Source: Escherichia phage HK75
Length of the DNA: 36,661 bases
Sequence record: HM173637
Reading direction: 5' to 3' (one strand)
Program-made: the position numbers and the translations under genes
Shown: piece by piece, positions 1 through 36,661 of the stretch
How the letters are laid out: each line of letters starts with the position of its first letter
Numbering within the stretch: the stretch's first letter is position 1
Notes under the pieces: generated by a model
Told to the model about the DNA's origin: nothing
Databases searched by the model: none
What the model saw: the letters and a program-made list of their open reading frames with translations, nothing else

Positions 1-49
1 GTTTGAATTTAACGCTAACCCGATTTTTTTAGTTTTAAGGTGTTGACAT

Positions 50-535
50 ATGGCAGATAAACGAATCCGTTCCGACAGTTCGGCGGCAGCGGTTCAGGCC
101 ATGAAAAATGCAGCTGTGGACACCATCGATCCGCCGTCCCATGCAGGTTTGGAGAAAAAAGCCGAACCATTCTGGCATGACAATATCAGATCGAAAGCTC
201 TGGACAGCTGGACGCCTGCCGACCTTCTAGCCGCCGTAGAACTTGCTAATAATCAGCTCTATATCACCGTTTTACGCAAGGATTTACGCAAAGAAGAGCG
301 CATACGCGGGGAGGAGCGAGACGAAGGCCTTATAAAAGACCTCCGCAAGCAAATTGTTGAGCTACAACGAACTATCCTGGCTCAGCGCCGCGACCTCCAG
401 ATCCACTCCCACGCAACCAACGGCGAAAGTCGCGACCAGAAGAAACGTAATCAGAACGATCGTGATGCACGGAATACCAAAAACGAGCATCAGGACCAGG
501 ACGATAACCTGATCGCCTTTCCCAAGCACGGATAA
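50..535 (+). CDS. Terminase small subunit (P27/HK97-type)
   Basis: 161-aa charged protein immediately upstream of and co-oriented with the large terminase; AAGGTG RBS at 36-41. Confidence 0.6.
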   Translation: MADKRIRSDSSAAAVQAMKNAAVDTIDPPSHAGLEKKAEPFWHDNIRSKALDSWTPADLLAAVELANNQLYITVLRKDLRKEERIRGEERDEGLIKDLRKQIVELQRTILAQRRDLQIHSHATNGESRDQKKRNQNDRDARNTKNEHQDQDDNLIAFPKHG

Positions 536-541
536 AAGACT

Positions 542-2056
542 ATGACGCGAGGTGAGCGTGTAATAGCGTTCATTGAGCGCTTTTGCATCGTGCCAGAAGG
601 CAAGCTTATCGGCCAACCTATGCGGTTGGACCCCTTTCAGAAAGATTTCATCCTGGCGGTTTACGACAATCCAGCCGGAACGGATATGGCGATCCTCAGC
701 ATCGCCCGAAAAAATGGTAAGACTGGCCTGATTGCCGGAATTCTGCTGGCTCACCTGGTGGGGCCTGAAGCGGTGCAGAACACGCAGATTGTCAGCGGTG
801 CACTCAGCCGGGAACAGGCGGCCATCGTTTTTAACCTCGCGGTGAAGATGGTTAACCTGAACCCCAAGCTGCAGGAGATTGTGCACATTACGCCCAGCGG
901 CAAAAAGCTGATCGGCCTGCCGTGTAACGTCGAATACAAGGCTTTATCCGCAGAAGGTAAGACGACGCACGGCCTTTCCCCCATTCTGGCCATTCTCGAT
1001 GAAACAGGGCAGGTTAGGGGCCCGCAGGATGATTTTATCGATGCAATAACTACGGCGCAGGGGGCTCATGAAAACCCGCTGCTAATCGTTATCAGTACGC
1101 AGGCAGCAAACGATGCTGACCTGCTTAGCATCTGGATTGATGATGCGGTCAAATCGAAAGATCCGCACATCGTGTGCCACGTTTATGAAGCGCCAAAAGA
1201 CGCTGATATCAGTAAACGCGAGTCCTGGCTGGCTGCGAACCCGGCACTGGGAACATTCAGGTCAGAAAAAGACATGGCGCGCCAGGCTGAGAAAGCTGGC
1301 CGAATGCCAAGCTTCGAAAACACCTTCCGAAACCTCAACCTCAATCAGCGCGTGTCTACCGTATCGCCGTTTATCTCCCGCAGCGTGTGGGAGCTTTGCG
1401 GAGAGATGCCGATTAACACCCCGAGGAAGTGGTACGCGGGGCTGGATCTGTCAGCCAGGAACGACTTAACGGCGCTGGTTATCGCTGGTGAAGCAGATGA
1501 TGGTGTCTGGGATGTTTTCCCCTTCTTCTGGACACCGCAAAAGACTCTTGAAGAGCGAACCAAAACGGACCGAGCACCCTATGACGTTTGGGTGAGGGAG
1601 GGGCTGCTGCGCACCACGCCAGGAGCTTCGGTGGATTACTCATTCGTCGTTGCGGATATCGCTGAAATTATCGGTGATTTCGACCTTACCTCGATGGCTT
1701 TTGACCGCTGGCGCATTGACCAGTTCAGGAAGGATGCCGATGCCATTGGGCTGAGCCTCCCGCTGGTCGAGTTCGGCCAGGGCTTTAAGGATATGGGGCC
1801 AGCTGTAGACACGCTGGAGTCTCTGATGCTTAACGGGCGCGTGAGGCATGGCATGCACCCCGTATTAACGATGTGTGCTGTGAATGCGGTGGTGGTGAAA
1901 GATGCTGCTGGCAACCGCAAGCTCGATAAATCCAAAGCAACGGGCCGTATTGATGGCATGGTCGCAATGACAATGTCCGTTGGTGCTGCTAATGGGGAAG
2001 TTACCGAACAGGGTGGTGACTTCGACGACTTCATTTTCCGACCGCTGAGCATGTGA
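542..2056 (+). CDS. Terminase large subunit
   Basis: 504-aa ORF preceding the portal gene; size and position typical of an HK97-type TerL; stop overlaps the portal start. Confidence 0.85.
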   Translation: MTRGERVIAFIERFCIVPEGKLIGQPMRLDPFQKDFILAVYDNPAGTDMAILSIARKNGKTGLIAGILLAHLVGPEAVQNTQIVSGALSREQAAIVFNLAVKMVNLNPKLQEIVHITPSGKKLIGLPCNVEYKALSAEGKTTHGLSPILAILDETGQVRGPQDDFIDAITTAQGAHENPLLIVISTQAANDADLLSIWIDDAVKSKDPHIVCHVYEAPKDADISKRESWLAANPALGTFRSEKDMARQAEKAGRMPSFENTFRNLNLNQRVSTVSPFISRSVWELCGEMPINTPRKWYAGLDLSARNDLTALVIAGEADDGVWDVFPFFWTPQKTLEERTKTDRAPYDVWVREGLLRTTPGASVDYSFVVADIAEIIGDFDLTSMAFDRWRIDQFRKDADAIGLSLPLVEFGQGFKDMGPAVDTLESLMLNGRVRHGMHPVLTMCAVNAVVVKDAAGNRKLDKSKATGRIDGMVAMTMSVGAANGEVTEQGGDFDDFIFRPLSM

Positions 2057-3330
2057 TGGAAGAACCTAAATACACGATTGACCTGCGAACCAATAACGGC
2101 TGGTGGGCAAGGCTGCAGTCCTGGTTTGTCGGCGGGCGTTTAGTCACCCCAAATCAGGGCTCACAGACGGGGCCTGTTTCGGCCCACGGACACCTGGGCG
2201 ATTCATCCATTAACGATGAACGGATACTGCAAATTTCGACTGTGTGGCGCTGCGTGAGCCTGATTTCAACGCTCACGGCATGCTTACCGCTTGATGTCTT
2301 CGAAACAGACCAGAATGACAACCGTAAAAAAGTGGATTTGAGCAATCCACTGGCGCGACTGCTGCGCTACTCACCGAATCAGTACATGACCGCCCAAGAA
2401 TTCAGGGAGGCCATGACGATGCAGCTCTGTTTCTACGGTAACGCATATGCACTTGTGGACCGCAACAGCGCAGGTGACGTGATCAGCCTACTCCCGCTTC
2501 AGTCTGCCAATATGGATGTGAAACTCGTCGGAAAAAAAGTGGTTTATCGCTATCAACGCGACAGCGAATACGCCGACTTTTCGCAGAAAGAGATTTTTCA
2601 CCTTAAAGGCTTCGGATTCACCGGGCTTGTAGGCCTGTCACCCATTGCTTTTGCCTGTAAATCGGCAGGTGTGGCAGTTGCGATGGAGGACCAGCAGCGA
2701 GATTTCTTTGCCAACGGCGCCAAGTCTCCGCAAATCCTCTCAACTGGCGAAAAAGTGCTAACTGAACAGCAGCGCTCCCAGGTCGAAGAGAACTTCAAAG
2801 AGATCGCCGGCGGCCCGGTAAAAAAACGCCTCTGGATTCTGGAAGCGGGTTTTTCTACATCGGCAATTGGCGTAACTCCGCAGGATGCCGAAATGATGGC
2901 GTCCCGAAAATTTCAGGTAAGTGAACTGGCGCGATTCTTTGGCGTACCGCCTCACCTTGTCGGCGACGTCGAGAAATCAACGAGCTGGGGATCGGGCATC
3001 GAGCAGCAGAATCTCGGCTTCCTGCAGTACACCCTGCAGCCCTATATCTCCAGGTGGGAAAACAGCATTCAGCGGTGGCTTATTCCTGCTAAGGATGTTG
3101 GCCGCATTCATGCTGAGCACAACCTCGACGGCCTGCTGAGGGGCGATTCGGCATCCCGCGCTGCCTTTATGAAGGCAATGGGAGAGGCAGGGCTACGCAC
3201 CATCAACGAGATGCGACGAACGGACAACCTCCCGCCATTGCCGGGTGGCGATGTGGCAATGCGCCAGTCGCAATACGTGCCGATCACCGATTTAGGAACC
3301 AACAAAGAGCCCCGTAATAACGGGGCTTAA
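2053..3330 (+). CDS. Portal protein (HK97 family)
   Basis: 425-aa ORF between terminase and prohead protease; GTG at 2053 or ATG at 2056 overlaps the TerL stop. Confidence 0.8.
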   Translation: MMEEPKYTIDLRTNNGWWARLQSWFVGGRLVTPNQGSQTGPVSAHGHLGDSSINDERILQISTVWRCVSLISTLTACLPLDVFETDQNDNRKKVDLSNPLARLLRYSPNQYMTAQEFREAMTMQLCFYGNAYALVDRNSAGDVISLLPLQSANMDVKLVGKKVVYRYQRDSEYADFSQKEIFHLKGFGFTGLVGLSPIAFACKSAGVAVAMEDQQRDFFANGAKSPQILSTGEKVLTEQQRSQVEENFKEIAGGPVKKRLWILEAGFSTSAIGVTPQDAEMMASRKFQVSELARFFGVPPHLVGDVEKSTSWGSGIEQQNLGFLQYTLQPYISRWENSIQRWLIPAKDVGRIHAEHNLDGLLRGDSASRAAFMKAMGEAGLRTINEMRRTDNLPPLPGGDVAMRQSQYVPITDLGTNKEPRNNGA

Positions 3331-3335
3331 TTTTT

Positions 3336-4025
3336 ATGGGGGCCGTAATGCCTGAAATCGTAAAAACGCTGTCCTTCGACGAGACAGAAATCAAATTCAC
3401 CGGTGACGGTAAACAGGGGATTTTTGAAGGCTACGCCTCTGTTTTTAATAACACCGATTCCGATGGCGACATCATTCTGCCCGGGGCGTTTAAAAACGCG
3501 CTGGCGAACCAGACCCGAAAAGTGGCGATGTTTTTTAACCACAGGACGTGGGAACTGCCGGTTGGCAAATGGGACAGCCTGGCTGAAGACGAAAAAGGCC
3601 TGTATGTGCGCGGTCAACTTACCCCAGGACACAGCGGCGCCGCTGACCTGAAAGCGGCAATGCAGCACGGTACGGTTGAAGGTATGTCGGTTGGCTTTTC
3701 CGTTTCGAAAGACGATTACACCATCATTCCAACAGGCCGCATTTTTAAGAATATCCAGGCTCTGCGCGAAATCAGCGTCTGCACTTTCCCCGCCAACGAA
3801 CAGGCTGGCATCGCAGCCATGAAAAGTGTCGATGGTATTGAAACGATTCGTGATGTGGAGAACTGGCTGAGGGATTCAGTCGGCCTCACCAAATCACAGG
3901 CAGTTGGGCTAATTGCCCGGTTTAAGTCAGCGATTCGGAGCGAGTCCGAGGGCGACGGAAACGAAGCACAAATAAACGCTCTGCTTCAGAGCATCAAATC
4001 TTTCCCTTCTAACTTAGGTAAATAA
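3336..4025 (+). CDS. Prohead maturation protease (HK97 family)
   Basis: 229-aa ORF between portal and major capsid genes, canonical HK97 order. Confidence 0.7.
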   Translation: MGAVMPEIVKTLSFDETEIKFTGDGKQGIFEGYASVFNNTDSDGDIILPGAFKNALANQTRKVAMFFNHRTWELPVGKWDSLAEDEKGLYVRGQLTPGHSGAADLKAAMQHGTVEGMSVGFSVSKDDYTIIPTGRIFKNIQALREISVCTFPANEQAGIAAMKSVDGIETIRDVENWLRDSVGLTKSQAVGLIARFKSAIRSESEGDGNEAQINALLQSIKSFPSNLGK

Positions 4026-4027
4026 TT

Positions 4028-5185
4028 ATGTCTGAACTCGCTCTCATTCAAAAAGCTATCGAAGAATCCCAGCAGAAAATGACCCAGCTTTTCAATGCGC
4101 AGAAAGCAGAAATCGAAAGCACAGGCCAGGTTTCCAAACAGTTGCAGTCCGACCTGATGAAAGTACAGGAAGAGCTGACCAAATCCGGCACTCGCCTCTT
4201 CGATCTGGAACAGAAACTGGCATCCGGCGCTGAGAATCCTGGTGAGAAGAAATCCTTCTCTGAACGGGCTGCTGAAGAGCTTATTAAGTCATGGGACGGT
4301 AAACAGGGCACCTTTGGCGCTAAAACGTTTAACAAGTCACTAGGCAGTGACGCTGATTCGGCTGGCTCACTGATCCAGCCTATGCAGATCCCAGGCATCA
4401 TCATGCCAGGCCTGCGCCGTCTTACCATTCGTGATCTGCTGGCTCAGGGCCGCACTTCCAGTAACGCTCTGGAATATGTGCGTGAAGAGGTGTTTACCAA
4501 TAACGCCGACGTGGTGGCAGAGAAAGCACTGAAGCCAGAATCGGATATCACCTTCAGCAAACAAACCGCGAACGTGAAGACCATCGCGCACTGGGTGCAG
4601 GCATCACGTCAGGTGATGGATGATGCGCCAATGCTTCAGTCCTACATTAACAACCGCCTCATGTACGGCCTGGCACTGAAGGAAGAGGGCCAGCTGCTGA
4701 ACGGCGACGGTACCGGGGATAACCTGGAAGGGCTGAACAAAGTGGCAACCGCCTATGACACCTCGCTGAATGCCACCGGCGACACCCGCGCTGACATTAT
4801 CGCTCACGCTATTTATCAGGTGACCGAGTCTGAGTTCAGCGCTTCCGGTATCGTCCTGAACCCGCGCGACTGGCACAACATCGCGTTGCTGAAAGACAAT
4901 GAAGGCCGCTATATCTTCGGTGGTCCTCAGGCATTCACCAGTAACATCATGTGGGGCTTGCCAGTGGTTCCGACTAAGGCGCAGGCCGCCGGCACCTTTA
5001 CCGTAGGCGGTTTCGATATGGCCTCACAGGTCTGGGATCGCATGGATGCCACCGTGGAAGTTAGCCGTGAAGACCGCGATAACTTCGTGAAAAACATGCT
5101 GACCATCCTGTGCGAAGAGCGTCTGGCGCTGGCGCATTATCGCCCGACAGCAATCATCAAGGGCACCTTCTCTTCTGGCTCATGA
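4028..5185 (+). CDS. Major capsid protein (HK97 fold)
   Basis: 385-aa ORF directly after the protease; N-terminal coiled-coil delta-domain-like region followed by capsid body; hairpin attenuator immediately downstream. Confidence 0.85.
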   Translation: MSELALIQKAIEESQQKMTQLFNAQKAEIESTGQVSKQLQSDLMKVQEELTKSGTRLFDLEQKLASGAENPGEKKSFSERAAEELIKSWDGKQGTFGAKTFNKSLGSDADSAGSLIQPMQIPGIIMPGLRRLTIRDLLAQGRTSSNALEYVREEVFTNNADVVAEKALKPESDITFSKQTANVKTIAHWVQASRQVMDDAPMLQSYINNRLMYGLALKEEGQLLNGDGTGDNLEGLNKVATAYDTSLNATGDTRADIIAHAIYQVTESEFSASGIVLNPRDWHNIALLKDNEGRYIFGGPQAFTSNIMWGLPVVPTKAQAAGTFTVGGFDMASQVWDRMDATVEVSREDRDNFVKNMLTILCEERLALAHYRPTAIIKGTFSSGS

Positions 5186-5191
5186 TGGAGG

Positions 5192-5214
5192 GGGCGGGGA
5201 AACCCGCCCTTTTA
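5192..5214 (+). terminator. Intrinsic terminator/attenuator after major capsid gene
   Basis: GGGCGGG-gaaa-CCCGCCC hairpin followed by TTTTAA. Confidence 0.45.
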
Positions 5215-5218
5215 ACGT

Positions 5219-5545
5219 ATGGCGATAGATGTTCTGGATGTAATTTCCCTCAGTCTGTTTAAGCAGCAGATTGAGTTTGAGGAAGACGACAGGGACGAGC
5301 TGATCACGCTGTACGCCCAGGCCGCTTTTGACTACTGCATGCGCTGGTGCGATGAACCAGCATGGAAGGTTGCGGCTGATATTCCTGCCGCCGTTAAGGG
5401 CGCCGTTCTGCTTGTCTTTGCTGACATGTTTGAACACCGGACGGCACAAAGCGAAGTGCAGCTTTATGAGAATGCAGCCGCCGAACGCATGATGTTCATT
5501 CATCGCAACTGGCGCGGTAAAGCCGAATCAGAGGAGGGCTCCTGA
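5219..5545 (+). CDS. Head-tail connector (gp6-like)
   Basis: 108-aa ORF first after capsid; position and size. Confidence 0.5.
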   Translation: MAIDVLDVISLSLFKQQIEFEEDDRDELITLYAQAAFDYCMRWCDEPAWKVAADIPAAVKGAVLLVFADMFEHRTAQSEVQLYENAAAERMMFIHRNWRGKAESEEGS

Positions 5546-5883
5546 TGGAACCAGGACGATTCAGGCACCGGGTAAAAATTCTCACCTTCACGACTTCGCG
5601 CGATCCATCTGGTCAGCCGGTTGAATCGTGGACAGGTGGCAACCCGGTCCCGGCTGAGGTAAAGGGGATCAGCGGCAGAGAGCAGCTTTCAGGCGGCGCG
5701 GAAACGGCGCAGGCAACGATTCGCGTCTGGATGCGCTTCAGGTCAGAGCTGAATGCCTCTTCTCGTCTGGAAGTGCTCAGCGGCCCGTATAAAGGTCAGG
5801 TGCTAAATATCATCGGTCCTCCTGTAGCAAATGCGACTGGCACTCGCCTGGAAATTCTTTGCAAAACGGGAGCTGAAAAATGA
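5545..5883 (+). CDS. Head-tail adaptor / head closure protein
   Basis: 112-aa ORF, start overlaps the preceding stop (ATGA), canonical position. Confidence 0.5.
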   Translation: MEPGRFRHRVKILTFTTSRDPSGQPVESWTGGNPVPAEVKGISGREQLSGGAETAQATIRVWMRFRSELNASSRLEVLSGPYKGQVLNIIGPPVANATGTRLEILCKTGAEK

Positions 5884-6329
5884 TTGAGACGAGCCTCGAT
5901 TTTTCCGGGTTAAATGACATCGCAAAGGATCTGGAGGCGCTTAGCCGCGCTGAAAACAATAAGGTTCTTCGTGATGCCACCCGCGCCGGCGCGGAAGTGC
6001 TTAAGGAAGAAGTGATCGCCCGCGCGCCGGTGCGTACCGGGAAACTGAAAAAAAACGTGGTGGTGGTGACCCAAAAAAGCCGCCGTCGCGGGGAAATTTC
6101 TTCCGGCGTCCATATTCGTGGTGTTAACCCGCGCACCGGGAACAGCGATAACACGATGAAGGCTAATAACCCGAGAAACGCCTTTTACTGGCGATTCGTT
6201 GAGCTGGGTACCGCGAACATGCCTGCACATCCGTTTGTGCGACCCGCTTACGATACTCGCGAGGAAGAGGCCGCCAGCGTCGCCATTGCCAGGATGAATC
6301 AGGCTATTGATGAGGTATTGAGCAAGTGA
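5880..6329 (+). CDS. HK97 gp10-family tail component
   Basis: 149-aa ORF, translationally coupled, position in the head-tail joining block. Confidence 0.55.
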   Translation: MIETSLDFSGLNDIAKDLEALSRAENNKVLRDATRAGAEVLKEEVIARAPVRTGKLKKNVVVVTQKSRRRGEISSGVHIRGVNPRTGNSDNTMKANNPRNAFYWRFVELGTANMPAHPFVRPAYDTREEEAASVAIARMNQAIDEVLSK

Positions 6330-6673
6330 ATGAAGATAATATCTACGCCTTGCTTTCTCCCCTGGCAGAAGGACGGGTATATCCCTATGTTGCGCCATTA
6401 GGTAGTGACGGTAAACCGTCTGTCTCTCCACCCTGGATTATCTTTTCCATCGTCGATGATGTTTCCGCTGACGTGCTGTGTGGTCAGGCAGAGAGCAGGG
6501 TTTCCGTTCAGGTCGATGTGTATTCCACTTCGATCGCTGAATCACGATCCCTGAGAGATTTGGTGCTCGCTTCGCTTGAGCCGTTAACCCCTACAGAGGT
6601 GGTAAAAATACCCGGGTACGAGCCAGATTATCGGCTCTACCGTGCCACCCTGGATTTTAAAGTTACCCCCTGA
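6326..6673 (+). CDS. Tail completion/terminator-like protein
   Basis: 115-aa ORF, GTG start overlapping the previous stop, last gene before the major tail protein. Confidence 0.4.
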   Translation: MNEDNIYALLSPLAEGRVYPYVAPLGSDGKPSVSPPWIIFSIVDDVSADVLCGQAESRVSVQVDVYSTSIAESRSLRDLVLASLEPLTPTEVVKIPGYEPDYRLYRATLDFKVTP

Positions 6674-6692
6674 CAATTAATTCACCCAACGA

Positions 6693-6719
6693 ACCCGCCA
6701 GATGGCGGGTTTTCTTTTT
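6693..6719 (+). terminator. Hairpin plus T-run upstream of major tail gene
   Basis: ACCCGCC-agat-GGCGGGT followed by TTTTCTTTTT. Confidence 0.35.
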
Positions 6720-6732
6720 CCAGGAGACAGCT

Positions 6733-7437
6733 ATGTCTGCACTTTATGAAAAATCGCAGCTGACGAAGATCCTTATTTCCTCCCTGCCGTCCACCAAAGA
6801 AACGATGGATTCCGCCACCTTTCTCGATCTGAGTTGCACCATCAAAGAAATTCAGTTCACTGGTGGCCAGAAGCAGGATATCGACGTAACAACACTTTGC
6901 TCTACCGAGCAGGAGAACATCAACGGCCTGCCTTCTCCGTCAGAAATCTCTCTGTCCGGCAACTTCTACAATAATCCAGCGCAGGACGCCTTGCGTGATG
7001 CGTATGACAACGACACCACTTACGGCTTCCAGATCATCTTCCCGTCAGGTAATGGTTTTAAGTTCCTGGCCGAAGTTCGCCAGCATACCTGGTCATCTGG
7101 TACCAATGGTGTTGTGGCAGCTACATTCTCACTGCGCCTTAAAGGCAAGCCTGTCCCGATTGACTCTGTACTTAAACTGACCACTGATCTTCCTTCCTCA
7201 CTGTCTGTAGCGGTGGGGGCTGCGATCAGCATGGCTGTAGTAGCTGCCGGTGGTAAGCCTCCGTATGCCTACACCTGGAAGAAGGCAGGTAGCACCGTCA
7301 GCGGGCAGACATCCGATACCTTTAATAAAGCCACCGCAGTTTCAGGTGATGCAGGTGATTACACCTGTGTGGTTACGGATTCTTCTTCTCCGGTCAAAAC
7401 GGTTACCTCAGCTGCCTGCACCCTTACTATCAGTTAA
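6733..7437 (+). CDS. Major tail protein with C-terminal Ig-like domain (lambda V-like)
   Basis: 234 aa; Ser/Thr/Val-rich C-terminal segment resembling a Big_2 Ig-like domain; precedes G/T chaperone genes. Confidence 0.7.
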   Translation: MSALYEKSQLTKILISSLPSTKETMDSATFLDLSCTIKEIQFTGGQKQDIDVTTLCSTEQENINGLPSPSEISLSGNFYNNPAQDALRDAYDNDTTYGFQIIFPSGNGFKFLAEVRQHTWSSGTNGVVAATFSLRLKGKPVPIDSVLKLTTDLPSSLSVAVGAAISMAVVAAGGKPPYAYTWKKAGSTVSGQTSDTFNKATAVSGDAGDYTCVVTDSSSPVKTVTSAACTLTIS

Positions 7438-7471
7438 TGGAGATGCCGGGTTGTCCCGGCATGGATAAGCG

Positions 7472-7858
7472 ATGTCGCAAACTTTAAAACAATTAGCCAT
7501 GGCGAAAATGGCTGGCTTTCGCCATAAGACGGTCGTTGTCCCTGAGTGGGAAGGTGTCAAAGTGGTTCTCCGTGAGCCGTCAGGTGAAGCCTGGCTGCGC
7601 TGGCAGGAGGTGGTGAAAGGGGGGGCCGACGATGAAAATGTGTCGGTATCGGAAAAGGCGCACCGTAATCTTTGCGCTGACGTGGTGCTCTTCATTGACG
7701 TTCTGTGTGACACCGATAAGCAACCGGTATTCAGCGTAGACGAAGAAGAGCAGGTGCGTGAAATCTACGGGCCCGTGCACTCACGTCTGCTCAAACAGGC
7801 GCTTGACCTGATCAACAATGCGGACGAAGCGCGGGAAAAGTCTCAACCCCCGGCGTAA
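7472..7858 (+). CDS. Tail assembly chaperone (lambda G-like)
   Basis: 128-aa ORF between major tail and tape measure genes; ends next to a slippery GGGAAAAG run. Confidence 0.6.
   Translation: MSQTLKQLAMAKMAGFRHKTVVVPEWEGVKVVLREPSGEAWLRWQEVVKGGADDENVSVSEKAHRNLCADVVLFIDVLCDTDKQPVFSVDEEEQVREIYGPVHSRLLKQALDLINNADEAREKSQPPA
7833..7840 (+). other. Candidate -1 programmed frameshift site (G to G-T fusion)
   Basis: cGGGAAAAG at the 3' end of the G-like ORF; the downstream ORF is open in the -1 frame from at least 7831. Confidence 0.45.
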
Positions 7859-7866
7859 AGTTTCTG

Positions 7867-8145
7867 ATGTCGCTTGCGCTCCGGATGGGGCGCACGCTCT
7901 CAGAGCTTCGGCAGAATATGACGGCAAGCGAGCTTCTGATGTGGATTGAGTACGACAGGCAAAGCCCGGTTGGCGATATTCGCGGTGATATCCATGCAGC
8001 GCAGATTGTCTCTGCCATCTACGGCTCGCAGGGGGCAAAAGTACCGCTGGACGATGCGATCCTGCGCTGGGGTGGTGATGAGCAATCAGAACCGAAGGAC
8101 CCGTTTGCAGGGCTTGAGGCGGCACTTACAGCTGCGACACAATAA
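7867..8145 (+). CDS. Tail assembly chaperone T-segment, probably expressed only as G-T frameshift fusion
   Basis: 92-aa ORF in the -1 frame relative to G, no convincing own RBS, conserved G/T arrangement of tailed phages. Confidence 0.5.
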   Translation: MSLALRMGRTLSELRQNMTASELLMWIEYDRQSPVGDIRGDIHAAQIVSAIYGSQGAKVPLDDAILRWGGDEQSEPKDPFAGLEAALTAATQ

Positions 8146-8202
8146 TTGCTTCACATGCCTTCAATGTAGCGATACGCTCTTTCCTTAAGTAAAGGAGGCG
8201 TT

Positions 8203-8391
8203 ATGGAACCACTGGTAGTAGTGTTTGGAATATTCGGCTGGCTGATAAATCTAATTGTGATTTTTTATTTATTACGGTTTAGCACAAGGGCAAATGAACA
8301 AGTTGAAGCCCTTAAAGAGATAAATAAAAAGCAAGATGCGCAAATAGATTTATTAATACAAGTCGCTCACCAAAGAAAAGACAGTTTATAA
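8203..8391 (+). CDS. Small single-pass membrane protein (moron A), unknown function
   Basis: 62 aa; AAGGAGG RBS at 8192-8198; N-terminal hydrophobic helix then charged tail with RFSTRANEQVEALKEI motif; AT-rich; own terminator. Confidence 0.5.
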   Translation: MEPLVVVFGIFGWLINLIVIFYLLRFSTRANEQVEALKEINKKQDAQIDLLIQVAHQRKDSL

Positions 8392-8397
8392 CTCACG

Positions 8398-8422
8398 ACC
8401 CGCTATCAAGCGGGTTTTTTTT
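8398..8422 (+). terminator. Intrinsic terminator after moron A
   Basis: ACCCGC-tatcaa-GCGGGT followed by TTTTTTTT. Confidence 0.6.
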
Positions 8423-8434
8423 ATGGGTGAAAAT

Positions 8435-11400
8435 ATGGCTACGTTGCGCGAACTGATCATCAAAATATCTGCAAACTCTCAGTCATTCCAGTCTGAAATT
8501 TCTCGTGCTTCAAGAATGGGGAATGACTATTACCGGGTAATGCAGACTGGAGGACGCCAATCGGCCGCAGCTTCGCGTGAAACTCAGCGTGCCTTGGCTG
8601 AGGTAACTAGTCAAATAAACACCGCGAAGGCCTCAGCACTGGGAATGGCTGGTGCATTTGCTGGAGCATTTGCGACTGGTCATCTTATATCGCTGGCCGA
8701 TGAATGGAGCTCTGTTAATGCCAGGCTAAAGCAGGCTTCCCAGTCGTCAGATGATTTCACGGAGTCCCAGCGGGCGCTGATGGATATTAGCCAGCGAACC
8801 GGAACCGCCTTCTCTGATAATGCGAGTCTTTTTGCGCGTTCAGCCGCTTCTATGCGTGAATATGGCTACAGTTCAGAAGAGGTTCTGAAGGTAACCGAGG
8901 CTATATCAACAGGGCTTAAGCTGTCAGGCGCAAGCGCGTCTGAAGCGAGTTCGGTAATCACGCAGTTCAGCCAGGCTCTGGCGCAGGGTGTTCTTCGAGG
9001 CGAGGAATTTAACTCCGTCAACGAAAACGGTGATCGAGTTATCCGTGCTCTTGCCGCAGGGATGGGTGTAGCTCGTAAAGATCTGAAGGCAATGGCCGAT
9101 CAGGGGATGCTAACCGCAGATAAAGTTGTCCCGGCCCTGATAAGTCAACTTGGCACTATGCGTGGTGAATTTGAGGCAATGCCGCAGACCGTTTCTGCTG
9201 CCACGACGAAAGTCGAAAATGCTTTCATGGCATGGGTAGGTGGCGCTAATGAAGCCACTGGTGCGACAAGTACTCTTGTTGCCGTATTGAATACGGTTTC
9301 TGACAATATAGACACTGTGGCTACGGCTGCCGGAGCTTTGGCTGCGATAGGTGGAGCTCGCTATCTTGGAGGGATGTTTGGCGATCTTGGGAACCAGACG
9401 GCGCAATTAATAGATGCCAGAAAGAACGAAATTGCGCTCGCAGCTGCAAGGGCTGAATCTGCTACCCAATCACAACGCAAGGCCGCCGCCGATGCTATTG
9501 CTGCTGAGCGAGCTTACCAGCTTGCTCAGTCAGAACTTGTGCTGGCAAAGAATACTAATGCTGAGGCTACTGCCACTCAAAATGCCATATCCAAGCGCCG
9601 GGCAATGATTACAGCAAATGCGGCACTGGTACAGTCAAACAGAGCCGTTGCAGCCTCTCAGCAGGCACTTAACTCTGCAACATCAGTGCTGGGGCTTGTA
9701 AAAACTGGCGCTACGGGTCTTTTGTCGTTAGTTGGTGGTTTGCCAGGAATTTTAATGTTGGGTGCTGGGGCGTGGTACACGATGTATCAACGCCAAGAAC
9801 AAGCCAGGGAATCTGCAATCCAATATGCGGACACAATCGAGCAGGTACGAGATAATCTGAAATCAATGTCTCAGACGCAGATATCCGCCAACCTTGGACA
9901 GGCGAATATTTCACTGGATGCTCAGAATAGTGCGATTGAACAGCAGAAGCAGAAAGTTGCTGAATTATCAAATCAACTTTATAACGCAAAATTAGCAGCC
10001 AATTCTGCTTCAGAGGGGACATGGCTGTATAACGATGCGGTTGAGAAAGCCGCAGACTTTGCTTCAGAACTTGCGGTTGAAGAAGGCCGACTTGAGCAAA
10101 TGCTCAATAAAAGAAAGCAAACACAACAGTTAATAAACGACATAACTGATCAGGCTATAAATAAAACAGTAGAAATGGCTGGCGCCGTAAGTTCTCTTAC
10201 AGAGATGTATGACCGGCTGAACAAGGTTTCCAGACAGTCTACAGCAGTGTCCCCACCAAAATATGCAGGACCTGTACTTCCTGCGCTTGATAATAAGCAA
10301 CAACAAGCTATTGAGAAAGCACAGCGACAGCTTGAGCTATCTGGCCTTCAGGGTTTGGATAAGGCTCGAAAGCAGGCAGAATTCGATGCATCTGATCTGA
10401 ACCTTCCAGCTGGTTGGCGTGAGAAATATGTCAGCATGGAAGTTGAGTCTGCCAGGCAATTACAAGCAATTCGTAACTCAAGCCGCCATAAGGGTGGAAA
10501 ATCCGAGGCGGAAAAAACAGCTGATACCTATGACAAGCTGATCAAGCAGCAAAAAGAGCAGATCGCTCTGCAAGGGCAGAATACCGAGCTGGCAAAGGTT
10601 AAATATCAGGTAAGCCAGGGTGAGCTTTCTACGCTAAGTCAGGCCCAGAAAGCCGAAGTTATGCGTAATGCTGCTCTCATCGATCAGGTTAAATTGCGTG
10701 AGCAACTGCGAAATTACGAAGCCAACCTTGCTGACAGTAACGACAGCGCCCGCGCAGCCAATGAAGCGCAACTGCTGGGCTACGGGCAGGGAACCAGGTT
10801 CCGTGAAAGACTTCAGGAGCAGTTCAATCTGCGTAAGGAGTTTGAGCAGAAGAATACCGATCTTCTCCGCCAGCGTCAGGCTGGTGAAATCGACGAGACG
10901 TTCTATCAGCAGGGGCTGGCACTTAATAAGCGCTACCTCGAAGAGCGCCTGCGCGACCAGGAGGGATATTACGCAGCTTCTGATGCGCAGCGTGACGACT
11001 GGATGACGGGACTGTCTGAGGGTTATGCGAACTGGGTGGATGAAGCGACAGATTACTCCTCCATGGCAGCTGACGGGATGAAGCAGGCAATGGGTGGGGC
11101 GGTAACTTCGATTACTGACATGCTCAATGGTAACGTCGACAGCTGGAAGGACTGGGGTGTCAGCGTACTGAAGATCATCCAGAATGTTCTGGTCAATATG
11201 GCTGTTGCTAACGGCGTCAGTTCAATTGGTTCTCTCTTCAGCTTTGGCGCATCTTCCGCCGCTGCCGCCAGTAGCGGTACTGCAATTCAGAACGCTGGCG
11301 CGAACTTCACCTTTAACGCGAAGGGTAATGTTTACGACTCTCCGTCCCTGAGCGCATACAGCAATGGCGTGTTTCAGACCCCTCAGCTTTTTGCTTTTGC

Positions 11401-11701
11401 CAAAGGAGCGGGTGTGTTTGCAGAGGCTGGACCTGAAGCCATTATGCCGCTTACCCGTGCTGCTGATGGTTCGCTTGGCGTTCGGGCTGTTGGCACTGGT
11501 GGTGGTCAGGCTGTATCTTCGGCTCCACAGGTTTACATCACCATCGATGGCAACGGAAATACTTCCACGCAGACTTCACCCGGCCTTGAGCAATTTGGTG
11601 CTGATGTCGGTAAATATATTGATCAGCGATATAAGCAGAACATCATGCGAGATATTCGGCCTGGCGGTGACATCTGGAACGCAATGAAAGGAACCCGATA
11701 A
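8435..11701 (+). CDS. H: Tail tape measure protein
   Basis: About 1090 aa, Ala/Gln-rich coiled-coil character, between the chaperone genes and M; alternative in-frame ATG at 8423. Confidence 0.85.
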   Translation: MATLRELIIKISANSQSFQSEISRASRMGNDYYRVMQTGGRQSAAASRETQRALAEVTSQINTAKASALGMAGAFAGAFATGHLISLADEWSSVNARLKQASQSSDDFTESQRALMDISQRTGTAFSDNASLFARSAASMREYGYSSEEVLKVTEAISTGLKLSGASASEASSVITQFSQALAQGVLRGEEFNSVNENGDRVIRALAAGMGVARKDLKAMADQGMLTADKVVPALISQLGTMRGEFEAMPQTVSAATTKVENAFMAWVGGANEATGATSTLVAVLNTVSDNIDTVATAAGALAAIGGARYLGGMFGDLGNQTAQLIDARKNEIALAAARAESATQSQRKAAADAIAAERAYQLAQSELVLAKNTNAEATATQNAISKRRAMITANAALVQSNRAVAASQQALNSATSVLGLVKTGATGLLSLVGGLPGILMLGAGAWYTMYQRQEQARESAIQYADTIEQVRDNLKSMSQTQISANLGQANISLDAQNSAIEQQKQKVAELSNQLYNAKLAANSASEGTWLYNDAVEKAADFASELAVEEGRLEQMLNKRKQTQQLINDITDQAINKTVEMAGAVSSLTEMYDRLNKVSRQSTAVSPPKYAGPVLPALDNKQQQAIEKAQRQLELSGLQGLDKARKQAEFDASDLNLPAGWREKYVSMEVESARQLQAIRNSSRHKGGKSEAEKTADTYDKLIKQQKEQIALQGQNTELAKVKYQVSQGELSTLSQAQKAEVMRNAALIDQVKLREQLRNYEANLADSNDSARAANEAQLLGYGQGTRFRERLQEQFNLRKEFEQKNTDLLRQRQAGEIDETFYQQGLALNKRYLEERLRDQEGYYAASDAQRDDWMTGLSEGYANWVDEATDYSSMAADGMKQAMGGAVTSITDMLNGNVDSWKDWGVSVLKIIQNVLVNMAVANGVSSIGSLFSFGASSAAAASSGTAIQNAGANFTFNAKGNVYDSPSLSAYSNGVFQTPQLFAFAKGAGVFAEAGPEAIMPLTRAADGSLGVRAVGTGGGQAVSSAPQVYITIDGNGNTSTQTSPGLEQFGADVGKYIDQRYKQNIMRDIRPGGDIWNAMKGTR

Positions 11702-11703
11702 AA

Positions 11704-12042
11704 ATGGCTATCGAAACTTTCACCTGGTGCCCACGGATTAACGCGGAGGCTGATACAAGTTTCCGCGTCAGAAAAGCCCAGTTTGGCGATGGATATGAGC
11801 AGGTTTCAGGGGATGGATTGAATACCAGAACCCAGCAGTGGACGCTCAACTTTACTGGCAACGAAACCTACATTTCTGCCATTAAATCTTTTCTCGACAG
11901 GCATGAAGGAACGAAAGCCTTTCAATGGAAGCCACCGCTCGAACCTTTGGGTTTGTATCGTTGCGAAACGTATAAACCCACCGGGCTTGGCGCGGGGAAA
12001 TTCAACCTTGAAGCAACATTCATCCAGGCATTTAAACCATGA
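11704..12042 (+). CDS. M: Minor tail protein M
   Basis: 112-aa ORF directly after the tape measure, lambda gene order. Confidence 0.75.
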   Translation: MAIETFTWCPRINAEADTSFRVRKAQFGDGYEQVSGDGLNTRTQQWTLNFTGNETYISAIKSFLDRHEGTKAFQWKPPLEPLGLYRCETYKPTGLGAGKFNLEATFIQAFKP

Positions 12043-12797
12043 GCTTAAACGCAGACTATCAGAAGCTTGAATCCGGAAACGATGTTCGTCTGATTGAGGT
12101 GGACGGTTCTTCCTTTGGGCTAACGGACGTTCTCCGCTTTCACAATTACAGCATTCCCCACACAGAAGCGGAAATCATCGCCGCTGGTGGGGATGAGTCC
12201 AAGCTTCCGGCGAAACCAATCTGGTGGCAGGGAAATGAATACGCCGCCTGGCCGTATCAGCTGGAAGGCCTGGAAAAATCAACCAGTGGGAGCAATGCAA
12301 CGCCATCACTGACGGTTGCGAACATCGAAAGCTCTATTTCTGCCATGTGTCTTGCGTATGACGATCTGCTGCAGGCGAAAGTCACTATTCACGACACAAA
12401 AGAGAAATATCTCGATGCCAGAAATTTCGCGGACGGCAACCCCACAGCAGACCCGACTCAGGAAAAGCTGCAGGTCTGGTATATCGACGGGAAAACTGGC
12501 GAGCTTGCCGGTGAAACCGTTGAATTTGTTCTGTCCAGCCCGATGGACCTGCAGGGGCAAATGATCCCGACGCGACAGCTTCATTCCCTGTGTACCTGGT
12601 GCATCCGAAATAAATATCGTACCGGCGACGGCTGCGACTATGCCGGCACCCGCTATTTCGATAAAAACAACAACCCGGTAAGCGATCCGTCGCTGGATGA
12701 ATGCAATGGCACGCTGACGGCCTGCAAACTCCGATTCGGCGAAAATAACGAACTCTCGTTTGGTGGCTTCCCTGGTACGTCGCTGATCAGGAGTTGA
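12039..12797 (+). CDS. L: Minor tail protein L
   Basis: 252 aa, Cys cluster near the C-terminus (CTWC...C...C) as in lambda gpL, coupled start. Confidence 0.75.
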   Translation: MSLNADYQKLESGNDVRLIEVDGSSFGLTDVLRFHNYSIPHTEAEIIAAGGDESKLPAKPIWWQGNEYAAWPYQLEGLEKSTSGSNATPSLTVANIESSISAMCLAYDDLLQAKVTIHDTKEKYLDARNFADGNPTADPTQEKLQVWYIDGKTGELAGETVEFVLSSPMDLQGQMIPTRQLHSLCTWCIRNKYRTGDGCDYAGTRYFDKNNNPVSDPSLDECNGTLTACKLRFGENNELSFGGFPGTSLIRS

Positions 12798-12798
12798 T

Positions 12799-13509
12799 AT
12801 GCGTCAGAAAACCATCGATGCGATTATGGCGCATGCTGCAGCTGAATATCCTCGTGAGTGTTGCGGCGTGGTGGCGCAAAAGAGCCGGGTAGAGAAATAT
12901 TTTCCATGTAGTAACCTCGCTACCGAGCCGACAGAACATTTTCACCTGTCGCCAGAAGACTATGCAGCTGCTGAGGACTGGGGTACGGTGATCGCCATCG
13001 TTCACAGTCACCCTGACGCCACAACGCAGCCGAGCGAACTGGATAAAGCGCAATGCGACGCAACGCTTTTACCCTGGCATATTGTGAGCTGGCCGGATGG
13101 GGATTTACGCACCATCCAGCCGCGCGGAGAACTGCCACTGCTGGAGCGTCCGTTTGTGCTTGGACACTTCGACTGCTGGGGGCTGGTAATGAGCTATTTC
13201 CGGCAAACGCATGGTATCGAGCTCCACGATTACCGGGTGGATTATCCCTGGTGGGAAAACGCCTATCCGGACAATTTTTATCAGGATTGCTGGTATGAAT
13301 GCGGATTCAGGGAGTTTGACGGCCCGCCTCAGGAAGGGGACCTCGTCATCATGCAGGTGCAGGCCGATAAGTGGAATCATGCCGGGATTTTACTGGAGGG
13401 TAACATGCTGCTGCACCACCTGTACGGACATCTGAGCCAGCGCGTGCCGTATGGGGGCTACTGGCAGGAAAGGACGATGAAGATTCTTAGACATCAGAAT
13501 TTTATTTAA
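12799..13509 (+). CDS. K: Tail assembly protein K (MPN/JAB plus NlpC/P60-like)
   Basis: 236 aa with HSHP motif and conserved Cys/His, lambda K position. Confidence 0.75.
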   Translation: MRQKTIDAIMAHAAAEYPRECCGVVAQKSRVEKYFPCSNLATEPTEHFHLSPEDYAAAEDWGTVIAIVHSHPDATTQPSELDKAQCDATLLPWHIVSWPDGDLRTIQPRGELPLLERPFVLGHFDCWGLVMSYFRQTHGIELHDYRVDYPWWENAYPDNFYQDCWYECGFREFDGPPQEGDLVIMQVQADKWNHAGILLEGNMLLHHLYGHLSQRVPYGGYWQERTMKILRHQNFI

Positions 13510-13556
13510 CAAACTGTCACTGATACTATCGTGTAGCACACAGCAAGGAGAACGAT

Positions 13557-13781
13557 ATGTATACAGTTGGGTTTGGTTGGATCTTCGTCGGTATTTTTAT
13601 TGGGTTAATTCTCTGGTTTTTCATCAACCGCGCCAGCGTCAGAGCGAACAGGCAGGTTGAATTACTTGAGTCTATCGACCAGAAATTATCAAAAATAGTA
13701 GATCCAAACTTCGAGGCAAATAACAAAGACCAGTCGAAAGAAAACTACCTTGAAGAAGCAAGGAAAAAAGCTGGGCTTTGA
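13557..13781 (+). CDS. Small single-pass membrane protein (moron B), paralog of moron A
   Basis: 74 aa; AAGGAG RBS at 13545-13550; TM helix then NRASVRANRQVELLESI motif shared with the 8203-8391 protein; own terminator. Confidence 0.5.
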   Translation: MYTVGFGWIFVGIFIGLILWFFINRASVRANRQVELLESIDQKLSKIVDPNFEANNKDQSKENYLEEARKKAGL

Positions 13782-13796
13782 GAGCGTAAATTAACA

Positions 13797-13820
13797 AACC
13801 ACCTACGGGTGGTTTTTTTT
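13797..13820 (+). terminator. Intrinsic terminator after moron B
   Basis: AACCACC-tacg-GGTGGTT followed by TTTTTT. Confidence 0.6.
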
Positions 13821-13831
13821 ATGGGGGCAGC

Positions 13832-14440
13832 ATGCAAGAGGTAATGACAAGAATTGAGCTAAGTGGCGTGCTAGCTAAGACATATGGAAGGGTTCATCAC
13901 CGTCTGGTTCGCACTACTGCTGAAGCCATTAATGCACTCGCGAAAACCATCAATGGATTCGAGAAATTCTTAAACACAAGCAAGGCCCGAGGGCTGACGT
14001 ATGCCGTTTATAGAGATAAAAAGAATATTGGCGTTGATGATCTCGGCTTTCCCGTCACCGGCGAAGTGATCCGGATTGTCCCTGTAGTAATAGGGAGTAA
14101 AAAGGCTGGTCTTTTGCAGACGATCTTGGGGGCTGTGCTTATTACTGCTGCTGTGTTGACTGGACCAGGCGGTATTGGCGCTGCTTTCGCTGCTGGTGGA
14201 TTGACGGGGTTTGCTGCTGCCACTGGTGCCTCGTTGGTCCTCGGTGGGGTTATTCAGCTGCTTTCACCGCAGCCATCAGGCATAGCCAGTAAACAAAGCG
14301 CAGATAACCGTGCATCGTATGCGTTTGGCGGGGTAACCAACACTGCAGCGCAAGGCTACCCGGTGCCTCTGCTTTATGGTAAGCGTCGAATCGGCGGAGC
14401 GATTATTTCTGCCGGAATTTATGTCGAAGATCAGCAGTAG
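13832..14440 (+). CDS. I: Tail assembly protein I
   Basis: 202 aa with Gly/Ala-rich hydrophobic C-terminal half, between K and J as in lambda. Confidence 0.7.
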   Translation: MQEVMTRIELSGVLAKTYGRVHHRLVRTTAEAINALAKTINGFEKFLNTSKARGLTYAVYRDKKNIGVDDLGFPVTGEVIRIVPVVIGSKKAGLLQTILGAVLITAAVLTGPGGIGAAFAAGGLTGFAAATGASLVLGGVIQLLSPQPSGIASKQSADNRASYAFGGVTNTAAQGYPVPLLYGKRRIGGAIISAGIYVEDQQ

Positions 14441-14459
14441 ATAACTAACCTTTTTTCTG

Positions 14460-14481
14460 GCCACCTTCGGGTGGCTTTTTT
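14460..14481 (+). terminator. Hairpin plus T-run between I and J
   Basis: GCCACC-ttcg-GGTGGC followed by TTTTTT. Confidence 0.5.
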
Positions 14482-14492
14482 ATGGGCGCAAT

Positions 14493-17400
14493 ATGGCTAC
14501 AGATAAAGTGTTAAAAGGCCGCAAGGGCGGCAGCTCAAGTTCCCGAACCCCTACCGAACAGCCTGATGATCTGCAATCTGTAGCGAAGGCAAAGATCCTC
14601 GTTGCGCTTGGGGAAGGGGAGTTTGCTGGACAGCTCACCGGGAAGGATATCTACCTGGACGGAACAGCGCTGGAGAATGCTGACGGCTCCCAAAACTTCA
14701 GCGGGGTAACGTGGGAGTTTCGCGCGGGAACGCAGGCGCAAAAATATATTCAGGGTATTCCCGGTACCGAAAACGAGATCAGCGTAGGAACTGAGGTATC
14801 AAGTGCCACAGCCTGGACGCGCACGTTTACCAATACGCAGCTTTCAGCAGTTCGCCTGCGTCTTAAATGGCCCTCGCTTTTCAAACAGGAAGACGACGGC
14901 GATCTGGTGGGTTACTCGGTCAATTATGCGATTGACCTGCAGACGGACGGCGGCACATGGCAGACGGTACTCAATACCAGCGTGACCGGAAAAACGACGT
15001 CTGGTTATGAGCGCAGCCACCGCATCGATTTACCGCAGGCTGGCAGCACCTGGACAATCCGCCTGCGTAAGATTACCTCTGACGCCAACAGCGCGAAGAT
15101 CGGCGACACGATGACGCTGCAGAGCTTCACTGAGGTTATTGACGCCAAGTTACGATATCCAAACACAGCGTTACTCTACATCGAATTCGATTCAAGCCAG
15201 TTTAACGGCTCTATCCCGCAGATCTCCTGCGAGCCCCGCGGCCGTGTTATCCGCGTTCCTGATACCTACGACCCTGAAACCCGCACTTATAGCGGTACAT
15301 GGACCGGTGCGTTTAAGTGGGCATGGACGGATAACCCTGCGTGGATTTTTTACGATCTGGTTGTTTCTGACCGGTTCGGCCTTGGGCACCGTTTGACCGC
15401 TGCGAATATTGATAAATGGACGCTTTATCAGGTTGCTCAGTATTGTGATCAGATGGTACCAGACGGCAAAGGGGGCAACGGTACAGAACCACGCTATACC
15501 TGCAACGTGTACATTCAGGACCGGAACGACGCCTACACAGTCCTACGTGATTTTGCCGCTATCTTCCGTGGCATGACCTACTGGGGCGGGGATCAGATTG
15601 TGGCCCTGGCTGACATGCCGCGCGATGTTGATTACAGCTATACGCGCGCTAACGTTGTTGGCGGTCGCTTCACCTATTCGAGCAGCACCACGAAAAGCCG
15701 CTACACCACAGCGCTGGTTTCATGGTCAGACCCGGGTAACGCTTATGCCGACGCGATGGAGCCGGTATTTGAGCAGGCGCTGGTGGCGCGGTACGGCTTC
15801 AATCAGCTGGAAATGACAGCCATCGGCTGCACCAGGCAGTCAGAGGCGAACCGAAAGGGGCGCTGGGGTATTCTCACCAATAACAAGGATCGCGTTGTTT
15901 CGTTTGATGTCGGGCTGGACGGAAACATTCCGCAGCCTGGCTACATCATCGCCGTGGCAGACGAGCTGCTTTCCGGAAAGGTTATGGGCGGCCGCATCAG
16001 CGCCGTTAACGGTCGCGTTATCAAACTTGACCGCGTAGCTGATGCAGCACCAGGTGATCGCCTTATTCTCAACCTTCCCTCCGGAGCGTCGCAGAGCAGG
16101 ACCATTCAGGCCGTGAACGGGGAATCAGTCACAGTCACCACGGCATACAGTGAGACGCCACAGGCCGAAGCTGTTTGGGTGGTTGAATCTGACGAGCTCT
16201 ACGCGCAGCAGTATCGAGTTGTCAGCGTTTCCGATAACGGGGATGGCACTTTCTCAATCACCGGCGCATGGCACGACCCGGATAAATATGCCCGTATCGA
16301 TACCGGAGCCATCATTGACCAGCGGCCGGTGAGCGTGATTCCGCCGGGTAACCAGTCGCCGCCTGCGAACATCGTGATCAGCTCGTTTTCCGTGGTTCAG
16401 CAAAATATCAGCGTCGAAACAATGCGCGTGAGCTGGGACCAGGCGCAGAACGCTATCGCCTATGAAGCGCAATGGCGCCGCAACGACGGGAACTGGGTTA
16501 ACGTGCCGCGCACCTCCACCACGTCATTCGACGTCCCGGGGATTTATGCCGGGCGCTACCTGGTGCGGGTGCGCGCAATCAATGCCGCAGAAATTTCATC
16601 CGGATGGGGCTATTCAGAAGAGAAAACGCTGACGGGTAAAGTGGGCAATCCACCTAAGCCGGTTGGCTTCATCGCTTCTGAAAATGTGGTTTTCGGCATC
16701 GAGCTGAACTGGGGATTCCCGGCGAATACCGACGACACGCTGAAGACGGAAATTCAGTACAGCCTGACCGGTACTGAAGACGATGCCATGCTGCTGGCCG
16801 ATGTGCCTTACCCGCAGCGCAAATATCAGCAGATGGGCCTTAAGGCTGGGCAGATTTTCTGGTACCGCGCGCAGCTGGTTGACCGCAGCGGTAACGAGTC
16901 AGGTTATACCGGCTGGGTTCGTGGGCAGGCCAGTATCGATGTTTCTGACATCACAGATGTGATCCTTGAAGACATCAAAGGGTCTGAGACGTTCAAAGAC
17001 CTGATCGAGAACGCTGTGGACAGCAATGAAAAAATTGCTGGCATGGCTGACGACATCAAACAGGCCAACGATGAACTTGAACTCCAGGCGCAGGAAATCG
17101 CAAAAAACGCGCAGGACATCGGGCAGGTTCAGACCAGCGTTAATGAGCTTTCTAGCACGGTCGGTGATGTGTCGTCTTCTCTCTCAGATCTTGAGCAGAC
17201 TGTTGCGACTGCTGATACCGCACTGGGCCAGCGAATCGACAGCATCAGCGTGTCTATGGACGGCATGACGGGCGGGGTGAAGAACTCTGCTATCGCAATT
17301 ATCCAGAACGGGCTGGCACAAGTGGCTACGCGTAAATCGTTGTCAGCTTCGGTCGCAGGGAACAGTGCGCAGCTGGATCGTATTGATGAGGTAATCGTTA

Positions 17401-18044
17401 ACGAGAAGGAGGCAACGGCGCGTTCTCTGCTGAGCCTGCAGACGGATGTCAACGGCAACAAGGCATCCATAAACAGCCTGAATCAGACGTTCTCCGACTA
17501 TCAGCAGGCTACGGCCACGCAGATAAACGGCATTACGGCGACCGTGAACGGGCATACCTCCGCCATCACCACTAACGCTCAGGCGATAGCCAACGTTAAT
17601 GGCGACCTCAGCGCGATGTACAACATCAAGGTTGGCGTTTCCAGCAACGGTCAGTATTACGCCGCGGGGATGGGTATCGGCGTGGAGAATACGCCATCCG
17701 GCATGCAGTCGCAGGTTATCTTCCTGGCTGATCGCTTCGCCGTCACCACGGCAGCCGGAAATAGCGTGGCTTTGCCGTTTGTGATCCAGAATGGACAGAC
17801 ATTCATCCGGGCCAGCTTCATCCAGGACGGCACCATTGAGAACGCCAAAATCGGCAACTATATCCAGTCCAACAACTATGCAGCTGGTTCTGCTGGCTGG
17901 AAGCTTGATAAAGGGGGGACGTTTGAGAACTACGGTTCGACTGCTGGTGAGGGAGCCATGAAACTGACAAATCAGACGATCAGCGTCAAAGATGGCAGTA
18001 ATGTTCTTAGGGTGCAGGTTGGCCGATTAACGGGAGTATTCTGA
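14493..18044 (+). CDS. J: Host specificity / central tail fibre protein J
   Basis: 1183 aa, lambda J position and size, fibronectin-III-like central region, variable C-terminus. Confidence 0.85.
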   Translation: MATDKVLKGRKGGSSSSRTPTEQPDDLQSVAKAKILVALGEGEFAGQLTGKDIYLDGTALENADGSQNFSGVTWEFRAGTQAQKYIQGIPGTENEISVGTEVSSATAWTRTFTNTQLSAVRLRLKWPSLFKQEDDGDLVGYSVNYAIDLQTDGGTWQTVLNTSVTGKTTSGYERSHRIDLPQAGSTWTIRLRKITSDANSAKIGDTMTLQSFTEVIDAKLRYPNTALLYIEFDSSQFNGSIPQISCEPRGRVIRVPDTYDPETRTYSGTWTGAFKWAWTDNPAWIFYDLVVSDRFGLGHRLTAANIDKWTLYQVAQYCDQMVPDGKGGNGTEPRYTCNVYIQDRNDAYTVLRDFAAIFRGMTYWGGDQIVALADMPRDVDYSYTRANVVGGRFTYSSSTTKSRYTTALVSWSDPGNAYADAMEPVFEQALVARYGFNQLEMTAIGCTRQSEANRKGRWGILTNNKDRVVSFDVGLDGNIPQPGYIIAVADELLSGKVMGGRISAVNGRVIKLDRVADAAPGDRLILNLPSGASQSRTIQAVNGESVTVTTAYSETPQAEAVWVVESDELYAQQYRVVSVSDNGDGTFSITGAWHDPDKYARIDTGAIIDQRPVSVIPPGNQSPPANIVISSFSVVQQNISVETMRVSWDQAQNAIAYEAQWRRNDGNWVNVPRTSTTSFDVPGIYAGRYLVRVRAINAAEISSGWGYSEEKTLTGKVGNPPKPVGFIASENVVFGIELNWGFPANTDDTLKTEIQYSLTGTEDDAMLLADVPYPQRKYQQMGLKAGQIFWYRAQLVDRSGNESGYTGWVRGQASIDVSDITDVILEDIKGSETFKDLIENAVDSNEKIAGMADDIKQANDELELQAQEIAKNAQDIGQVQTSVNELSSTVGDVSSSLSDLEQTVATADTALGQRIDSISVSMDGMTGGVKNSAIAIIQNGLAQVATRKSLSASVAGNSAQLDRIDEVIVNEKEATARSLLSLQTDVNGNKASINSLNQTFSDYQQATATQINGITATVNGHTSAITTNAQAIANVNGDLSAMYNIKVGVSSNGQYYAAGMGIGVENTPSGMQSQVIFLADRFAVTTAAGNSVALPFVIQNGQTFIRASFIQDGTIENAKIGNYIQSNNYAAGSAGWKLDKGGTFENYGSTAGEGAMKLTNQTISVKDGSNVLRVQVGRLTGVF

Positions 18045-18045
18045 A

Positions 18046-18348
18046 ATGGCTTATGGAATACAGACCTGGGATGCTTCAGGAAAACCCAACAACTATGGCA
18101 TCAAACCCGTTTCCGTCGTTGGGCGAATACAGCTGGCTGCCGGGCAAACCTCCGGCAGCTGGTCTTTTACGGTGCCCTCAGGAATGAAAGTTGGTTTTGT
18201 TCTTTCACTTGATGAAGGAGGTAACAGCGTAGGGCGGCGCATTGTCGCGTCAGGGAGCACAATAACCGTAAGCGCTGCATCTTCTGTAGGTCTGGGTAAT
18301 TATCCGGCCTCAAAGTGTGAAGTGGTCGTTTTCATGGAGAAAGCATAA
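18046..18348 (+). CDS. Hypothetical protein downstream of J
   Basis: 100-aa ORF coupled to the J stop; shares a WD-x-SGK motif with the next ORF. Confidence 0.4.
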   Translation: MAYGIQTWDASGKPNNYGIKPVSVVGRIQLAAGQTSGSWSFTVPSGMKVGFVLSLDEGGNSVGRRIVASGSTITVSAASSVGLGNYPASKCEVVVFMEKA

Positions 18349-18986
18349 TGGCCGAATTTGGCGCGATGATATTAATGGACAACGGGAACCCATTTGTAAC
18401 GCCCCAGTCAACGCCTTTTTGTCTTTACGGCAAGTACACTTTCAACTCCTCTGCTAATGGCAGTTCGCAGCAGGTTACTCAGAATATTGCATTAAATGCT
18501 GACTACCCTGTGATGGTATTTATCAGGACCACAAATACCGCCCAGCCCACGCCAGTAATATCTTACCGGAACGGCGGGAATATATATGTCGCGGGGGTTA
18601 ATCCCTATAACCAGAGCTTCACGTTAACCGCATATATTTTTGCCATATTTCCCCAGACGTTACCGAAATGGGGGATGGCCATCTGGGATTCGAGCGGGAA
18701 GCTGGTACTCACTAATGAGTCCCGCGTGCTGTCAGACTTGCAGACAATCGGAACGCCTGGAGCAAACGGCGGGATTAACATTGACCAGACGCTTGATGGT
18801 TCATGGGCAGTGGCTCCATCAAGGCTGGGGCAAGTGAACAGAAACGACGCTTACTCATCTTGTAGGTATTCAGGCACAAGTACAAGAATAAACGCCGGTA
18901 CAGCCGCAAATACACCTGGCGGTGCTGGAGGGGTGATAAATAATGGAATTATCCTGACAGCAATTAAAACAGACGCCTATGATTGA
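18348..18986 (+). CDS. Hypothetical protein with internal repeat of the preceding ORF's domain
   Basis: 212 aa, start overlaps the preceding stop; contains two motif copies (MILMDNGNP and MAIWDSSGK). Confidence 0.4.
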   Translation: MAEFGAMILMDNGNPFVTPQSTPFCLYGKYTFNSSANGSSQQVTQNIALNADYPVMVFIRTTNTAQPTPVISYRNGGNIYVAGVNPYNQSFTLTAYIFAIFPQTLPKWGMAIWDSSGKLVLTNESRVLSDLQTIGTPGANGGINIDQTLDGSWAVAPSRLGQVNRNDAYSSCRYSGTSTRINAGTAANTPGGAGGVINNGIILTAIKTDAYD

Positions 18987-19093
18987 TTGTTTTGAGCGAT
19001 CAATAACAAATAATTTATCTATCTAATCAATTATACCCATCGATTATGTATTGGTATCTTCGAAGCTACTGAATACCTCTGGATACTATCAAA

Positions 19094-19327
19094 ATGAAAA
19101 GGCTAATTATCTGCATAGCGGGCGCTTTAATGCTGTCTGGTTGCGCTGGTGTACTTGAGAAACAGAAACCGATTTGCAGCGGCACGGCATATATGGGTGG
19201 CCATGAGAATACCGTTATGATTTACGCCGTTCGAAAGCAAAACAACCAGACGCAATACCGGGCCGGATATCCCTTTAACTGGCGCTGGGTAAGTGCGAAC
19301 ACATTCACAAGCACGACATGTAAATAA
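19094..19327 (+). CDS. Small lipoprotein (moron), possible Cor-like superinfection exclusion protein
   Basis: 77 aa; signal peptide with lipobox LSGC (Cys17); preceded by a 107-bp AT-rich spacer and followed by a hairpin plus T-run. Confidence 0.5.
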   Translation: MKRLIICIAGALMLSGCAGVLEKQKPICSGTAYMGGHENTVMIYAVRKQNNQTQYRAGYPFNWRWVSANTFTSTTCK

Positions 19328-19346
19328 CTCATGATTTTCAATGCAA

Positions 19347-19372
19347 ACCTCGCCTCGGCGGGGTTTTTTATT
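19347..19372 (+). terminator. Terminator-like hairpin after the lipoprotein gene
   Basis: GC-rich imperfect stem (CCTCGCC...GGCGGGG) followed by TTTTTTATT. Confidence 0.35.
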
Positions 19373-19385
19373 GCCTGGAGAAAAT

Positions 19386-20687
19386 ATGCTTTATAACACT
19401 GGAACCATCGCCATTAACGGAAACAGCGCCACCGGCACGGGCACGAACTGGACGGCACCCGCCAGCCAGGTTCGCGCTGGCCAGACGATTATCGTGATGT
19501 CTAACCCGGTGCAGCTGTTTCAGATTTCATCCGTGAACAGCGCCACGTCAATGACGGTTACTCCAGCTGCTTCCCCTGCGCTGAGCGGCCAGAAGTACGG
19601 CATTCTGGTATCAGACAATATCTCGGTCGACGGACTGGCACAGGCGATGTCTCAGCTCATCAAAGAGTATGACGAGAATATTGGCGCATGGGAGACGTTC
19701 GCTACTACCTCAGCAAACCAGAGCATCACGGTAACTATAAACGGCACCCCCGTGACTATCCCCGGCATCGGTAAGCTGGCACAGAAAGGAACCAACGGTG
19801 CTCTCCCGATTGACCAGGGCGGGACTGGTGCAACTAACGCTGCAGACGTTCGCACAAACCTCAGTTTGGGAAGTAGCGCTTTATTGGATGCTCAAAGTTC
19901 CTGGAGTGATTCCGGTCAAAAGAAAGTTCTAACTGTGGGGGCTTTTGGTCTGGGGCGTGAAATTACTGAATCAGTTCCACTTAATACTATGAGCGAGTAC
20001 TACCCCTCATCGTTTATATGGTCGGTAGAGGACGCCAGCTACATGGGTGTCTCAGGAAGTCAGAACATTACCTCTATCGTAATAGCTCGCGGAGGAAGAC
20101 CAACTCGCATTCATCAAATATACACGTTAGGGAGGACTTTCTTCAGTTACCGAACACCTACAGGGTGGCTGTATCAGGAAGCCTACACAACGGGGAACAC
20201 CACTAAGGCGAGCGATGGCACGCTAAAAGCGGCTTCACCAGTTGCCCGCATAGTAACGAGTCGCGATGCATGCCAGCGCGCTGACGTAGCAGAAGATGGT
20301 TTCTCCTGGTGCGGCTGCGGGACAGCAAACGCAGAGGCGGAGGGCATAACCCTTTCTCGCCTTGAGGCGGGTGTTTACCAGCTGACAGGTTCAGCAGGCC
20401 TGGCATCGGAGGGATGGCAACTACTGCCCCCAATGGACCCTGGCGGCATGGGAGAACTGGGCGTGGTTGAGGCAGAGAAAACCGATAACGGCGAACTGAC
20501 AATCCGTCTGTTTAAGCGCAAATACATGCTGGGCGATGAAGGTGAGATTGTAAAAACAAAAGGGGAGCCTATCGACGTACCGGCTAACAGCTGGATTGAT
20601 GTTCGGCTGGACATGCCTGAAAACAGCGTCTGGAATCAGCGCCAGAAAGAGGCGATGGCAAAAGAGACTCAGGAACCTGCTTCGTAA
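19386..20687 (+). CDS. Tail fibre protein
   Basis: 434 aa from the ATG at 19386 (GGAG RBS at 19377-19380); Gly/Thr/Ser-rich, N-terminus typical of fibre anchoring domains; last structural gene before attP. Confidence 0.55.
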   Translation: MLYNTGTIAINGNSATGTGTNWTAPASQVRAGQTIIVMSNPVQLFQISSVNSATSMTVTPAASPALSGQKYGILVSDNISVDGLAQAMSQLIKEYDENIGAWETFATTSANQSITVTINGTPVTIPGIGKLAQKGTNGALPIDQGGTGATNAADVRTNLSLGSSALLDAQSSWSDSGQKKVLTVGAFGLGREITESVPLNTMSEYYPSSFIWSVEDASYMGVSGSQNITSIVIARGGRPTRIHQIYTLGRTFFSYRTPTGWLYQEAYTTGNTTKASDGTLKAASPVARIVTSRDACQRADVAEDGFSWCGCGTANAEAEGITLSRLEAGVYQLTGSAGLASEGWQLLPPMDPGGMGELGVVEAEKTDNGELTIRLFKRKYMLGDEGEIVKTKGEPIDVPANSWIDVRLDMPENSVWNQRQKEAMAKETQEPAS

Positions 20688-20895
20688 AGTAAACCGCCGC
20701 CCATCGTATGCAAGAACGTGCTGCAGCTGGCTGGCGAACTTTCGATAGTGCGAGTATTGAATGATTTCCAGCCGTTACCGATTTTACTATGTTTTCAGTA
20801 GAACATTTAGACAAAACTGAGACACACAAGGCTTTGCACTGGATTGCAAGACTTTGTGCTCTTCTGTGGATGTGTGTCTACATGTTTGAAGATTG

Positions 20896-20911
20896 TTGTG
20901 CCGTATTTGTG
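20896..20911 (+). repeat. Integrase arm-type site candidate (P arm)
   Basis: TTGTGCCGTATTTGTG, identical 16-mer repeated at 21113-21128 on the other side of the att core. Confidence 0.5.
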
Positions 20912-21019
20912 ACATACACATGGCAACATCATGCATCAACTTTCTGTTTGTGCCATCAACTATAGATTAGTGAATGCGGTTAATGCTTGCTAAACAGATA
21001 GTTATGATTGGTGCTACAG

Positions 21020-21065
21020 ATTCGTAATGCGAAGGTCGTAGGTTCGACTCCTATTATCGGCACCA
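21020..21065 (+). other. attP core: 3' 46 nt of a tRNA-Thr(CGU) gene (anticodon loop to CCA end), thrW-like
   Basis: ATTCGTAATGCGAAGGTCGTAGGTTCGACTCCTATTATCGGCACCA: anticodon loop with CGT, T-arm GTAGG-TTCGACT-CCTAT, acceptor 3' strand plus ACCA; no matching 5' half upstream. Confidence 0.75.
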
Positions 21066-21079
21066 TTTAAATCAATAAG

Positions 21080-22240
21080 TTACCTAGCATTTAAGTAAAC
21101 TACGTTCTCCTCTTGTGCCGTATTTGTGCCATTGCGACTTATAATCGCATCGATTTTGCTCGCGTGCTCGGTGAGATGCCCGGCTGAAAGGTGGGCGTAT
21201 CTTTGAACCATTTCGAGAGTTTCCCATCCTCCCATCTCTTTAAGTGCAAGAAGAGAGACACCGGACTGAACCAGCCAGCTTGCCCAAGTATGCCTCAGGT
21301 CATGGAAGCGGAAGTTGCTAATGCCTGCCCGCTTTAACGCTCCCTTCCATGCCTTGTTGCTGTCGGTTCTCATCTTCCTTACCGATGCTGTTTTTGTTCC
21401 GTCGCTTCGGTAGGCAGGTTTGGTGTGGACAAACACCCATCTCTTATGGAGACCCTGCTGTTTTCTTAATATCTGGCATGCGGTTTCGTTAAGAGGAACT
21501 CCGATCGCATTGCCAGCTTTTGTTTCATCAGGGTGCATCCATGCCATTTTCTTATCCAGATCGACCTGTGACCACTCAAGGTCTGTAACGTTGGAACGGC
21601 GAAGGCCTGTCGTGATTGCAAACATGACCACAGGGAAGAAATGAGGAGCAATTTCTGCAAACAGGCGCTTCGATTCCTCCTCTGTAAGCCATCTGATCCG
21701 TCCATTCTTAACGCGTGGTGTTGATATTTTTGGCGCCCTGTCAAGCCATCCCCATTCAACAGCCATATTGAGAATAGCGCGAAGTATTGCCAGATGCCGC
21801 GTCTTCGTTCCTTTGCTTGCCAGCTTTGGTTTATACTCCGGCACTGGCTTGCCAAGCCGCAAACACCTGTCCCGGCTCATTTCCCAGTTCAGGCGATGGC
21901 GGCGGTTTTCCATCCCGTCTACCGCCTCCATTATTTTTTCTGATGTTATGTCTGAGAGAATGGTTTCTCTGAAGTGCAACATCCAGAACGATATAATGCT
22001 CTTGTCATCATCAATGGACTTCTTATCCGATTTCTCTCGCAGCCACCGTATGCAGGCTTCCTTGAATAGCTTTTTCGGTGATTCCCCGAGATTTTTTACT
22101 CTCCACGCTTCTGCTTTCAGACGATCGTGAAGTTCTTGCGCTTGCCTTTTGTCCGATGTTTCAAGAGAGCGTCTAACTCTTGATCCATCTGGCGCGACGA
22201 AATCACAGTGCCACGTGCCACCGCGTAGTTTGATTGACAT
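21080..22240 (-). CDS. int: Tyrosine integrase (P22-like, tRNA-Thr-specific)
   Basis: 386 aa; C-terminal FHDLRHTWASWLVQ...RYAHL with catalytic R-H-R-Y signature; recalled strong resemblance to P22 Int; adjacent to the tRNA-derived att core. Confidence 0.9.
   Translation of the reverse strand: MSIKLRGGTWHCDFVAPDGSRVRRSLETSDKRQAQELHDRLKAEAWRVKNLGESPKKLFKEACIRWLREKSDKKSIDDDKSIISFWMLHFRETILSDITSEKIMEAVDGMENRRHRLNWEMSRDRCLRLGKPVPEYKPKLASKGTKTRHLAILRAILNMAVEWGWLDRAPKISTPRVKNGRIRWLTEEESKRLFAEIAPHFFPVVMFAITTGLRRSNVTDLEWSQVDLDKKMAWMHPDETKAGNAIGVPLNETACQILRKQQGLHKRWVFVHTKPAYRSDGTKTASVRKMRTDSNKAWKGALKRAGISNFRFHDLRHTWASWLVQSGVSLLALKEMGGWETLEMVQRYAHLSAGHLTEHASKIDAIISRNGTNTAQEENVVYLNAR
21113..21128 (+). 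repeat. Integrase arm-type site candidate (P' arm)
   Basis: TTGTGCCGTATTTGTG, direct repeat of 20896-20911. Confidence 0.5.
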
Positions 22241-22464
22241 GCTTTAACCTCCTGCACATCAACCGCATTCACCGCGCTATTGTGTCTTACAGACTTAAGC
22301 GCCGCAATGCAGTCTGACTTGCAAATGCGATATGGGCTTTTAGGTTTATCTGGATTTATCTTTGCGGCCTGAAGTCGTCCACTTCGTATCCACTGCGTGA
22401 TAGTGCCTTTGTCTACCTTCAGATACGATGCTGCCTCTTCACGAGTGAAGATTTCTTCTTCCAC
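22117..22464 (-). CDS. xis: Excisionase / HTH DNA-binding protein
   Basis: 115 aa, N-terminal excisionase-type HTH (EEAASYLKVDKGTITQWIRSGRL), 3' end overlaps int. Confidence 0.55.
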   Translation of the reverse strand: MEEEIFTREEAASYLKVDKGTITQWIRSGRLQAAKINPDKPKSPYRICKSDCIAALKSVRHNSAVNAVDVQEVKACQSNYAVARGTVISSRQMDQELDALLKHRTKGKRKNFTIV

Positions 22465-22651
22465 CTGGAATCTCCATTTATTGAGTTGGTATTATTGCGG
22501 TAGGTCTGGATATCATTGAGCAATGAACAGGCCTCATCGAGTGTGAAGCGGTGTTATTTCATGGTTAGTCCTTGCGTAGCTCGCTGATTCTTCTGTAAGT
22601 CTCTGGTGCTTTGCTATCTCACGCAGTGCCTGATAGTCAATCTTGCTCATG

Positions 22652-22951
22652 TCACATCACCCTGAATCCGTTGCATTTACGTAAGAAATCGCAGATATAG
22701 CCCTTCATTTTTTCATGCCAATCTCGATCATTCCCATTGCACCAACCATCAGGTGGAGTCCAGTTTTCTATCAGAGCAGCCATTTTCTTTGCTTTCGCCG
22801 GAGTAGCTGTTGCGGTATCGCAGTAATGACGAGTGTCAACCAACGAATCCATACCATCGATATCAAGTACGCAAAACCATGTGTGATTCGGAATTCCTAC
22901 AGGTGGTATTTGTTGCCCACGTCGACGTTTATCAATAAGATATACACTCAC
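22652..22951 (-). CDS. Hypothetical protein (Cys-rich, 99 aa)
   Basis: ORF with GTG start overlapping the upstream stop (GTGA), early-left operon. Confidence 0.4.
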   Translation of the reverse strand: MSVYLIDKRRRGQQIPPVGIPNHTWFCVLDIDGMDSLVDTRHYCDTATATPAKAKKMAALIENWTPPDGWCNGNDRDWHEKMKGYICDFLRKCNGFRVM

Positions 22952-23448
22952 TGGTTGCCTCCTTTGCGAAGCTGGTCGGCGAACAAACGTACACTAGACG
23001 CTTCACTGCGTAGAAACTTAACGGCATAATCAAAACCACCTCGTTCTGCGTCGTCTGCTCCGTTGTCGAGGTTATCTGCGTACATCTCTACCCCCTGCGC
23101 CCGTACTTCAGCCAGGAAAGCATCGGTGGCTGGGGTTTCCGTGAAGTTGTCCTCCCAACCGTAGTACTCCTGACGACAGAAGTTATTAAATTCCTTCTCC
23201 GACTGTTTAAGCGCCGCATTCTCCGCCGCCAGCTCAGCGCACTTGCCCTCAAGGTTATCAATCGTGATTCCAGCAGAGCGACACTCCCGCAACGCCGTTT
23301 CTAGTTTTGATTCAAGTTCACCGAACTTACGGGCAAGATATTCAGCGTTTGTTTCGTTAACTTTTAAATCTCGTGGGAAGCATTTACCTTTCAGAAAACC
23401 ATCCATCTCAATTAGTGACATTTGTTTCATTTCTTCCCACTCCGCCAC
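22948..23448 (-). CDS. Hypothetical protein (166 aa, coiled-coil N-terminus, acidic C-terminus)
   Basis: Long ORF in the early-left operon; start uncertain (GTG 23448 or ATG 23430/23421). Confidence 0.45.
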
Positions 23449-23591
23449 ATTGCATTCAGATATTTGTTGTCATTAACAGAGCCGAAACTATTTCTCTTAA
23501 GCAATTCCTCTCTCGATGGCATTGGCTTTACGCGTTGGCGAATAATCATTTCTGCCGGAAGAATGCCGGGATTGTATGCAAGTCCTCTCAT
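23427..23591 (-). CDS. Hypothetical small protein (54 aa)
   Basis: ATG at 23591 preceded by GAGGAA RBS; lies downstream of the 23602-23895 ORF. Confidence 0.3.
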
Positions 23592-23601
23592 GGTAAATTC
23601 C

Positions 23602-23895
23602 TCAGTCATTACTGATAGCGCCATAGCGTGAGCGGTAATTACGCAGGCGCGGGTCAATTTCAGGGAAGTGGGTATATGTGGCTTTGCGGAATGGTCGGAT
23701 TGATGTCTGGTAAATTCGATCGCGTTCTTCTTTCTCTGCAAGCCATATACAATGGCGAAATTCCTTTTCCTCTTTCGTTTCCTGCGGTAGAGACATTATT
23801 CGATCGTAGTTTTTTCTGAATTTATCCAGCACCTCCGATACGGAATTGCCGGAACAGCGGCGCGCGTCATCCGCACCATACAAAGGCGCTGGCAT
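23602..23895 (-). CDS. Hypothetical protein (97 aa)
   Basis: ATG at 23895 with strong AGGAG RBS, immediately downstream of ssb. Confidence 0.5.
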
Positions 23896-23908
23896 GTTTT
23901 TCTCCTGA

Positions 23909-24415
23909 TTAAATTGCGTGAATAGCGTGACGAGGGAAGGGGAGAGTTACTGGTGCAAAGGGTATATCGTCGTCAAAATCCATCGGAGGTTCGTTGTGTT
24001 GTGCTGGTGATGATTGCTGCTGTGGCTTCTGTGATTGCCTGCTGGCTGCTTGTTGTTTGCTGTCGCCAATGCCGCCAAGCATTTGCATCACGCCATTAAT
24101 TCCGACATGAACCTCGGTTGTGTAACGGTCTTGCCCTGACTGGTCTTTCCACTTTCTGGTTCTCAGCATTCCCTCGAAATAAATCTGATCACCTTTTTTC
24201 ACATACTGCCCAACGACCTCAGCCAGTTTCCCGGATACAGCAACACGATGCCATTCAGTCAATTCCTTTTGCTCGCCAGTATTTTTATCTCGCCATTGTT
24301 CTGACGTGGCTATTGTCAGGTTAGCGAACGCTGTTCCTGATGGTGAGTATCGAACTTCCGGGTCTTGTCCTACCCGACCAAGGATAATCACCTTATTTAC
24401 GCCTCTGCTTGCCAT
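23909..24415 (-). CDS. ssb: Single-stranded DNA-binding protein with C-terminal extension
   Basis: OB-fold N-terminus ([17 protein letters not shown]...), Gly/Gln-rich linker, MDFDDDIPF acidic tip followed by 15 extra residues. Confidence 0.85.
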
Positions 24416-25123
24416 TTATGCCGCCTGTTTTAGTTCGTTAACTCTGATGTTCATTACCTGAACGCATTTAGCCTGCGCCTCCTCGTTGCCAGCCATTAAT
24501 TGCCAGTCACGCTGATAACGCTCGATGAGTTTTTTCTTGTCAGTTTCTGTTGACGCATAATCGCTGAAGTCTTTCAGTATTTGTTCGCAGTCAACCGATG
24601 GAGATTTCTGGTTGGTATTTTCTGGTGATGGTTTGTTATCTGATGCTGGGATTGCCCATCCCGGCAGCGATGGAGGAAGCCAGTAAAATCCTGTTCCATC
24701 CTTCAGTTTTGCCCTGTGCCACCCCTGCTTTTTATCGAGAGATGTTTGTGCGAAACCTTCCTCAAGGTTATACAGATACCGACCGATTCCCCACTGAACG
24801 GCAGCGCGCTTCATTGCACCGGAACGACCACCTTTGACGGCTTCTACCTGCGTGTTTTCAGCAGCATCCCATTTGGTTACCCATTCGGAATCAATCTTTA
24901 TTGATATGCCGCATTCAACGCCGCCGTTGTTGGGAATATCGCGGTATTCATTGCGCCATCCTGCTTTGCCGCAAACATCGTCCAGGCGTTTCATGATTGC
25001 CCGGTTCGTGACATAAGCCAGCACCATAGCCCACACTTTGTCATCGCGTGTTTTACCGCTTTGCTGTATTCGCCATTCGATATCTTCAGGGCTGAATGGC
25101 TCATCGAATTTATTCAAATCCAT
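24416..25123 (-). CDS. Single-strand annealing recombinase (Rad52/Erf/Sak superfamily, tentative)
   Basis: 235 aa directly upstream of ssb; GAMKRAAVQWGIGRYLY segment resembling the Rad52-type annealing motif; GAGGTGA RBS. Confidence 0.5.
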   Translation of the reverse strand: MDLNKFDEPFSPEDIEWRIQQSGKTRDDKVWAMVLAYVTNRAIMKRLDDVCGKAGWRNEYRDIPNNGGVECGISIKIDSEWVTKWDAAENTQVEAVKGGRSGAMKRAAVQWGIGRYLYNLEEGFAQTSLDKKQGWHRAKLKDGTGFYWLPPSLPGWAIPASDNKPSPENTNQKSPSVDCEQILKDFSDYASTETDKKKLIERYQRDWQLMAGNEEAQAKCVQVMNIRVNELKQAA

Positions 25124-25131
25124 AATTCACC

Positions 25132-25302
25132 TCAGAATGGACACGGCCCAAGGAAATAACGCTGATTTAATACTTCAGTCTTTGCCGCATTTAAAAATAC
25201 GCGAACACCTTCACGATCTCCCTTCTGGCGATACATTAACGCCTGCTGCGTGTACATGCGTCTCTGTAACTTGCTCTCCTTCACTGTGGTTGCAAGTGAC
25301 AT
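25132..25302 (-). CDS. Hypothetical small basic protein (56 aa)
   Basis: ATG at 25302 with excellent AAGGAGA RBS; overlaps 25211-25381 ORF in another frame. Confidence 0.35.
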   Translation of the reverse strand: MSLATTVKESKLQRRMYTQQALMYRQKGDREGVRVFLNAAKTEVLNQRYFLGPCPF

Positions 25303-25381
25303 GAATATCTCCTTCGTTACCGATTAATTCTTTCATCTGACGAATGAATTCTTCGTCTGACCAGTTATCTGTAAAACTCAT
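25211..25381 (-). CDS. Hypothetical small acidic protein (56 aa), alternative to or overlapping the 25132-25302 ORF
   Basis: ATG overlaps the stop of the upstream Kil-position ORF (ATGA); weak RBS. Confidence 0.2.
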   Translation of the reverse strand: MSFTDNWSDEEFIRQMKELIGNEGDIHVTCNHSEGEQVTETHVHAAGVNVSPEGRS

Positions 25382-25530
25382 TTCCTGCGATACCACGGAA
25401 GGTTGATAGCTGATTTCATCGCTTTATTTGCTTCAAGCCACATTTTGGAATCACCAATAAATCTGGCTATTACTGCTTTGTTCTGTGCTGCACGAAGCAT
25501 CTGGTGATTGATGGCTATTTCATTGCGCAT
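25378..25530 (-). CDS. Small protein at the Kil position (50 aa)
   Basis: ATG at 25530 with GAGGT RBS, immediately after the cIII-like gene, shorter than the ORF-track cutoff. Confidence 0.3.
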   Translation of the reverse strand: MRNEIAINHQMLRAAQNKAVIARFIGDSKMWLEANKAMKSAINLPWYRRK

Positions 25531-25640
25531 AATAAGACCTCAACTCTTTTCCACCCGTCACGTAATTTACGGGTGATTCGTTCAAGTAAAGATTCGGAAG
25601 GGCAGCCAGCAACAGGCCACCCTGCAATGGCATATTGCAT
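25515..25640 (-). CDS. cIII: cIII-like FtsH inhibitor
   Basis: MQYAIAGWPVAGCPSESLLERITRKLRDGWKR matches the recalled lambda cIII N-terminal/central region; 41 aa from the internal ATG of the 25515-25742 ORF. Confidence 0.6.
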   Translation of the reverse strand: MQYAIAGWPVAGCPSESLLERITRKLRDGWKRVEVLLCAMK

Positions 25641-25703
25641 GGTGTGCTCCTTATTTATACATAACGAAAAACGCCTCTCGTGAAGCGTTATTGGTATGCA
25701 TAT

Positions 25704-25727
25704 AAAAAGGCCCTCACACTGGAGGGC
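25704..25727 (-). terminator. Intrinsic terminator (tL1-like) between the N-like gene and cIII
   Basis: On the minus strand GCCCTC-cagtgt-GAGGGC followed by CTTTTTATAT. Confidence 0.4.
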
Positions 25728-25869
25728 AAAGAAGACTTCCAATAATCAGAACAAGTCGGCTCCTGTTTAGTTACGAGCGACATTGCTCCGTGTATTCACT
25801 CGTTGGAATGAATACACAGTGCAGTGTTTATTCTGTTGTTTGCGTGAAAATGAAATCTGCCTAAGCGGG

Positions 25870-26208
25870 TTATGACCACTTTTTGTTTGGGTTTCGTTGG
25901 TGAGCGTGATTAACAACTCTGTGCATTACATCCTCATATTTTTCATCTTCAATTTTTTCGACATCGCGAGGAAATGGTGTTGCTAATGCTTTGTCAACTT
26001 TGTCCATTGGGTCTTCATTAATCTTATATTCCGGACCGTCATCTATAGCATTAAATCCAGGTGTTACACCGTTTTCTAATGCATATGCCATTCTCTTTTC
26101 CCATCTCGCTATTCTCCTCCTGTCTTGAGATGTAAGGCATCTATCAGATACTTTTCTGTTTTGTCCGCGGTCAGGATTAACATAAATAGTCTTTTTCACC
26201 ATAAGCAT
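25870..26208 (-). CDS. Putative N-like antitermination protein
   Basis: First gene leftward of the repressor; basic Arg-rich segment SQDRRRIARWEKR near the N-terminus; ORF-track start at 26214 is TTG, first ATG at 26208. Confidence 0.3.
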   Translation of the reverse strand: MLMVKKTIYVNPDRGQNRKVSDRCLTSQDRRRIARWEKRMAYALENGVTPGFNAIDDGPEYKINEDPMDKVDKALATPFPRDVEKIEDEKYEDVMHRVVNHAHQRNPNKKWS

Positions 26209-26566
26209 ACTCAATAAGCACCGTACGGTAGTTTACTGTACAATTTTATTTTTTGGACTGCATGTATTTTGTTTCCTAATGGGTTTGAATCTTTGCAATA
26301 AATACTTCTATTTTTTCGAACGACTTCTATATCAAAAAGCTGCTTTGCTTTTTGTGACTAAAAGCAAAAAAGCCTTCTCGCTAATGAGCAGCATTGCCGT
26401 TCATCCTGAACCCGCCGCGCTCCCGACGCATGGTTTAAAGACGCGCCGTTCGTCTATGGGCTTATGATGTACCTAAAGTTCATTAATGTAAAGTACCAGT
26501 AGTACATTTTATGGGTATAAAAAGCTCACTACATCATAAGTTAGTGAACTTTAAGGAAATTTATTT

Positions 26567-27274
26567 TTATCCGAATCGCTTGTAATCGATTGACTGCCTA
26601 ATGAGGACTTTGGCTAGAATGTGAAGTTGCTCTTCTTCACCTTCTTCTATGTACCATCGATCATAAGCGGCATTGTCAGAGATGACGGCAAGCCTGTTCT
26701 TTTGCATTTGCAGGCGCTTAACGTGCATTGTTTTCCCGTATACAAACACATAAATGCCATCGCCATCAAAACAGGTTATGGATACATCAACAAAGATCTC
26801 ATCTCCCGGATTGATGGTTCCCTCCATGCTGTCACCGCGAACCGTGATGACTTTTACGCTTTCCTGTGGCCTTCCATTAAATAAAATTCTTGCCTGCTCG
26901 GTCGTATATTCAATTGCTCTTATCTTTTCTATAAATTCATTGGAAACCATGGTTCCTGGCCCGGCGCTCGCCTGAACATCCAATACATCAACACGATAAG
27001 AATCATTTGATCTTGATAGATGATTTACCGTGATACCGTCATCATCAGCATAGCCATGCAGATATGCCGCAGTGGTTCCCAGCACCGAAGCCAGAGATTC
27101 CATCTTGTCTTTTCTTGGTATTGACTCCCCGTTGAACCATTTACTAATGGCTTTTGGTGTGACCTTAAGCCTGACAGCTAAATCAGCCTGCCTACCATGC
27201 AAAGGTAATCCCGCTTTATCACAGGTCAGCGCAAGCCTCTGCGAGAAAGTTTCACGCTCTTTCTGTTGAACCAT
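26567..27274 (-). CDS. cI: cI-like prophage repressor (HTH plus S24 LexA-type peptidase domain)
   Basis: 235 aa from ATG 27274; N-terminal HTH; C-terminal GDSM Ser and VKRL Lys dyad; start codon lies inside an operator repeat (leaderless-type). Confidence 0.85.
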   Translation of the reverse strand: MVQQKERETFSQRLALTCDKAGLPLHGRQADLAVRLKVTPKAISKWFNGESIPRKDKMESLASVLGTTAAYLHGYADDDGITVNHLSRSNDSYRVDVLDVQASAGPGTMVSNEFIEKIRAIEYTTEQARILFNGRPQESVKVITVRGDSMEGTINPGDEIFVDVSITCFDGDGIYVFVYGKTMHVKRLQMQKNRLAVISDNAAYDRWYIEEGEEEQLHILAKVLIRQSIDYKRFG

Positions 27275-27283
27275 AAGTTCAAC
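27267..27283. promoter_or_regulatory. Operator candidate OR-a
   Basis: TGAACCATAAGTTCAAC containing palindrome TGAAC-N5-GTTCA; identical core repeated at 27324-27340. Confidence 0.55.
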
Positions 27284-27294
27284 TATATTAGGTA

Positions 27295-27323
27295 TTGACT
27301 GTACTATCAGTTCCGTCATAATA
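27295..27323 (+). promoter_or_regulatory. pR-like promoter for cro
   Basis: TTGACT (-35), 17-bp spacer, ATAATA (-10); next operator copy overlaps the predicted start site. Confidence 0.55.
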
Positions 27324-27340
27324 TGAACCATAAGTTCACC
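27324..27340. promoter_or_regulatory. Operator candidate OR-b
   Basis: TGAACCATAAGTTCACC, second copy of the 15-bp palindromic core. Confidence 0.55.
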
Positions 27341-27353
27341 ACAGGAGAGAAGC

Positions 27354-27575
27354 ATGAACGAAGTTACGTTTGCAGACGTTATCAAATCCGTTCGAGTTTC
27401 TGTTGTGGCTGAGGTTTGTGGCCTGACTCCAAAAGCCGTTTACAAGTGGCTGGAGAAAGGGGGATTGCCGCGTACAGAATTCACTGATGAAACTGACTAC
27501 GCGAAAAAAATCTCTCGTGCATCTGGCGGCAAATTCTCAACCGCACTGATTAAGCGAGTCGGAAAAGCAGCATAA
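27354..27575 (+). CDS. cro: Cro-like repressor
   Basis: 73 aa, divergent from cI, AGGAG RBS, HTH segment AEVCGLTPKAVYKWL. Confidence 0.7.
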   Translation: MNEVTFADVIKSVRVSVVAEVCGLTPKAVYKWLEKGGLPRTEFTDETDYAKKISRASGGKFSTALIKRVGKAA

Positions 27576-27704
27576 GCACGTTTTTAAAATGTACTTTTAG
27601 TTCCGAACGGCCCGGTATATGGTCGGGTGCCCGGCGTGGTCAAGGATGACTGTCAATGGTGCACGATAAAAACCCAAATTATTTACCTATGGAGATAGTA
27701 AGAA

Positions 27705-28001
27705 ATGGCACAAGCAAGCTACAGCAAGCCAACACAGCGAGAAATTGATCGCGCTGAAACTGATTTACTCATCAACCTGTCAACGCTTACCCAGCGCGGT
27801 CTGGCAAAGATGATTGGCTGTCATGAATCGAAGATAAGCAGAACGGACTGGAGATTTATTGCTTCGGTCTTGTGTGCTTTCGGAATGGCATCAGACATCA
27901 GTCCGATTAGCAGGGCTTTTAAGTATGCATTGGATGGAATCGCAAAGAAAAAATCCCCGGCTGCCACCGAGGATTTTAAGCAAATTGATATGCAATTCTG
28001 A
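27705..28001 (+). CDS. cII: cII-like transcriptional activator
   Basis: 98 aa; C-terminal KKSPAATEDFKQIDMQF close to recalled lambda cII C-terminus; HTH LAKMIGCHESKISR. Confidence 0.75.
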   Translation: MAQASYSKPTQREIDRAETDLLINLSTLTQRGLAKMIGCHESKISRTDWRFIASVLCAFGMASDISPISRAFKYALDGIAKKKSPAATEDFKQIDMQF

Positions 28002-28033
28002 GGGAATTACTGGATCAATCCACAGGAGTAATT

Positions 28034-28195
28034 ATGACAAAACGTCGTAAGAAATACCAGGAAAAAGAAGAGATTCGACACCCTGATTCACCTGAGGGAT
28101 TAGTGGTAGCCGCAGCAAATAACAGGGCGTTCGCAGAGCGCCTTGTTGGTGTTTACAGACTAGCCAAAGCAGGAGTGAAACATGGGCGTCGTTAA
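28034..28195 (+). CDS. Small basic protein (53 aa), unknown
   Basis: ATG with GGAG RBS (28025-28028); Lys/Arg-rich N-terminus; below the ORF-track size cutoff. Confidence 0.3.
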   Translation: MTKRRKKYQEKEEIRHPDSPEGLVVAAANNRAFAERLVGVYRLAKAGVKHGRR

Positions 28196-28244
28196 GTTAG
28201 CTGATTACAGGCATAACCCTGTACAACATCAGGAGGCATCCAGT

Positions 28245-29072
28245 ATGGGGTATGTCTCTATACACCGCCAGTTTATGGACAGCAGGCTCTATAAGGACTC
28301 TCAGGCAGTACATCTTTGGCTTCACTTAATTCTCAAGGCTAATCACGAATCTACTGTCGTCAATACGGATATCGGGCCGATAACTGTTGATCGCGGTCAG
28401 ATGATAACTGGACGCCCGTCGCTGGTCAGAGAAACATTCATCCCCGACAACAAAGTTCGGAGCTTATTACGGACTTTTGAGTCGAAAGGGATGCTTAATA
28501 TTTGCTCGATGGGGAAGAAATTTAGCCTGTTTACAATCGTTAAATATGACGATTTTCAGGCAAAAAATTGTCCAACGGTTGTCCAACGGTTGTCCAACGC
28601 AAACACCAGTAATGGCGCGGCTCTCAGCGGAGATTGTCCAACGGTTGTCCAACGGTTGTCCATAAACAATAATATAAATAATATCTCTAATACTGACGTA
28701 TTAGAGAGTGCCACAGCAGACAAAAAGTCTGACAAGAAAAAACCTTCCGTTAGCTGTCAGGATGTTGTCGATGCTTACCACGAAATCCTTCCTGAAGCGC
28801 CAAAAATCCGCGCACTGAATGACAAGCGTAAAAACCAGATCCGAACGTTCTGGCGCAAAGCCGGAGTGATAACCCGCCAGCTTGACGGGCATGGGTTCAC
28901 GATGCAGGACTGGAGAAATTATTTGAGCTACGTAGGCGAAAATTGTCGATGGATGTTCGAAGAGCGTCCAAACCATCAACGCGGAACTGTCTGGCACAAA
29001 AAGGGATTTGATTTCCTGCTTAACGACAATACCTACCTGAAAGTTCGTGAGGGTGAACACGATGACCGATAA
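28245..29072 (+). CDS. Replication initiator (lambda O / P22 gp18-like) containing the origin iterons
   Basis: ATG 28245 with AGGAGG RBS; two clusters of three 11-bp iterons inside the coding region followed by an AT-rich stretch. Confidence 0.7.
   Translation: MGYVSIHRQFMDSRLYKDSQAVHLWLHLILKANHESTVVNTDIGPITVDRGQMITGRPSLVRETFIPDNKVRSLLRTFESKGMLNICSMGKKFSLFTIVKYDDFQAKNCPTVVQRLSNANTSNGAALSGDCPTVVQRLSINNNINNISNTDVLESATADKKSDKKKPSVSCQDVVDAYHEILPEAPKIRALNDKRKNQIRTFWRKAGVITRQLDGHGFTMQDWRNYLSYVGENCRWMFEERPNHQRGTVWHKKGFDFLLNDNTYLKVREGEHDDR
28568..28600 (+). repeat. ori iteron cluster 1 (3 x TTGTCCAACGG)
   Basis: Three tandem 11-bp direct repeats. Confidence 0.8.
28634..28666 (+). repeat. ori iteron cluster 2 (2 x TTGTCCAACGG plus degenerate TTGTCCATAAA) followed by AT-rich region
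   Basis: Tandem 11-bp direct repeats 33 bp after cluster 1; AT-rich 28667-28700. Confidence 0.8.
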
Positions 29073-30498
29073 TTTTTATGCGCCGCCCCATAGCATCGAG
29101 GCAGAGCAGGCGGTGATTGGTGGATTGCTTCTGGATGATGACAGCAGTGAGCGCGTCCAGAAAGTTCTGGCGATGCTGAAGCCTGATTCATTTTACAGCC
29201 GACCACACAAAATCCTTTTCGAAGAAATAACCAGAATGCACCGGGAGCAAAAGCCAGTAGATGGCCTGACGCTTTTCGATGAACTGGAGCGTAAATCGTT
29301 AACGGCGTCTGTTGGCGGTTTTGCTTATATCGCTGAGATCGCAAAGAGCACGCCAAGCGCAGCAAACATCGTTGCCTATGCAATGCAGGTTCGTGAAACC
29401 GCAATGGAACGCTACGCCATCAACCGCATGACTGAAGCGACGGAATTGCTCTATTCCCGCAACGGAATGACTGCAACGCAGAAGTACGAAGCTATTCAGT
29501 CGATTTTCACGCAACTGACAGACCATGCAAAAACAGGATCGCGTCGCGGCCTTCGCTCATTTGGTGAGGTCATGGAAGACTGGGTTAGCGACCTTGAGAA
29601 GCGATTTGACCCGTCAGGCGAACAACGAGGAATGAGCACAGGGATCCCATCGCTGGACAGGATGCTGTCACCGAAAGGTCTGGTGAAAGGCTCTCTGTTT
29701 GTCATTGGTGCTCGCCCTAAGATGGGGAAAACGACGCTATACAGCCAGATGGCAATCAACTGCGCAGTGCATGAGAAAAAGCCCGCTCTTATGTTCAGCC
29801 TTGAAATGCCAGGTGACCAGATACTGGAAAAACTGGTAGGGCAGAAGTCTGGTGTTAACCCGAATATTTTTTACCTTCCGGCGACAAATGACGCTGATGA
29901 CGGCTATCAGGGTGATTACGATGGTGACTTCAACAGGGCGATCGAAACAGCCAATCGCTTGAGTGAAATCGACCTGCTTTACATCGACGACACGCCGGGA
30001 TTATCTCTGGCTCAAATCGTCAGCGAAAGTCGTCGAATCAAGCGAGAAAAAGGATGTGTTGGCATGATTCTGGTCGATTACCTGACACTAATGACCGCTG
30101 AAAAGGCCGATCGCAACGACCTTGCTTACGGCATGATCACCAAAGGACTGAAGAACCTTGCCAAAGAGCTTGATTGCGTTGTTGTGCTTCTGACACAGCT
30201 TAACCGCGCACTGGAAAGCCGAACCAATAAACGCCCATTACCAAGTGACTCACGAGATACAGGGCAGATTGAACAGGATTGCGATTATTGGGTGGGGATC
30301 CATCGTGAAGGCGCTTTTGATGACAGTGTTCCACCTGGTGAAACTGAACTAATCCTTCGTCTCAATCGTCATGGCAATACCGGCACGGTGTATTGCATTC
30401 AGGCAAATGGCGCTATTTATGACACCGACCAACAGTCTGCTGAAATGCGCCGCCGTGAACGCGAGGAACCGCAGTCCAAGAAGAAAGGAGGATTCTGA
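29062..30498 (+). CDS. Replicative DNA helicase (DnaB family)
   Basis: About 479 aa; Walker A GARPKMGKT; DnaB N-terminal IEAEQAVIGGLL; start overlaps the initiator gene end. Confidence 0.85.
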   Translation: MTDNFYAPPHSIEAEQAVIGGLLLDDDSSERVQKVLAMLKPDSFYSRPHKILFEEITRMHREQKPVDGLTLFDELERKSLTASVGGFAYIAEIAKSTPSAANIVAYAMQVRETAMERYAINRMTEATELLYSRNGMTATQKYEAIQSIFTQLTDHAKTGSRRGLRSFGEVMEDWVSDLEKRFDPSGEQRGMSTGIPSLDRMLSPKGLVKGSLFVIGARPKMGKTTLYSQMAINCAVHEKKPALMFSLEMPGDQILEKLVGQKSGVNPNIFYLPATNDADDGYQGDYDGDFNRAIETANRLSEIDLLYIDDTPGLSLAQIVSESRRIKREKGCVGMILVDYLTLMTAEKADRNDLAYGMITKGLKNLAKELDCVVVLLTQLNRALESRTNKRPLPSDSRDTGQIEQDCDYWVGIHREGAFDDSVPPGETELILRLNRHGNTGTVYCIQANGAIYDTDQQSAEMRRREREEPQSKKKGGF

Positions 30499-30573
30499 TG
30501 ACCATCTACATCACTGAGCTAATAACAGGCCTGCTGGTAATCGCAGGCCTTTTTATTTGGGGGAGAGTAAATC

Positions 30574-30780
30574 GTGGCTGAGTTGATTTTCTCTGCATTG
30601 AGGATTCTCGGTGCTATGTGGATGGTGGCGACGTTCATTGTGGTTGCCAGCAGTTTTGTCCGGTTGGTAGGCGAAGGTAAAGACCTGGTTGGTGTGCTTT
30701 TCGGTAGCATTTTTCTGTGGGTGATTATCGGTGTTATGCCTGTCGCTGTAGCAAAAATGGCGTGGCGTTTTGTTAGTTGA
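30574..30780 (+). CDS. Small two-helix membrane protein, unknown
   Basis: 68 aa hydrophobic ORF (GTG start) after the helicase gene; a 27-codon hydrophobic ORF (30498-30581) precedes it. Confidence 0.3.
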   Translation: MAELIFSALRILGAMWMVATFIVVASSFVRLVGEGKDLVGVLFGSIFLWVIIGVMPVAVAKMAWRFVS

Positions 30781-30787
30781 GGTGACA

Positions 30788-31198
30788 ATGAAGCAAACAA
30801 TCTTCCTCCGAACTAAGCAACAACAGCAAGCTGCAATAAATGCCATCCTCGCAACACCACTCGATAAAGACAAGCCAGTCACCATCCGCATTACTGACTA
30901 CAAGCGCAACCTTGACCAGAACGCAAAATTTCACGTGATGCTGGCGGATATCGCTCGTCAGGTTCAATGGTGCGGCAAATGGTTAAAACCGGAACAATGG
31001 AAGGTTTTGTTGATCAGCGGTCATGCAGTGGCTACAAAGCAGGAAGCTGATGTTTTGCCCGGCCTTGAAGGCGAATACGTCAACATTCGCGAAAGCAGCG
31101 CGCAGATGAGCGTGAAGCGCATGGCAAGCCTGATTGAGTACACGACAGCATGGGCTATTGGTCAGGGTGTCAGATTTACCGACAGGAGGTACGAATGA
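30788..31198 (+). CDS. ninB: NinB recombination protein
   Basis: 136 aa from ATG 30788 (GAGGTGA RBS); core [33 protein letters not shown] resembles recalled lambda NinB. Confidence 0.8.
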
Positions 31199-31377
31199 GA
31201 CGACAACGACGAAGTTTCACCGACACCATCTGCGAAAACTGCAAATACCTTCCAACCAAACGCACCAGAAATAAACGCAAGCCAATCCCAAAAGAATCTG
31301 ACGTAAAAACCTTCAACTACACGGCTCACCTGTGGGATATCCGGTGGCTTAGAGAACGTGCGAGGAATACAAGGTGA
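31195..31377 (+). CDS. ninE: NinE-like protein
   Basis: 60 aa starting [18 protein letters not shown]; AGGAGG RBS; ATGA overlap with the ninB stop. Confidence 0.55.
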
Positions 31378-31544
31378 TTGACCCAAATCGAAGTTACGAA
31401 CAAGAAAGCGTCGAGCGGGCTTTAACGTGCGCTAACTGCGGTCAGAAGCTGCATGTGCTGGAAGTTCACGTGTGTGAGCACTGCTGCGCAGAACTGATGA
31501 GCGATCCGAATAGCTCAATGTACGAGGAAGAAGACGATGAGTGA
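31374..31544 (+). CDS. ninF: NinF-like zinc-ribbon protein
   Basis: 56 aa with CxxC...CxxC; GTG start overlapping the ninE stop; not in ORF track (<60 aa). Confidence 0.45.
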
Positions 31545-32259
31545 GTTAATGAATGGCAATGCCATCAAAATGACAAGCATTGAAATCGCTGAGTTGGTGG
31601 GTAAGCGTCATGACAATGTGAAACGTACCATCGAAACGCTGGCTAAAAATGGTGTTATCCGGCTTCCTCAAATTGAGGTTTCCGAAAGAATCAATAACTT
31701 AGGATTCAATGTTCAGTACGAGCATTACGTATTCGAAGGCGAACAAGGTAAGCGAGATAGTATTGTTGTTGTAGCCCAGTTGTCGCCGGAATTCACCGCT
31801 CGCCTTGTTGACCGCTGGCGAGAACTTGAAGACGCTGCGGTTAATATCCCCAAAACGCTACCAGAAGCGTTGCGCCTTGCTGCTGATCTTGCTGAGCAGA
31901 AAATGCAACTGGAAAACCAGCTCGCAATTGCCGCACCTAAAGTTGAGTTTGCCGATCGCGTTGGCGAGGCCAGTGGAATTTTGATTGGAAACTTTGCAAA
32001 GGTTGTTGGAATTGGTCCAAACAAACTGTTTGCGTGGATGCGCGATCACAAAATCCTTATTGCTTCAGGTTCCCGGCGCAATGTGCCAATGCAGGAATAT
32101 ATGGATCGCGGCTATTTCACAGTGAAAGAAACAGCGGTCAACACAAATCACGGAATACAGATATCGTTCACCACAAAAATCACCGGACGTGGCCAACAGT
32201 GGCTGACCAGAAAGCTGCTCGATAACGGAATGCTGAAAGTAACAGGGGAGGCTGCTTAA
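31537..32259 (+). CDS. Rha-family regulator / antirepressor (Rha N-domain plus ANT/KilAC C-domain)
   Basis: N-terminus MTSIEIAELVGKRHDNVKRTI typical of Rha; C-terminal FAKVVGIGPNKLFAWMRDHKIL typical of the ANT domain. Confidence 0.7.
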   Translation: MSELMNGNAIKMTSIEIAELVGKRHDNVKRTIETLAKNGVIRLPQIEVSERINNLGFNVQYEHYVFEGEQGKRDSIVVVAQLSPEFTARLVDRWRELEDAAVNIPKTLPEALRLAADLAEQKMQLENQLAIAAPKVEFADRVGEASGILIGNFAKVVGIGPNKLFAWMRDHKILIASGSRRNVPMQEYMDRGYFTVKETAVNTNHGIQISFTTKITGRGQQWLTRKLLDNGMLKVTGEAA

Positions 32260-32549
32260 TGGCTAACCTACGCAAAGAAGCACGCGGCAGAGAATGCCAG
32301 GTACGTATTTACGGCGTATGCAATGGCAACCCTGAAACTACAGTTCTGGCACATTACCGGATGGCTGGAATTTGCGGAACGGGAATGAAGCCTGACGACC
32401 TGATCGGCGCATGGGCTTGTAGCGCGTGTCACGATGAAATCGACCGACGCACCCATAACCTCGACAACAAAGACGCCAGACTTTACCACCTCGAAGGCGT
32501 GATCAGGACGCAGGCGATACTGCTGAAGGAGGGAAAGATTAAGCCATGA
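32259..32549 (+). CDS. DUF1364-type protein (YbcO-like)
   Basis: 96 aa, RGRECQVRIYGVCNGNPETTVLAH...ACSACHDEIDRRTH resembles recalled E. coli DLP12 YbcO; directly upstream of rusA as in DLP12. Confidence 0.65.
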   Translation: MANLRKEARGRECQVRIYGVCNGNPETTVLAHYRMAGICGTGMKPDDLIGAWACSACHDEIDRRTHNLDNKDARLYHLEGVIRTQAILLKEGKIKP

Positions 32550-32908
32550 ACGAATATCAGTTTGTGCTTCCATACCCGCCGTCGGTGAATACCTACTGGC
32601 GAAGACGAGGAAGCCAATACTACATCAGCGATAAAGGCCAGAAATACCGAAAAGACGTTCAGCAAATCATCCGCCAACTTAAGTTAGACATTTTCACCAA
32701 ATCACGACTCCGCATCAAAGTCATCGCAGACGTTCCAGACTCCCGCCGCCGCGACCTCGATAACATCCTGAAAGGTTTACTCGACTCACTTATCCACGCC
32801 GGATTTGCGGAAGACGACGAGCAATTCGATGACATTCGCGTAATTCGTGGTGTGAAAGTACCAGGCGGACGGCTTGGAATAAAAATCACCGAACTGGAGA
32901 ACGCATGA
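32546..32908 (+). CDS. rusA: RusA Holliday junction resolvase
   Basis: 120 aa, conserved DSRRRDLDNILKGLLDSL and C-terminal GGRLGIKITE. Confidence 0.85.
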   Translation: MNEYQFVLPYPPSVNTYWRRRGSQYYISDKGQKYRKDVQQIIRQLKLDIFTKSRLRIKVIADVPDSRRRDLDNILKGLLDSLIHAGFAEDDEQFDDIRVIRGVKVPGGRLGIKITELENA

Positions 32909-33093
32909 ACGCCACAATTCAAACGATACCAGAGCTTCTTATCCAGACGCGAGGCAATCAGACCGAAGTGGCGAGGATGCTTTCCTGCGCAAGAGGAACA
33001 GTGCTCAAGTACAACCGAGACAGCAAAGGCGAGCGTCACGTAATAGTTAACGGCGTCCTGATGGTCAAACAGGGCAAAAGGGGAAGACGATGA
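32905..33093 (+). CDS. ninH: NinH-like small DNA-binding protein
   Basis: 62 aa, GNQTEVARMLSCARGTVLKY resembles recalled lambda NinH. Confidence 0.55.
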   Translation: MNATIQTIPELLIQTRGNQTEVARMLSCARGTVLKYNRDSKGERHVIVNGVLMVKQGKRGRR

Positions 33094-33608
33094 GCATAAG
33101 AGAGCTAAACCTCACCAAAGAACAGCACGATTGGCTGAATTGCTGGCTTGAACTGTGGGGCGCATGGGTTTATTCAGGTCGTCTGGAAAAGCGCATGAGC
33201 AGCGTAATAGCGAAGTTCATGGAGAGCGTAGAGCCGGGAAGAGTTATGACAAGGCCAATGTGCAATGATGATGATGGAATGTTGATTTCTCAGGTCGTCG
33301 ATTCCGTCATGTACATTGACAAGAAAGCCTTCGGCATCCTCCTCAGCTACTACGCTCATGGTTCATCTAAGCGAGCAATTGCATCCTACTATCACGCGAC
33401 TGCAAAGCCACGCAAGATGTGTGGACGTGGTGGCGAGGGATGGAGAAAACCTTCACTGGCAACCTGTAGAAACGAAATTGACGACATCCTGAAAGCGTCG
33501 TTATTTGTTTTGTACCAGCCAATGCAAAATGCTTTCAAAATGCGTAAACGTGTTGAGAAAGTTAAGCATGTTGCTGTTAAAAGCCTTGACATGCAATTAT
33601 CCATTTAG
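33090..33608 (+). CDS. Putative late-gene antiterminator (Q-like)
   Basis: 172 aa, last gene before a strong promoter-hairpin-T-run unit and the lysis cassette; several Cys; position-based call. Confidence 0.4.
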   Translation: MSIRELNLTKEQHDWLNCWLELWGAWVYSGRLEKRMSSVIAKFMESVEPGRVMTRPMCNDDDGMLISQVVDSVMYIDKKAFGILLSYYAHGSSKRAIASYYHATAKPRKMCGRGGEGWRKPSLATCRNEIDDILKASLFVLYQPMQNAFKMRKRVEKVKHVAVKSLDMQLSI

Positions 33609-33615
33609 CCATAAT
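33586..33615 (+). promoter_or_regulatory. pR'-like late promoter
   Basis: TTGACA (33586-33591), 18-bp spacer, CATAAT (33610-33615). Confidence 0.45.
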
Positions 33616-33625
33616 TAGAAGGTAA

Positions 33626-33667
33626 GCTGCCGTTAGTGACTCTTAAGTTGCAACGGTGGCTTTTTTT
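33626..33667 (+). terminator. tR'-like terminator shortly downstream of the late promoter
   Basis: GC-containing inverted repeat (GCCGTT...AACGGTGGC) followed by TTTTTTTGTTTG. Confidence 0.4.
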
Positions 33668-33745
33668 GTTTGCACAACAGGTAAGAGCATTGAACCCGCA
33701 GACCTCGCGGAATTGGTGAAAGGTGCCGCGCAGTGCTCTTATCGA

Positions 33746-33872
33746 TGTGGTGAAGCTCAATGGCGAGCTAACAGATAGGCGACAGTGAAAATACTAGTCA
33801 TGTAGCTGACCGCCGCGCGTACTGCAATCGGCAGCGCACCGATGGAAGCCGGTTCGATTCCGGCCGCCACAA
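33746..33872 (+). pseudogene. tRNA-like element / disrupted tRNA (all four arms present, ~59-nt insertion between D-arm and anticodon arm)
   Basis: Acceptor TGTGGTG pairs 7/7 with CGCCACA; D-arm GCTC-AATGGC-GAGC; anticodon-like arm ATCGG-CAGCGCA-CCGAT; T-arm GCCGG-TTCGATT-CCGGC; lacks U8 and U33. Confidence 0.3.
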
Positions 33873-34117
33873 CCCAAACTGAGCCGTAGCCACTGGCTAT
33901 CCTGAATTCATCAGTGATAGTTACGCTGCGGCCTTCTACACATGACCTTCGTGAAAGCGGGTGGCAAGAGGCTGCGCTAACAACCTCCTGCCGTTTTGCC
34001 AGTGCATATCGGTCACGAACAAATCTGATTACTAAACACAGTAACCTGGATTTGTTCTATCAGTAATCGACCTTATTCCTAATTAAATAGAGCAAATCCC
34101 CTTATTGGGGGTAAGAC

Positions 34118-34441
34118 ATGAAGATGCCAGAAAAAAATGACCTGTTAGCCGCCATTCTCGCGGCAAAGGAACAAGGCATCGGGGCAATCCTTGCGTTTGC
34201 AATGGCGTACCTTCGCGGCAGATATAATGGCGGTGCGTTTACAAAAACAGTAATCGACGCAACGATGTGCGCCATTATCGCCTGGTTCATTCGTGACCTT
34301 CTCGGCTTCGCCGGACTAAGTAGCAATCTCGCTTATATAACGAGCGTGTTTATCGGCTACATCGGTACTGACTCGATTGGTTCGCTTATCAAACGCTTCG
34401 CTGCTAAAAAAGCCGGAGTAGAAGATGGTGGAAATCAATAA
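34118..34441 (+). CDS. S: Class I holin (lambda S-like, dual-start)
   Basis: 107 aa beginning MKMPEK (Met1/Met3 dual-start motif), three TM segments, near-identical to recalled lambda S. Confidence 0.9.
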
Positions 34442-34901
34442 TCAACGTAAGGCGTTCCTCGATATGCTGGCATGGTCAGAGGGAACTGATAACGGACGTC
34501 AGAAAACCAGAAATCATGGTTATGACGTCATTGTAGGAGGAGAGCTATTCACTGATTACTCCGATCACCCTCGCAAACTTGTCACGCTAAACCCCAAACT
34601 CAAATCAACAGCCGCCGGACGCTACCAGCTTCTTTCCCGTTGGTGGGATGCCTACCGTAAGCAGCTTGGCCTGAAAGACTTCTCTCCGAAAAGCCAGGAC
34701 GCTGTGGCATTGCAGCAGATTAAGGAGCGTGGCGCTTTGCCGATGATTGATCGTGGTGATATTCGTCAGGCAATTGACCGTTGCAGCAATATCTGGGCTT
34801 CACTGCCGGGCGCTGGTTATGGTCAGTTCGAGCATAAGGCTGACAGCCTGATTGCAAAATTCAAAGAGGCTGGCGGAACGGTCAGAGAGATTGAGGTATG
34901 A
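34425..34901 (+). CDS. R: Endolysin (lambda R-like lytic transglycosylase)
   Basis: 158 aa, near-identical to recalled lambda R. Confidence 0.9.
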
Positions 34902-35335
34902 GCAGAGTCACCGCGATTATCTCCGCTCTGGTTATCTGCATCATCGTCTGCCTGTCATGGGCGGTTAATCATTACCGTGATAACGCCATCTCCTACAAAG
35001 AGCAGCGCGATAAAGCCACATCCATCATCGCTGATATGCAGAAGCGTCAACGTGATGTAGCAGAACTCGACGCCAGATACACAAAGGAGCTTGCTGATGC
35101 TAACGCGACTATCGAAAGTCTCCGTGCTGATGTTTCTGCTGGTCGTAAGCGCCTGCAAGTCGCCGCCACCTGTGCAAAGTCAACGACCGGAGCCAGCGGC
35201 ATGGGCGATGGAGAAAGCCCAAGACTTACAGCAGATGCTGAACTCAATTATTACCGTCTCCGAAGTGGAATCGACAAGATAACCGCGCAGGTTAACTACC
35301 TGCAGGAATACATCAGGACGCAATGCCTGAAATAA
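34898..35335 (+). CDS. Rz: i-spanin Rz
   Basis: 145 aa, N-terminal TM helix, coiled-coil periplasmic domain, follows R. Confidence 0.8.
35091..35282 (+). CDS. Rz1: o-spanin Rz1 lipoprotein embedded in Rz (+1 frame)
   Basis: Signal peptide with lipobox ending in Cys (LVVSAC), Pro-rich mature region, entirely within Rz. Confidence 0.7.
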
Positions 35336-35367
35336 TTTTTTTGCAAATCACAAAGTCAATTTAATGA

Positions 35368-35392
35368 GCCTCGCGAAAAGCGGGGCTTTTTT
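35368..35392 (+). terminator. Intrinsic terminator after the lysis cassette
   Basis: GCCTCGC-gaaaa-GCGGGGC followed by TTTTTT. Confidence 0.55.
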
Positions 35393-35543
35393 ATGTCCGC
35401 AGTAAACCGCGCATTCTCGTGCGCATATCAACCAAGAGCTTTTCGGGATATGAGACAGAGACAGGACGGTGGCTTACATCGTGCCGCTCTTGGGCTGTCC
35501 ATGTCTGCGAGAACTGGCTCATATCACCAAAAAGGTAAATACG

Positions 35544-35840
35544 ATGTCCAATATCATCCCGATTGATTTCGAAGGCCATCCCATGCGTTTTTCTGACGAT
35601 GGCTGGTTTGACGCGACTGCGGCAGCTGACAAGTTCAACAAGGAGCCGGCTCAGTGGCTTAGGCTTCCTGAGACTGTCCGTTACATCGAGGCGTTAAAGA
35701 GTAGATATGGGAATATCACATATGTAAAAACCAGCCGCGCTCGCAAAGACCGTGGTGGCGGACTGATGGAAAGACATCGGTTATTGCAGAGGTCATTCAA
35801 TGAGTGGTCTCGACAATGGCTTATACCCTACACGGGATAA
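35544..35840 (+). CDS. KilA-N domain protein (tentative)
   Basis: 98 aa from ATG 35544; IIPIDFEGHPMRF...DGWFDATAAADKFNKEPAQWLRL pattern resembles KilA-N/APSES-type domains. Confidence 0.4.
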   Translation: MSNIIPIDFEGHPMRFSDDGWFDATAAADKFNKEPAQWLRLPETVRYIEALKSRYGNITYVKTSRARKDRGGGLMERHRLLQRSFNEWSRQWLIPYTG

Positions 35841-35977
35841 CTTAACTGATATCCCTTTTAACGGATAAACGGAGCCAACAATGGCAGAGATTATTCTCAT
35901 GACTGAAGAACAGAAATTCCAGTTAGAGATTTACAAACTGGTCATGAACCAGAACGCCGCCGTGCATGGAGACTGGC

Positions 35978-36319
35978 ATGAACAAAGAGCCCCGCGTATA
36001 TGGCAGCCGATGGGATAAGGCCCGTCTGCGTTTTCTCCAGCAGCACCCACTGTGTGTGATGTGCGAGCAGCAGGGGCGCATAACACCAGCAACGGTGGTC
36101 GACCATATCGTGCCCCACAAACTGAAAGATGCGCTTAAGTCAGGTAACCCTCTGGCCATATCGAAAGCACAGCTCCTGTTCTGGAGTAAAGAGAACTGGC
36201 AGCCACTGTGCAAAGCGCATCATGACTCAACGAAACAGAGAATGGAGAAGAGCGGCGCGGTAATCGGTTGTGATGCCAACGGCTACCCGCTCGATCCTGC
36301 GTCTCACTGGAGCACGTAA
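35978..36319 (+). CDS. HNH endonuclease (terminase-associated type)
   Basis: 113 aa from ATG 35978 (GGAG RBS); CxxC, DHIVPH and CKAHH HNH motifs; sits just upstream of the cos/terminase region in genome order. Confidence 0.75.
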   Translation: MNKEPRVYGSRWDKARLRFLQQHPLCVMCEQQGRITPATVVDHIVPHKLKDALKSGNPLAISKAQLLFWSKENWQPLCKAHHDSTKQRMEKSGAVIGCDANGYPLDPASHWST

Positions 36320-36522
36320 TGAAAGACCTCATCATTGAATACCGAGACGGTAAGTTTGTTCAGCTGGCGATTGATGGCGTGGAGATGAAGCACGTAACAT
36401 CTATCCAGTTCTCCCACACCGCAGGCGAGGACGTACCGACATTGACCGTGTCAGGACATGTGTGGTCCGAGTATGGGGAAGGCGATCACAAACTCGAACA
36501 GGTAGACAAACATTCGGCATAG
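36319..36522 (+). CDS. Hypothetical small protein
   Basis: 67-aa ORF coupled (ATGA overlap) to the HNH gene. Confidence 0.35.
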   Translation: MKDLIIEYRDGKFVQLAIDGVEMKHVTSIQFSHTAGEDVPTLTVSGHVWSEYGEGDHKLEQVDKHSA

Positions 36523-36606
36523 CGCGGCGGCGGCAAGTCGATTATCTATCATGTGAAATCATTTCAAATGCAACGATATCAAATGAGAATGAATCGCATT
36601 CAGGGC

Positions 36607-36619
36607 GGGGGGGGGGGGG
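36607..36619. repeat. Homopolymeric G13 tract in the putative cos region
   Basis: 13 consecutive G between the last ORF and the window end; flanked by GCGGCGGCGG (36523-36535) and its inverted copy CCGCCGCC (36651-36658). Confidence 0.6.
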
Positions 36620-36661
36620 ATCAAATCTTCAAAATCTTTGCCCCAAATGACCGCCGCCAAA

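Follow-up and report, generated by a model that had tools for sequence, protein, structure and literature searches.

Two identical 15-bp repeats between cI and cro of phage HK75 as probable OR3 and OR1 operators of an HK022-type immunity region

The divergent cI and cro genes of Escherichia phage HK75 are separated by ~80 bp in which one 15-bp sequence, TGAACCATAAGTTCA, stands twice. This arrangement raises the question of whether the two copies are operators of the phage repressor and, if so, how many operators make up the region and which promoters they serve. In the window, i.e., the whole stretch of 36,661 nucleotides that was analysed (sequence record HM173637), an exact-match search finds TGAACCATAAGTTCA exactly twice, at 27267-27281 and 27324-27338, and all remaining copies resembling it carry at least three mismatches. 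The initial annotation had described these two identical sites and read them as repressor operators bracketing a promoter; the sites themselves are real, the coordinates it gave for them (27268-27282 and 27325-27339) being one nucleotide too high. Its description of the sites as palindromic holds for the outer 5 bp only, where TGAAC and GTTCA form an inverted repeat, and not for the central CATAA, which is asymmetric. The two copies, 57 bp apart, have the same orientation, and their flanks diverge right outside the 15-mer on both sides.

A search of the whole window for TGAAC-N5-GTTCA, which had been proposed as a check, yields two perfect sites, both in OR, against ~0.035 expected by chance (36.6 kb / 4^10). 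When up to two mismatches are allowed, 24 matches are obtained versus 16.8 expected, that is, there is no window-wide enrichment. The operator signal is the clustering of the matches in the immunity region, not their total count. Regarding 15-mers repeated less than 200 bp apart, the only others found in the window besides TGAACCATAAGTTCA are the replication-origin iterons (28567-28660).

The 1.5 kb around OR is 95.7% identical to the HK022 immunity region (X16093, AF069308) and to O276, an HK022/lambda hybrid, and the segment 27240-27370, with OR1-OR3, pR and both the cI and the cro start in it, matches HK022 at 100% of its positions. The annotation of X16093 covers pR and pL as well as potential repressor sites, three of them oR and two oL, and all of these map exactly onto HK75. 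The left copy of TGAACCATAAGTTCA is the 'oR pot. repressor binding site' 3000-3014 (OR3, 27267-27281) and the right copy is the oR site 3057-3071 (OR1, 27324-27338), in agreement with their earlier reading as repressor operators flanking pR. A further oR site, 3033-3047, corresponds to a 15-mer between them (OR2, 27300-27314) that matches TGAAC-N5-GTTCA with two mismatches. The operators are thus already known, being annotated in the GenBank entry of the published HK022 immunity region.

In our reading, the two 15-mers are OR3 and OR1 of a lambdoid phage with HK022 immunity and form, together with OR2, a classical three-site OR between cI and cro; we assign to this reading a probability of about 0.93. 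The cI gene (26567-27274, minus strand) encodes a protein of 235 aa with an HTH_3 domain (Pfam match, 2.5e-9) and a Peptidase_S24 domain (2.7e-19) of the LexA-like autocleavage type. This protein shares 233 of its 235 residues with HK022 CI, and the two substitutions, T17A and S92Y, are both located outside the predicted recognition helix. Its N-terminus, MVQ..., is also that of 933W CI. On the other side, cro (27354-27575, plus strand; 73 aa) is preceded by a Shine-Dalgarno sequence (AGGAG, 27343-27347), the ribosome-binding site being annotated in X16093, and encodes a divergent allele that is 77% identical to HK022 Cro; at this degree of identity, the operator preferences of HK75 Cro are an assumption. 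A divergent cI/cro pair, three related dyad-symmetric sites between the two genes, a repressor with HTH and S24 domains, and OR1 and OR2 over pR are the hallmarks of a tripartite-OR lambdoid switch, and all of them are found here.

The lytic promoter pR (27295-27322, plus strand) consists of a -35 hexamer TTGACT (27295-27300), a 16-nt spacer and a -10 hexamer CATAAT (27317-27322). It matches 10 of 12 positions in the promoter scan and is annotated in O276 as well as in X16093 (-35 at 3028-3033, -10 at 3050-3055). A promoter between the outer operators is therefore present, as had been proposed, although TTGACT-17-ATAATA was shifted by one base with respect to the correct TTGACT-16-CATAAT. This promoter is overlapped by two operators: OR2 lies in its spacer, and OR1 starts 2 nt beyond its -10 hexamer and spans its start point.

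A CI search of one genome per species plus IMG/VR returned 63 related loci, with CI proteins that are 100-43% identical, and these loci reduce to 35 distinct OR regions. In all but two of the variants, OR3, a -10-like hexamer, the pR -35, OR2, the pR -10 and OR1 follow one another in the same register; the exceptions, which are the most divergent variants, are displaced by one or two bases or have TTAAC half-sites. Each half-site position carries 1.6-1.9 bits of information, compared to 0.66 bits in the spacer 27288-27294. What is conserved are the half-sites and their positions. Among relatives, variation is free at the centres of OR1, OL1 and OL2, with at least ten different pentamers at the OR1 centre, and the OR3 centre is held by the Met-Val codons. 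OR1 and OR3 are exactly identical in no more than 3 of the 35 variants, each of which has a CI 98-100% identical to that of HK75. This identity is thus specific to one lineage, whereas the half-sites, the OR2 centre and the position of the ATG at the OR3 dyad are constrained.

In a Rahnella prophage whose CI is 55% identical, all half-sites of the three operators read TTAAC/GTTAA and not TGAAC/GTTCA, and the start of the recognition helix differs as well (TPKAISKW versus SEPGIWKW). This covariation of half-sites and recognition helix is good evidence that the sites belong to the repressor. In the same relative, the ATG still falls on the OR3 dyad, and a -10-like hexamer, GATACT, stands 6 nt before it. 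A more distant relative, from Tatumella, has a Shine-Dalgarno sequence and no operator over its ATG.

The cI start codon does lie inside the left operator, as the initial annotation had it: the ATG occupies 27274..27272 (minus strand), and the dyad centre of OR3 coincides with its A, the presumed +1 of PRM. The central CAT of OR3, which places the ATG on the dyad, is present in the 35 OR variants. As the operator half-site TGAACTT takes up the 7 nt preceding the ATG, cI is devoid of a Shine-Dalgarno sequence. The putative PRM, or PM (27282-27310, minus strand), combines a -35 CTGATA (27310-27305), a 17-nt spacer and a -10 TATAGT (27287-27282) that ends 7 nt before the ATG, with 9 of 12 positions matched in the promoter scan. 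All 35 variants have, 6-8 nt before the ATG, a -10-like hexamer in which A2 and T6 are retained; in the variants with the common register, this hexamer adjoins OR3 and reads TATAGT, TATGCT, TATGAT or TATTAT. In line with this, a 'PM-10' label is placed on the native leader before the HK022 cI ATG in the supplement of PMC8053113. In addition, OR2 hardly varies at its centre (TNTCAG, or CTGANA when read along the cI strand), where the relatives show no more than three different pentamers; set against the variable centre of OR1, this fits a PRM -35 hexamer inside OR2.

Given the missing Shine-Dalgarno sequence, the conserved -10-like hexamer and an OR2 centre that fits the PRM -35, the best reading is that cI is quite probably expressed from PRM as a leaderless or near-leaderless transcript. 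The proposal of a leaderless cI mRNA as in lambda pRM is in this regard well supported by these features and by the 'PM-10' label, even if we still infer the transcript. The alternative would be a leadered cI transcript, arising from PRE or from another upstream promoter, perhaps with translation starting at an upstream in-frame ATG to give an N-terminally extended CI. The PRE-like promoter at 27695-27727 must indeed yield leadered cI mRNA during establishment, and the reading frame extends upstream beyond 27274 and includes further ATGs at 27331, in OR1 and with a GGTG 5 nt before it, and at 27319. However, the ATG at 27331 is missing in most relatives, where the OR1 centre reads CTACA, CTCTA and the like, the one at 27319 is a mere complement of the pR -10, and a stop codon closes the upstream frame in the Rahnella relative. 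Moreover, the annotated HK022 CI begins with MVQQ, and cI cloned from the MVQQ ATG expressed HK022 CI in a loopometer assay (PMC8053113), so that an extended CI was discarded as unlikely; the conserved -10-like hexamer adjoining OR3 likewise speaks against this alternative. Altogether we regard the leadered transcript as an unlikely alternative and retain the leaderless or near-leaderless PRM transcript in what follows.

With this best PRM candidate, the OR2 dyad falls at about -33 from the cI start, and the operator contains the PRM -35 hexamer, whereas in lambda the corresponding dyad is at -42. An OR2 centred near -42, the lambda geometry for sigma contact, is not what is found here, and lambda-style activation of PRM by OR2-bound CI is therefore not to be assumed. 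The starts of pR and PRM are ~56 bp apart, with their -35 hexamers crossed, compared to 82 bp in lambda. Occupancy of OR2 might even hinder PRM. A repressor bound at OR2 could occupy one face of the DNA and leave the other to sigma region 4, an activation geometry resembling that of lambda CII; alternatively, it could stimulate PRM in an indirect manner only, by displacing the polymerase that competes at pR. The broader notion that the HK022-type switch follows a logic different from that of lambda, with the PRM -35 in the uncontacted centre of OR2, crossed -35 hexamers, and a terminator and OL3 that are dual-coded, is a speculative one to which we give little credence, and either the PRM/OR2 logic or the dual-coded terminator may already have been settled in the HK022 papers of 1989-1993.

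As to the number of operators, the earlier count of two at OR does not stand, since a third one, OR2, had been missed. A switch in which the repressor acts on the two identical 15-mers only and the promoter between them is operator-free would agree with the perfect matches being restricted to these two sites; but TGTACTATCAGTTCC in the pR spacer is annotated in X16093 and scores 16.9 with the PWM, it is kept in all 35 variants, and in the Rahnella prophage its half-sites have changed together with those of OR1 and OR3, which makes a two-operator switch very improbable. Least credible of all is that the repeats are targets of some other protein (host LexA, or Cro only) or a product of chance or a duplication remnant without regulatory role, because, even if Cro very probably shares the OR sites, this family of sites is clustered nowhere but in the immunity region, its half-sites covary with the CI recognition helix, and conservation is confined to the half-sites and promoter hexamers. 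Sharing of operator sites between Cro and repressor is known from other lambdoid phages. With regard to host LexA, a box search revealed no LexA box in OR or OL, and this candidate was consequently rejected.

For HK022, the operator sites were reportedly predicted in 1989 by Oberto et al. Their biochemical characterisation followed in 1993 and, according to a later article, HK022 CI binds adjacent operators in OR and OL cooperatively (Carlson & Little 1993, via PMC8053113). A cooperativity factor of ~2000 for HK022 repressor dimers is quoted in PMC7498355, and looping between OL and OR by HK022 CI was shown in vivo (PMC8053113). Binding, cooperativity and looping are taken here from this HK022 literature; our own analysis bears on the positions, identity, conservation and covariation of the sites, from which the following scheme would be derived.

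In the three-site reading, CI dimers would recognise TGWAC-N5-GTWCA. The centres of OR1, over the pR start, and OR2, in the pR spacer, are 24 bp apart, so that cooperative occupancy of the two would shut off pR and thereby turn off cro and the lytic right operon. As the centre of OR3 falls on the first base of cI, the likely start of PRM, CI bound at this site would autorepress its own leaderless mRNA. The same repressor would act on OL1 and OL2 at pL, probably on OL3, and on OFR downstream of cro. Since OR1 and OR3 are identical, an ordered filling of the operators would have to come from cooperativity and spacing. Within this scheme, the start point of PRM, the leaderless mRNA, the exact position of OL3 and the role of each site are those that we infer.

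The suggestion that one repressor also controls pL is in keeping with the oL sites of X16093, which map around that promoter and would place it under CI. Promoter pL (26464-26492, minus strand), with a -35 TTTACA at 26492-26487 and a -10 CATCAT at 26469-26464, is found in X16093, in O276 and by the promoter scan. OL1 (TGTACCTAAAGTTCA, 26468-26482) is located in the pL spacer and corresponds to the oL site 2201-2215; OL2 (AGTACCAGTAGTACA, 26492-26506) abuts the pL -35 and corresponds to the oL site 2225-2239. Both are conserved, and they score 19.3 and 14.6, respectively, with the PWM, which was built from six annotated or inferred operator sites. A probable OL3 (TGAACTTTAAGGAAA, 26545-26559), with a good left and a weak right half-site, is the best match between OL2 and cI (PWM 10.7). 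Its predicted centre lies 53 bp from that of OL2, or ~5.05 helical turns. In this regard, PMC8053113 describes loop-like DNase I patterns over 'the 53 bp between OL2 and OL3' of HK022, and the two positions probably agree, provided that the published figure is a centre-to-centre distance.

The initial annotation had instead pointed to an operator-related element at 26533-26549 in the pL region. The stretch CATAAGTT is indeed present, at 26535-26542, but the element is not an operator: its PWM score is -2.1 (26530-26544), it is not conserved, and it is made up of the loop and the 3' arm of a terminator hairpin. Only its TGAAC, at 26545-26549, belongs to the probable OL3, whose TGAACTTTAAGG is conserved in relatives, whereas the CATAAGTT stretch is not.

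The hairpin itself, at 26516-26552 on the minus strand, is the predicted intrinsic terminator of cI. Its stem arms (26521-26531 and 26542-26552) enclose a loop at 26532-26541 and are followed by a U-run; the hairpin has 11-12 bp, with an RNA fold of -11.6 kcal/mol (z = -4.06). Across 24 distinct relatives, 92.3% of cells are paired and 6 of the 13 pairs show compensatory changes, and neither any of 500 shuffles nor any slid register pairs as well. This terminator plausibly prevents PRM transcripts from running on into pL, putL and nun. More speculatively, with the hairpin made of invariant operator half-sites, the same bases would encode both OL3 binding and RNA termination.

An additional CI operator, OFR (TGTACTTTTAGTTCC, 27590-27604; PWM 18.9), is predicted between cro and putR, directly upstream of the latter, and is conserved in relatives as TGTACTTTTAGTACC. 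It recalls the CI operator with a role in immunity that PMC8053113 mentions for HK022, 300 bp downstream of OR. The rest of the early-control module comprises the antiterminator RNAs putL (26386-26448, minus strand), identical to that of O276 over 63/63 positions, and putR (27608-27664, plus strand), with 56/57 positions identical to O276 putR. The PRE-like, cII-dependent promoter (27695-27727, minus strand), derived from pE/oE of X16093, has TTGC-N6-TTGC at 27714-27727 and a -10 at 27695-27700, and cII is also present. At the other end, nun (25870-26208, minus strand) encodes a transcription-termination and exclusion factor of 112 aa that is ~96% identical to HK022 Nun. An Rfam scan of 25800-28100 matched no family at E <= 1. 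Correct coordinates are hereby available for the whole regulatory module, which extends from 25870 (nun) to 27727 (PRE-like promoter).

The module has much in common with that of lambda, namely divergent cI and cro genes, three operators that serve a lytic and a maintenance promoter, an OR3 that overlaps PRM, a cI gene with no Shine-Dalgarno sequence and a -10 hexamer 6-7 nt before its ATG, an inducible repressor of the S24 type, a cII-dependent PRE, and OL-OR looping. In contrast to lambda, however, the HK75/HK022 operators have 15 bp (5-N5-5, TGWAC) and not 17 bp, OR1 and OR3 of HK75 share one sequence, the dyad of OR3 falls on the PRM +1 rather than on the PRM spacer, the additional operator OFR is present, and antitermination is RNA-based (put), whereas lambda uses N. 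Three-site OR regions with OR1 nearest to cro and CI autoregulation via OR3 are also known from 434, P22, 933W and BAA2326 (PMC5977221), with operator sequences and affinity hierarchies that differ from those of HK75. Among these phages, 933W is without OR1-OR2 cooperativity and without OL3 (PMC5977221), whereas HK022 CI relies on an unusually strong cooperativity (PMC7498355).

With respect to HK022 itself, pR, pL, OL1, OL2, OFR, putL, putR, PRE, nun and cII occupy the same positions in HK75. OL1 and OL2 differ by one base each, in central, unconserved bases that are not contacted; OFR differs by 1 nt, GTTCC instead of GTACC, a change towards the consensus; and Nun carries five substitutions. 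A near-identical CI, the same OR operators, and the same OL operators plus OFR are the sequence marks of imm HK022, and HK75 has them all. Beyond the immunity region, HK75 resembles HK633, HK446 and mEpX1 in its structural genes and not HK022. On these sequence comparisons, HK75 can be classed as a mosaic lambdoid phage with HK022 immunity, since its structural genes are of the HK633/HK446/mEpX1 kind and its immunity region is HK022-like. This assignment places HK75 in a rare immunity group, as only 10 out of 5426 complete genomes of E. coli have the HK022 type.

Phage HK75 is, as judged from sequence comparison, a mosaic that carries HK022's immunity region, since its morphogenesis genes (1-24000) are 97-98% identical to those of HK633, HK446, HK106 and mEpX1, and not to those of HK022. 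An identical CI is encoded on IMG/VR contig 3300045988_073674 (36,018 bp). In addition, Nun (25870-26208) differs from its HK022 counterpart at five positions, two of them within or adjoining the arginine-rich RNA-binding motif, which changes from DRGLTSRDRRR in HK022 to DRCLTSQDRRR in the window.

Cro (27354-27575) shares only 77% identity with its HK022 counterpart, although OR and cI are essentially identical, and relatives whose CI is merely 72-80% identical to that of the window have a Cro far nearer to the HK022 protein than the window's Cro is. These findings suggest a recombination junction within cro. With respect to OFR, the extra CI operator between cro and putR, a single substitution at position 27602 gives GTTCC in the window, as compared to GTACC in HK022 and all examined relatives, and brings the operator towards the OR1/OR3 half-site.

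Directly past the cI stop codon, on the minus strand, a hairpin followed by a U-run (26516-26552) is the predicted intrinsic terminator of cI, supported by covariation of its inner stem among relatives; the outer stem is formed by an operator-like pair, GUUCA/UGAAC, that is invariant in the relatives compared. At 26514-26528, most relatives show a good GTTCA half-site, which suggests a possible fourth OL site with its centre 22 bp from that of OL2. HK022 and the window have GCTCA at this position, and the terminator stem is still paired on the RNA, as a G-U wobble. Additionally, the loop of the terminator, TACATCATAAG (26530-26540), forms a perfect 11-nt inverted repeat with CTTATGATGTA (26461-26471), which spans the -10 element of pL. 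By our own arithmetic, about 0.04 such pairs would be expected by chance in this 1.5-kb region, and the repeat is limited to HK022-type loci and one relative with 83% identity (L026).

Among more distant relatives, the Rahnella sp. PCH160 locus (upstream of 2501) has the same OR architecture, but its operators read TTAAC-N5-GTTAA and its recognition helix differs; it appears to represent a separate immunity specificity inside the same switch design. In Tatumella punctata (upstream of 985; CI 61% identical), the start codon is preceded by a normal Shine-Dalgarno sequence (GAGGTG) and the ATG has no overlapping operator, which argues that the ATG-in-OR3 design is not universal across the wider family. 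An HK022-like cI and OR (79% identical) are also found on a 1026-bp contig of an assembly labelled Streptomyces sp. NPDC002677, probably as enterobacterial or phage contamination.

Finally, within the gene for a 296-aa replication-initiator-like protein (28182-29072), TTGTCCAACGG recurs about eight times, in tandem or in clusters, at 28567-28660; these repeats are presumably the origin iterons.

Follow-up and report, generated by a model that had tools for sequence, protein, structure and literature searches.

A probable theta-replication origin of the HK022/Sf6/L type within the initiator gene of Escherichia phage HK75

An origin of the kind considered here has been proposed before for several close relatives of HK75. 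The genome paper for phage L names "six imprecise repeats of ... TGTCCAACGGA" (11 bp) as the likely origin of that phage (PMC8022706), and in the sequence records of Shigella phage Sf6 (gene 43), coliphage HK620 (O) and Salmonella phage L (gene 18) the same repeats are annotated as a putative origin, the O gene of HK022 also counting amongst those with an annotated putative origin; the rep_origin feature of Sf6 spans exactly the repeat block, and that of HK620 is annotated in two parts. According to PMC8022706, genetic exchange data put the origin of phage L within the gene 18-12 region, and Hilliker (1981) is cited there for the replication regions of P22 and L being exchangeable only as a whole. 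Since these records and the phage L paper describe the same repeats, the layout of the origin is already known from close relatives, by inference, and the preliminary description of the HK75 sequence was right to present it as known biology. A literature search for a footprint, an origin-plasmid assay or the mapping of an initiation site for the 11-bp repeat type returned none, and the published statements about such origins are arguments from analogy. The published annotations of the relatives also end at the repeats, leaving out the A+T-rich tract and the palindrome that follow them.

Three further systems serve for comparison. In phage lambda, as in HK75, iterons are followed by an A+T-rich tract (40 bp in lambda) and then by a palindrome, all of them midway along the initiator gene; the likeness extends to the initiator itself, as both proteins have two domains with the origin in the linker region between them, and both genes follow cII in the early right operon. 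The initiator of Bacillus phage SPP1, gp38 (G38P, a ‘replisome organizer’), has been shown to bind direct repeats of oriL, a proven origin located inside gene 38 beside an A+T-rich unwinding element (PMC6316719). As in HK75, a gene for a DnaB-family helicase lies downstream, but SPP1 has a separate loader (gp39) and a second origin (oriR), and its repeats differ from those of HK75 in both sequence and period. Plasmid initiators of the RepA_N type from Gram-positive bacteria (e.g. pSK41 RepA) have a DnaD-related winged-helix N-terminal domain, with iterons placed centrally in the rep gene.

The initiator, its domains and its partner gene

Within the window (the whole 36.6-kb stretch of HK75 DNA analysed; record HM173637), the genes of this region run in the order cI-like repressor, cro-like, cII, small orf, initiator and DnaB helicase. 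The ‘O-like’ replication initiator gene (28182–29072, plus strand; 296 aa) corresponds to gene 43 of Sf6 and gene 18 of phage L; its product matches the ‘replication initiation O-like’ family phrog_345, to which the Sf6 protein also belongs, along residues 1–296 (E 4.8e-85); searches of Pfam and NCBIfam gave no family above cut-off. At the nucleotide level the gene is 98.8–99.4% identical to those of Sf6 (98.8%), IME10, HK629 and others, and protein identity falls from 99.3% for Sf6 gp43 to 82% for ST64T/L gp18 and 66% for HK022 O. This last comparison is very uneven along the protein, with 48% identity in the N-terminal domain, 29% in the linker and 99% in the C-terminal domain, and the iterons differ; HK620, like HK022, combines an N-terminal domain only 48% identical to that of HK75 and a different core, TTACCAGCA, with a C-terminal domain that is 99% identical.

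The N-terminal domain (aa 23–128, encoded by 28248–28565 on the plus strand) is homologous to that of SPP1 gp38: residues 20–127 align with gp38 residues 2–112 at 28% identity (BLASTP, E 8e-13), tblastn finds SPP1 and staphylococcal ‘DnaD-like’ proteins, and PHROG ‘DnaD-like helicase loader’ families match as well (E 1.1e-23 and 7e-16). Its fold is predicted to be winged-helix-like, and the domain is a candidate for origin binding. In an AlphaFold2 (AF2) model of medium quality (mean pLDDT 67.5, shallow alignment), this part reaches a pLDDT of about 80–90 with a helix-helix-beta-hairpin topology, and the top Foldseek matches are all winged-helix DNA binders, albeit at E values of at least 0.012. 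Ranked 8 and 24 amongst these are PDB entries 4pql and 4pt7, which we take to be RepA_N-type initiators (pSK41 RepA); the matches are weak (E 0.057–0.10), and these initiators share no sequence similarity with that of HK75. Neither the protein nor a profile gave a meaningful match when searched against PDB sequences.

The C-terminal domain (aa 190–293; 28749–29060, plus strand; AF2 pLDDT about 80–90) is presumed to recruit the helicase. It lacks the Phg_2220_C family (PF09524) that forms the C-terminal domain of SPP1 gp38, and shows weak similarity to the C-terminus of P22 gp18 (E 0.002–0.009). Homology to the C-terminal domain of lambda O was considered and rejected: hhalign returns a probability of 97.6% for our alignment A1 against lambda O, because an Erwinia phage row included there has a lambda-O-like C-terminal domain, and only 0.3% when the alignment is confined to close relatives (A3). 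BLASTP finds no match between lambda O and the HK75 initiator, and the N-terminal family Phage_rep_O (PF04492), detected in lambda O (5.7e-36) and P22 gp18 (6.9e-38), is absent from HK75. The preliminary description had called the protein O-like and the arrangement lambdoid; on this sequence evidence both terms hold for the layout only, the N-terminal domain not being of the lambda-O type and the iterons being 11-bp direct repeats.

Immediately downstream is the gene for a DnaB-type replicative helicase (29062–30498, plus strand; Pfam DnaB 6.2e-31, DnaB_C 3.4e-60). Its reading frame opens at a GTG at 29047, the ATG at 29062 matches the start of Sf6 gene 44, and the gene overlaps the 3′ end and stop of the initiator gene; no loader gene lies between the two amongst the ORFs of the window. 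Lambda O, in contrast, recruits the host’s DnaB by way of P, whereas the partner in HK75 is a phage DnaB-type helicase.

With full-length initiator homology, a 3+3 repeat array, an A+T-rich tract with a palindrome, and an adjoining helicase gene, HK75 carries the HK022/Sf6/L-type replication module. We consider it very probable that the repeats and the elements that follow them are the theta-replication origin of this module, lying in that part of the initiator gene which encodes an interdomain linker predicted to be disordered.

The repeat array

Repeats, A+T-rich tract and palindrome all lie in mid-gene inside the initiator ORF, bearing out the location given in the preliminary description. 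Sequence reading and repeat finders agree on four exact copies of TTGTCCAACGG, at 28568–28578, 28579–28589, 28634–28644 and 28645–28655. A third member of the first cluster, TTGTCCAACGC at 28590–28600, matches the repeat at 10/11 positions, and the last member of the second is truncated, reading TTGTCCA (28656–28662) before running into taaa, a 7/11 match. Cluster 1 (28568–28600, plus strand) thus consists of three head-to-tail 11-mers starting at 28568, 28579 and 28590, with the conserved 8-bp core TGTCCAAC, and cluster 2 (28634–28662, plus strand) of two exact 11-mers and the truncated sixth copy; the six iterons in two clusters of three, the last degenerate, that were first noticed in the sequence are therefore confirmed, as is the 33-bp separation between them. 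This spacer (28601–28633, neither strand being assigned) equals 3 x 11 bp, so that the clusters are kept in helical phase with a sequence free to vary between them; the cluster starts are 66 bp (6 x 11) apart, and all six copies therefore fall in a single 11-bp phase.

The two arrays are the top-scoring tandem repeats of the window. Allowing up to one mismatch, TTGTCCAACGG occurs five times in the 36.6 kb, always within the origin arrays, against a chance expectation of 0.60 (at most three in any of 100 shuffles, none of which reached five), and the core TGTCCAAC is found nowhere else on either strand, with ~0.5 occurrences expected per strand. Promoter-like matches inside the repeats do not exceed the counts expected from shuffled sequence, and an Rfam search gave no match at the origin. 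A CRISPR array, with repeats of ~24–48 nt, unique spacers of similar length and a non-coding setting, was rejected as a description: those of HK75 measure 11 nt, are contiguous save for one 33-bp gap and form part of the translated sequence of a conserved gene, and so are not CRISPR-like. The comparison with other phages that the preliminary description proposed sets HK75 apart, as lambda and P22 both have four ~19-bp, internally palindromic iterons at a spacing of 20–24 bp, unlike the six direct repeats in two triplets seen here. The junction between adjacent repeats, CAACgGTTG, might itself be taken as a dyad-symmetric dimer site recurring every 11 bp, but this palindrome is missing from the other core classes, and we have kept the direct-repeat reading for that reason.

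Looking across the family, we find the 3+3 layout of 11-mers, with the exact 66-bp spacing of clusters, at 265 of 289 loci that encode a related N-terminal domain. Our detector did not pick up the 11-bp/66-bp layout at the remaining 24; the two distant relatives inspected amongst these (31–37% identity) have 12-bp repeats, again in two clusters, and locus L065 is a further case, with a single cluster. In nature, variants occur with a single cluster or with three, which means either that there is no strict need for six sites or that some of the prophages concerned are defective. Amongst 60 distinct relatives the minor-allele fraction is 0.003 in the core columns compared with ~0.10 at linker positions, in the spacer and in flanking coding DNA, and 30 of the 33 spacer columns vary between close relatives, a pattern from which we infer that selection acts on the repeat cores at the level of DNA.

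These figures bear on a reading that traces the periodicity to a repeated peptide in the linker, CPTVVQRLS, with no function for the DNA itself. The 33-bp clusters are in frame, so that the peptide is indeed encoded twice, and residues P131 and P153 do not vary in the protein alignment; a period of 11 bp is not, however, a multiple of three, and within a cluster each of the three copies falls in a different reading frame (codon phases 2,1,0,2,1,0 for the six copies), so that no peptide repeat could generate the 11-bp pattern. The core is moreover some 30 times less variable than the neighbouring coding DNA, the segment encoded by the repeats is predicted to be disordered, and the amino acids of the linker vary between classes (only 29% identity to HK022) with the DNA layout constant. 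We give the peptide explanation almost no credence.

The cores themselves fall into seven classes, TGTCCAAC, TGTCCAGC, GTGCCAAC, TTACCAAC, TTACCAGC, TTCCCAAC and GTGCCATC, that have CCA in common; the phage L repeat TGTCCAACGGA shares its core with HK75. Between classes, N-terminal domains are at most 0.52–0.70 identical (0.80 and 0.94 where the cores are nearly the same), whereas C-terminal domains reach 0.99–1.00. Amongst pairs of loci, which are not phylogenetically independent, the core differs in 0/81 with N-terminal domains at least 80% and C-terminal domains less than 60% identical, and in 120 of 1089 with C-terminal domains at least 95% identical, every one of those 120 having N-terminal domains no more than 67% identical. 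The repeat core, then, tracks the N-terminal and not the C-terminal domain of the initiator; and because of this co-variation, seen over 265 loci, the sequence of the repeats is indeed a marker of specificity type, as first suggested. The C-terminal domain for its part tracks the downstream partner gene, the two agreeing in type at 262/265 loci (252 with the C-terminal domain found in the window beside a DnaB helicase, and 10 with an Erwinia-type domain beside a lambda-P-like loader), with an unclassified C-terminal domain beside a DnaB-like gene at the other three. Modular specificity of this kind, N-terminal domain with origin and C-terminal domain with partner, is also a property of lambda.

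Such tracking is hard to reconcile with binding of the repeats by a host protein, such as DnaA, in place of the phage initiator. The DnaA box has the textbook consensus TTATCCACA, which TTGTCCAAC matches at 6/9 positions, and the natural variant at locus L056 reads TTATCCAACGG; but the match goes no further than that, the HK022-type core TTACCAGC is more distant still from the DnaA box, and the core differs amongst phages of the same hosts in step with the phage N-terminal domain, a pattern that would not arise from a conserved host protein. We therefore rejected the DnaA boxes, and regard recognition by the host as extremely improbable.

In the mechanism that we favour, the winged-helix-like N-terminal domain would bind the six direct repeats at their 8-bp core, TGTCCAAC; the sites being about one helical turn apart, bound proteins would thereby line up along the same side of the helix and could form an O-some-like complex on the two triplets, whose starts are 66 bp apart. 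The same binding might instead be mainly regulatory (autoregulation, titration, handcuffing, or a block to transcription or translation), with replication starting elsewhere. Plasmid iterons also have control functions, which speaks for such a role. SPP1 gp38 also has a second binding site, oriR, at which it may stall forks (PMC6316719), and our literature search found no mapping of initiation for this initiator family. Against this, the absence of the core from the rest of the 36.6-kb window leaves no alternative cluster, repeats that always precede a conserved palindrome and the most A+T-rich tract of the window have the anatomy of an origin, and the origin of phage L has been placed in the gene 18-12 region by genetic exchange (PMC8022706); a purely regulatory array is in our judgement highly unlikely.

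The A+T-rich tract and the palindrome

Directly after the truncated sixth repeat comes the A+T-rich stretch noted in the preliminary description, TAAACAATAATATAAATAATA (28663–28683, no strand assigned), in which 20 of 21 positions (95%) are A or T. Only 3 of the ~36,600 21-nt windows along the DNA, which overall is 49.8% A+T, are as A+T-rich, and across the family the tract has a median length of 21 nt and a median A+T content of 86%. We presume it to be the DNA unwinding element: strain induced by the initiator complex would open this adjoining 21-bp tract, and the C-terminal domain would bring in the phage’s own DnaB-type helicase, the product of the next gene.

Beyond the tract an inverted-repeat finder locates a perfect palindrome, TCTCTAATAC-tgac-GTATTAGAGA (28684–28707, no strand assigned), with 10-bp arms and a 4-nt loop. 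The span first proposed for the origin, 28568–28700, is thus correct at its start but cuts through this 10+4+10 element at its end. Lambda has a palindrome of 12+4+12 after its own A+T-rich tract, also with a 4-nt loop; a search of SPP1 gene 38 detected no equivalent. Folded as a DNA hairpin the HK75 palindrome gives -7.9/-8.8 kcal/mol (z about -4.8), and a perfect stem of 9–10 bp is present at 264 of the 265 family loci, in 17 different arm sequences. Nine of the ten stem pairs are altered on both sides somewhere in the family and none on one side only; in 27 distinct sequences we count 84 double-sided changes and not a single G-U/G-T pair. Conservation of pairing through so many changes of sequence points to the palindrome as a structural part of this origin type, and we count it as part of the element; its possible roles, at the site where the DNA opens, are those of an extruded hairpin or of a structural boundary.

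For the palindrome alone there is a further explanation, namely that it works as RNA, either as a leftward (antisense) intrinsic terminator or as a hairpin in mRNA, and not as a DNA structure of the origin. A terminator scan flags the hairpin on the minus strand, where TATTATTTAT follows it, the phage L record has a minus-strand terminator annotated at this very position, and as RNA the palindrome folds at -12 to -13.8 kcal/mol. The stems are nevertheless poor in G+C, with 1–4 G-C pairs per 9–10, which is weak for a terminator, and terminator-like matches in the region (4) do not exceed the shuffled expectation (2.3 +/- 1.8); the total lack of G-U/G-T pairs amongst the double-sided changes fits self-complementarity of both DNA strands better than a constraint on a single RNA, and the lambda origin has a palindrome at the same position. 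We think an RNA element unlikely, though less so than the alternatives weighed for the repeats.

Retaining the palindrome as DNA, one may venture a bolder and distinctly tentative proposal: that it is an essential DNA element of this origin class, extruded as a hairpin or cruciform upon opening of the A+T-rich tract and marking the place of helicase loading or of the start of priming, that it is the counterpart of lambda’s never-explained 28-bp palindrome and is possibly what is sensed in such phages by defences against palindromes or origins (Lamassu/DdmABC, SbcCD), and that the seven CCA-sharing cores, each tied to a class of N-terminal domain, amount to a readable recognition code.

Significance of the origin class

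The replication type of HK75 is now fixed as that of the Sf6/L class (core TGTCCAAC), as opposed to the classes of HK022/HK620, lambda and P22. Assignment to an origin class is useful both in annotation and in predicting cross-activation, or competition between origins, amongst lambdoid phages and prophages. The label ‘O protein’ hides a DNA-binding domain of the SPP1 gp38 lineage, not that of lambda O. Palindromes and origins of phages are sensed by certain defence systems, according to recent work (PMC12663957), and a covarying palindrome beside an unwinding element may bear on this. Finally, origin, N-terminal domain, and C-terminal domain with its partner have been exchanged as separate modules, so that the family offers natural swaps of specificity for use in experiments.

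Six in-phase repeats within the initiator gene

Reading along the initiator ORF (28182–29072; 296 aa), we see the repeats arranged as two clusters of three abutting 11-mers, starting at 28568, 28579 and 28590 and at 28634, 28645 and 28656, positions returned both by a repeat finder and by Tandem Repeats Finder. The first cluster reads aaaaaa-TTGTCCAACGG-TTGTCCAACGG-TTGTCCAACGc and, after a 33-bp spacer, the second reads TTGTCCAACGG-TTGTCCAACGG-TTGTCCAtaaa; the cluster starts lie 66 bp (6 x 11) apart, so that all six copies share one common 11-bp phase. If at most one mismatch is allowed, the window holds five matches to the 11-mer, all at the putative origin (0.60 expected by chance; five reached in 0 of 100 shuffles), and its 8-bp core, TGTCCAAC, has no further occurrence in the window on either strand; that these abutting copies form a CRISPR array, or are host DnaA sites, we consider unlikely. 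Immediately downstream, 28663–28683 is A+T at 20 of 21 positions, a value reached by no more than three segments of that length in 36.6 kb. The preliminary description had given six 11-mers, 33 bp between clusters and an AT-rich stretch, all borne out here; its limits, 28568–28700, hold for the repeats and A+T tract, but the end should move to 28707 to take in a palindrome.

Among 60 distinct close relatives, the mean minor-allele fraction is 0.003 in core columns, against about 0.10 at repeat positions 10, 11 and 1, 0.085 in the spacer and 0.10–0.12 in flanking coding DNA; on this comparison, selection on the repeats acts at the DNA level. The copies might instead be the by-product of a peptide repeat, an unlikely reading given these fractions and the codon phases of the six copies (2,1,0,2,1,0), which rule out a purely peptide-level repeat. 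The 66-bp module of cluster plus spacer is itself polymorphic, at one to three copies, every variant being in frame: proteins with one cluster have 274 aa (locus L065, 2001–2822; proteins P0032–P0042, of which P0036 is found on 33 contigs), the two-cluster HK75 protein 296 aa and those with three 318 aa (locus L063, 2001–2954; P0001–P0022)—a variation that goes beyond the preliminary description. Of 5426 complete E. coli genomes, 145 carry the 181-nt origin region at nearly full length.

As a putative origin the element is ordinary: for phages nearly identical to HK75 it has already been published and recorded in databases. The initiator gene is 98.8–99.4% identical to those of IME10, ECP1, HK629, HK106, mEp234 and Sf6; the Sf6 record carries a rep_origin feature covering exactly the repeat block, and the HK620 and phage L records hold equivalent features, as befits what had been called known biology. 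The phage L genome paper (PMC8022706) takes six imprecise repeats of this kind to be the likely origin. In our literature search, neither a binding assay nor an origin assay came up for this 11-bp repeat type. Whilst the observation of the repeats is confirmed, their interpretation as an origin is supported at the level of sequence; that they are binding sites with a regulatory role only is unlikely.

A covarying palindrome beside the A+T tract

Directly after the A+T tract lies a feature absent from the preliminary description, a perfect palindrome (28684–28707; TCTCTAATAC-tgac-GTATTAGAGA, 10+4+10), predicted to fold as single-stranded DNA with an energy near -8 kcal/mol (z about -4.8). Amongst relatives drawn from annotated phages and about 315 IMG/VR loci, 265 of the 289 loci with a related N-domain carry 3+3 11-mers at exactly 66-bp cluster spacing, and in 264 of these 265 a perfect 9–10-bp inverted repeat follows the A+T tract, usually beginning 28 nt after the point where the sixth repeat starts; its loop is 4 nt long (TAAC, TGAC or TAAA), and 17 different arm sequences occur in all; the lambda origin has a 12+4+12 palindrome at the equivalent position. 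Across 27 distinct sequences 95.6% of cells pair, versus 61.8% in shuffles; double-sided changes (84 cells) affect nine of the ten pairs, and no one-sided change is seen in the stem, hence no G–T pair. This strong covariation, too, is new relative to the earlier description. The stems contain little G+C, and the peptide encoded here falls within the disordered linker. A minus-strand terminator-like element, as it is read in the phage L record and by a terminator scan, is possible; with its weak stems and lack of wobble pairs, however, the palindrome fits a constraint on DNA self-complementarity better than an RNA terminator.

Lineage and setting of the initiator

The initiator scores E 4.8e-85 against phrog_345, ‘replication initiation O-like’; no family of Pfam or NCBIfam passes the cut-off. 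PF04492, present in the N-domain of lambda O and P22 gp18, is absent; BLASTP detects no similarity to lambda O, and with P22 gp18 it gives just a weak match at the C terminus (E 0.002); profile comparison gives a probability of 0.3% for lambda O and E 0.009 for P22 gp18. When a protein alignment (A1) matched the C-domain of lambda O, the match was rejected, being due to the Erwinia phage in that alignment. By these comparisons the protein is not of the lambda-O type: the O-like, lambdoid reading is supported for the layout only, the N-domain falling outside the lambda O family. Instead, residues 20–127 are homologous to SPP1 gp38 (28% identity, E 8e-13) and to staphylococcal ‘DnaD-like’ phage proteins, placing the predicted DNA-binding domain in the SPP1 gp38 lineage, a point beyond the preliminary description. 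SPP1 gp38 is an origin-binding protein characterised by experiment, and oriL, with direct repeats and an A+T-rich unwinding element, lies inside gene 38 (PMC6316719), so that there too the origin sits within the initiator gene. Just 3' of the N-domain coding part of gene 38 (locus L328, 1259–1346) we see a pair of 16-nt repeats, 33 bp apart, and three of 14 nt with a 9-bp spacing.

The AlphaFold model (mean pLDDT 67.5) has confident domains at residues 30–128 and 190–293, separated by a low-confidence segment (140–188) encoded by the spacer, second repeat cluster, A+T tract and palindrome. Its best Foldseek PDB matches are all winged-helix DNA-binding domains (E at least 0.012), consistent with, rather than conclusive for, a winged-helix N-domain.

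The genes upstream of the initiator are an S24-type repressor (minus strand), a cro-like gene, cII (PF05269) and an orf of 53 aa. On the minus strand, a terminator-like hairpin of 12 pairs followed by a T run (27950–27977) overlaps the cII-like gene at its 3' end, where the P22 annotation places the oop terminator. Downstream, the ORF of a DnaB-type helicase overlaps the initiator 3' end (29047–29072), with an ATG at 29062 within ...ATGACCGATAA and the initiator stop at 29070–29072; the overlap suggests translational coupling. As a whole, the window is the mosaic genome of an HK97/HK022-like coliphage (siphophage), its left 18.5 kb (bases 1–18500) 99.0% identical to HK633 from HK633 base 4 and its right half a patchwork of mEpX2, HK542 and HK022 in 9–12 pieces. 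It holds no tRNA genes; at 25595–25653 (minus strand) Rfam scores a match to Lambda_thermo, the cIII thermoregulator of lambda (88.5 bits, E 1.7e-20).

Modularity of the putative origin–initiator unit

Seven core classes, all sharing CCA, are found: TGTCCAGC (119 loci), the HK75 core (87), GTGCCAAC (39), TTACCAAC (11), TTACCAGC of HK022 (6), TTCCCAAC (2) and GTGCCATC (1). Between classes, N-domain identity is at most 52–70% (80% and 94% for near-identical cores) and C-domain identity up to 99–100%. The core differs in 0 of 81 pairs with N-domain identity of at least 80% and C-domain below 60%, and in 120 of 1089 with C-domain at least 95%, all 120 having N-domains at or below 67% (the pairs being phylogenetically non-independent). 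HK022 O provides the clearest single case: 48% identical to the HK75 initiator in the N-domain, 29% in the linker and 99% in the C-domain, with repeats TTACCAGCA as against TGTCCAACG in HK75. More distant initiators (31–37% identity; L194, 1850–1977; L225, 1914–2043) have 12-bp direct repeats in two in-gene clusters.

The C-domain, on these sequences, tracks the partner gene: the HK75 type accompanies a DnaB-like helicase gene at 252 loci, the Erwinia type a lambda-P-like gene at 10, and another C-domain DnaB at 3. Erwinia phage vB_EhrS_59 (L009, 738–2017) and nine similar IMG/VR loci combine a related N-domain and 3+3 11-bp repeats with a lambda-O-like C-domain, followed by a lambda-P-like loader rather than a DnaB helicase; these are a natural domain swap. 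The P22 and L replication regions can be exchanged only as a whole (PMC8022706).

The anatomy, its conservation, the two co-variation patterns and the N-domain homology to SPP1 gp38 are direct observations. If lambda O and SPP1 gp38 are taken as models, the N-domains would occupy the six in-phase cores along one face of the helix and form a bent nucleoprotein complex, the adjoining A+T tract would open, the C-domain would recruit the phage DnaB-type helicase, and the palindrome may act at or beside the opened region. The proposal that the iteron sequence marks the specificity type is supported among the 265 loci, where comparison of sequences shows the core to track the N-domain; the family-wide modularity, of core with N-domain and C-domain with partner, extends it.

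Follow-up and report, generated by a model that had tools for sequence, protein, structure and literature searches.

The nin-region gene roi of Escherichia phage HK75, with a candidate Roi operator and an IHF consensus inside its hypervariable helix-and-wing segment

The gene that lies between ninF and ybcO in Escherichia phage HK75 is, judged by its sequence, roi, the orthologue of HK022 Roi and a standard nin-region component in many lambdoid phages. We assign it to the Roi orthologue group because of its sequence, its synteny and the IHF consensus that lies inside the gene. The protein probably acts as Roi does in HK022, that is, as a dimer that would sit on an intragenic dyad with IHF alongside and limit expression of roi and possibly read-through toward Q. 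The window analyzed here is the whole stretch of 36,661 nucleotides (sequence record HM173637), to which all coordinates refer, and the roi coding sequence occupies positions 31537-32259 on the plus strand, stop codon included.

Results

An earlier note on this DNA had reported an open reading frame of 240 amino acids on the plus strand, and it is present exactly as described, starting with ATG; the reading frame and its identity to annotated roi genes together support the gene call. A megablast search against phage records returned 218 records, the best of which were 97-99% identical at the nucleotide level, and curated records name the gene "roi: DNA-binding protein Roi" (HK620, Stx2 phage 86, PA28, P27 and TL-2011a). 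Annotated roi genes are also found in H-19B, 933W-type Stx phages, HK140, HK633 and Gally. The last of these is a prophage of LF82 in which roi has been listed among five transcriptional regulators, and it carries the same roi allele as the window. The gene call itself is thus already known, as roi has been named since 1996 and is annotated in hundreds of phage records. In a BLASTP comparison, the window protein and HK022 Roi shared 210 of 241 residues (87%, E = 2e-157); residues 64-240 are almost identical and nearly all differences fall within residues 21-63. The phage as a whole is an HK022-like siphovirus: using 24.7 kb of the window (12000-36661) as a query, mEpX2, HK022 and HK542 covered 72-75% of it at ~96% identity. 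Among complete E. coli genomes, 1110 of 5426 (about a fifth) contain roi, and near-identical members of the protein family run into the thousands and go by the names "DNA-binding protein", "Roi" and "phage antirepressor KilAC domain-containing protein". HK022 Roi is described as a DNA-binding protein that affects lytic growth in IHF mutants (Clerget and Boccard, 1996, J Bacteriol 178:4077; PMC178163).

The gene had been placed between NinF and the YbcO-RusA pair, which the annotation of the neighbors bears out. Upstream lie NinB (30770-31198), NinE (31150-31377) and ninF (31374-31544, plus strand, Pfam NinF), and directly downstream ybcO (32259-32549, plus strand) opens a junction-nuclease module whose second gene is rusA (32546-32908, plus strand), with NinH (32905-33093) and Q (33090-33608) beyond it. 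With the replication gene P on one side and Q on the other, roi comes directly before the slot for the junction nuclease. The order in lambda is ninF, ninG, ninH, with no gene between ninF and ninG. The earlier assignment of our gene to the position of ninG is right insofar as the window has roi, ybcO and rusA where lambda has ninG; it is the ybcO-rusA pair, however, that stands in the ninG slot, while roi is an additional gene ahead of it. Similarly, the description of the gene as inserted is apt relative to lambda only, whereas the arrangement is standard in HK022, HK620 and many other lambdoid phages. HK022 roi occupies the equivalent place, the synteny is also common to HK620 and Stx-phage roi, and the order ninF-roi-ybcO was the commonest among 94 loci (77 cases), with ninF-roi-ninG in seven. 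roi is therefore a standard lambdoid module, neither novel nor an unusual insertion.

We then considered the signals that would govern expression of the gene. The ATG of roi lies inside the end of ninF with an 8-nt overlap (ATGAGTGA), and its TAA stop overlaps the ATG of ybcO by one base (TAATG). A tR2-like intrinsic terminator is found at 30527-30560 on the plus strand, upstream of the nin genes, where the HK620 annotation has tR2 at the equivalent position, and a pR'-like promoter is located at 33586-33615, after Q. Between the tR2-like terminator and Q, a promoter scan gave no promoter-like site ahead of roi on either strand, which suggests that only antiterminated transcription from pR reaches roi; a terminator scan gave no terminator that isolates roi. 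The overlaps of its start and stop with ninF and ybcO further suggest that Roi would be made only once pR is already derepressed and transcription has run past tR2. As predicted from these signals, roi is expressed solely within the delayed-early pR-nin-Q transcript and is translationally coupled to its neighbor ninF. No LexA box, allowing one mismatch, occurs in 30000-34000, and the window total of 18 compares with 12.4 expected by chance. The phage CI (26567-27385, minus strand) combines an HTH_3 domain with a Peptidase_S24 self-cleavage domain, so that it should be RecA-inducible by self-cleavage and induction of this phage would need no antirepressor. In some O157 Stx2a prophages roi is interrupted by IS629, which implies that the gene is dispensable for lysogeny.

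The two domains that the earlier note had named, a Rha N-domain and an ANT/KilAC C-domain, were both recovered by Pfam above their gathering thresholds. The match to Phage_pRha (PF09669) covers residues 12-98 (31570-31830, plus strand) with E = 9.1e-09 and 36.2 bits against a threshold of 29.9 bits, and the match to ANT/KilAC (PF03374) covers residues 126-228 (31912-32220, plus strand) with E = 7.8e-33 and 113.5 bits against a threshold of 25.3 bits. PHROG 63, "anti-repressor Ant", matches the 240-residue protein with E = 1.3e-98. A search of PDB sequences with the Roi protein gave no match at E values up to 1, and among the PADLOC defense-system models neither Roi nor YbcO was matched. We obtained an AF2 model of Roi from a 29-sequence alignment, in which the N-domain is predicted with a pLDDT of ~90 to form a helix-turn-helix with a wing, the winged-helix fold expected of PF09669. 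The predicted elements are a strand at 11-13, helices at 14-21 and 25-37, the latter being the putative recognition helix, and a β-hairpin wing at 45-67 (strands 45-52 and 58-67), followed by helices within 68-102. Beyond the N-domain, the model has a long helix of lower confidence (108-132), a disordered link (132-145) and the KilAC domain, which is predicted to contain an HTH-like helix pair (150-157 and 161-170), a β-hairpin (194-215) and a last helix. The DNA of the KilAC half is 98-99% conserved across roi alleles. The best explanation of this architecture, which we regard as likely when taken as a whole, is that the MerR-like winged helix at the N terminus is a sequence-specific DNA reader and that KilAC, at the C terminus, serves as a nearly invariant effector or as a second HTH module.

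The variable part of the gene is confined to a hypervariable cassette of ~135 bp at 31597-31731 on the plus strand, which encodes residues 21-65, i.e., the recognition helix and wing. Initial scans yielded seven loci in genome contigs and 80 copies of one allele in viral contigs; the allele diversity was assembled by exact-protein look-ups together with scans that used distant homologues. Among close relatives, residues 21-65 fall into at least nine allele classes, between which the cassette is 46-65% identical at the nucleotide level, versus 90-99% in both flanks. The roi of the window is allele A, the HK620 type, and HK022 roi belongs to a different class, E, in its helix and wing (residues 21-63).

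Roi of HK022 is reportedly a helix-turn-helix DNA-binding protein whose target lies inside the roi gene itself, in close linkage with an IHF site, and its binding is said to be stabilized by IHF; roi missense mutations reportedly allow growth on IHF-deficient hosts, and the C-terminal half of the protein is said to resemble P1 Ant1 and KilA. In the window, a perfect 13-bp dyad, CCTCAA-A-TTGAGG, lies within the cassette at 31666-31678, across the codons for P44-Q-I-E-V48, and is a candidate allele-specific Roi operator. From one class to another the sequence of the dyad differs and its symmetry is kept; perfect arms of 6-7 bp recur at the same codon position in classes whose sequences are different. 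CCTCAA-A-TTGAGG is found in class A (CCTCAAATTGAGG), in class D, where the arms extend to 7 bp, and in the allele of locus L180. Class C has a perfect CCTGCA-T-TGCAGG and class E, as against the window, CTGCA-T-TGCAG with 5-bp arms (both CCTGCATTGCAGG); class H has TCCCCCA-A-TGGGGGA with 7-bp arms (CCCCCAATGGGGG), class I a perfect ACTCCG-C-CGGAGT (ACTCCGCCGGAGT), and loci L097 and L098 TCCTGCA-A-TGCAGGA with 7-bp arms. Distant relatives carry GCTCAA-A-TTGAGC (L006 and L184), GCGCCA-T-TGGCGC (the L197 group) or TCAGCCA-T-TGGCTGA (L243 and L254). Allele B, the most abundant in E. coli, and allele F have one mismatch each, and allele G has neither the dyad nor the IHF core.

Counted over 15 non-redundant classes, 13 have at least five of six complementary pairs at the same aligned centre, while in the background, taken from 24-nt windows in the same genes, 13% reach this level at any centre. 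When synonymous codons were resampled with the protein held fixed, P ranged from 0.001 to 0.29 per class, and the Fisher combined P was ~7e-7, a value that is optimistic because the allele classes have common ancestry and are not fully independent. The window and L180 are only 61% identical over the 96 nt upstream of the dyad, yet their 13-mers are identical and the IHF core is kept in both. Moreover, the class of the recognition helix tracks the class of the half-site, also in the distant relatives: [KTL]-R-[TV]-I pairs with CTCAA, K-[IV]-S-I with CTGCA, K-Q-S-I with CCCCA and SDV[KR]RS with GCCA, an association that could be simple linkage since helix and half-site are encoded 30-60 nt apart. 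The dyad could be destroyed by synonymous mutations. The window holds no other copy of it beyond chance, and additional Roi operators at pR, pL, pR' or ori were rejected on that ground. An inverted repeat at 31742-31754 and 31797-31809 was also dropped as a Roi site; its arms are imperfect (85%) and 42 nt apart, and it is uninformative because the DNA there is conserved in all alleles.

Ten nucleotides downstream of the dyad, at 31689-31701 on the plus strand, the sequence AATCAATAACTTA fits the IHF core consensus perfectly; the 36.6-kb window has only one other perfect match to the pattern WATCAANNNNTTR. In HK022 the sole WATCAANNNNTTR match in 10.7 kb falls at the homologous nucleotide of roi, so that at the level of the consensus the gene has the IHF site that is characteristic of the Roi group. 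Across seven classes, only the N positions of the consensus differ (TAAC, TGAT, TGGG); the Ile codon is ATC in all seven, versus 34% elsewhere in roi, and the Leu codon is TTA in all seven, versus 5% elsewhere in roi. All 67 unique sequences with the wing peptide IN.L contain the core, compared with 0 of the 46 others, and since peptide and core always co-occur, constraints on protein and on DNA are not fully separable here. The core is also missing from allele H and from the distant classes. Taken at face value, the IHF core and the dyad inside the cassette behave as if they were selected at the DNA level, and from the same alignments we infer that the dyad at 31666-31678 is a candidate Roi binding site.

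Discussion

The arrangement described above suggests a simple working model for Roi. A Roi dimer would bind the dyad inside the part of the reading frame that encodes its own recognition helix and wing, and IHF would occupy the adjacent core, bend the DNA and stabilize the Roi complex. Because such a complex would sit inside the only transcript leading from pR to Q, its simplest consequence would be autoregulation of roi, perhaps with throttled read-through to Q; this autoregulation or roadblock is speculative. Without IHF the complex would be loosened and control lost, and Roi might then rise to levels that inhibit lytic growth.

The dyad could instead be a small RNA or DNA hairpin (a 5-bp stem with a 3-nt loop), a by-product of the peptide P-x-[ILM]-x that opens the wing, or a target for another factor. 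Roi would then bind elsewhere in roi, for example at the conserved palindromes 31553-31565 or 32115-32127; the gene contains three perfect 6+1+6 palindromes, so that other candidates are available. The amino acids alone do make about half of the pairs complementary, and the resampled P for six of six pairs is 1-3%, versus 0.02% for random DNA. We nevertheless consider this family of explanations unlikely. The local RNA fold at the dyad is no better than that of shuffled sequence (z = -0.17), for which reason the RNA hairpin was rejected, and alleles B and F carry C/T mismatches, which wobble pairing does not rescue. The class-specific sequences with preserved symmetry argue against the site of a host factor, and the dyad adjoins the conserved IHF core, in keeping with the reported close linkage of Roi target and IHF site.

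Two further alternatives concern the KilAC domain. The earlier note had proposed that proteins of this type inactivate repressors of co-resident prophages or act in inter-phage conflict, and in this scheme Roi would use its KilAC domain to inactivate a CI-type repressor of its own or a co-resident prophage, leading to cross-induction or positive feedback. KilAC is common to P1 Ant1 and Ant2, for which an interaction with the C1 repressor has been reported (cited in PMC9043618), PHROG and RefSeq label the family "anti-repressor", and in Salmonella the coordination of polylysogens by antirepressors acting in trans is documented (PMC3121763). On the other hand, PMC9043618 describes the roles of the KilAC and AntA/B domains as unclear, and our survey of the literature gave only passing mentions of roi and neither an experiment showing antirepressor activity of Roi nor a repressor-binding experiment for Roi or its close relatives. 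The functional antirepressors P22 Ant, P1 Ant1/2, Gifsy GfoA/GfhA, 186 Tum and N15 AntC differ from Roi in both hallmarks that we could assess. Such genes form regulated units of their own (LexA-, Mnt/Arc- or antisense-controlled), which allows the product to appear in a still repressed prophage, whereas roi has no promoter, LexA box or regulatory isolation and overlaps its neighbors at start and stop; and the cognate repressor is typically, though not universally, one that does not cleave itself, which makes induction dependent on the antirepressor, whereas the CI of this phage is of the S24 type. Furthermore, the variable part of Roi is the DNA-reading helix and wing, and, in the aligned roi genes, KilAC hardly varies between phages whose other modules differ, the opposite of what would be expected for a repressor-specific antagonist. 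The proposal thus finds no support in the window and we regard it as very improbable; for Roi, "antirepressor" is a homology label only. In the other alternative, modeled on AriS of Listeria phage phi10403S, the N-domain would regulate phage genes while KilAC dampens the host SOS response, probably via RecA, and so aligns co-resident prophages. Lysis and the transcription of SOS genes are both blocked when the AriS KilAC domain is overexpressed by itself, two further KilAC proteins that differ in their N-domains act likewise, and AriS-like proteins have AntA/B, Bro-N or pRha N-domains (PMC9043618). The architecture of Roi is exactly pRha plus KilAC, and the extreme conservation of its KilAC domain would fit a conserved host target. 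However, the effect was shown in Firmicutes and on overexpression only, and at the native level deletion of KilAC left SOS transcription unchanged (PMC9043618). In addition, Roi and AriS are related at the level of common Pfam membership, and there is little obvious benefit in an SOS shutdown by a late pR-operon protein once the phage has been induced. We therefore consider an AriS-like role quite unlikely, although it would be compatible with the model of Roi and IHF on an intragenic operator.

A comparison with known systems places Roi among phage proteins that pair related domains in different ways. Rha of phi80 and orf201 of P22 likewise block lytic growth in IHF-defective hosts and are regulated by IHF (Henthorn and Friedman, 1995). 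They share with Roi the N-domain family PF09669 and the IHF-mutant growth block, with the qualification that Roi scores modestly (36 bits) against the Rha profile; in contrast to roi, both genes lie elsewhere in the genome, that of P22 having been described as part of a late operon. The Ant proteins of P1 are expressed from immI, a region under control of its own. They have an AntA/AntB N-domain (PMC9043618), whereas that of Roi is of the Rha type and roi is not separately controlled. What P1 Ant1/Ant2 and KilA have in common with Roi is the C-terminal KilAC family PF03374 (E = 8e-33 for Roi), and it is from this similarity that the label "antirepressor" derives. AriS resembles Roi in joining a variable regulatory N-domain, proposed to regulate the phage's own genes, to KilAC as the conserved C-terminal part (Azulay et al., 2022, PMC9043618); it differs in belonging to a phage of another host phylum and in that neither an intragenic operator nor a link to IHF has been described for it.

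These distinctions matter because databases increasingly relabel roi as "antirepressor" from domain homology alone, a label that invites wrong inferences about cross-induction of prophages, including Shiga-toxin phages, in which roi precedes Q and the late genes that depend on it. If Roi gates read-through to Q, the timing of lysis or the release of toxin could be affected.

It is tempting to speculate that the ~135-bp segment of roi is a self-contained specificity cassette comprising the helix and wing together with the dyad operator that they would read and the IHF site, an idea that we hold as a serious possibility, somewhat short of probable. The literature that could be searched contained no description of such a cassette, and a helix-and-wing segment equipped with an IHF core and with a dyad specific to its class may be new. 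If the idea holds true, lambdoid phages would swap reader and target as one unit and the two would diversify in concert, much like a miniature immunity region nested within one open reading frame, and each phage could own a private Roi-IHF switch between pR and Q.

Candidate protein-binding sites within and beyond roi

The IHF consensus that overlaps the wing-coding DNA of roi (the IHF core, window 31689-31701) is absent from allele G (L093) and allele H (L094) of the hypervariable cassette, as well as from distant classes such as L197, L243 and L006. Allele G also lacks the candidate operator dyad, and allele H keeps a perfect dyad with 7-bp arms. As some roi alleles are without the IHF core, these sequence comparisons suggest that IHF dependence may be confined to the subfamily of roi genes encoding the IN.LG wing peptide.

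Counting the dyad at 31666-31678, the 723-nt roi gene holds 3 of the 11 perfect 6+1+6 palindromes in the window (Poisson P ~0.0014). The other two are ATGGCA-A-TGCCAT at 31553-31565, which is restricted to alleles A-E, and TTTCAC-A-GTGAAA at 32115-32127, which lies in DNA conserved across all close alleles (A-I). Both could be extra protein sites, for instance for the conserved KilAC/HTH domain.

Besides that of roi, the only perfect IHF consensus in the window is AATCAATAAGTTA at 21070-21082, adjoining the minus-strand integrase ORF (21080-22240) at its 3' end, and it is probably part of an attP arm. Repeats are found inside the O-like replication gene (28182-29072), where two clusters (28567-28600 and 28633-28666), each of three 11-bp iterons (TTGTCCAACGG), encode the repeated peptide CPTVVQRLS and presumably constitute the replication origin.

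Gene content and mosaicism around roi

Between the tR2-like terminator and ninB lies a small hydrophobic ORF of 68 aa (30574-30780), which matches PHROG 1165, a group of unknown function, with an E value of 3.5e-37; no Pfam family was found for it. At the other end of the region, the Q antiterminator (33090-33608) is a 172-aa protein of the PF06530/DUF1133 type, whereas the Q genes of HK620 and HK022, compared by length only, are 624 nt long (~207 aa). PF03589-type Q proteins of 207 aa and 254 aa are encoded in two other roi-bearing loci (L096 and L090, respectively). Since Q thus differs in type and length between roi-bearing loci, there is a mosaic junction directly after the conserved ninH.

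Four odd gene products were noted among the Roi homologues outside the window (P0006, P0007, P0001 and P0002). Two are 294-aa NinB-Roi fusions, with the N terminus of NinB joined to Roi at the recognition helix, and the other two are N-terminally extended forms of 304 aa; all may be deletions or gene-calling artefacts.

Some relatives carry further genes of regulator or antirepressor type flanking roi (L093 1722-2426; L095 2076-2504 and 4487-5729), whose products comprise an ORF6N protein resembling P22_AR, a second Rha protein, and two more proteins, one of the Bro-N and one of the AntA+KilAC type. The nin region is therefore a collecting point for domain-shuffled regulators.

Follow-up and report, generated by a model that had tools for sequence, protein, structure and literature searches.

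The segment at positions 33586-33667 of Escherichia phage HK75 is, judging from its sequence, very probably the late-gene control unit of a lambdoid phage with a Q antiterminator of the phage 21 family. The sequence analysed was record HM173637 (36,661 nt), the whole stretch of which is called the window here, and the segment reads TTGACA TGCAATTATCCATTTAGC CATAAT TAGAAGG TAAGCTGCCGTTAGTGACTCTTAAGTTGCAACGGTGGC TTTTTTT. This reading is carried by the anatomy of the sequence, by the homology of the Q protein to the structurally solved Q21, by the identity of the pause element and the terminator with those of phage 21, and by an architecture kept throughout the family. A Q-dependent late promoter followed by a terminator had been proposed for this place in a first-pass annotation, and the homology to the phage 21 and Sf6 units supports such an arrangement.

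The HK75 late switch is an ordinary one of the lambda-like type described previously, and is near-identical to the unit of phage 21, where it has been characterised by experiment. Since the unit is also annotated by homology in Shigella phage Sf6 and a variant Q-binding element has been discussed for Salmonella phage L, it is already known. The exact 82-bp sequence is present in 16 of the 80 closest IMG/VR loci, and over 20000-36661 the window as a whole is similar to HK022/mEpX2-like coliphages. By itself the late-switch finding is of very little significance and confirms a textbook regulatory unit. It allows a confident annotation of the HK75 late switch, from Q and its binding element through the pause element and tR' to the beginning of the late operon, and as a natural variant in specificity of Q21, whose structure is solved, it is of modest value. 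What may matter more than the switch is a by-product of the analysis, a tRNA-like RNA in the late leader, which shows strong covariation and occurs also in unrelated virulent Salmonella phages.

The late promoter

The promoter TTGACA-18-CATAAT that the first-pass annotation had placed across the 3' end of a 172-aa gene is present at 33586-33615, with a match of 11/12 to the sigma-70 consensus. Its -35 hexamer TTGACA (33586-33591, plus strand) lies inside the 3' end of Q and is the same as the annotated -35 of phage 21, and its -10 hexamer CATAAT (33610-33615, plus strand) follows after a spacer of 18 nt. By homology, the transcription start is predicted at the plus-strand G at 33622, which is the seventh base past the -10 hexamer and lies directly 5' of TAAGCT, like the start annotated in the phage 21 record OL657228. 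In the whole 36.7-kb window, scanned on both strands, this promoter is the sole sigma-70 match of at least 11/12. Dinucleotide shuffles yielded 0.45 such matches per window, with at least one in 34% of the shuffles, so that the promoter match, taken by itself, does not decide the matter statistically. The consensus scan gave no promoter-like site between tR' and the holin and lysis genes.

Record OL657228 is informative for each of these elements: with literature references, it annotates the -35, QBEu ATTGAGCA, QBEd AATGAGCA, the -10, the start and the sigma-dependent pause element, and further a terminator from +2 to +50 followed by tRNA-Asn and tRNA-Thr. Phage 21 (structures 6P18/6P19 and 6JNX) has in common with HK75 the Q family, the -35 TTGACA, the TAAGCT and the whole terminator with its T-run, and the distance of 40 nt from start to T-run and the register of the tandem 8-bp repeat are also the same. 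The two phages differ in the repeat, which is ATTGAGCA/AATGAGCA in phage 21 and AATTATCC/ATTTAGCC in HK75, in the -10 (AACACT in phage 21, CATAAT in HK75), in the first six transcribed bases, and in the spacer, which is 17 nt in phage 21 and 18 nt in HK75, so that the HK75 -35 is one base further from the repeat.

The Q gene and its product

The Q gene occupies 33090-33608 on the plus strand; its ATG overlaps the stop codon of ninH as ATGA, and its TAG stop lies at 33606-33608. YbcO, RusA and NinH are its upstream neighbours and a lambda-S-type holin follows downstream. The 172-aa product had been called the late antiterminator in the first-pass annotation, and the searches agree: it matches the Pfam family Phage_antitermQ (PF06530) with E = 1.3e-25, and against the PDB it gives an ungapped alignment to residues 1-162 of phage 21 Q (6JNX_P, 6P18_P and related entries) with E ~1e-90, at an identity to Q21 (6P18/6JNX) of 85-86%. 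The fold of the Q21 family is sigma-region-4-like with a helix-turn[loop]-helix (Pfam PF06530). Residues 1-102 are almost identical to Q21, residues 103-172 are diverged, and a C-terminal extension of ten residues carries the HK75 gene into the promoter. In the Q21 structures the DNA contacts are made by S93, K94, H95, R113, A124, T125, R127 and R128 (PMC6606751); HK75 Q carries the substitutions H95R and R128N at such DNA-contacting positions, and the 111-119 loop is also changed. The closest phage Q proteins, with an identity of 97-99%, are those of Sf6, CUS-3, HK629, L, ST64T-like Salmonella phages and others, and within the phage 21 Q family the HK75 protein belongs to the Sf6/L subtype.

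On the minus strand within the Q gene (33383-33415) there is a CII-type site TTGCGTGGCTTTGC (TTGCN6TTGC) at 33415-33402, together with a -10-like TAGGAT at 33388-33383. The phage 21 record places its paQ antisense promoter and CII site at these very codons, and this minus-strand site is probably a CII-activated anti-Q promoter.

The predicted Q-binding element

The search for a qut-like element overlapping the promoter, which the first-pass annotation had suggested, led to a tandem 8-bp repeat between -35 and -10, whose sequence is of the L/Sf6 type and not of the phage 21 type. The predicted upstream subsite QBEu is AATTATCC at 33595-33602 (plus strand, -27 to -20), in the register of the phage 21 QBEu, and the predicted downstream subsite QBEd is ATTTAGCC at 33603-33610 (plus strand, -19 to -12), in the register of the phage 21 QBEd. 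The latter includes the Q stop codon and, as in phage 21, ends on the base with which the -10 hexamer begins. According to the Q21 structures, two protomers sit between -35 and -10 on two 8-bp subsites in direct repeat, and in the phage 21 element the C:G pairs at -21 and -13 are functionally essential (10.1101/651190; PMC6606751). The HK75 tandem repeat has C at both places, -21 (33601) and -13 (33609).

The window does not contain the Q-binding sequence of phage 21; compared with it, 4 of 8 positions differ in the HK75 QBEu and 3 of 8 in the QBEd. This repeat of a non-phage-21 type marks a specificity subtype, and the membership of the window in the phage-21-type Q cassettes still holds. From register, repetition and co-occurrence, we infer that AATTATCC/ATTTAGCC is the Q-binding site here. 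For phage L, AATTATCC/AtTTAgCC has been proposed as the likely Q-binding element, and 3 of 6 DNA-contacting Q residues differ there (PMC8022706). PMC9836094 makes no mention of Q sites. The L repeat AATTATCC/ATTTAGCC is identical to that of HK75. Sf6 (AF547987) has essentially the unit of HK75, with an annotated late promoter, a qut site and a tR' described as "similar to phage 21", and differs from HK75 by one base in QBEu (AATTAGCC) and one T of the T-run. The late-control elements of Sf6 and L are themselves homology predictions.

The co-occurrence was examined in 160 IMG/VR loci with a Q gene of one or the other subtype. The type of Q and the type of repeat agree in all 160, the Sf6/L-type Q being found with the L-type repeat in 81/81 loci and the Q21-type with the phage 21 repeat in 79/79. 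As for the other parts, the initial transcribed bases, the terminator type (phage 21-like or HK629-like) and the post-terminator module were each seen with both Q types. Among these loci, recombination shuffles everything 3' of the -10, and a separation of the Q C-terminus from the repeat was never seen. The perfect agreement may be due to linkage alone, because the Q C-terminus and the repeat are less than 200 bp apart.

A distant comparison was made with six family members of 87% to 46% identity, namely phage 21 and phages of Enterobacter, Hafnia, Edwardsiella, Vibrio and Klebsiella. All six have a tandem 8-bp repeat between -35 and -10, for example GTTGAGCC/ATTGAGCC and ATGAACAA/ATGAGCAA, and all six have a -10-like hexamer (TAAGCT, TATGCT, TACGCT or TAGGTT) a few bases past the -10. 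In five of them a hairpin with a T-run can be read at about 40-70 nt from the start; in the Vibrio sequence it was not identified. Across seven Q21-family cassettes (including L004 and L294-L298), R128 goes with G and N128 with T at subsite base 4, and H95 goes with A and R95 with C at subsite base 8, the last one. This is suggestive of what may be a simple recognition code between Q residues 95/128 and subsite bases 8/4, as read from few independent lineages. With two DNA-contact residues and the cognate 8-bp repeats changing together, the system offers a clean swap experiment on how Q reads DNA.

The pause element, the terminator and the predicted short RNA

Directly after the predicted start lies the sigma-dependent pause element, the -10-like TAAGCTG (33623-33629, plus strand, +2 to +8; hexamer TAAGCT at 33623-33628), which is the same as the annotated phage 21 element and at which sigma-dependent pausing would be expected in HK75 too. 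Hexamers of the same -10-like kind, TATGCT, TACGCT and TAGGTT, stand at the equivalent position in unrelated leaders.

The inverted repeat and T-run that had been noted after the promoter form the late terminator tR' (33624-33667, plus strand), with a hairpin at 33624-33662 and seven T at 33661-33667. When the RNA is folded from 33622, the stem has 17 bp and a single bulge, the loop has 4 nt and the energy is -20.2 kcal/mol; shuffled sequences gave a mean of -9.0 +/- 2.5 kcal/mol (z = -4.4), and 0 of 200 were as stable. A simple terminator scan missed this hairpin. From TAAGCT through the T-run there is base-for-base identity with phage 21, where the terminator is annotated from PMID 1704887. 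Part of the pause element falls within the 5' arm of this terminator. All the elements named in the first-pass annotation are thus found at the positions it gave. It had put the terminator within about 40 nt of the promoter; the T-run begins 45 nt past the end of the -10 and 40 nt from the homology-derived start at 33622. With the T-run starting at +40, the terminated RNA is predicted to be 40-46 nt, as in phage 21. When Rfam was searched with E up to 10 over 33560-34130, the terminator gave a match to ctRNA_p42d, which was rejected as a generic hairpin with a U-tract (19.5 bits against a gathering threshold of 50, E = 0.16).

By analogy, this 40-46-nt RNA, which would be made constitutively in lysogens, might in addition act in trans as a small RNA, like StxS or as suspected for the lambda 6S RNA, and we consider this unlikely. 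In Stx phages the RNA from the late promoter to the terminator is an Hfq-binding small RNA (PMC7547250), and the same article cites work in which short terminated RNAs from the late promoter are reported for phages 21, phi80, 82 and P22. The 3' end in HK75, a hairpin with a U-tract, is the usual Hfq-binding end, and the RNA sequence is almost invariant in the 160 loci with two Q types. However, the functions of the pause element and the terminator account equally well for this invariance. Apart from 2 unpaired nt at the 5' end, the RNA is nearly all terminator stem, leaving little space for a seed, and StxS comes from a far longer leader of 258 nt (PMC7547250).

Proposed mechanism of the switch

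Returning to the unit as a Q-controlled late switch, we propose a mechanism on the model of the loading and the exit-channel nozzle described for the Q21 family (10.1101/651190; PMC6606751). Host sigma-70 RNA polymerase would initiate at about 33622, the late promoter being constitutive, and sigma region 2 would then re-bind the -10-like TAAGCT (+2 to +7) and make the polymerase pause. Without Q, the polymerase would resume and terminate at the hairpin and U7, releasing the 40-46-nt RNA. When Q has accumulated, two protomers would occupy the tandem 8-bp repeat AATTATCC/ATTTAGCC and dock onto the paused polymerase, and one of them would serve as a nozzle at the RNA-exit channel that blocks hairpin formation. 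With the hairpin blocked, the polymerase would pass tR' and terminators further on and would transcribe the leader RNA, the lysis genes and the remaining late operon. Q-dependent read-through of tR' in HK75 is a prediction by homology. Given the overlap of the pause element with the terminator 5' arm, Q would have to engage ahead of the synthesis of the 3' arm, in agreement with the nozzle model.

The late operon begins with an untranslated late leader of 450 nt between tR' and the holin gene (33668-34117, plus strand). It is followed, all on the plus strand, by holin S (34118-34441; Pfam PF05106, E = 1.4e-29) and, from the list of open reading frames, by endolysin R (34425-34901), Rz (34898-35335) and Rz1 (35091-35282), which is embedded in Rz. 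After Rz/Rz1, and still inside the late operon, there is a strong intrinsic-terminator-like site (35366-35398, plus strand) with a 9-bp stem containing 6 G-C pairs and then a T-rich TTTTATGTCC. Late transcription would have to pass this site, and the 450-nt leader, the lysis genes and the further terminator-like site are together consistent with a need for processive antitermination. The open reading frames after this site include an HNH-like 117-aa protein at 35966-36319.

The modular late leader

The lambdoid late leader appears as a system of slots, which hold tRNAs or a hammerhead-like ribozyme in some relatives and an unannotated tRNA-like RNA in HK75. Two stem-closed slots can be recognized on the plus strand, the first at 33680-33742 with the closing stem GGTAAGAGCATT...AGTGCTCTTATC and the second at about 33745-33880 with the closing stem GTTGTGGTGAA...CGCCACAAYCCA; over 33668-33885 the conserved closing stems read CACAACAGGTAAGAGCATT...AGTGCTCTTWYCGTTGTG and then GTTGTGGTGAA...CCACAAC. 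Phages with the same Q and late promoter have unrelated inserts in these slots (L021, L023, L038, L044, L061, L069 and others), and both Q subtypes carry both kinds of downstream module. At the position of the slots, phages 21 and Sf6 have tRNA-Asn and tRNA-Thr, and L also carries tRNA genes there. In these phages the tRNA genes follow tR', directly so in Sf6 and L; HK75 is without them and has other RNA modules instead. One version of the leader module is presumably carried by phage lambda as well.

Parts of the leader region are annotated in the CUS-3 record as "boundary sequences" bsq3 and bsq4. Outside the window, in the first leader slot of the relative L061 (2104-2150; also in L026), there is a sequence like a type I hammerhead ribozyme. 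All conserved core nucleotides are present in the L061 sequence (CUGACGAG...GAAAC...GUC), and it scores 24.7 bits with RF00163 (E = 0.001, gathering threshold 34). Within the late-control and leader region of the window, Rfam gave no match at gathering thresholds. A 40-aa open reading frame at 33656-33778 ("polyubiquitin-A" in ON470589) was rejected as non-coding, as it spans the terminator and the structured leader; in ON470589.1 and ON470594.1 the "polyubiquitin-A" CDS covers the equivalent of window positions ~33656-33900 and looks like an annotation artefact.

A tRNA-like RNA in the second slot

At 33745-33874 on the plus strand lies an unannotated structured RNA of about 130 nt with a tRNA-like architecture, recognized by covariation. 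The structure was drawn by hand on an alignment of 61 distinct copies. It has an 8-bp acceptor stem, a D arm and a canonical T arm (GGTTCGATTCC); the position of the variable arm is taken by a 5-bp hairpin with an invariant loop, and that of the anticodon arm by a long arm of two helices with a loop of 18-20 nt. Over the 61 copies 95.8% of the cells are paired, compared with 27-46% when the 3' partners are slid, and 22 of the 40 pairs show compensatory changes; none of 500 shuffles reaches any of the covariation measures. The minimum free energy fold of the region alone is not significant (z = -1.5 to -1.8), and the inner pairing that this fold gives to the long arm is not kept in the copy of Pantoea phage PdC23; the structure rests on covariation.

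The loop of the long arm contains a self-complementary hexamer in 61/61 copies (ACUAGU, UCUAGA, GCUAGC, UCGCGA, UCCGGA or ACCGGU). This suggests dimerisation via a kissing loop, or an RNase P-type processing signal for the late leader. A pseudoknot of AUAG, 5' of the long arm, with CUA of the loop was tried and rejected, for the loop becomes CGCG or CCGG while AUAG stays constant.

The element is distinct from a genuine tRNA, which has a cloverleaf with a 5-bp anticodon stem and a 7-nt loop. ARAGORN found no tRNA or tmRNA on the plus strand, even with introns allowed or thresholds lowered, and a minus-strand pseudo-tRNA-Arg called at lowered thresholds was dismissed as implausible. The tRNA models of Rfam 15 gave no match over 33560-34130 with E up to 10, where fragments of tmRNA models, at the T loop, were the only hits besides that of ctRNA_p42d to the terminator. 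A 58-nt "tRNA-Ser" is called inside the element in PQ186186 and looks like an annotation artefact. A shallow literature search found no description of the element, and a preprint on Pas small RNA concerns something else.

As to its distribution, virulent Salmonella siphophages (Skatevirus and Akiravirus) have an unannotated intergenic element with which it shares 94-96% identity. Their copies have a promoter-like site and a terminator-like hairpin of their own and, in Akira, adjoin tRNA-Met. Pantoea phage PdC23 carries a diverged copy, and so does a P22-like phage, where it lies in the leader that precedes an N-like gene. A scan with a 23-nt motif found at least 120 IMG/VR contigs and only 3 species-representative genomes.

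In HK75 the synthesis of the tRNA-like RNA would be Q-dependent. It is tentatively proposed, at somewhat less than an even chance for the two parts taken together, that the switch gates an undescribed family of tRNA-like RNAs besides mRNA and that Q residues 95 and 128 embody a recognition code. The copies in Skatevirus and Akiravirus, where such a leader RNA module has its own promoter and terminator without Q, would also agree with a different reading, according to which the HK75 promoter mainly makes the structured RNAs of the leader (33668-34117) by leaky termination and without a need for Q, while a different promoter serves the late genes. This we regard as very unlikely, for the terminator is a strong one (17-bp stem and U7), the stretch from the terminator to the holin gene has no promoter-like site, and the lysis genes lie downstream on the same strand, an arrangement shared with phages 21, Sf6, L and lambda, whose lysis genes depend on Q. 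Likewise very unlikely is the explanation that the hairpin and T-run merely end the early rightward operon after Q and that the promoter hexamers are a chance match with no role in late expression: an 11/12 match in 34% of shuffled windows and the place of the terminator directly 3' of the last early gene are in its favour, but the entire unit is homologous to the experimentally characterised phage 21 late promoter and terminator, the hexamers, tandem repeat and -10-like pause element stay in place even in Q cassettes whose proteins are as little as 46% identical, and no other promoter-like site precedes the lysis genes.

Comparison with lambda and Stx phages

The Q-controlled late switch of HK75 follows the same logic as the late promoter, 6S RNA and tR' of lambda. 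Between the two systems, the lambda leader is 194 nt long as against the predicted 40-46 nt in HK75, and the pause element of HK75, unlike that of lambda, overlaps the 5' arm of the terminator. In lambda, a constitutive promoter after Q contains the Q site and is followed by a sigma-dependent proximal pause, a short terminated RNA and read-through (10.1101/651190; PMC7547250). Between lambda Q and Q21 no similarity in sequence can be detected (PMC6606751). The Stx phages likewise produce a short constitutive RNA from an antiterminated late promoter, StxS, but there the late promoter is 258 nt from tR' and RNase E yields a 74-nt Hfq-binding small RNA (PMC7547250); no StxS-like function is evident for the 40-46-nt RNA of HK75.

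Elsewhere in the window, a full-length match to the Rfam family Lambda_thermo, the cIII thermoregulator, was found at 25595-25653 on the minus strand (88.5 bits, E = 1.7e-20), which confirms a lambda-like early-left region.

Follow-up and report, generated by a model that had tools for sequence, protein, structure and literature searches.

Sequence covariation points to a conserved five-arm non-coding RNA on a tRNA-like frame in the late leader of Escherichia phage HK75

What is the tRNA-shaped element in the late leader of Escherichia phage HK75? HK75 is a P22-like (Lederbergvirus-type) temperate phage, and we analysed the 36,661 nt of sequence record HM173637, referred to throughout as the window. 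The element, here called E2, lies among the following features.

33090-33608: Q gene of the phage-21 type, from the list of open reading frames; its 3' end is overlapped by pR'
33586-33615, + strand: late promoter pR' (TTGACA-18-CATAAT), from a promoter scan; homologous to the pR' annotated in Sf6
33626-33667, + strand: late-leader terminator tR', GCUGCCGUU...AACGGUGGC followed by a U run, read from the sequence; aligns with the terminator annotated in Sf6
33680-33743, + strand: companion domain E1, from folding; ends 2 nt before the tRNA-like element
33746-33871, + strand: tRNA-like element E2
34118: start of the lambda-type holin gene S

The element sits in a 450-nt untranslated stretch from tR' to S, and the original prediction of a tRNA-like structure in the late leader, after pR' and tR' and before S, is upheld. 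In lambdoid phages, transcription continues downstream of tR' only when Q-modified polymerase reads through. The prediction was also right that relatives carry tRNA genes here: the slot, bounded on one side by tR' and on the other by a conserved ~245-nt block that precedes S, holds tRNA-Asn and tRNA-Thr in Sf6, BTP1 and phage 21 (record notes) and in many other relatives, and the phage L genome paper places tRNAs at the same position (PMC8022706). Within the window, N leader included, we found no second copy of the element. The other T-loop match in the window is attP, the core of which is a 3' fragment of thrW (21020-21066) beside the integrase gene, and the Rfam 15 family Lambda_thermo matched elsewhere in the window.

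The arms of the HK75 copy, with tRNA position numbers for the equivalent nucleotides, are as follows.

33746-33752, + strand: 5' strand UGUGGUG of the acceptor-like stem (P1), pairing with 33865-33871
33755-33768, + strand: D arm GCUC-AAUGGC-GAGC; the G18 and G19 equivalents are invariant and RNAalifold agrees
33771-33825, + strand: extra (fifth) arm, from compensatory changes and RNAalifold prediction
33793-33798, + strand: self-complementary hexamer ACUAGU in the apical loop (alignment columns 49-54), proposed kissing (dimerisation) site
33827-33843, + strand: anticodon-like arm AUCGG-CAGCGCA-CCGAU, in which A33 and C37 replace U33 and purine 37
33848-33864, + strand: T arm GCCGG-UUCGAUU-CCGGC; its T loop is canonical and its G53-C61 equivalent invariant
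33865-33875, + strand: 3' strand CGCCACA of the acceptor-like stem (33865-33871), then the tail ACCC; the C-rich tail is family-wide, CCA is not conserved

Every pairing that had been proposed for the element was found where it had been placed. The acceptor-like stem (TGTGGTG/CGCCACA) is paired at 7/7 positions, one U-G pair included, and the T arm abuts its 3' strand with no spacer, giving a 12-bp acceptor/T minihelix; a 4-nt spacer, GGAA, separates the anticodon-like arm from the T arm. As had been noticed, U8 and U33 are absent, and A8 (33753) and A33 (33833) stand where tRNAs carry them. The extra arm has a basal helix (ACAG/CUGC in HK75, GCAG in the consensus), junction strands AUAG and GCGCGUA that are conserved, a distal helix GGCG-A-CAG / CUG-AC-CGCC that occurs in two sequence classes, both of which pair, and an apical loop of 20 nt (33786-33805). 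HK75 itself has a private change of G to A at 33771, which places an A-C mismatch at the base of the fifth arm. Position -1 is A in HK75, where U is the preferred base, and the 3' tail reads ACCC rather than ACCA, with AUCC, ACAC and UCAC among other copies.

Standard detection tools do not report this element. ARAGORN called neither a tRNA nor a tmRNA on the intact window, Rfam 15 at gathering thresholds gave no match at the element, and the Rfam tRNA model RF00005 gave none in 33550-34150 at E-values up to 10. The Rfam tmRNA model scored 20.2 bits against a gathering score of 47 and covered the T arm and 3' strand only. When 33770-33826 was deleted in silico, however, ARAGORN at default thresholds called a 71-73-nt tRNA, 'Arg, GCG', with exactly the boundaries of the original prediction, so the four arms stand in true tRNA geometry and their spacing is correct, as had been claimed. 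Single-sequence folding energy was only weakly different from shuffled sequences (z = -1.9) and is unconvincing; the case against chance therefore rests on comparison. The original prediction had named covariance models and conservation in relatives as the checks that could refute it: the first produced no signal with the tRNA model and a partial match of 20 bits with the tmRNA model, and the second, as set out below, found the pairing conserved.

We assembled 57 distinct sequences of the HK75 kind, type A, which has canonical D and T arms, by a distant BLAST search, by scanning metagenomes, and by a scan of viral sequence that took the anticodon-like arm as its anchor. The metagenome scan, made with a 16-mer of the D arm, returned mostly chance matches in coding sequence, and only three of its loci (L316, L329 and L364) are real. 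The structure evaluated comprised the acceptor stem, D arm, extra arm, anticodon-like arm and T arm. Across 22 close variants 99% of cells are paired, with 5 compensatory pairs, a result matched by 0/500 shuffles. In a MAFFT alignment of 31 diverse variants 95.8% of cells are paired, compared with 29-46% in slid controls; 15 pairs have double-sided changes, in 107 cells, although enterobacterial phages make up most of the set and common descent accounts for several of the compensatory changes, so that the number of independent events is below that of cells. None of 500 shuffles of this alignment reached the observed values on any of five measures, and the claim that the pairing exceeds chance thus stands. 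RNAalifold predicted the same five arms independently.

Compensatory change extends through the whole element. The basal helix of the fifth arm runs in a series from GCAG/CUGC to GUGU/ACAC to GGG/CCC, and its distal helix has compensatory changes at 5/6 pairs. The anticodon-like arm has the compensatory variant AUUGG/CCAAU (in L329), with UAGCGCA and CAUCGCA as loop variants, and the T stem occurs as GCUGG/CCAGC, GUUGG/CCAAC, GAUGG/CCAUC, GCAUG/CAUGC and GUAGG/CCUAC. The "insertion" of about 59 nt between the D arm and the anticodon-like arm must accordingly be redescribed: an extra stretch is present, its length is about 56-57 nt (33770/1-33826) rather than 59, and it does not interrupt anything, being instead a conserved, covarying fifth arm. 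Near-full-length copies were found in 158/5426 complete E. coli genomes (~3%), and type A occurs in at least five genomic contexts.

These data bear directly on whether the element is a tRNA that has been interrupted by an insertion in the late leader and is decaying after loss of function, as the original prediction had considered. That idea would account for the tRNA-like core that ARAGORN calls after the deletion, for the tRNAs in the same slot of relatives, for the missing U8, U33 and purine 37, and for the additional mismatch of HK75 at 33771. It is contradicted by helices, the supposed insertion among them, that are all kept by compensatory change in 57 distinct copies from several phage groups and at least five contexts, by loop and junction nucleotides that are invariant, and by the frequency of near-full-length copies in E. 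coli genomes; we regard it as very improbable.

A decoding tRNA of arginine type, with anticodon GCG and an extra arm that is removed or tolerated, is likewise hard to reconcile with the comparison. The ARAGORN assignment after in-silico removal, and C35 and G36, which are invariant in the 57 distinct copies, speak for it. A8, A33 and C37 are, however, uniform across 57/57 copies (the scan pattern behind most copies fixed A33 and C37), and A33 and C37 violate two near-universal rules of anticodon loops. The extra arm is conserved and so not dispensable, and we know of no bacterial splicing system that acts at position 26/27. CCA is neither encoded nor conserved, and a sister type described below has no anticodon arm at all. 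There is next to no chance that this reading is correct.

The kinds of imperfect pair indicate on which molecule the structure is selected. G-U pairs outnumber A-C pairs by 53:11 in type A and by 70:14 in the wider family, an excess which implies that the folded strand is the + strand, that of the late mRNA, and that the structure is one of RNA and not of DNA. The suggestion of a secondary att-like site is at odds with this ratio and with the position of the true attP core at 21020-21066. More generally, the locus could be a DNA-level feature, such as a mosaic boundary, a recombination site or a palindromic protein-binding site, with the paired flanks as by-products. The record of CUS-3 annotates 'boundary sequences' flanking the variable block that this phage has in the slot (350-413 and 705-945 of L003), the points at which types are exchanged coincide with the closing stems, and the apical hexamers are DNA palindromes. 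Against these observations, the preponderance of G-U over A-C shows that pairing is selected on one strand only, a protein site would keep its sequence rather than palindromy across six sequences, and closing stems covary across phyla among members of unrelated sequence. A DNA-level explanation is in our view quite improbable. Together these data support a model in which 33746-33871 is a conserved five-arm phage non-coding RNA built on a tRNA frame, and neither a decoding tRNA nor a decaying pseudogene.

The apical loop of the fifth arm carries a further regularity. The hexamer in alignment columns 49-54 is self-complementary in 31/31 sequences of the MAFFT alignment, in six versions: ACUAGU, UCUAGA, UCGCGA, GCUAGC, ACCGGU and UCUGGA, the last with wobble pairs. 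By position, the outer pair is UA in 17, AU in 13 and GC in 1, the middle pair is CG in all 31, and the inner pair is UA in 21, GC in 7, UG in 2 and CG in 1. Neighbouring bases of a single molecule are unable to pair with each other, which makes an intermolecular loop-loop duplex the simplest reading, and the palindromic loop points to possible loop-loop homodimers. It could alternatively be a DNA site for a dimeric protein; such a site should conserve sequence and not palindromy, and the stem whose loop holds the hexamer covaries as RNA, so this alternative is disfavoured. In a search of the window for a target of the apical loop, only 9-10-mers at chance level were found. Covariation evidence for homodimerisation is uncommon among natural bacterial RNAs. 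The arrangement resembles the HIV-1 DIS and other kissing-loop dimers, which likewise have a 6-nt palindrome with A-rich flanks in an apical loop, varying in sequence by lineage while palindromy is kept. Unlike the DIS, the type-A loop has 14-20 nt and is borne on an arm of a tRNA-shaped RNA, and dimerisation is here read solely from covariation.

E2 has a regular partner. E1 (33680-33743) is formed by a 13-bp closing stem, in which GGUAAGAGCAUUG (33680-33692) pairs with CAGUGCUCUUAUC (33731-33743), enclosing a variable interior. In HK75 and ~120 IMG/VR contigs the slot that holds tRNAs in other phages is filled by these adjacent modules: E2 begins 2 nt after E1, with the closing stem UGUGGUG / C(G/A)CCACA and an interior that exists in many unrelated versions. 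At least six different E1 interiors occur on the same stem, which is common to E2 types A-H. In other taxa, equivalents of E1 with stems of different, unrelated sequence precede most family members. E1 itself bears a T arm in L088 and in phage P1, and in L126 a true tRNA replaces it. The 3' strand of E1, GUGCUCUUA, resembles boxA; it is nonetheless taken up in base pairs, and other taxa have a different stem sequence. The late leader of Lambda has the same frames (GGTAAGAGCA...TGCTCTT, then TGTGCTG...CAGCACA) around a short degenerate interior, and its closing stem has a compensatory change of G-C to C-G; Lambda thus carries a degenerate remnant of the element.

The other versions of E2, types B-H, are found in HK629, CUS-3, HK620, P1 and others. 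They contain two hairpins, a 5' hairpin UGCGCA-GGCUGA-UGCGC and a 3' hairpin GCCGG-AGAUCAGCA-CCGGC, with complementary loops (GCUGA/UCAGC). In this second type a predicted Watson-Crick kissing pair, GGCUGA/UCAGC, stands in place of the elbow that D loop and T loop form. HK75 has the family frame: its 7-bp stem ends in GUG/CAC, an AA linker leads to the 5' hairpin, and the 3' hairpin stacks directly on the stem. In place of the kissing pair its loops are the canonical D-loop GG and the T-loop UUCGAUU. Common to type A and the kissing type are the closing stem, the AA linker, the 3' stem GCCGG/CCGGC, the E1 partner and both main contexts. Both occur in the late leader after tR'. The slot from nutL to N holds type A in BIS08P22 and many IMG/VR contigs and the kissing type in six loci (L138, L150, L153, L208, L219 and L233). 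On the strength of these shared frames and slots we propose that the two types are equivalent. The Watson-Crick kissing pair would then be a functional replacement for the D/T-loop elbow, and what the family keeps constant would mimic the tRNA 'top half', the acceptor/T minihelix plus elbow.

A scan with the exact 5'-hairpin pattern of types B-H, one genome per species, gave at least 120 loci in Enterobacterales, Burkholderiales, Xanthomonadales, Aeromonas and several MAGs. The closing stem (P1), unused in detection, was evaluated by comparing the 7 nt after the 3' hairpin with the 7 nt before the AA linker. Among the matches listed, anchored on the 3' hairpin only, 96/111 distinct elements pair 6-7 of the 7 closing-stem nucleotides, and positions 1-4 of the stem have 26, 25, 27 and 8 double-sided changes, a result seen in 0/500 shuffles. 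In nearly all of the matches listed the 3' loop includes (U)CAGC or, compatible through wobble pairing, (U)CAGU, the 5' loop being fixed by the search pattern. Non-enteric members often lie in the early-left operon of a prophage, where a cI-like repressor is found ~2.4 kb upstream and genes of the recT/exo type follow. A search for a linked protein gene found heterogeneous downstream genes, and the sole recurrent neighbour was this cI-like repressor ~2.4 kb upstream, a recurrence explained by the early-left operon context. Several members lie in tRNA arrays: L126 has the order tRNA-element-tRNA, L218, L165 and L043 have adjacent tRNAs, and the ban operon of P1 has tRNA-Asn and tRNA-Thr followed by three E1-E2 units. 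Identical interiors recur in distant genera, between E. coli and Chitiniphilus and between Kluyvera and a Pelagibacterium MAG.

Type A also occurs away from leaders. In Salmonella phages of the Skatevirus/Seszw group, E1 and type A lie in the tail region on the strand opposite both flanking genes, with a sigma-70-like promoter site (TTGACA-17-TAGATT) ~95 nt ahead of them in Skatevirus, and in Pantoea phage PdC23 type A follows a ref-like nuclease gene. This independence of context argues against a role bound to the late leader, as had been proposed for a regulatory structure in the late mRNA, and for a self-contained RNA; the same RNA in N-gene leaders weakens that proposal further.

The strongest competitor to a self-contained RNA is a cis-acting leader element, a processing or insulation signal akin to 'tRNA punctuation', at which a cut by RNase P or RNase E would part the antitermination leader from the mRNA downstream and set the 5' end and stability of that mRNA, and the released RNA would have no function. 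In both leaders, both types are found just past the site where antitermination is loaded (pR'-qut-tR' or nutL) and before the first gene, the N leader of Lambda carries an RNase III site in the corresponding position, and the interior of the kissing type is highly variable, like a spacer. A mere signal fits poorly with a type-A fifth arm, junctions, palindromic loop and anticodon-like arm that are conserved or covarying, with the copies that have no leader (on the opposite strand in Skatevirus, after the nuclease gene in PdC23), and with identical interiors in distant genera. We consider a purely cis-acting role possible, above all for members of the kissing type whose interiors are not conserved, though on balance unlikely.

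These considerations allow us to propose a mechanism. In our preferred reading, to which we give roughly even odds, 33746-33871 together with E1 (33680-33743) would be a gene for a structured non-coding RNA on a tRNA frame, made in a Q-dependent manner and processed to a stable, dimeric tRNA mimic that acts in trans. The RNA would be made only when Q allows polymerase past tR'. Host tRNA-maturation machinery would then excise it, with RNase P cutting at U33746 and 3' trimming near ACC; this putative excision is suggested by the 12-bp acceptor/T minihelix, the T loop, the G53-C61 equivalent, the A-C-C tail and the relatives in tRNA arrays. The features of an RNase P substrate that can be read in the sequence are thus the ~12-bp minihelix, the T loop and an RCC tail, but the base at -1 is A and CCA is not conserved. 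A stable RNA of ~130 nt would accumulate, and two copies would pair by way of their palindromic loops. The resulting dimer would mimic tRNA and act in trans on a tRNA-shape-recognising factor. This target is purely conjectural; candidates would be a host processing or modification enzyme or a defence nuclease that targets tRNA. The anticodon-like loop, (C/U)A(G/U)CGCA, has C35 and G36 of an arginine-type loop, and with A33 and C37 it cannot decode, which fits a mimic or decoy.

More speculatively, tailed phages of Proteobacteria may have a large, unrecognised class of RNAs with a tRNA-top-half frame and exchangeable interiors, in which the HK75 type would be a homodimeric decoy or inhibitor (for example of an anticodon nuclease or a tRNA-Arg-specific enzyme) and the Lambda late leader a vestige; as a whole this extension is tentative, and we hold it to be less probable than the mechanism for HK75. 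Its interest would lie partly in numbers, given an element present in ~3% of complete E. coli genomes and in many Salmonella, Klebsiella, Pantoea and P1-like phages, and partly in structure, in that one family and one slot link two solutions for the elbow, the canonical D/T-loop contact and Watson-Crick kissing. In temperate phages no non-coding slots are more heavily transcribed than those that the family occupies (late leader, N leader and tRNA arrays), and its interiors are swapped like accessory genes, the pattern expected for host-interaction or counter-defence functions. Few RNAs with tRNA-like parts are known (tmRNA, viral tRNA-like structures and Y-RNA modules among them), and all have taught something about biology. 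This family seems to be undescribed.

Existing annotation does not describe the family. Representatives of all types, searched against Rfam 15 with gathering thresholds as well as permissive E-values, yielded no fitting family and matched only neighbouring true tRNAs; on the element itself, no Rfam family matched at E-values up to 10 beyond the partial tmRNA match, YrlA included. PGAP annotates nothing at the element in 340 E. coli genomes. In phage records it is blank or mislabelled as 'polyubiquitin-A', as 'tRNA-Ser' or, in P1, as the plp and upl CDSs. A full-text literature search that included motif strings found no description; most subscription journals lie outside its coverage and an older account is possible. 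Three known RNAs were considered and set aside. The M3 RNA of phi80, a classical non-tRNA substrate of RNase P, is hairpin-like and has no T loop according to reviews, and the phi80 late leader lacks the element; the Pas sRNAs near Stx-type holins and the UG27 RNA arrays are also different from it.

How close, then, is the element to RNAs of known kind? A covariance model of type A scores HK75 at 148 bits, and its next-best matches are true tRNAs from end to end, with the 58-nt arm skipped; the tRNA-Asn of phage P1 scores 34.5 bits. On a kissing-type element the score is weak (14 bits), P2 aligning with the D arm and P3 with the T arm. With both tRNA-Asn and tRNA-Thr of phages the type-A core has 59-67% identity, so no specific tRNA ancestor can be named; given the next-best matches of the model, an origin of type A from a tRNA is plausible. 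With a canonical tRNA the element shares a 7-bp acceptor stacked on a 5-bp T stem, the T loop UUCGAUU, the D-loop GG, an anticodon-like arm of 5 bp and 7 nt, a 4-nt variable region and the slot (Sf6, BTP1, phage 21 and the P1 ban operon). It differs in the arm of ~56 nt at 26/27, in A8, A33 and C37, in having no encoded CCA, in its length of 126 nt, and in that the intact element is invisible to ARAGORN and to the Rfam tRNA model. Its order of parts is that of the tRNA-like domain of tmRNA, where the 5' acceptor strand is followed by an analogue of the D arm, then a large insert, the T arm and the 3' acceptor strand, and it too has A at position 8; unlike tmRNA it has no tag reading frame, no pseudoknot ring and no G3-U70 pair, and its score is far under 47.

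YrlA and the stable RNAs C and D of phage T4 also contain tRNA-like modules, are linked to phages or tRNA genes, and have unknown or sponge-like roles. The topology of YrlA is permuted and ends in a Ro-binding stem, whereas the HK75 element ends in an acceptor-like stem. Nearer to its genomic position, small-RNA sequencing of P22 infection recovered a stable 96-nt RNA, P22B, from the leader between nutL and gene 24, ending 16 nt before gene 24 (PMC13397905). At the P22B site the P22 leader has a 7-bp closing stem, ACUGGCG/CGCCAGU, around UGUGGUGGAGCUU..., a rearranged relative of type A. P22B thus offers a precedent for a stable RNA from the homologous position.

A further comparison is with an artificial system, the 'tRNA scaffold' of Ponchon and Dardel, in which a tRNA frame reportedly lets the cell process and stabilise the cargo RNA that it encloses. 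The phage family likewise combines constant tRNA-like frames with swappable interiors. It differs from the engineered scaffold in being a natural system, and in an elbow that in most members would be a Watson-Crick kissing pair instead of D and T loops.

Both members of the paired unit, the tRNA-like five-arm element E2 (33746-33871, +) and the companion hairpin domain E1 that lies 2 nt 5' of it (33680-33743), have a counterpart in the late leader of lambda:

389-530 of the lambda locus L124 (lambda 44788-44929, NC_001416): lambda late-leader counterpart, with the E1 and E2 closing stems

Here the E1 stem is present (GGTAAGAGCA...TGCTCTT) and the E2 closing stem reads TGTGCTG...CAGCACA, which differs from that of the window by a compensatory change. 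The lambda interior is short and seems degenerate, and it holds a CCGG-AAGCAGAA-CCGG hairpin reminiscent of the 3' hairpin of the family. HK629 (L004 360-1075) carries an insertion directly 5' of E1-E2: an HNH endonuclease gene, preceded by a terminator of its own, lies between pR' and a second tR' hairpin copy. Downstream, the ~245 nt separating the element from the S start codon (33873-34117) are near-identical in the window, Sf6, CUS-3 and 611R6, and far more conserved than the slot upstream; this stretch probably contains the known structure controlling S translation.

A sister form of the element, the kissing type, has complementary hairpin loops that would take the place of the D/T elbow of the window's form (type A). 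Among the matches listed (L125-L244), its GGUGAAUGCGCAGGCUGAUGCGC ... GCCGGAGAUCAGCACCGGCCACC is nearly invariant, and its range takes in Gamma- and Betaproteobacteria as well as some MAGs placed in other phyla. Because the same interior can turn up in genera that are far apart (for example in L043b and L129, or in L135, L159 and L244), we suggest that these interiors represent discrete 'cargo' classes.

Elements also occur in N-gene leaders. In seven of these (L138, L150, L153, L208, L219, L233 and L367), CCAAAG-loop-CUUUGG lies 5' of the element and CACCAAAG lies 3' of it; CUUUGG could thus base-pair with one or the other, and this choice may constitute a switch between alternative structures in the interval from nutL to the N start codon. 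In a P22-type N leader (L441), the published P22B sRNA, a stable 96-nt RNA of P22 infection (PMC13397905), maps inside a domain closed by 7 bp (ACUGGCG...CGCCAGU, 233-330) that begins with UGUGGUGGAGCUU. This domain has no recognisable T loop and seems to be a rearranged relative of type A.

The ban operon of P1 (L369, AF234172, 1200-1900) carries tRNA-Asn and tRNA-Thr followed by three E1-E2 units in succession, with a T arm in one E1 and shortened loops in one E2 (GCUAAG/AAGCA). The CDSs annotated there as plp and upl span these RNA units on the opposite strand and may be spurious. Other public records mis-annotate the region: in phage 611R6 (L002 394-519) a 'polyubiquitin-A' CDS spans E1 together with the 5' portion of E2, and in Salmonella phage vB_CECAV_048 (L365 672-729) a 58-nt 'tRNA-Ser' is limited to the 3' portion of the element.

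Three further features of the window were located:

25595-25653, - strand: Lambda cIII thermoregulator (Rfam, 88.5 bits)
21020-21066, + strand: P22-type attP core for thrW, a tRNA-Thr fragment
21080-22240, - strand: integrase ORF, adjoining the attP core

The thermoregulator, the sole Rfam match at gathering level in the window, confirms that the minus strand carries an early-left operon of the lambda type. The tRNA-Thr fragment (…GGTCGTAGGTTCGACTCCTATTATCGGCACCA) is perfect, comprising the T-arm and 3'-acceptor; it constitutes the phage's true att site and has no connection with the tRNA-like element, for which the original prediction had raised a secondary att-like site.

E1 stems of other taxa differ in sequence from that of the window, whose 3' strand (33731-33743) is GUGCUCUUAUC, with GUGCUCUUUCC in most relatives. 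This strand resembles boxA of rrn (UGCUCUUUA) and of lambda (CGCUCUUA), and in the window it is base-paired.

Follow-up and report, generated by a model that had tools for sequence, protein, structure and literature searches.

Lambda-type holin and endolysin with P22-type spanins in the lysis cassette of Escherichia phage HK75

The four-gene lysis module of lambdoid phages and its reassortment have been described by Villafane et al. 2008 (PMC2629481). In HK97, the module comprises a holin (gp70), an endolysin (gp71), and Rz with Rz1, and copies of this HK97-type cassette are carried by HK022, HK542, mEpX2, and ECP1. The corresponding P22 genes are 13, 19, 15, and Rz1. HK75 is the type of the genus Saikungvirus in the Hendrixvirinae. 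Kongari et al. 2018 assigned the i-spanin of HK75 to the lambda Rz family and its o-spanin to the HK97 family, which is separate from the Lambda o-spanin family, and listed the spanins of HK75 and HK544 as identical (PMC6139136).

We analyzed the complete 36,661-nt DNA sequence of HK75 (record HM173637), referred to here as the window, with a focus on its lysis genes. The region at 34118-35335 is almost certainly the canonical lambdoid late-operon lysis cassette of HK75, in the hybrid form that characterizes HK97-group phages. It combines a lambda-type holin and endolysin with P22-type spanins, which meet at a conserved intragenic junction.

Gene content of the lysis cassette

A first-pass annotation had placed a lysis cassette at 34118-35335, and four intact, full-length lysis ORFs are found exactly there: S, R, Rz, and Rz1, the last embedded in Rz.

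34118..34441, + strand: S, class I lambda-family holin/antiholin, 107 aa (Pfam PF05106; identity to lambda S)
34425..34901, + strand: R, lambda-type endolysin (lytic transglycosylase), 158 aa (PDB 1AM7, PHROG, and identity to lambda R)
34898..35335, + strand: Rz, i-spanin, 145 aa (Pfam PF03245, E = 1.4e-36)
35097..35282, + strand: Rz1, o-spanin lipoprotein of P22/HK97 type, 61 aa (Pfam PF06085, E = 2.2e-20)

S and R overlap by 17 nt and R and Rz by 4 nt, and Rz1 is read in the +1 frame of Rz. All four proteins have PHROG matches. The similarities to lambda, P22, and HK97 have BLAST E values of 0, so none of them is due to chance. The best full-length matches to the cassette belong to the HK97 group, namely ECP1, HK542, mEpX2, HK446, HK544, HK022, HK140, IME10, and HK97 (97 to 98.8%), followed by the P22-like phages CUS-3, epsilon34, and g341c, which also match at full length (overall range, 96.6 to 98.8%). 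Parts of the cassette are present in 4840 of 5426 complete E. coli genomes, and at least 80% of the query is covered in 745 of the 5426. The cassette is real, intact, and functional-looking, but ordinary: it is textbook lambdoid mosaicism, already described, with nothing new in it, and no novel reading is plausible within the cassette proper.

The S protein shares 104 of 107 residues with lambda S (98.8% nucleotide identity), the differences being H7N, D63G, and R105G. It matches HK97 S at 102/106 residues and P22 gp13 at 87.9% amino acid identity. The match to Pfam PF05106 has an E value of 1.4e-29 and a score of 102.9 bits (cutoff, 23.8). The N terminus reads MKMPEK as in lambda, with the dual-start motif Met1-Lys2-Met3, and S105 would begin at 34124. 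A crude hydropathy scan placed hydrophobic stretches at residues 9-26 and 42-68. Based on its 97% identity to lambda S, the protein would have a topology of three transmembrane segments and a programmed timing of hole formation. We considered the changes in S, D63G above all, as private and interesting substitutions. This was ruled out: the exact S protein was found on 632 contigs, so the substitutions are not private.

R differs from lambda R at two positions (156/158 residues identical; 96.6% nucleotide identity) and is identical to HK97 gp71 (158/158) and to R of mEpX2. It is unrelated to the P22 endolysin gp19 (21% amino acid and 39% nucleotide identity). Because a Pfam search of R gave no match at E <= 0.01, we used PDB and PHROGs. 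R aligned over residues 1-158 with the solved lambda lysozyme structure (PDB 1AM7; E = 2.6e-105; two differences) and matched the PHROG endolysin family. These two matches are decisive for R despite the absent Pfam match. Residue 19 is a glutamate, preserving the catalytic Glu19.

The spanin genes and the junction within Rz

The first-pass annotation had called the whole cassette near-identical to lambda. This description suits S and R but fails for the spanins, as identity to lambda over the whole protein is 90/144 (62.5%) for Rz and 23/58 (39.7%) for Rz1. Rz matches HK97 Rz at 140/145 residues (96.6%) and P22 gp15 at 91.0%, and Rz1 matches P22 Rz1 at 57/61 residues (93.4%). In terms of family, Rz belongs to PF03245 but is not lambda-type over the whole protein, and Rz1 belongs to the PF06085 o-spanins but not to the lambda o-spanin family. 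The Rz sequence is exactly that of ADO67681.1 of phage HK75. Rz has a hydrophobic stretch at residues 1-27 and contains Cys92 and Cys143. Rz1 has a VSAC lipobox with its cysteine at residue 20, and a second cysteine is absent.

The affinities of Rz change along its length. Its first 31 residues, which form the N-terminal membrane anchor, are identical to those of lambda Rz, and codons 1-31 have nucleotide identities of 97.8% to lambda, 97.8% to HK97, and 77.4% to P22. From codon 32 to the end, the corresponding values are 55.9%, 96.2%, and 95.4%, and the periplasmic domain is of the P22 gene 15/HK97 type. A 60-nt sliding profile shows the same switch: identity to lambda is 92 to 100% from about 33880 to 34990 and then 40 to 70%, whereas identity to P22 climbs to 95 to 100% from about 34930 to 35290. 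Between about 33970 and a point past 35500, identity to HK97 is mostly 92 to 100%, dropping to 80 to 85% over the start of S. We located the crossover zone from the positions of mismatches.

34932..35011, + strand: crossover zone within Rz, lambda type to P22 type, in a segment conserved in the lambda, HK97, and P22 types

Clustered P22 mismatches end at 34931, with only scattered single ones beyond, and lambda mismatches are dense after 35011, with a 21-nt lambda insertion at 35014. On its right side, the lambda-like block therefore ends within a gene, at about codons 12-38 of Rz, and not at a module boundary, where the first-pass annotation had located the exchange. A crossover at this position is functionally sensible: with the membrane anchor of Rz on one side and the periplasmic domain on the other, it keeps the periplasmic domain and the nested Rz1 as a matched pair. 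Because the Rz1 gene sits within the part of Rz that encodes its partner, the interacting parts are necessarily co-inherited.

The junction is already known, since the equivalent site is annotated as a boundary sequence in Sf6. This Sf6 feature ("bsq7; boundary sequence"; 48 nt) corresponds to 34967-35014 of the window. Besides this annotation, the boundary-sequence concept was reportedly set out by Clark in 2001 and Casjens in 2004. The lambda/P22 junction in Rz is common to HK97, HK022, Sf6, epsilon34, CUS-3, and dozens more phages, which argues that it is older than HK75 and against the "recent exchange" proposed in the first-pass annotation. This shared position in many phages suggests that the junction is old, predates HK75, and was inherited along with the HK97-type head genes.

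Late-operon context and the HK97-like block

The cassette is preceded by a late control region and followed by a terminator-like hairpin.

33090..33608, + strand: Q, late-gene antiterminator of phage-21/Sf6 type (Pfam PF06530, E = 1.3e-25; PHROG 943, E = 1.1e-92)
33586..33615, + strand: predicted late promoter pR' (TTGACA, 18-nt spacer, CATAAT), overlapping the 3' end of Q
33613..33669, + strand: predicted qut and leader terminator tR', by homology to Sf6 and phage 21
33868..34117, + strand: lambda-type leader preceding S, where the lambda-like block begins on the left, matching lambda 44936-45185 at 240 of 250 nt (96.0%)
35366..35393, + strand: putative intrinsic-terminator-like hairpin, a nine-pair stem (six G-C pairs) followed by TTTTAT, directly downstream of Rz

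The Q region is 97.7% identical at the nucleotide level to Sf6 gene 59, annotated "similar to phage 21 Q." Q of HK75 is not of the lambda/HK97 type; similarity to HK97 ends at 33094 and restarts at 33947. The predicted pR' matches 11 of 12 consensus positions and differs by a single mismatch from an Sf6 feature carrying the annotation "nearly identical to phage 21 late promoter." Coordinates for qut and tR' were carried over by alignment from the Sf6 annotation (qut L006 2123-2171; terminator 2135-2179), and a hairpin followed by a T-run gives a weak terminator-like Rfam match at 33620-33673.

The leader at 33868-34117 is closer to lambda than to HK97 (70%) or P22 (58%), and its final 60 nt, ahead of S, show no difference from lambda. 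A CCCC-TTATT-GGGG hairpin at 34098-34111 lies directly upstream of the S start codons. It occupies the position of the sdi structure, the role of which is established for lambda, and would be its counterpart in HK75. Downstream of Rz, the region of the terminator-like hairpin is 97 to 100% identical to HK97.

A tRNA-shaped element of about 130 nt is present at 33746-33874, with a 7-bp acceptor stem, a D-like arm, and a perfect T-arm. It sits in a segment of about 200 bp where Sf6 carries tRNA-Asn and tRNA-Thr and where phage 21 also has tRNA genes. Lambda-like sequence starts at its 3' end (33868) and continues into S. ARAGORN found no tRNA between Q and S at default settings and made only weak, inconsistent calls in this interval at relaxed settings. 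Rfam, at a permissive threshold, returned only a 17-nt T-arm match to tmRNA and a terminator-like match. The fold of the element is tRNA-shaped, with a z-score of -1.6, which is not significant. As no tool calls a tRNA, we rejected the presence of tRNA genes between Q and S and treated the element as a remnant. We also considered whether the HNH endonuclease gene of related prophages could be an intron in the element and rejected this, as that gene is located at the start of pR'. There is only a slight chance that the element is expressed as a tRNA-like RNA with a function, for example, in processing or stabilizing the late transcript, instead of being a dead remnant.

The first-pass annotation had set the lysis cassette against a head of HK97 type. 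The second half of this statement is correct, as can be seen from the left part of the window.

1..14448, + strand: HK97-type packaging, head, and tail-shaft module, 98.7% identical at the nucleotide level to HK97 1-14450

Consistent with membership in the Hendrixvirinae, HK75 has HK97-type terminase, portal, protease, major capsid, and tail genes and HK97-type cos ends, and the termini of its genome are identical to those of HK97. The contrast itself disappears, as HK97 has the same cassette (97.1% nucleotide identity; R, 158/158), continuous through cos. Similarity to HK97 runs from 33947 through cos to 17913 with two interruptions only: a deletion of about 948 bp at 35752-35762, which truncates the KilA-N gene downstream of the cassette, and a 658-bp HK97 segment that is absent at about 14450. 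Because this similarity is unbroken through cos, the lysis and head genes, viewed on a circular or concatemeric map, are a single contiguous HK97-like late-operon block, inherited as such relative to HK97. Lambda-type S and R are also present in HK97; thus, the difference between lysis and head genes is not an exchange in HK75. The apparent contrast arises from comparing with lambda.

These results bear on how the cassette was acquired. One could suppose that S/R/Rz/Rz1 as a whole is a lambda module recently imported beside the HK97-type head by exchange at module boundaries, given that S and R are 97 to 99% identical to the lambda proteins, that the 250 nt upstream of S are nearer lambda (96%) than HK97 (70%), and that lambda aligns to only about 1 kb elsewhere in the genome. 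We consider such an import very improbable: Rz past codon 31 or so and Rz1 are P22-type, the lambda-like block has its right edge inside a gene, dozens of phages share this junction, and the cassette shared with HK97 (97.1% nucleotide identity, R identical) is continuous with the head genes via cos. We give practically no credence to the idea that the Rz hybrid arose by fresh recombination in HK75 alone. Identity does switch sharply, within about 80 bp, but the Rz genes of HK97, mEpX2, and Sf6 align with it end to end with only 5 to 13 scattered mismatches, the Sf6 record annotates the boundary, the exact Rz is found in another Hendrixvirinae phage, and HK544 has the same spanins as HK75 (PMC6139136). 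Nor is it credible that the cassette is a decaying, nonfunctional prophage remnant, as the truncated KilA-N gene with its deletion of about 948 bp and a genome shorter (36.7 kb) than those of relatives might hint, since the four ORFs are full length with start motif, Glu19, lipobox, and membrane anchor intact, R is identical to the HK97 endolysin, both HK97-type cos ends are present, and HK75 is an isolated phage.

The hybrid HK97-group cassette is thus the reading we retain, and its significance beyond correct annotation is small. Two corrections follow for the annotation: HK75 Rz/Rz1 should not be annotated or modeled as lambda Rz/Rz1, and, with respect to the HK97-type head genes, the lysis genes do not constitute a foreign insert.

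Outside the late operon, the integration module has other affinities.

21020..21065, + strand: attP core, 46 nt shared exactly with P22 attP and with the 3' end of the E. coli thrW tRNA-Thr gene
21080..22240, - strand: tyrosine integrase of P22/SfX (thrW) type (Pfam PF00589; identity to P22 Int)

Int matches P22 Int at 207/380 residues (54%; E = 1e-157), compared with about 23% for the lambda and HK97 integrases. Together with the attP core, this upholds the P22-like int/att of the first-pass annotation. At the nucleotide level, int is 99.8 to 100% identical to the mEpX2 integrase gene, which is annotated as similar to SfX integrase. A related prophage in E. coli Z1323CEC0012 abuts the tRNA-Thr gene downstream of proA (thrW), and thrW is the integration site of P22 (Villafane et al. 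2008; PMC2629481). The first-pass annotation had also pointed to novel cassettes in the tail module. Those after gene J are not novel: the ORFs at 18046-18986 and the cor region share 99.8% identity with genes that in mEpX2 are annotated as homologues of HK022 p24, p25, and cor. The tail-fiber protein encoded at 19341-20687 is exactly ADO67651.1/YP_004934131.1 of HK75.

Lambdoid mosaicism, the broader claim, stands. Of the 36.7 kb, 2.2 kb align with lambda, 3.0 kb with P22, 25.4 kb with HK97, and 25.6 kb with mEpX2. Over 98% of its length, the left arm matches HK633 at 98.1% identity. Among the phage records searched, none spans more than 73% of the right arm, and coverage of this arm stays below 80% in every complete E. 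coli genome. Similarity in the collections searched is therefore not uniform to any one phage.

Predicted lysis pathway and comparison with known systems

The near-identity of the HK75 proteins to experimentally studied lambda and P22 proteins suggests how lysis would proceed. The phage-21-type Q would let RNA polymerase starting from pR' read through tR' into S-R-Rz/Rz1. S would be made from two starts, giving the antiholin S107 and the holin S105, and the S105/S107 ratio together with the accumulation of the holin would set the time of hole formation. S would accumulate in the inner membrane and then trigger to form large holes. Through these holes, the soluble transglycosylase R would exit and cleave the murein. 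The spanin complex of Rz, anchored in the inner membrane, and Rz1, an outer membrane lipoprotein, would then disrupt the outer membrane. Of the components of this predicted pathway, S, R, and the Rz anchor are of the lambda sequence type and the Rz periplasmic domain and Rz1 of the P22 type, the two being joined at the conserved segment of about 80 bp.

The HK97 cassette has the same genes, order, overlaps, and Rz junction as that of HK75, with 97.1% nucleotide identity over 33947-35762, and mEpX2 is 99% identical to HK75 across S and R. HK97 differs at the start of the cassette. Its S begins MKMPEKMTV and has 106 aa, whereas the N terminus of HK75 S and the approximately 250 nt upstream are lambda-like (70% nucleotide identity to HK97). 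Q and pR' also differ, being of the phage-21 type in HK75 and of the lambda type in HK97 and mEpX2.

HK75 resembles lambda in the dual-start motif and the hairpin upstream of S, which are identical, and in the embedding of Rz1. It differs in the periplasmic domain of Rz, which has about 56% nucleotide identity to lambda and seven codons fewer, in lacking the second cysteine of lambda Rz1, and in lacking a bor gene downstream of the cassette. The Rz, Rz1, and holin of P22 are similar to those of HK75, but its endolysin gp19 is unrelated, and the N-terminal 11 residues of its Rz differ.

The late region of Sf6 (genes 59-64) has the HK75 combination of a phage-21-type Q, pR', qut, and tR', lambda-type S and R, and P22-type Rz and Rz1, with 94.6 to 99.1% nucleotide identity across the late-region genes. 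Between tR' and S, Sf6 carries tRNA-Asn and tRNA-Thr, whereas HK75 has only the tRNA-shaped remnant. Sf6 also has a P22-like virion instead of an HK97-like one.

The late leader and lysis genes

The late leader carries the following element upstream of the lysis gene S:
33746-33874, plus strand: tRNA-shaped element of about 130 nt, between tR' and S

The acceptor stem of this element is 7 bp long, and its T-arm (GCCGG-TTCGATT-CCGGC) is perfect. A D-like arm is also present, but the middle is too long, and neither ARAGORN nor Rfam called a tRNA within it. In its place, Sf6 and phage 21 have tRNA-Asn and tRNA-Thr. Phages 611R6, 683R2, and PDP110P1/P2 and one E. coli prophage retain the element at 97-98% identity, and the 3' end of the element marks the start of lambda-like sequence.

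S (34118-34441) differs from lambda S at four codons, three of which alter the amino acid (H7N, D63G, and R105G), compared with 2 of the 16 between R and its lambda counterpart. Residues N7 and G105 are common to mEpX2, G105 is also present in most relatives, and the exact S protein was found on 632 contigs.

A related prophage at thrW of E. coli Z1323CEC0012 carries an insert of about 700 bp with an HNH endonuclease gene (L008 18908-19611), placed precisely at the join of the pR' -10 hexamer and the leader (window 33615/33622). It appears to be a free-standing endonuclease gene lodged where the late transcript starts. An HNH gene likewise lies between Q and S in HK629.

The immunity and cIII regions

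Two features were noted in these regions:
26001-27500: immunity region, including a 272-aa ORF at 26567-27385 on the minus strand
25595-25653, minus strand: lambda cIII thermoregulator element (Rfam RF01804, 88.5 bits)

The immunity region had no nucleotide match in lambda, HK97, P22, or mEpX2, so the repressor specificity comes from another lambdoid lineage. The thermoregulator element, the sole Rfam match over the gathering score, sits in a lambda-like patch (25548-25841, 96-98% to lambda), one of few such patches.

A deletion, an absent segment, and a homopolymer run

Comparison with HK97 identified three length differences:
35752-35762: deletion of about 948 bp (HK97 ~37884-38831), within ORF 35544-35840
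14448-14460: HK97 segment 14451-15107 (658 bp) missing
36607-36619: run of 13 G, close to the right cos end

The deletion falls between two copies of GTGG(C/T)GGCGGA. It cuts a KilA-N-domain gene, reducing a 243-aa product in HK97 to a 98-aa fusion, and also takes out the next ORF. The exact truncated protein is absent from a collection of 15 billion proteins. At the second site, similarity passes from HK97 14450 to 15108, and the missing segment carries the "moron" genes gp22/gp23, whose annotation spans HK97 14475-14975. At the site of the 13-G run, HK97 and mEpX2 each carry only 9 G; the difference may be either a length polymorphism of the homopolymer or an artifact of sequencing.

Mosaic patches in the head and tail regions

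Across positions 3001-4000 (the portal end and protease start), identity with HK97 drops locally to 89.8-96%, while identity with mEpX2 is 99.6-100%. This is a small mosaic patch within a head module that is elsewhere about 100% identical. The tail region contains a further cassette:
18046-18348 and 18348-18986: two ORFs after J, then the cor region (window 18001-19500)

This segment is 99.8% identical to mEpX2 gp22-gp24, annotated as homologues of HK022 p24/p25 and as the Cor exclusion protein, and is lacking from HK97. Thus, it is a known HK022-type cassette.

Follow-up and report, generated by a model that had tools for sequence, protein, structure and literature searches.

The DNA analysed here, referred to as the window, is a stretch of 36,661 nt, and the features located near its two ends are listed in Table 1. 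At the right end lies an HNH endonuclease gene, which aligned with gp74 of HK97 and with the annotated HNH endonucleases of its relatives, and it is followed by a small companion open reading frame (ORF) for which no Pfam match was found. The companion ORF was missing from the Sodalis and Xenorhabdus relatives; accordingly, it is not tied to the G-rich box described below. The terminase genes terS and terL lie at the left end. The segment from the stop codon of the companion ORF (36522) to the ATG of terS (50) was non-coding, as a previous reading made from the sequence only (hereafter, the sequence-only reading) had described it. The gene order HNH-cos-terS of an HK97-type cos site was found in the window.

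Table 1 Features at the right and left ends of the window. Positions relative to the cut are counted from the junction between -1 (36661) and +1 (1).
Feature	Window position	Relative to cut	Strand	Remarks
HNH endonuclease gene, HK97 gp74 homologue	35966-36319		+	Pfam HNH PF01844, E = 1.3e-5
67-aa companion ORF, function unassigned	36319-36522		+	From the ORF list; "hypothetical" in the annotation of relatives
Left arm of inverted repeat, GGCGGCGG	36526-36533			Judged a chance match
Upstream part of the profile	before 36610	upstream of about -52		No conservation
G13 homopolymer	36607-36619	-55 to -43		Direct reading
G box, leftmost conserved cos element	36612-36620	-50 to -42		G frequency 0.73-0.97, 0.50-0.53 at -45/-44
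AAAWCTYCA motif, directly 3' of the G box	36623-36631			AAA (36623-36625, -39 to -37) in 97-100%
TYCA	36628-36631	-34 to -31		Conserved in the 30-sequence profile
C box, CCC	36641-36643	-21 to -19		C frequency 0.77-0.80
ACCG	36650-36653	-12 to -9		Straddles the inferred bottom-strand nick 36651/36652; frequency 0.90-1.00
10-nt 3' cohesive end, CGCCGCCAAA	36652-36661		+	Top-strand nick after 36661; inferred from identity with HK97
Invariant 20-mer, TAACGCTAACCCGATTTTTT	10-29			Includes the published minimal TerS site +15 to +29
terS, small terminase, 161 aa	50-535		+	TerS homologues carry PF26841 Hendrixvirinae_terminase_S
terL, large terminase, 504 aa	542-2056		+	Pfam TerL_ATPase and TerL_nuclease

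The last 762 nt of the window showed 97-99% identity to HK97-like phages (Hendrixvirinae; 97.9-98.4% to HK97 and HK022), and the alignment reached the final base. This base was paired with the final base of HK97 (39732) and of HK022 (40751), and base 1 of the window corresponded to base 1 of both phages. Furthermore, no difference from HK97 was seen in positions 1-697 (100% identity), a stretch that contains the TerS site at +15 to +29. The coincidence of both ends and the complete identity of positions 1-697 indicate that the window represents an entire HK97-like genome, whose linear form starts and ends precisely at the HK97/HK022 cos cut. The segment is thus almost certainly the cos site of an HK97-type phage, and a cos site of this kind is already known and well studied in HK97. 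The sequence-only reading had expected a cos region between the HNH gene with its companion ORF and terS, continuing into positions 1-49; this expectation was borne out, since the ends match those of HK97 and HK022 and the TerS site is intact. No record identical to the window was found in the phage collection or among 5,426 complete E. coli genomes, of which only 12 contained a cos of the HK97 type, and independent sequencing of the exact G13 allele was likewise not found in the phage collection and the complete E. coli genomes.

In HK97, the cut is made between -1 and +1 and leaves ends with 10-nt 3' overhangs (PMC11331095, PMC9410871), the minimal binding site of TerS lies at +15 to +29 downstream of the cut (PMC11331095), and gp74, the HNH protein, stimulates cos cleavage, as shown together with TerL and TerS (PMC9410871). 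All of these published sequence elements were unchanged in the window, which shares with HK97 and HK022 the locus, the termini, the cohesive-end sequence, the HNH-cos-terS order, and positions 1-697. The G box does not appear in the published description of the HK97 cos, which deals with the TerS site, the cut site, and the overhang. The difference from HK97 lies in the run of G, with 9 residues in HK97 and 13 in the window. The A that precedes the run in HK97 is a G in the window and also in HK022. In addition, the window has T at 36635, where HK97, HK022, and nearly all other close relatives have C (AAAATCTTTG vs AAAACCTTTG). This change is probably neutral, to judge from the variability of the position across the wider family.

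The positions of the two nicks were deduced from the termini of the deposited records. The letters ...AAATGAC/CGCCGCCAAA/GTTTGAA were the same in HK97, HK022, and the window. In the HK140 record (JQ086370.1), GTTTGAA... on the left and ...AAATGAC on the right were joined to non-phage sequence, and exactly CGCCGCCAAA was missing. This record begins with 44 non-phage nt, CCTATCCCCTGTGTGCCTTGAGAGACGCCGACTACTACGTCTCT, whose reverse complement forms its last 44 nt. The terminal sequence resembles a 454 adaptor, and the 44-nt ends look like a sequencing adaptor left on polished virion ends. The records of HK633 and AsXd-1 also stopped at ...ATGAC without the 10 nt. Records that end at ...GAC in this manner are as expected if end-polishing removed a 10-nt 3' overhang, and these termini accordingly place the cohesive end and both nicks at the positions given in Table 1. 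The HK97 overhang is described in PMC9410871 as a 10-nt 3' overhang in the legend of Figure 1 and as a 12-nt 3' overhang in the Discussion; the record termini examined fit 10 nt rather than 12 nt. The bottom-strand nick had invariant AC/CG flanks, whereas the bases at the top-strand nick (36660-2) were poorly conserved across the family, a pattern which suggests that sequence may determine where one nick falls and distance where the other does. In the record of LMessi (PP925823.1), the cos junction (L008, about 985-1010) reads AAATG-CGCGTTAAAATCAAACTTTGGCGGCG-ATTTTAACGC, in which a reverse complement of the cohesive end and of ~16 nt from the beginning of the left end precedes a direct copy of that end; the arrangement probably reflects misassembly at the cos ends. 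A loose likeness of the minus strand to the lambda cohesive end had also been pointed out. It amounted to 8 of 12 bases (with GGCGGCG shared) and was not upheld, since the lambda-type end is a 12-nt 5' overhang (GGGCGGCGACCT) and the window has a 10-nt 3' end, with the match on the opposite strand; a lambda-type cohesive end was rejected.

Direct reading confirmed the run of 13 consecutive G that had drawn attention to this segment. It was the sole run of at least 8 G or C in the 36.7-kb window, where ~0.0006 such runs are expected by chance. A G run was found at the same place in all 14 annotated relatives, 6-11 residues long and with nearly invariant surroundings. When a flank-anchored pattern without bias on tract length was used, 79 further homologues were obtained from IMG/VR, and a pattern anchored in the core only gave 17 more. 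Among the flank-anchored matches in genome contigs, 31 of 32 were discarded as apparent chance matches in unrelated bacteria, judging from organism names only. The pooled set comprised ~113 loci (about 99 distinct sequences), one interrupted satellite tract being left out. The G tract was found at all of these loci and was never lost in a phage, where the shortest run was 6. Five loci carried 6 residues, 28 carried 7, 47 carried 8 (the mode), 22 carried 9, six carried 10, and four carried 11; the window was the single locus with 13, the longest run in the set, and no other exceeded 11. Among loci with one and the same flank haplotype, runs of 7, 8, 9, and 11 occurred. The length of the tract thus turns over far more rapidly than the neighbouring sequence, which is the behaviour expected of slippage. 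Three phages had been sequenced twice (2012 and 2025), and the run length was the same both times (11/11, 9/9, and 8/8), so that the deposited tract lengths in the HK97-like family are reproducible. The sequence-only reading had left open whether the tract was a real structural feature or an assembly artefact at the genome termini. The presence of a homologous tract in every relative supports the former, and the latter is contradicted both by this and by the location of the tract, 42 bp inside the end.

Subsequently, we consider the more distant relatives. The TerS-based search for related loci gave only relatives that were at least 91% identical, and the distant ones were reached via homologous proteins and the contigs encoding them. 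Six relatives with TerS identities of 60-81% were obtained from Providencia, Xenorhabdus, Sodalis, and uncultured sources. Their DNA upstream of terS was largely unalignable with the window. What persisted was the 20-mer with the TerS site, which was unchanged in relatives down to 60% TerS identity, GACC at the nick (TACC in the Providencia relative), and a G-rich box. The boxes of these relatives (GGGGGAGGGCGGG, GGGAGGGGGGGG, and GGGGTAGG) had their 3' edge 27-29 bp upstream of GACC. Contigs of IMG/VR and metagenomes were also scanned with the 20-mer alone, and the 126 distinct cos sequences found were reduced to 30 non-redundant ones, from which a profile was built by ungapped alignment anchored at the TerS site (Table 1). 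The positions between the conserved blocks and around the top-strand nick, including -30 to -24 and -8 to +1, were near-random in the 30 sequences, showing that the sequences have diverged far enough for positions without constraint to be erased. The G box, the AAA, the C box, and ACCG were all in register. Across genera, the G box has retained its composition, and its spacing from both the nick and the TerS site is exactly preserved; ~32 bp, or about three helical turns, separate it from the nearest nick downstream. Interruptions of the box such as GGGGGAGGG and GGGGTAGG are tolerated, so any recognition would be loose or shape-based. Although this evidence is comparative and the sequences share descent, it is likely that the G box is under functional constraint as part of cos.

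On comparison with these boxes, G13 is read as the homopolymer form of the G-rich box, an unusually long allele expanded by slippage. The G9 of HK97 spans -51 to -43, and the four extra G in the window extend to the distal (5') side, where nothing is conserved; hence they are expected to be neutral. The difference between 13 G and the 9 G of HK97 is most likely neutral slippage into unconstrained DNA, and the window needs no special explanation. As G13 is a homopolymer, its exact length is to be treated as needing read support. Long homopolymers are error-prone on several sequencing platforms, and 13 was the single longest run among ~113 loci, with the rest at 11 or less. Thus, 13 might be a sequencing or assembly error for a real length of about 9-11. 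We consider such an error unlikely, although it deserves some weight: the three related phages gave identical lengths in independent sequencing about 13 years apart, the tract is not terminal, lengths vary freely in one flank haplotype so that 13 is plausible by slippage, and the A-to-G change, by which the run gains one residue, is also present in HK022. An error of this kind would concern the length only and is compatible with the explanation preferred below.

A different question is whether the tract has any function. It could be a slippage-prone spacer without function that persists by common descent only, and two observations are in keeping with this: its length is unconstrained between 6 and 13, and the published model of HK97 packaging works without it. 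However, the box is 73-97% G and in register while -30 to -24, -8 to +1, and the region upstream of -52 are near-random. The box also survives in genera with unalignable flanks, and it never falls below 6 residues in phages although homopolymers lose units easily. Furthermore, a satellite retains the box at the very edge of its captured module, as described below. We therefore regard the functionless spacer as improbable.

Among the 5,426 complete E. coli genomes, three chromosomes matched the junction core only, namely ZF34 (NZ_CP047461, 3981427-3981511), ZF31 (NZ_CP047455, 3980750-3980834), and CUWW06 (NZ_CP182139; L134, 9001-9085). In ZF34 and CUWW06, the cos match was located in an intergenic gap of an island of roughly 10 kb, which in ZF34 lies beside tRNA-Thr. 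Both islands encode an integrase, an HTH regulator, an Icd-like protein, a P4-family primase, and SSB; the match in ZF31 was nearly identical to that in ZF34, and the island content was read in ZF34 and CUWW06. Similarity to the phages extended from GGCA and G7 (GGGGTGG in CUWW06) to about +36, with unrelated DNA on both sides. As delimited by this similarity, the portable cos module has the G box as its left edge. Since ZF34, ZF31, and CUWW06 share flanks, the satellite evidence represents one acquisition. A second satellite lineage was not found, and a scan of IMG/VR for the satellite variant of the TerS site was negative. One candidate for a second satellite, L249 (IMGVR_UViG_2870897478_000005), was rejected as a mosaic or rearranged prophage. 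In its positions 1-700, a divergent cos module (G box GAGGAGGGTGGAG) adjoins a packaging gene of the P22 gp3 type, which is encoded on the opposite strand and is followed by genes for a PAAR-domain protein and for the tail; the contig ends 46 nt past the TerS site.

The ZF34 and CUWW06 islands look like phage satellites that HK97-like helpers would package. In combining satellite genes with a helper-type cos, they resemble the known cos-carrying satellites, that is, the E. coli PICIs/EcCIs with a lambda-type cos, P4 with the P2 cos, and SaPIbov5 with HNH-dependent cos phages. They differ in that the cos of ZF34, ZF31, and CUWW06 is of the HK97 type, whereas the described E. coli PICIs redirect the TerS of lambda/80, and HK97 was reported to be insensitive to these PICIs (PMC6739421).

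The explanation that best accommodates these observations, and which we hold with moderate confidence, is that the segment is an HK97-type cos in which G13 is a slippage-expanded G box and a putative cis-acting packaging subsite. In this mechanism, TerS would clamp +15 to +29, and TerL and gp74 would make the staggered cuts that give the 10-nt 3' end; these steps were shown for HK97 and are assumed here by identity. The G box would act as a cis-acting cos subsite that is engaged by TerL/gp74 or by the motor-portal channel. The box lies upstream of the nicks, on the DNA expected to enter the capsid last, and the motor-portal channel should hold the G-box DNA when TerS locks on +15 to +29. From the spacing in base pairs, we estimate that, with the motor stalled by TerS, the box would lie some 45-55 bp towards the capsid, either inside TerL or a little past it and close to the portal.

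The box might instead act after packaging, in the retention or release of the right end through contacts with portal, head-completion, or tail proteins. The last roughly 50 bp of this end go in last and come out first, the fixed distance of the box to the right end (33-41 bp from the duplex end) fits this role and a cutting role equally, and a satellite in helper virions would need the box too. Nevertheless, sequence-specific retention of an end is not known to occur in the HK97-like family. The register of the box is also locked to the TerS site, which belongs to the other end of the molecule after cleavage, and this points to a role before or during cutting. A role after packaging is accordingly less likely than one in cutting, because the register is locked across the cut, and we rate it as quite improbable.

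We also considered DNA secondary structure as the functional unit, either a stem of GGCGGCGG and CCGCCGCC round the G tract or a G-quadruplex. The sequence-only reading had described an 8-bp inverted repeat flanking the tract. The two arms, GGCGGCGG (36526-36533) and CCGCCGCC (36651-36658), are indeed exact complements; the part of the claim that did not hold was their flanking, structural role. A distance of 117 nt separates the arms, with the G tract off-centre between them, 73 nt from the left arm and 31 nt from the right one, which overlaps the 10-nt cohesive end. An exact inverted repeat of at least 8 nt occurred in 15% of dinucleotide-preserving shuffles of 36520-36661 (142 nt). The strand folded no better than its shuffles (z = -1.18), and the GGCGGCGG/CCGCCGCC stem was not used in the predicted fold. 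Furthermore, the left arm was missing in five relatives (LMessi, ENT39118, Fostie, LAU1, and AsXd-1). The repeat was thus rejected as a structural element, being at chance level with its left arm unconserved. As for the quadruplex, GGGC and G13 could in principle give four blocks of G3, but most relatives have G7-G9 or interrupted runs such as GGGGTAGG, with too few G for four tracts. A role of secondary structure is therefore very improbable. Apart from these arms, a near-perfect palindrome, CATGTGAAAT C ATTTCAAATG (core TGAAAT-C-ATTTCA), was observed at 36550-36570; it is kept in the relatives of the E. coli clade and absent from the satellite, and it is not in register with the cut because the length of the G tract varies. 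The hexamer CAAATG was observed at 36569, 36580, and 36644 (CAAATC at 36622), with spacings of 11, 42, and 22 bp.

That the tract is a phase-variation switch, turning a gene on or off by frameshift or promoter spacing as the sequence-only reading had allowed, is hardly credible: the tract length is polymorphic among close relatives (7-11 in one flank haplotype) and short ORFs are annotated across it in some records, but no ORF or promoter spacer depends on it, since the lengths of 7, 8, 9, 10, and 11 cover all three frames with no conserved ORF, the small ORFs annotated there are placed differently and differ in length from one record to the next, the last gene stops upstream of the tract and the ATG of terS follows 92 bp downstream of it, the sole annotated promoter-like site (on the minus strand at the 36550-36570 palindrome in the mEp234 and HK106 records) lies upstream on the other strand and does not include the tract, and the satellite retains the box without a phage gene on either side. 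The homopolymeric contingency tracts of bacterial pathogens are similar in that a poly-G length differs between near-identical genomes; in contrast to them, the tract in the window is uncoupled to any gene or promoter, and its variation is bounded below and lies on the unconserved side.

Returning to the G box as a subsite of cos, the closest parallel is the cosQ of lambda, a conserved 7-bp element located upstream of cosN and indispensable both to termination and to nicking of the bottom strand (PMC4669245, PMC4856287). Both elements are short and lie upstream of the nick site, on the last-packaged side and outside the TerS-binding side, and both are preserved among relatives in which parts of the cohesive end differ. 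When a short conserved element upstream of the nick and apart from the TerS side was looked for in the profile, -50 to -42 was found. They differ in that cosQ is a fixed 7-bp site, whereas the box here is G-rich and variable in length, and the likeness is one of analogy only. The two systems also differ in the polarity of the overhang, which is opposite, and in the HNH partner, which is required in HK97. The lambda and HK97 terminases show little sequence similarity (PMC9410871), so homology of the G box to cosQ is not expected. By analogy, the G box would help the machinery to recognise and cut the downstream cos when packaging ends. A specifically cosQ-like role in termination is possible but doubtful. 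The further proposal that the G box is a third, hitherto unrecognised subsite of the HK97-type cos and the functional counterpart of cosQ, a G·C block abutting an A-tract that would be read mainly by shape and rigidity and be needed for efficient and accurate cutting when packaging ends, may be right, and we put it forward tentatively.

The published work on HK97 locates TerS binding downstream of the cut only, and its model of termination needs no upstream element. The mapping of TerS used fragments such as -20 to +80 (PMC11331095), and the cleavage work used the full -312 to +472 segment (PMC9410871); the upstream side was therefore apparently not probed separately. In the literature searched, no paper linking HK97 with a poly-G tract was found, although an earlier mention is possible. 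A literature search for the cohesive-end sequence gave unrelated primers only, and PMC10810279, a paper on the lambda terminase, contains no HK97 DNA positions. The G box is a conserved and apparently uncharacterised element at the upstream edge of the HK97-type cos.

HK97 is one of the main models for packaging in cos phages, for which structures of TerS-DNA and of TerL and an in vitro packaging and cleavage assay exist. A box held at a fixed position, ~32 bp before the nearest nick, would supply a missing piece of the termination model, and it would be testable in the existing assays. If the proposed role is true, the G box would provide the first point of comparison with the lambda cosQ in an unrelated, HNH-dependent terminase system, and the satellites, which have only the box-to-+36 stretch, would delimit the minimal portable cos of the HK97-like group.
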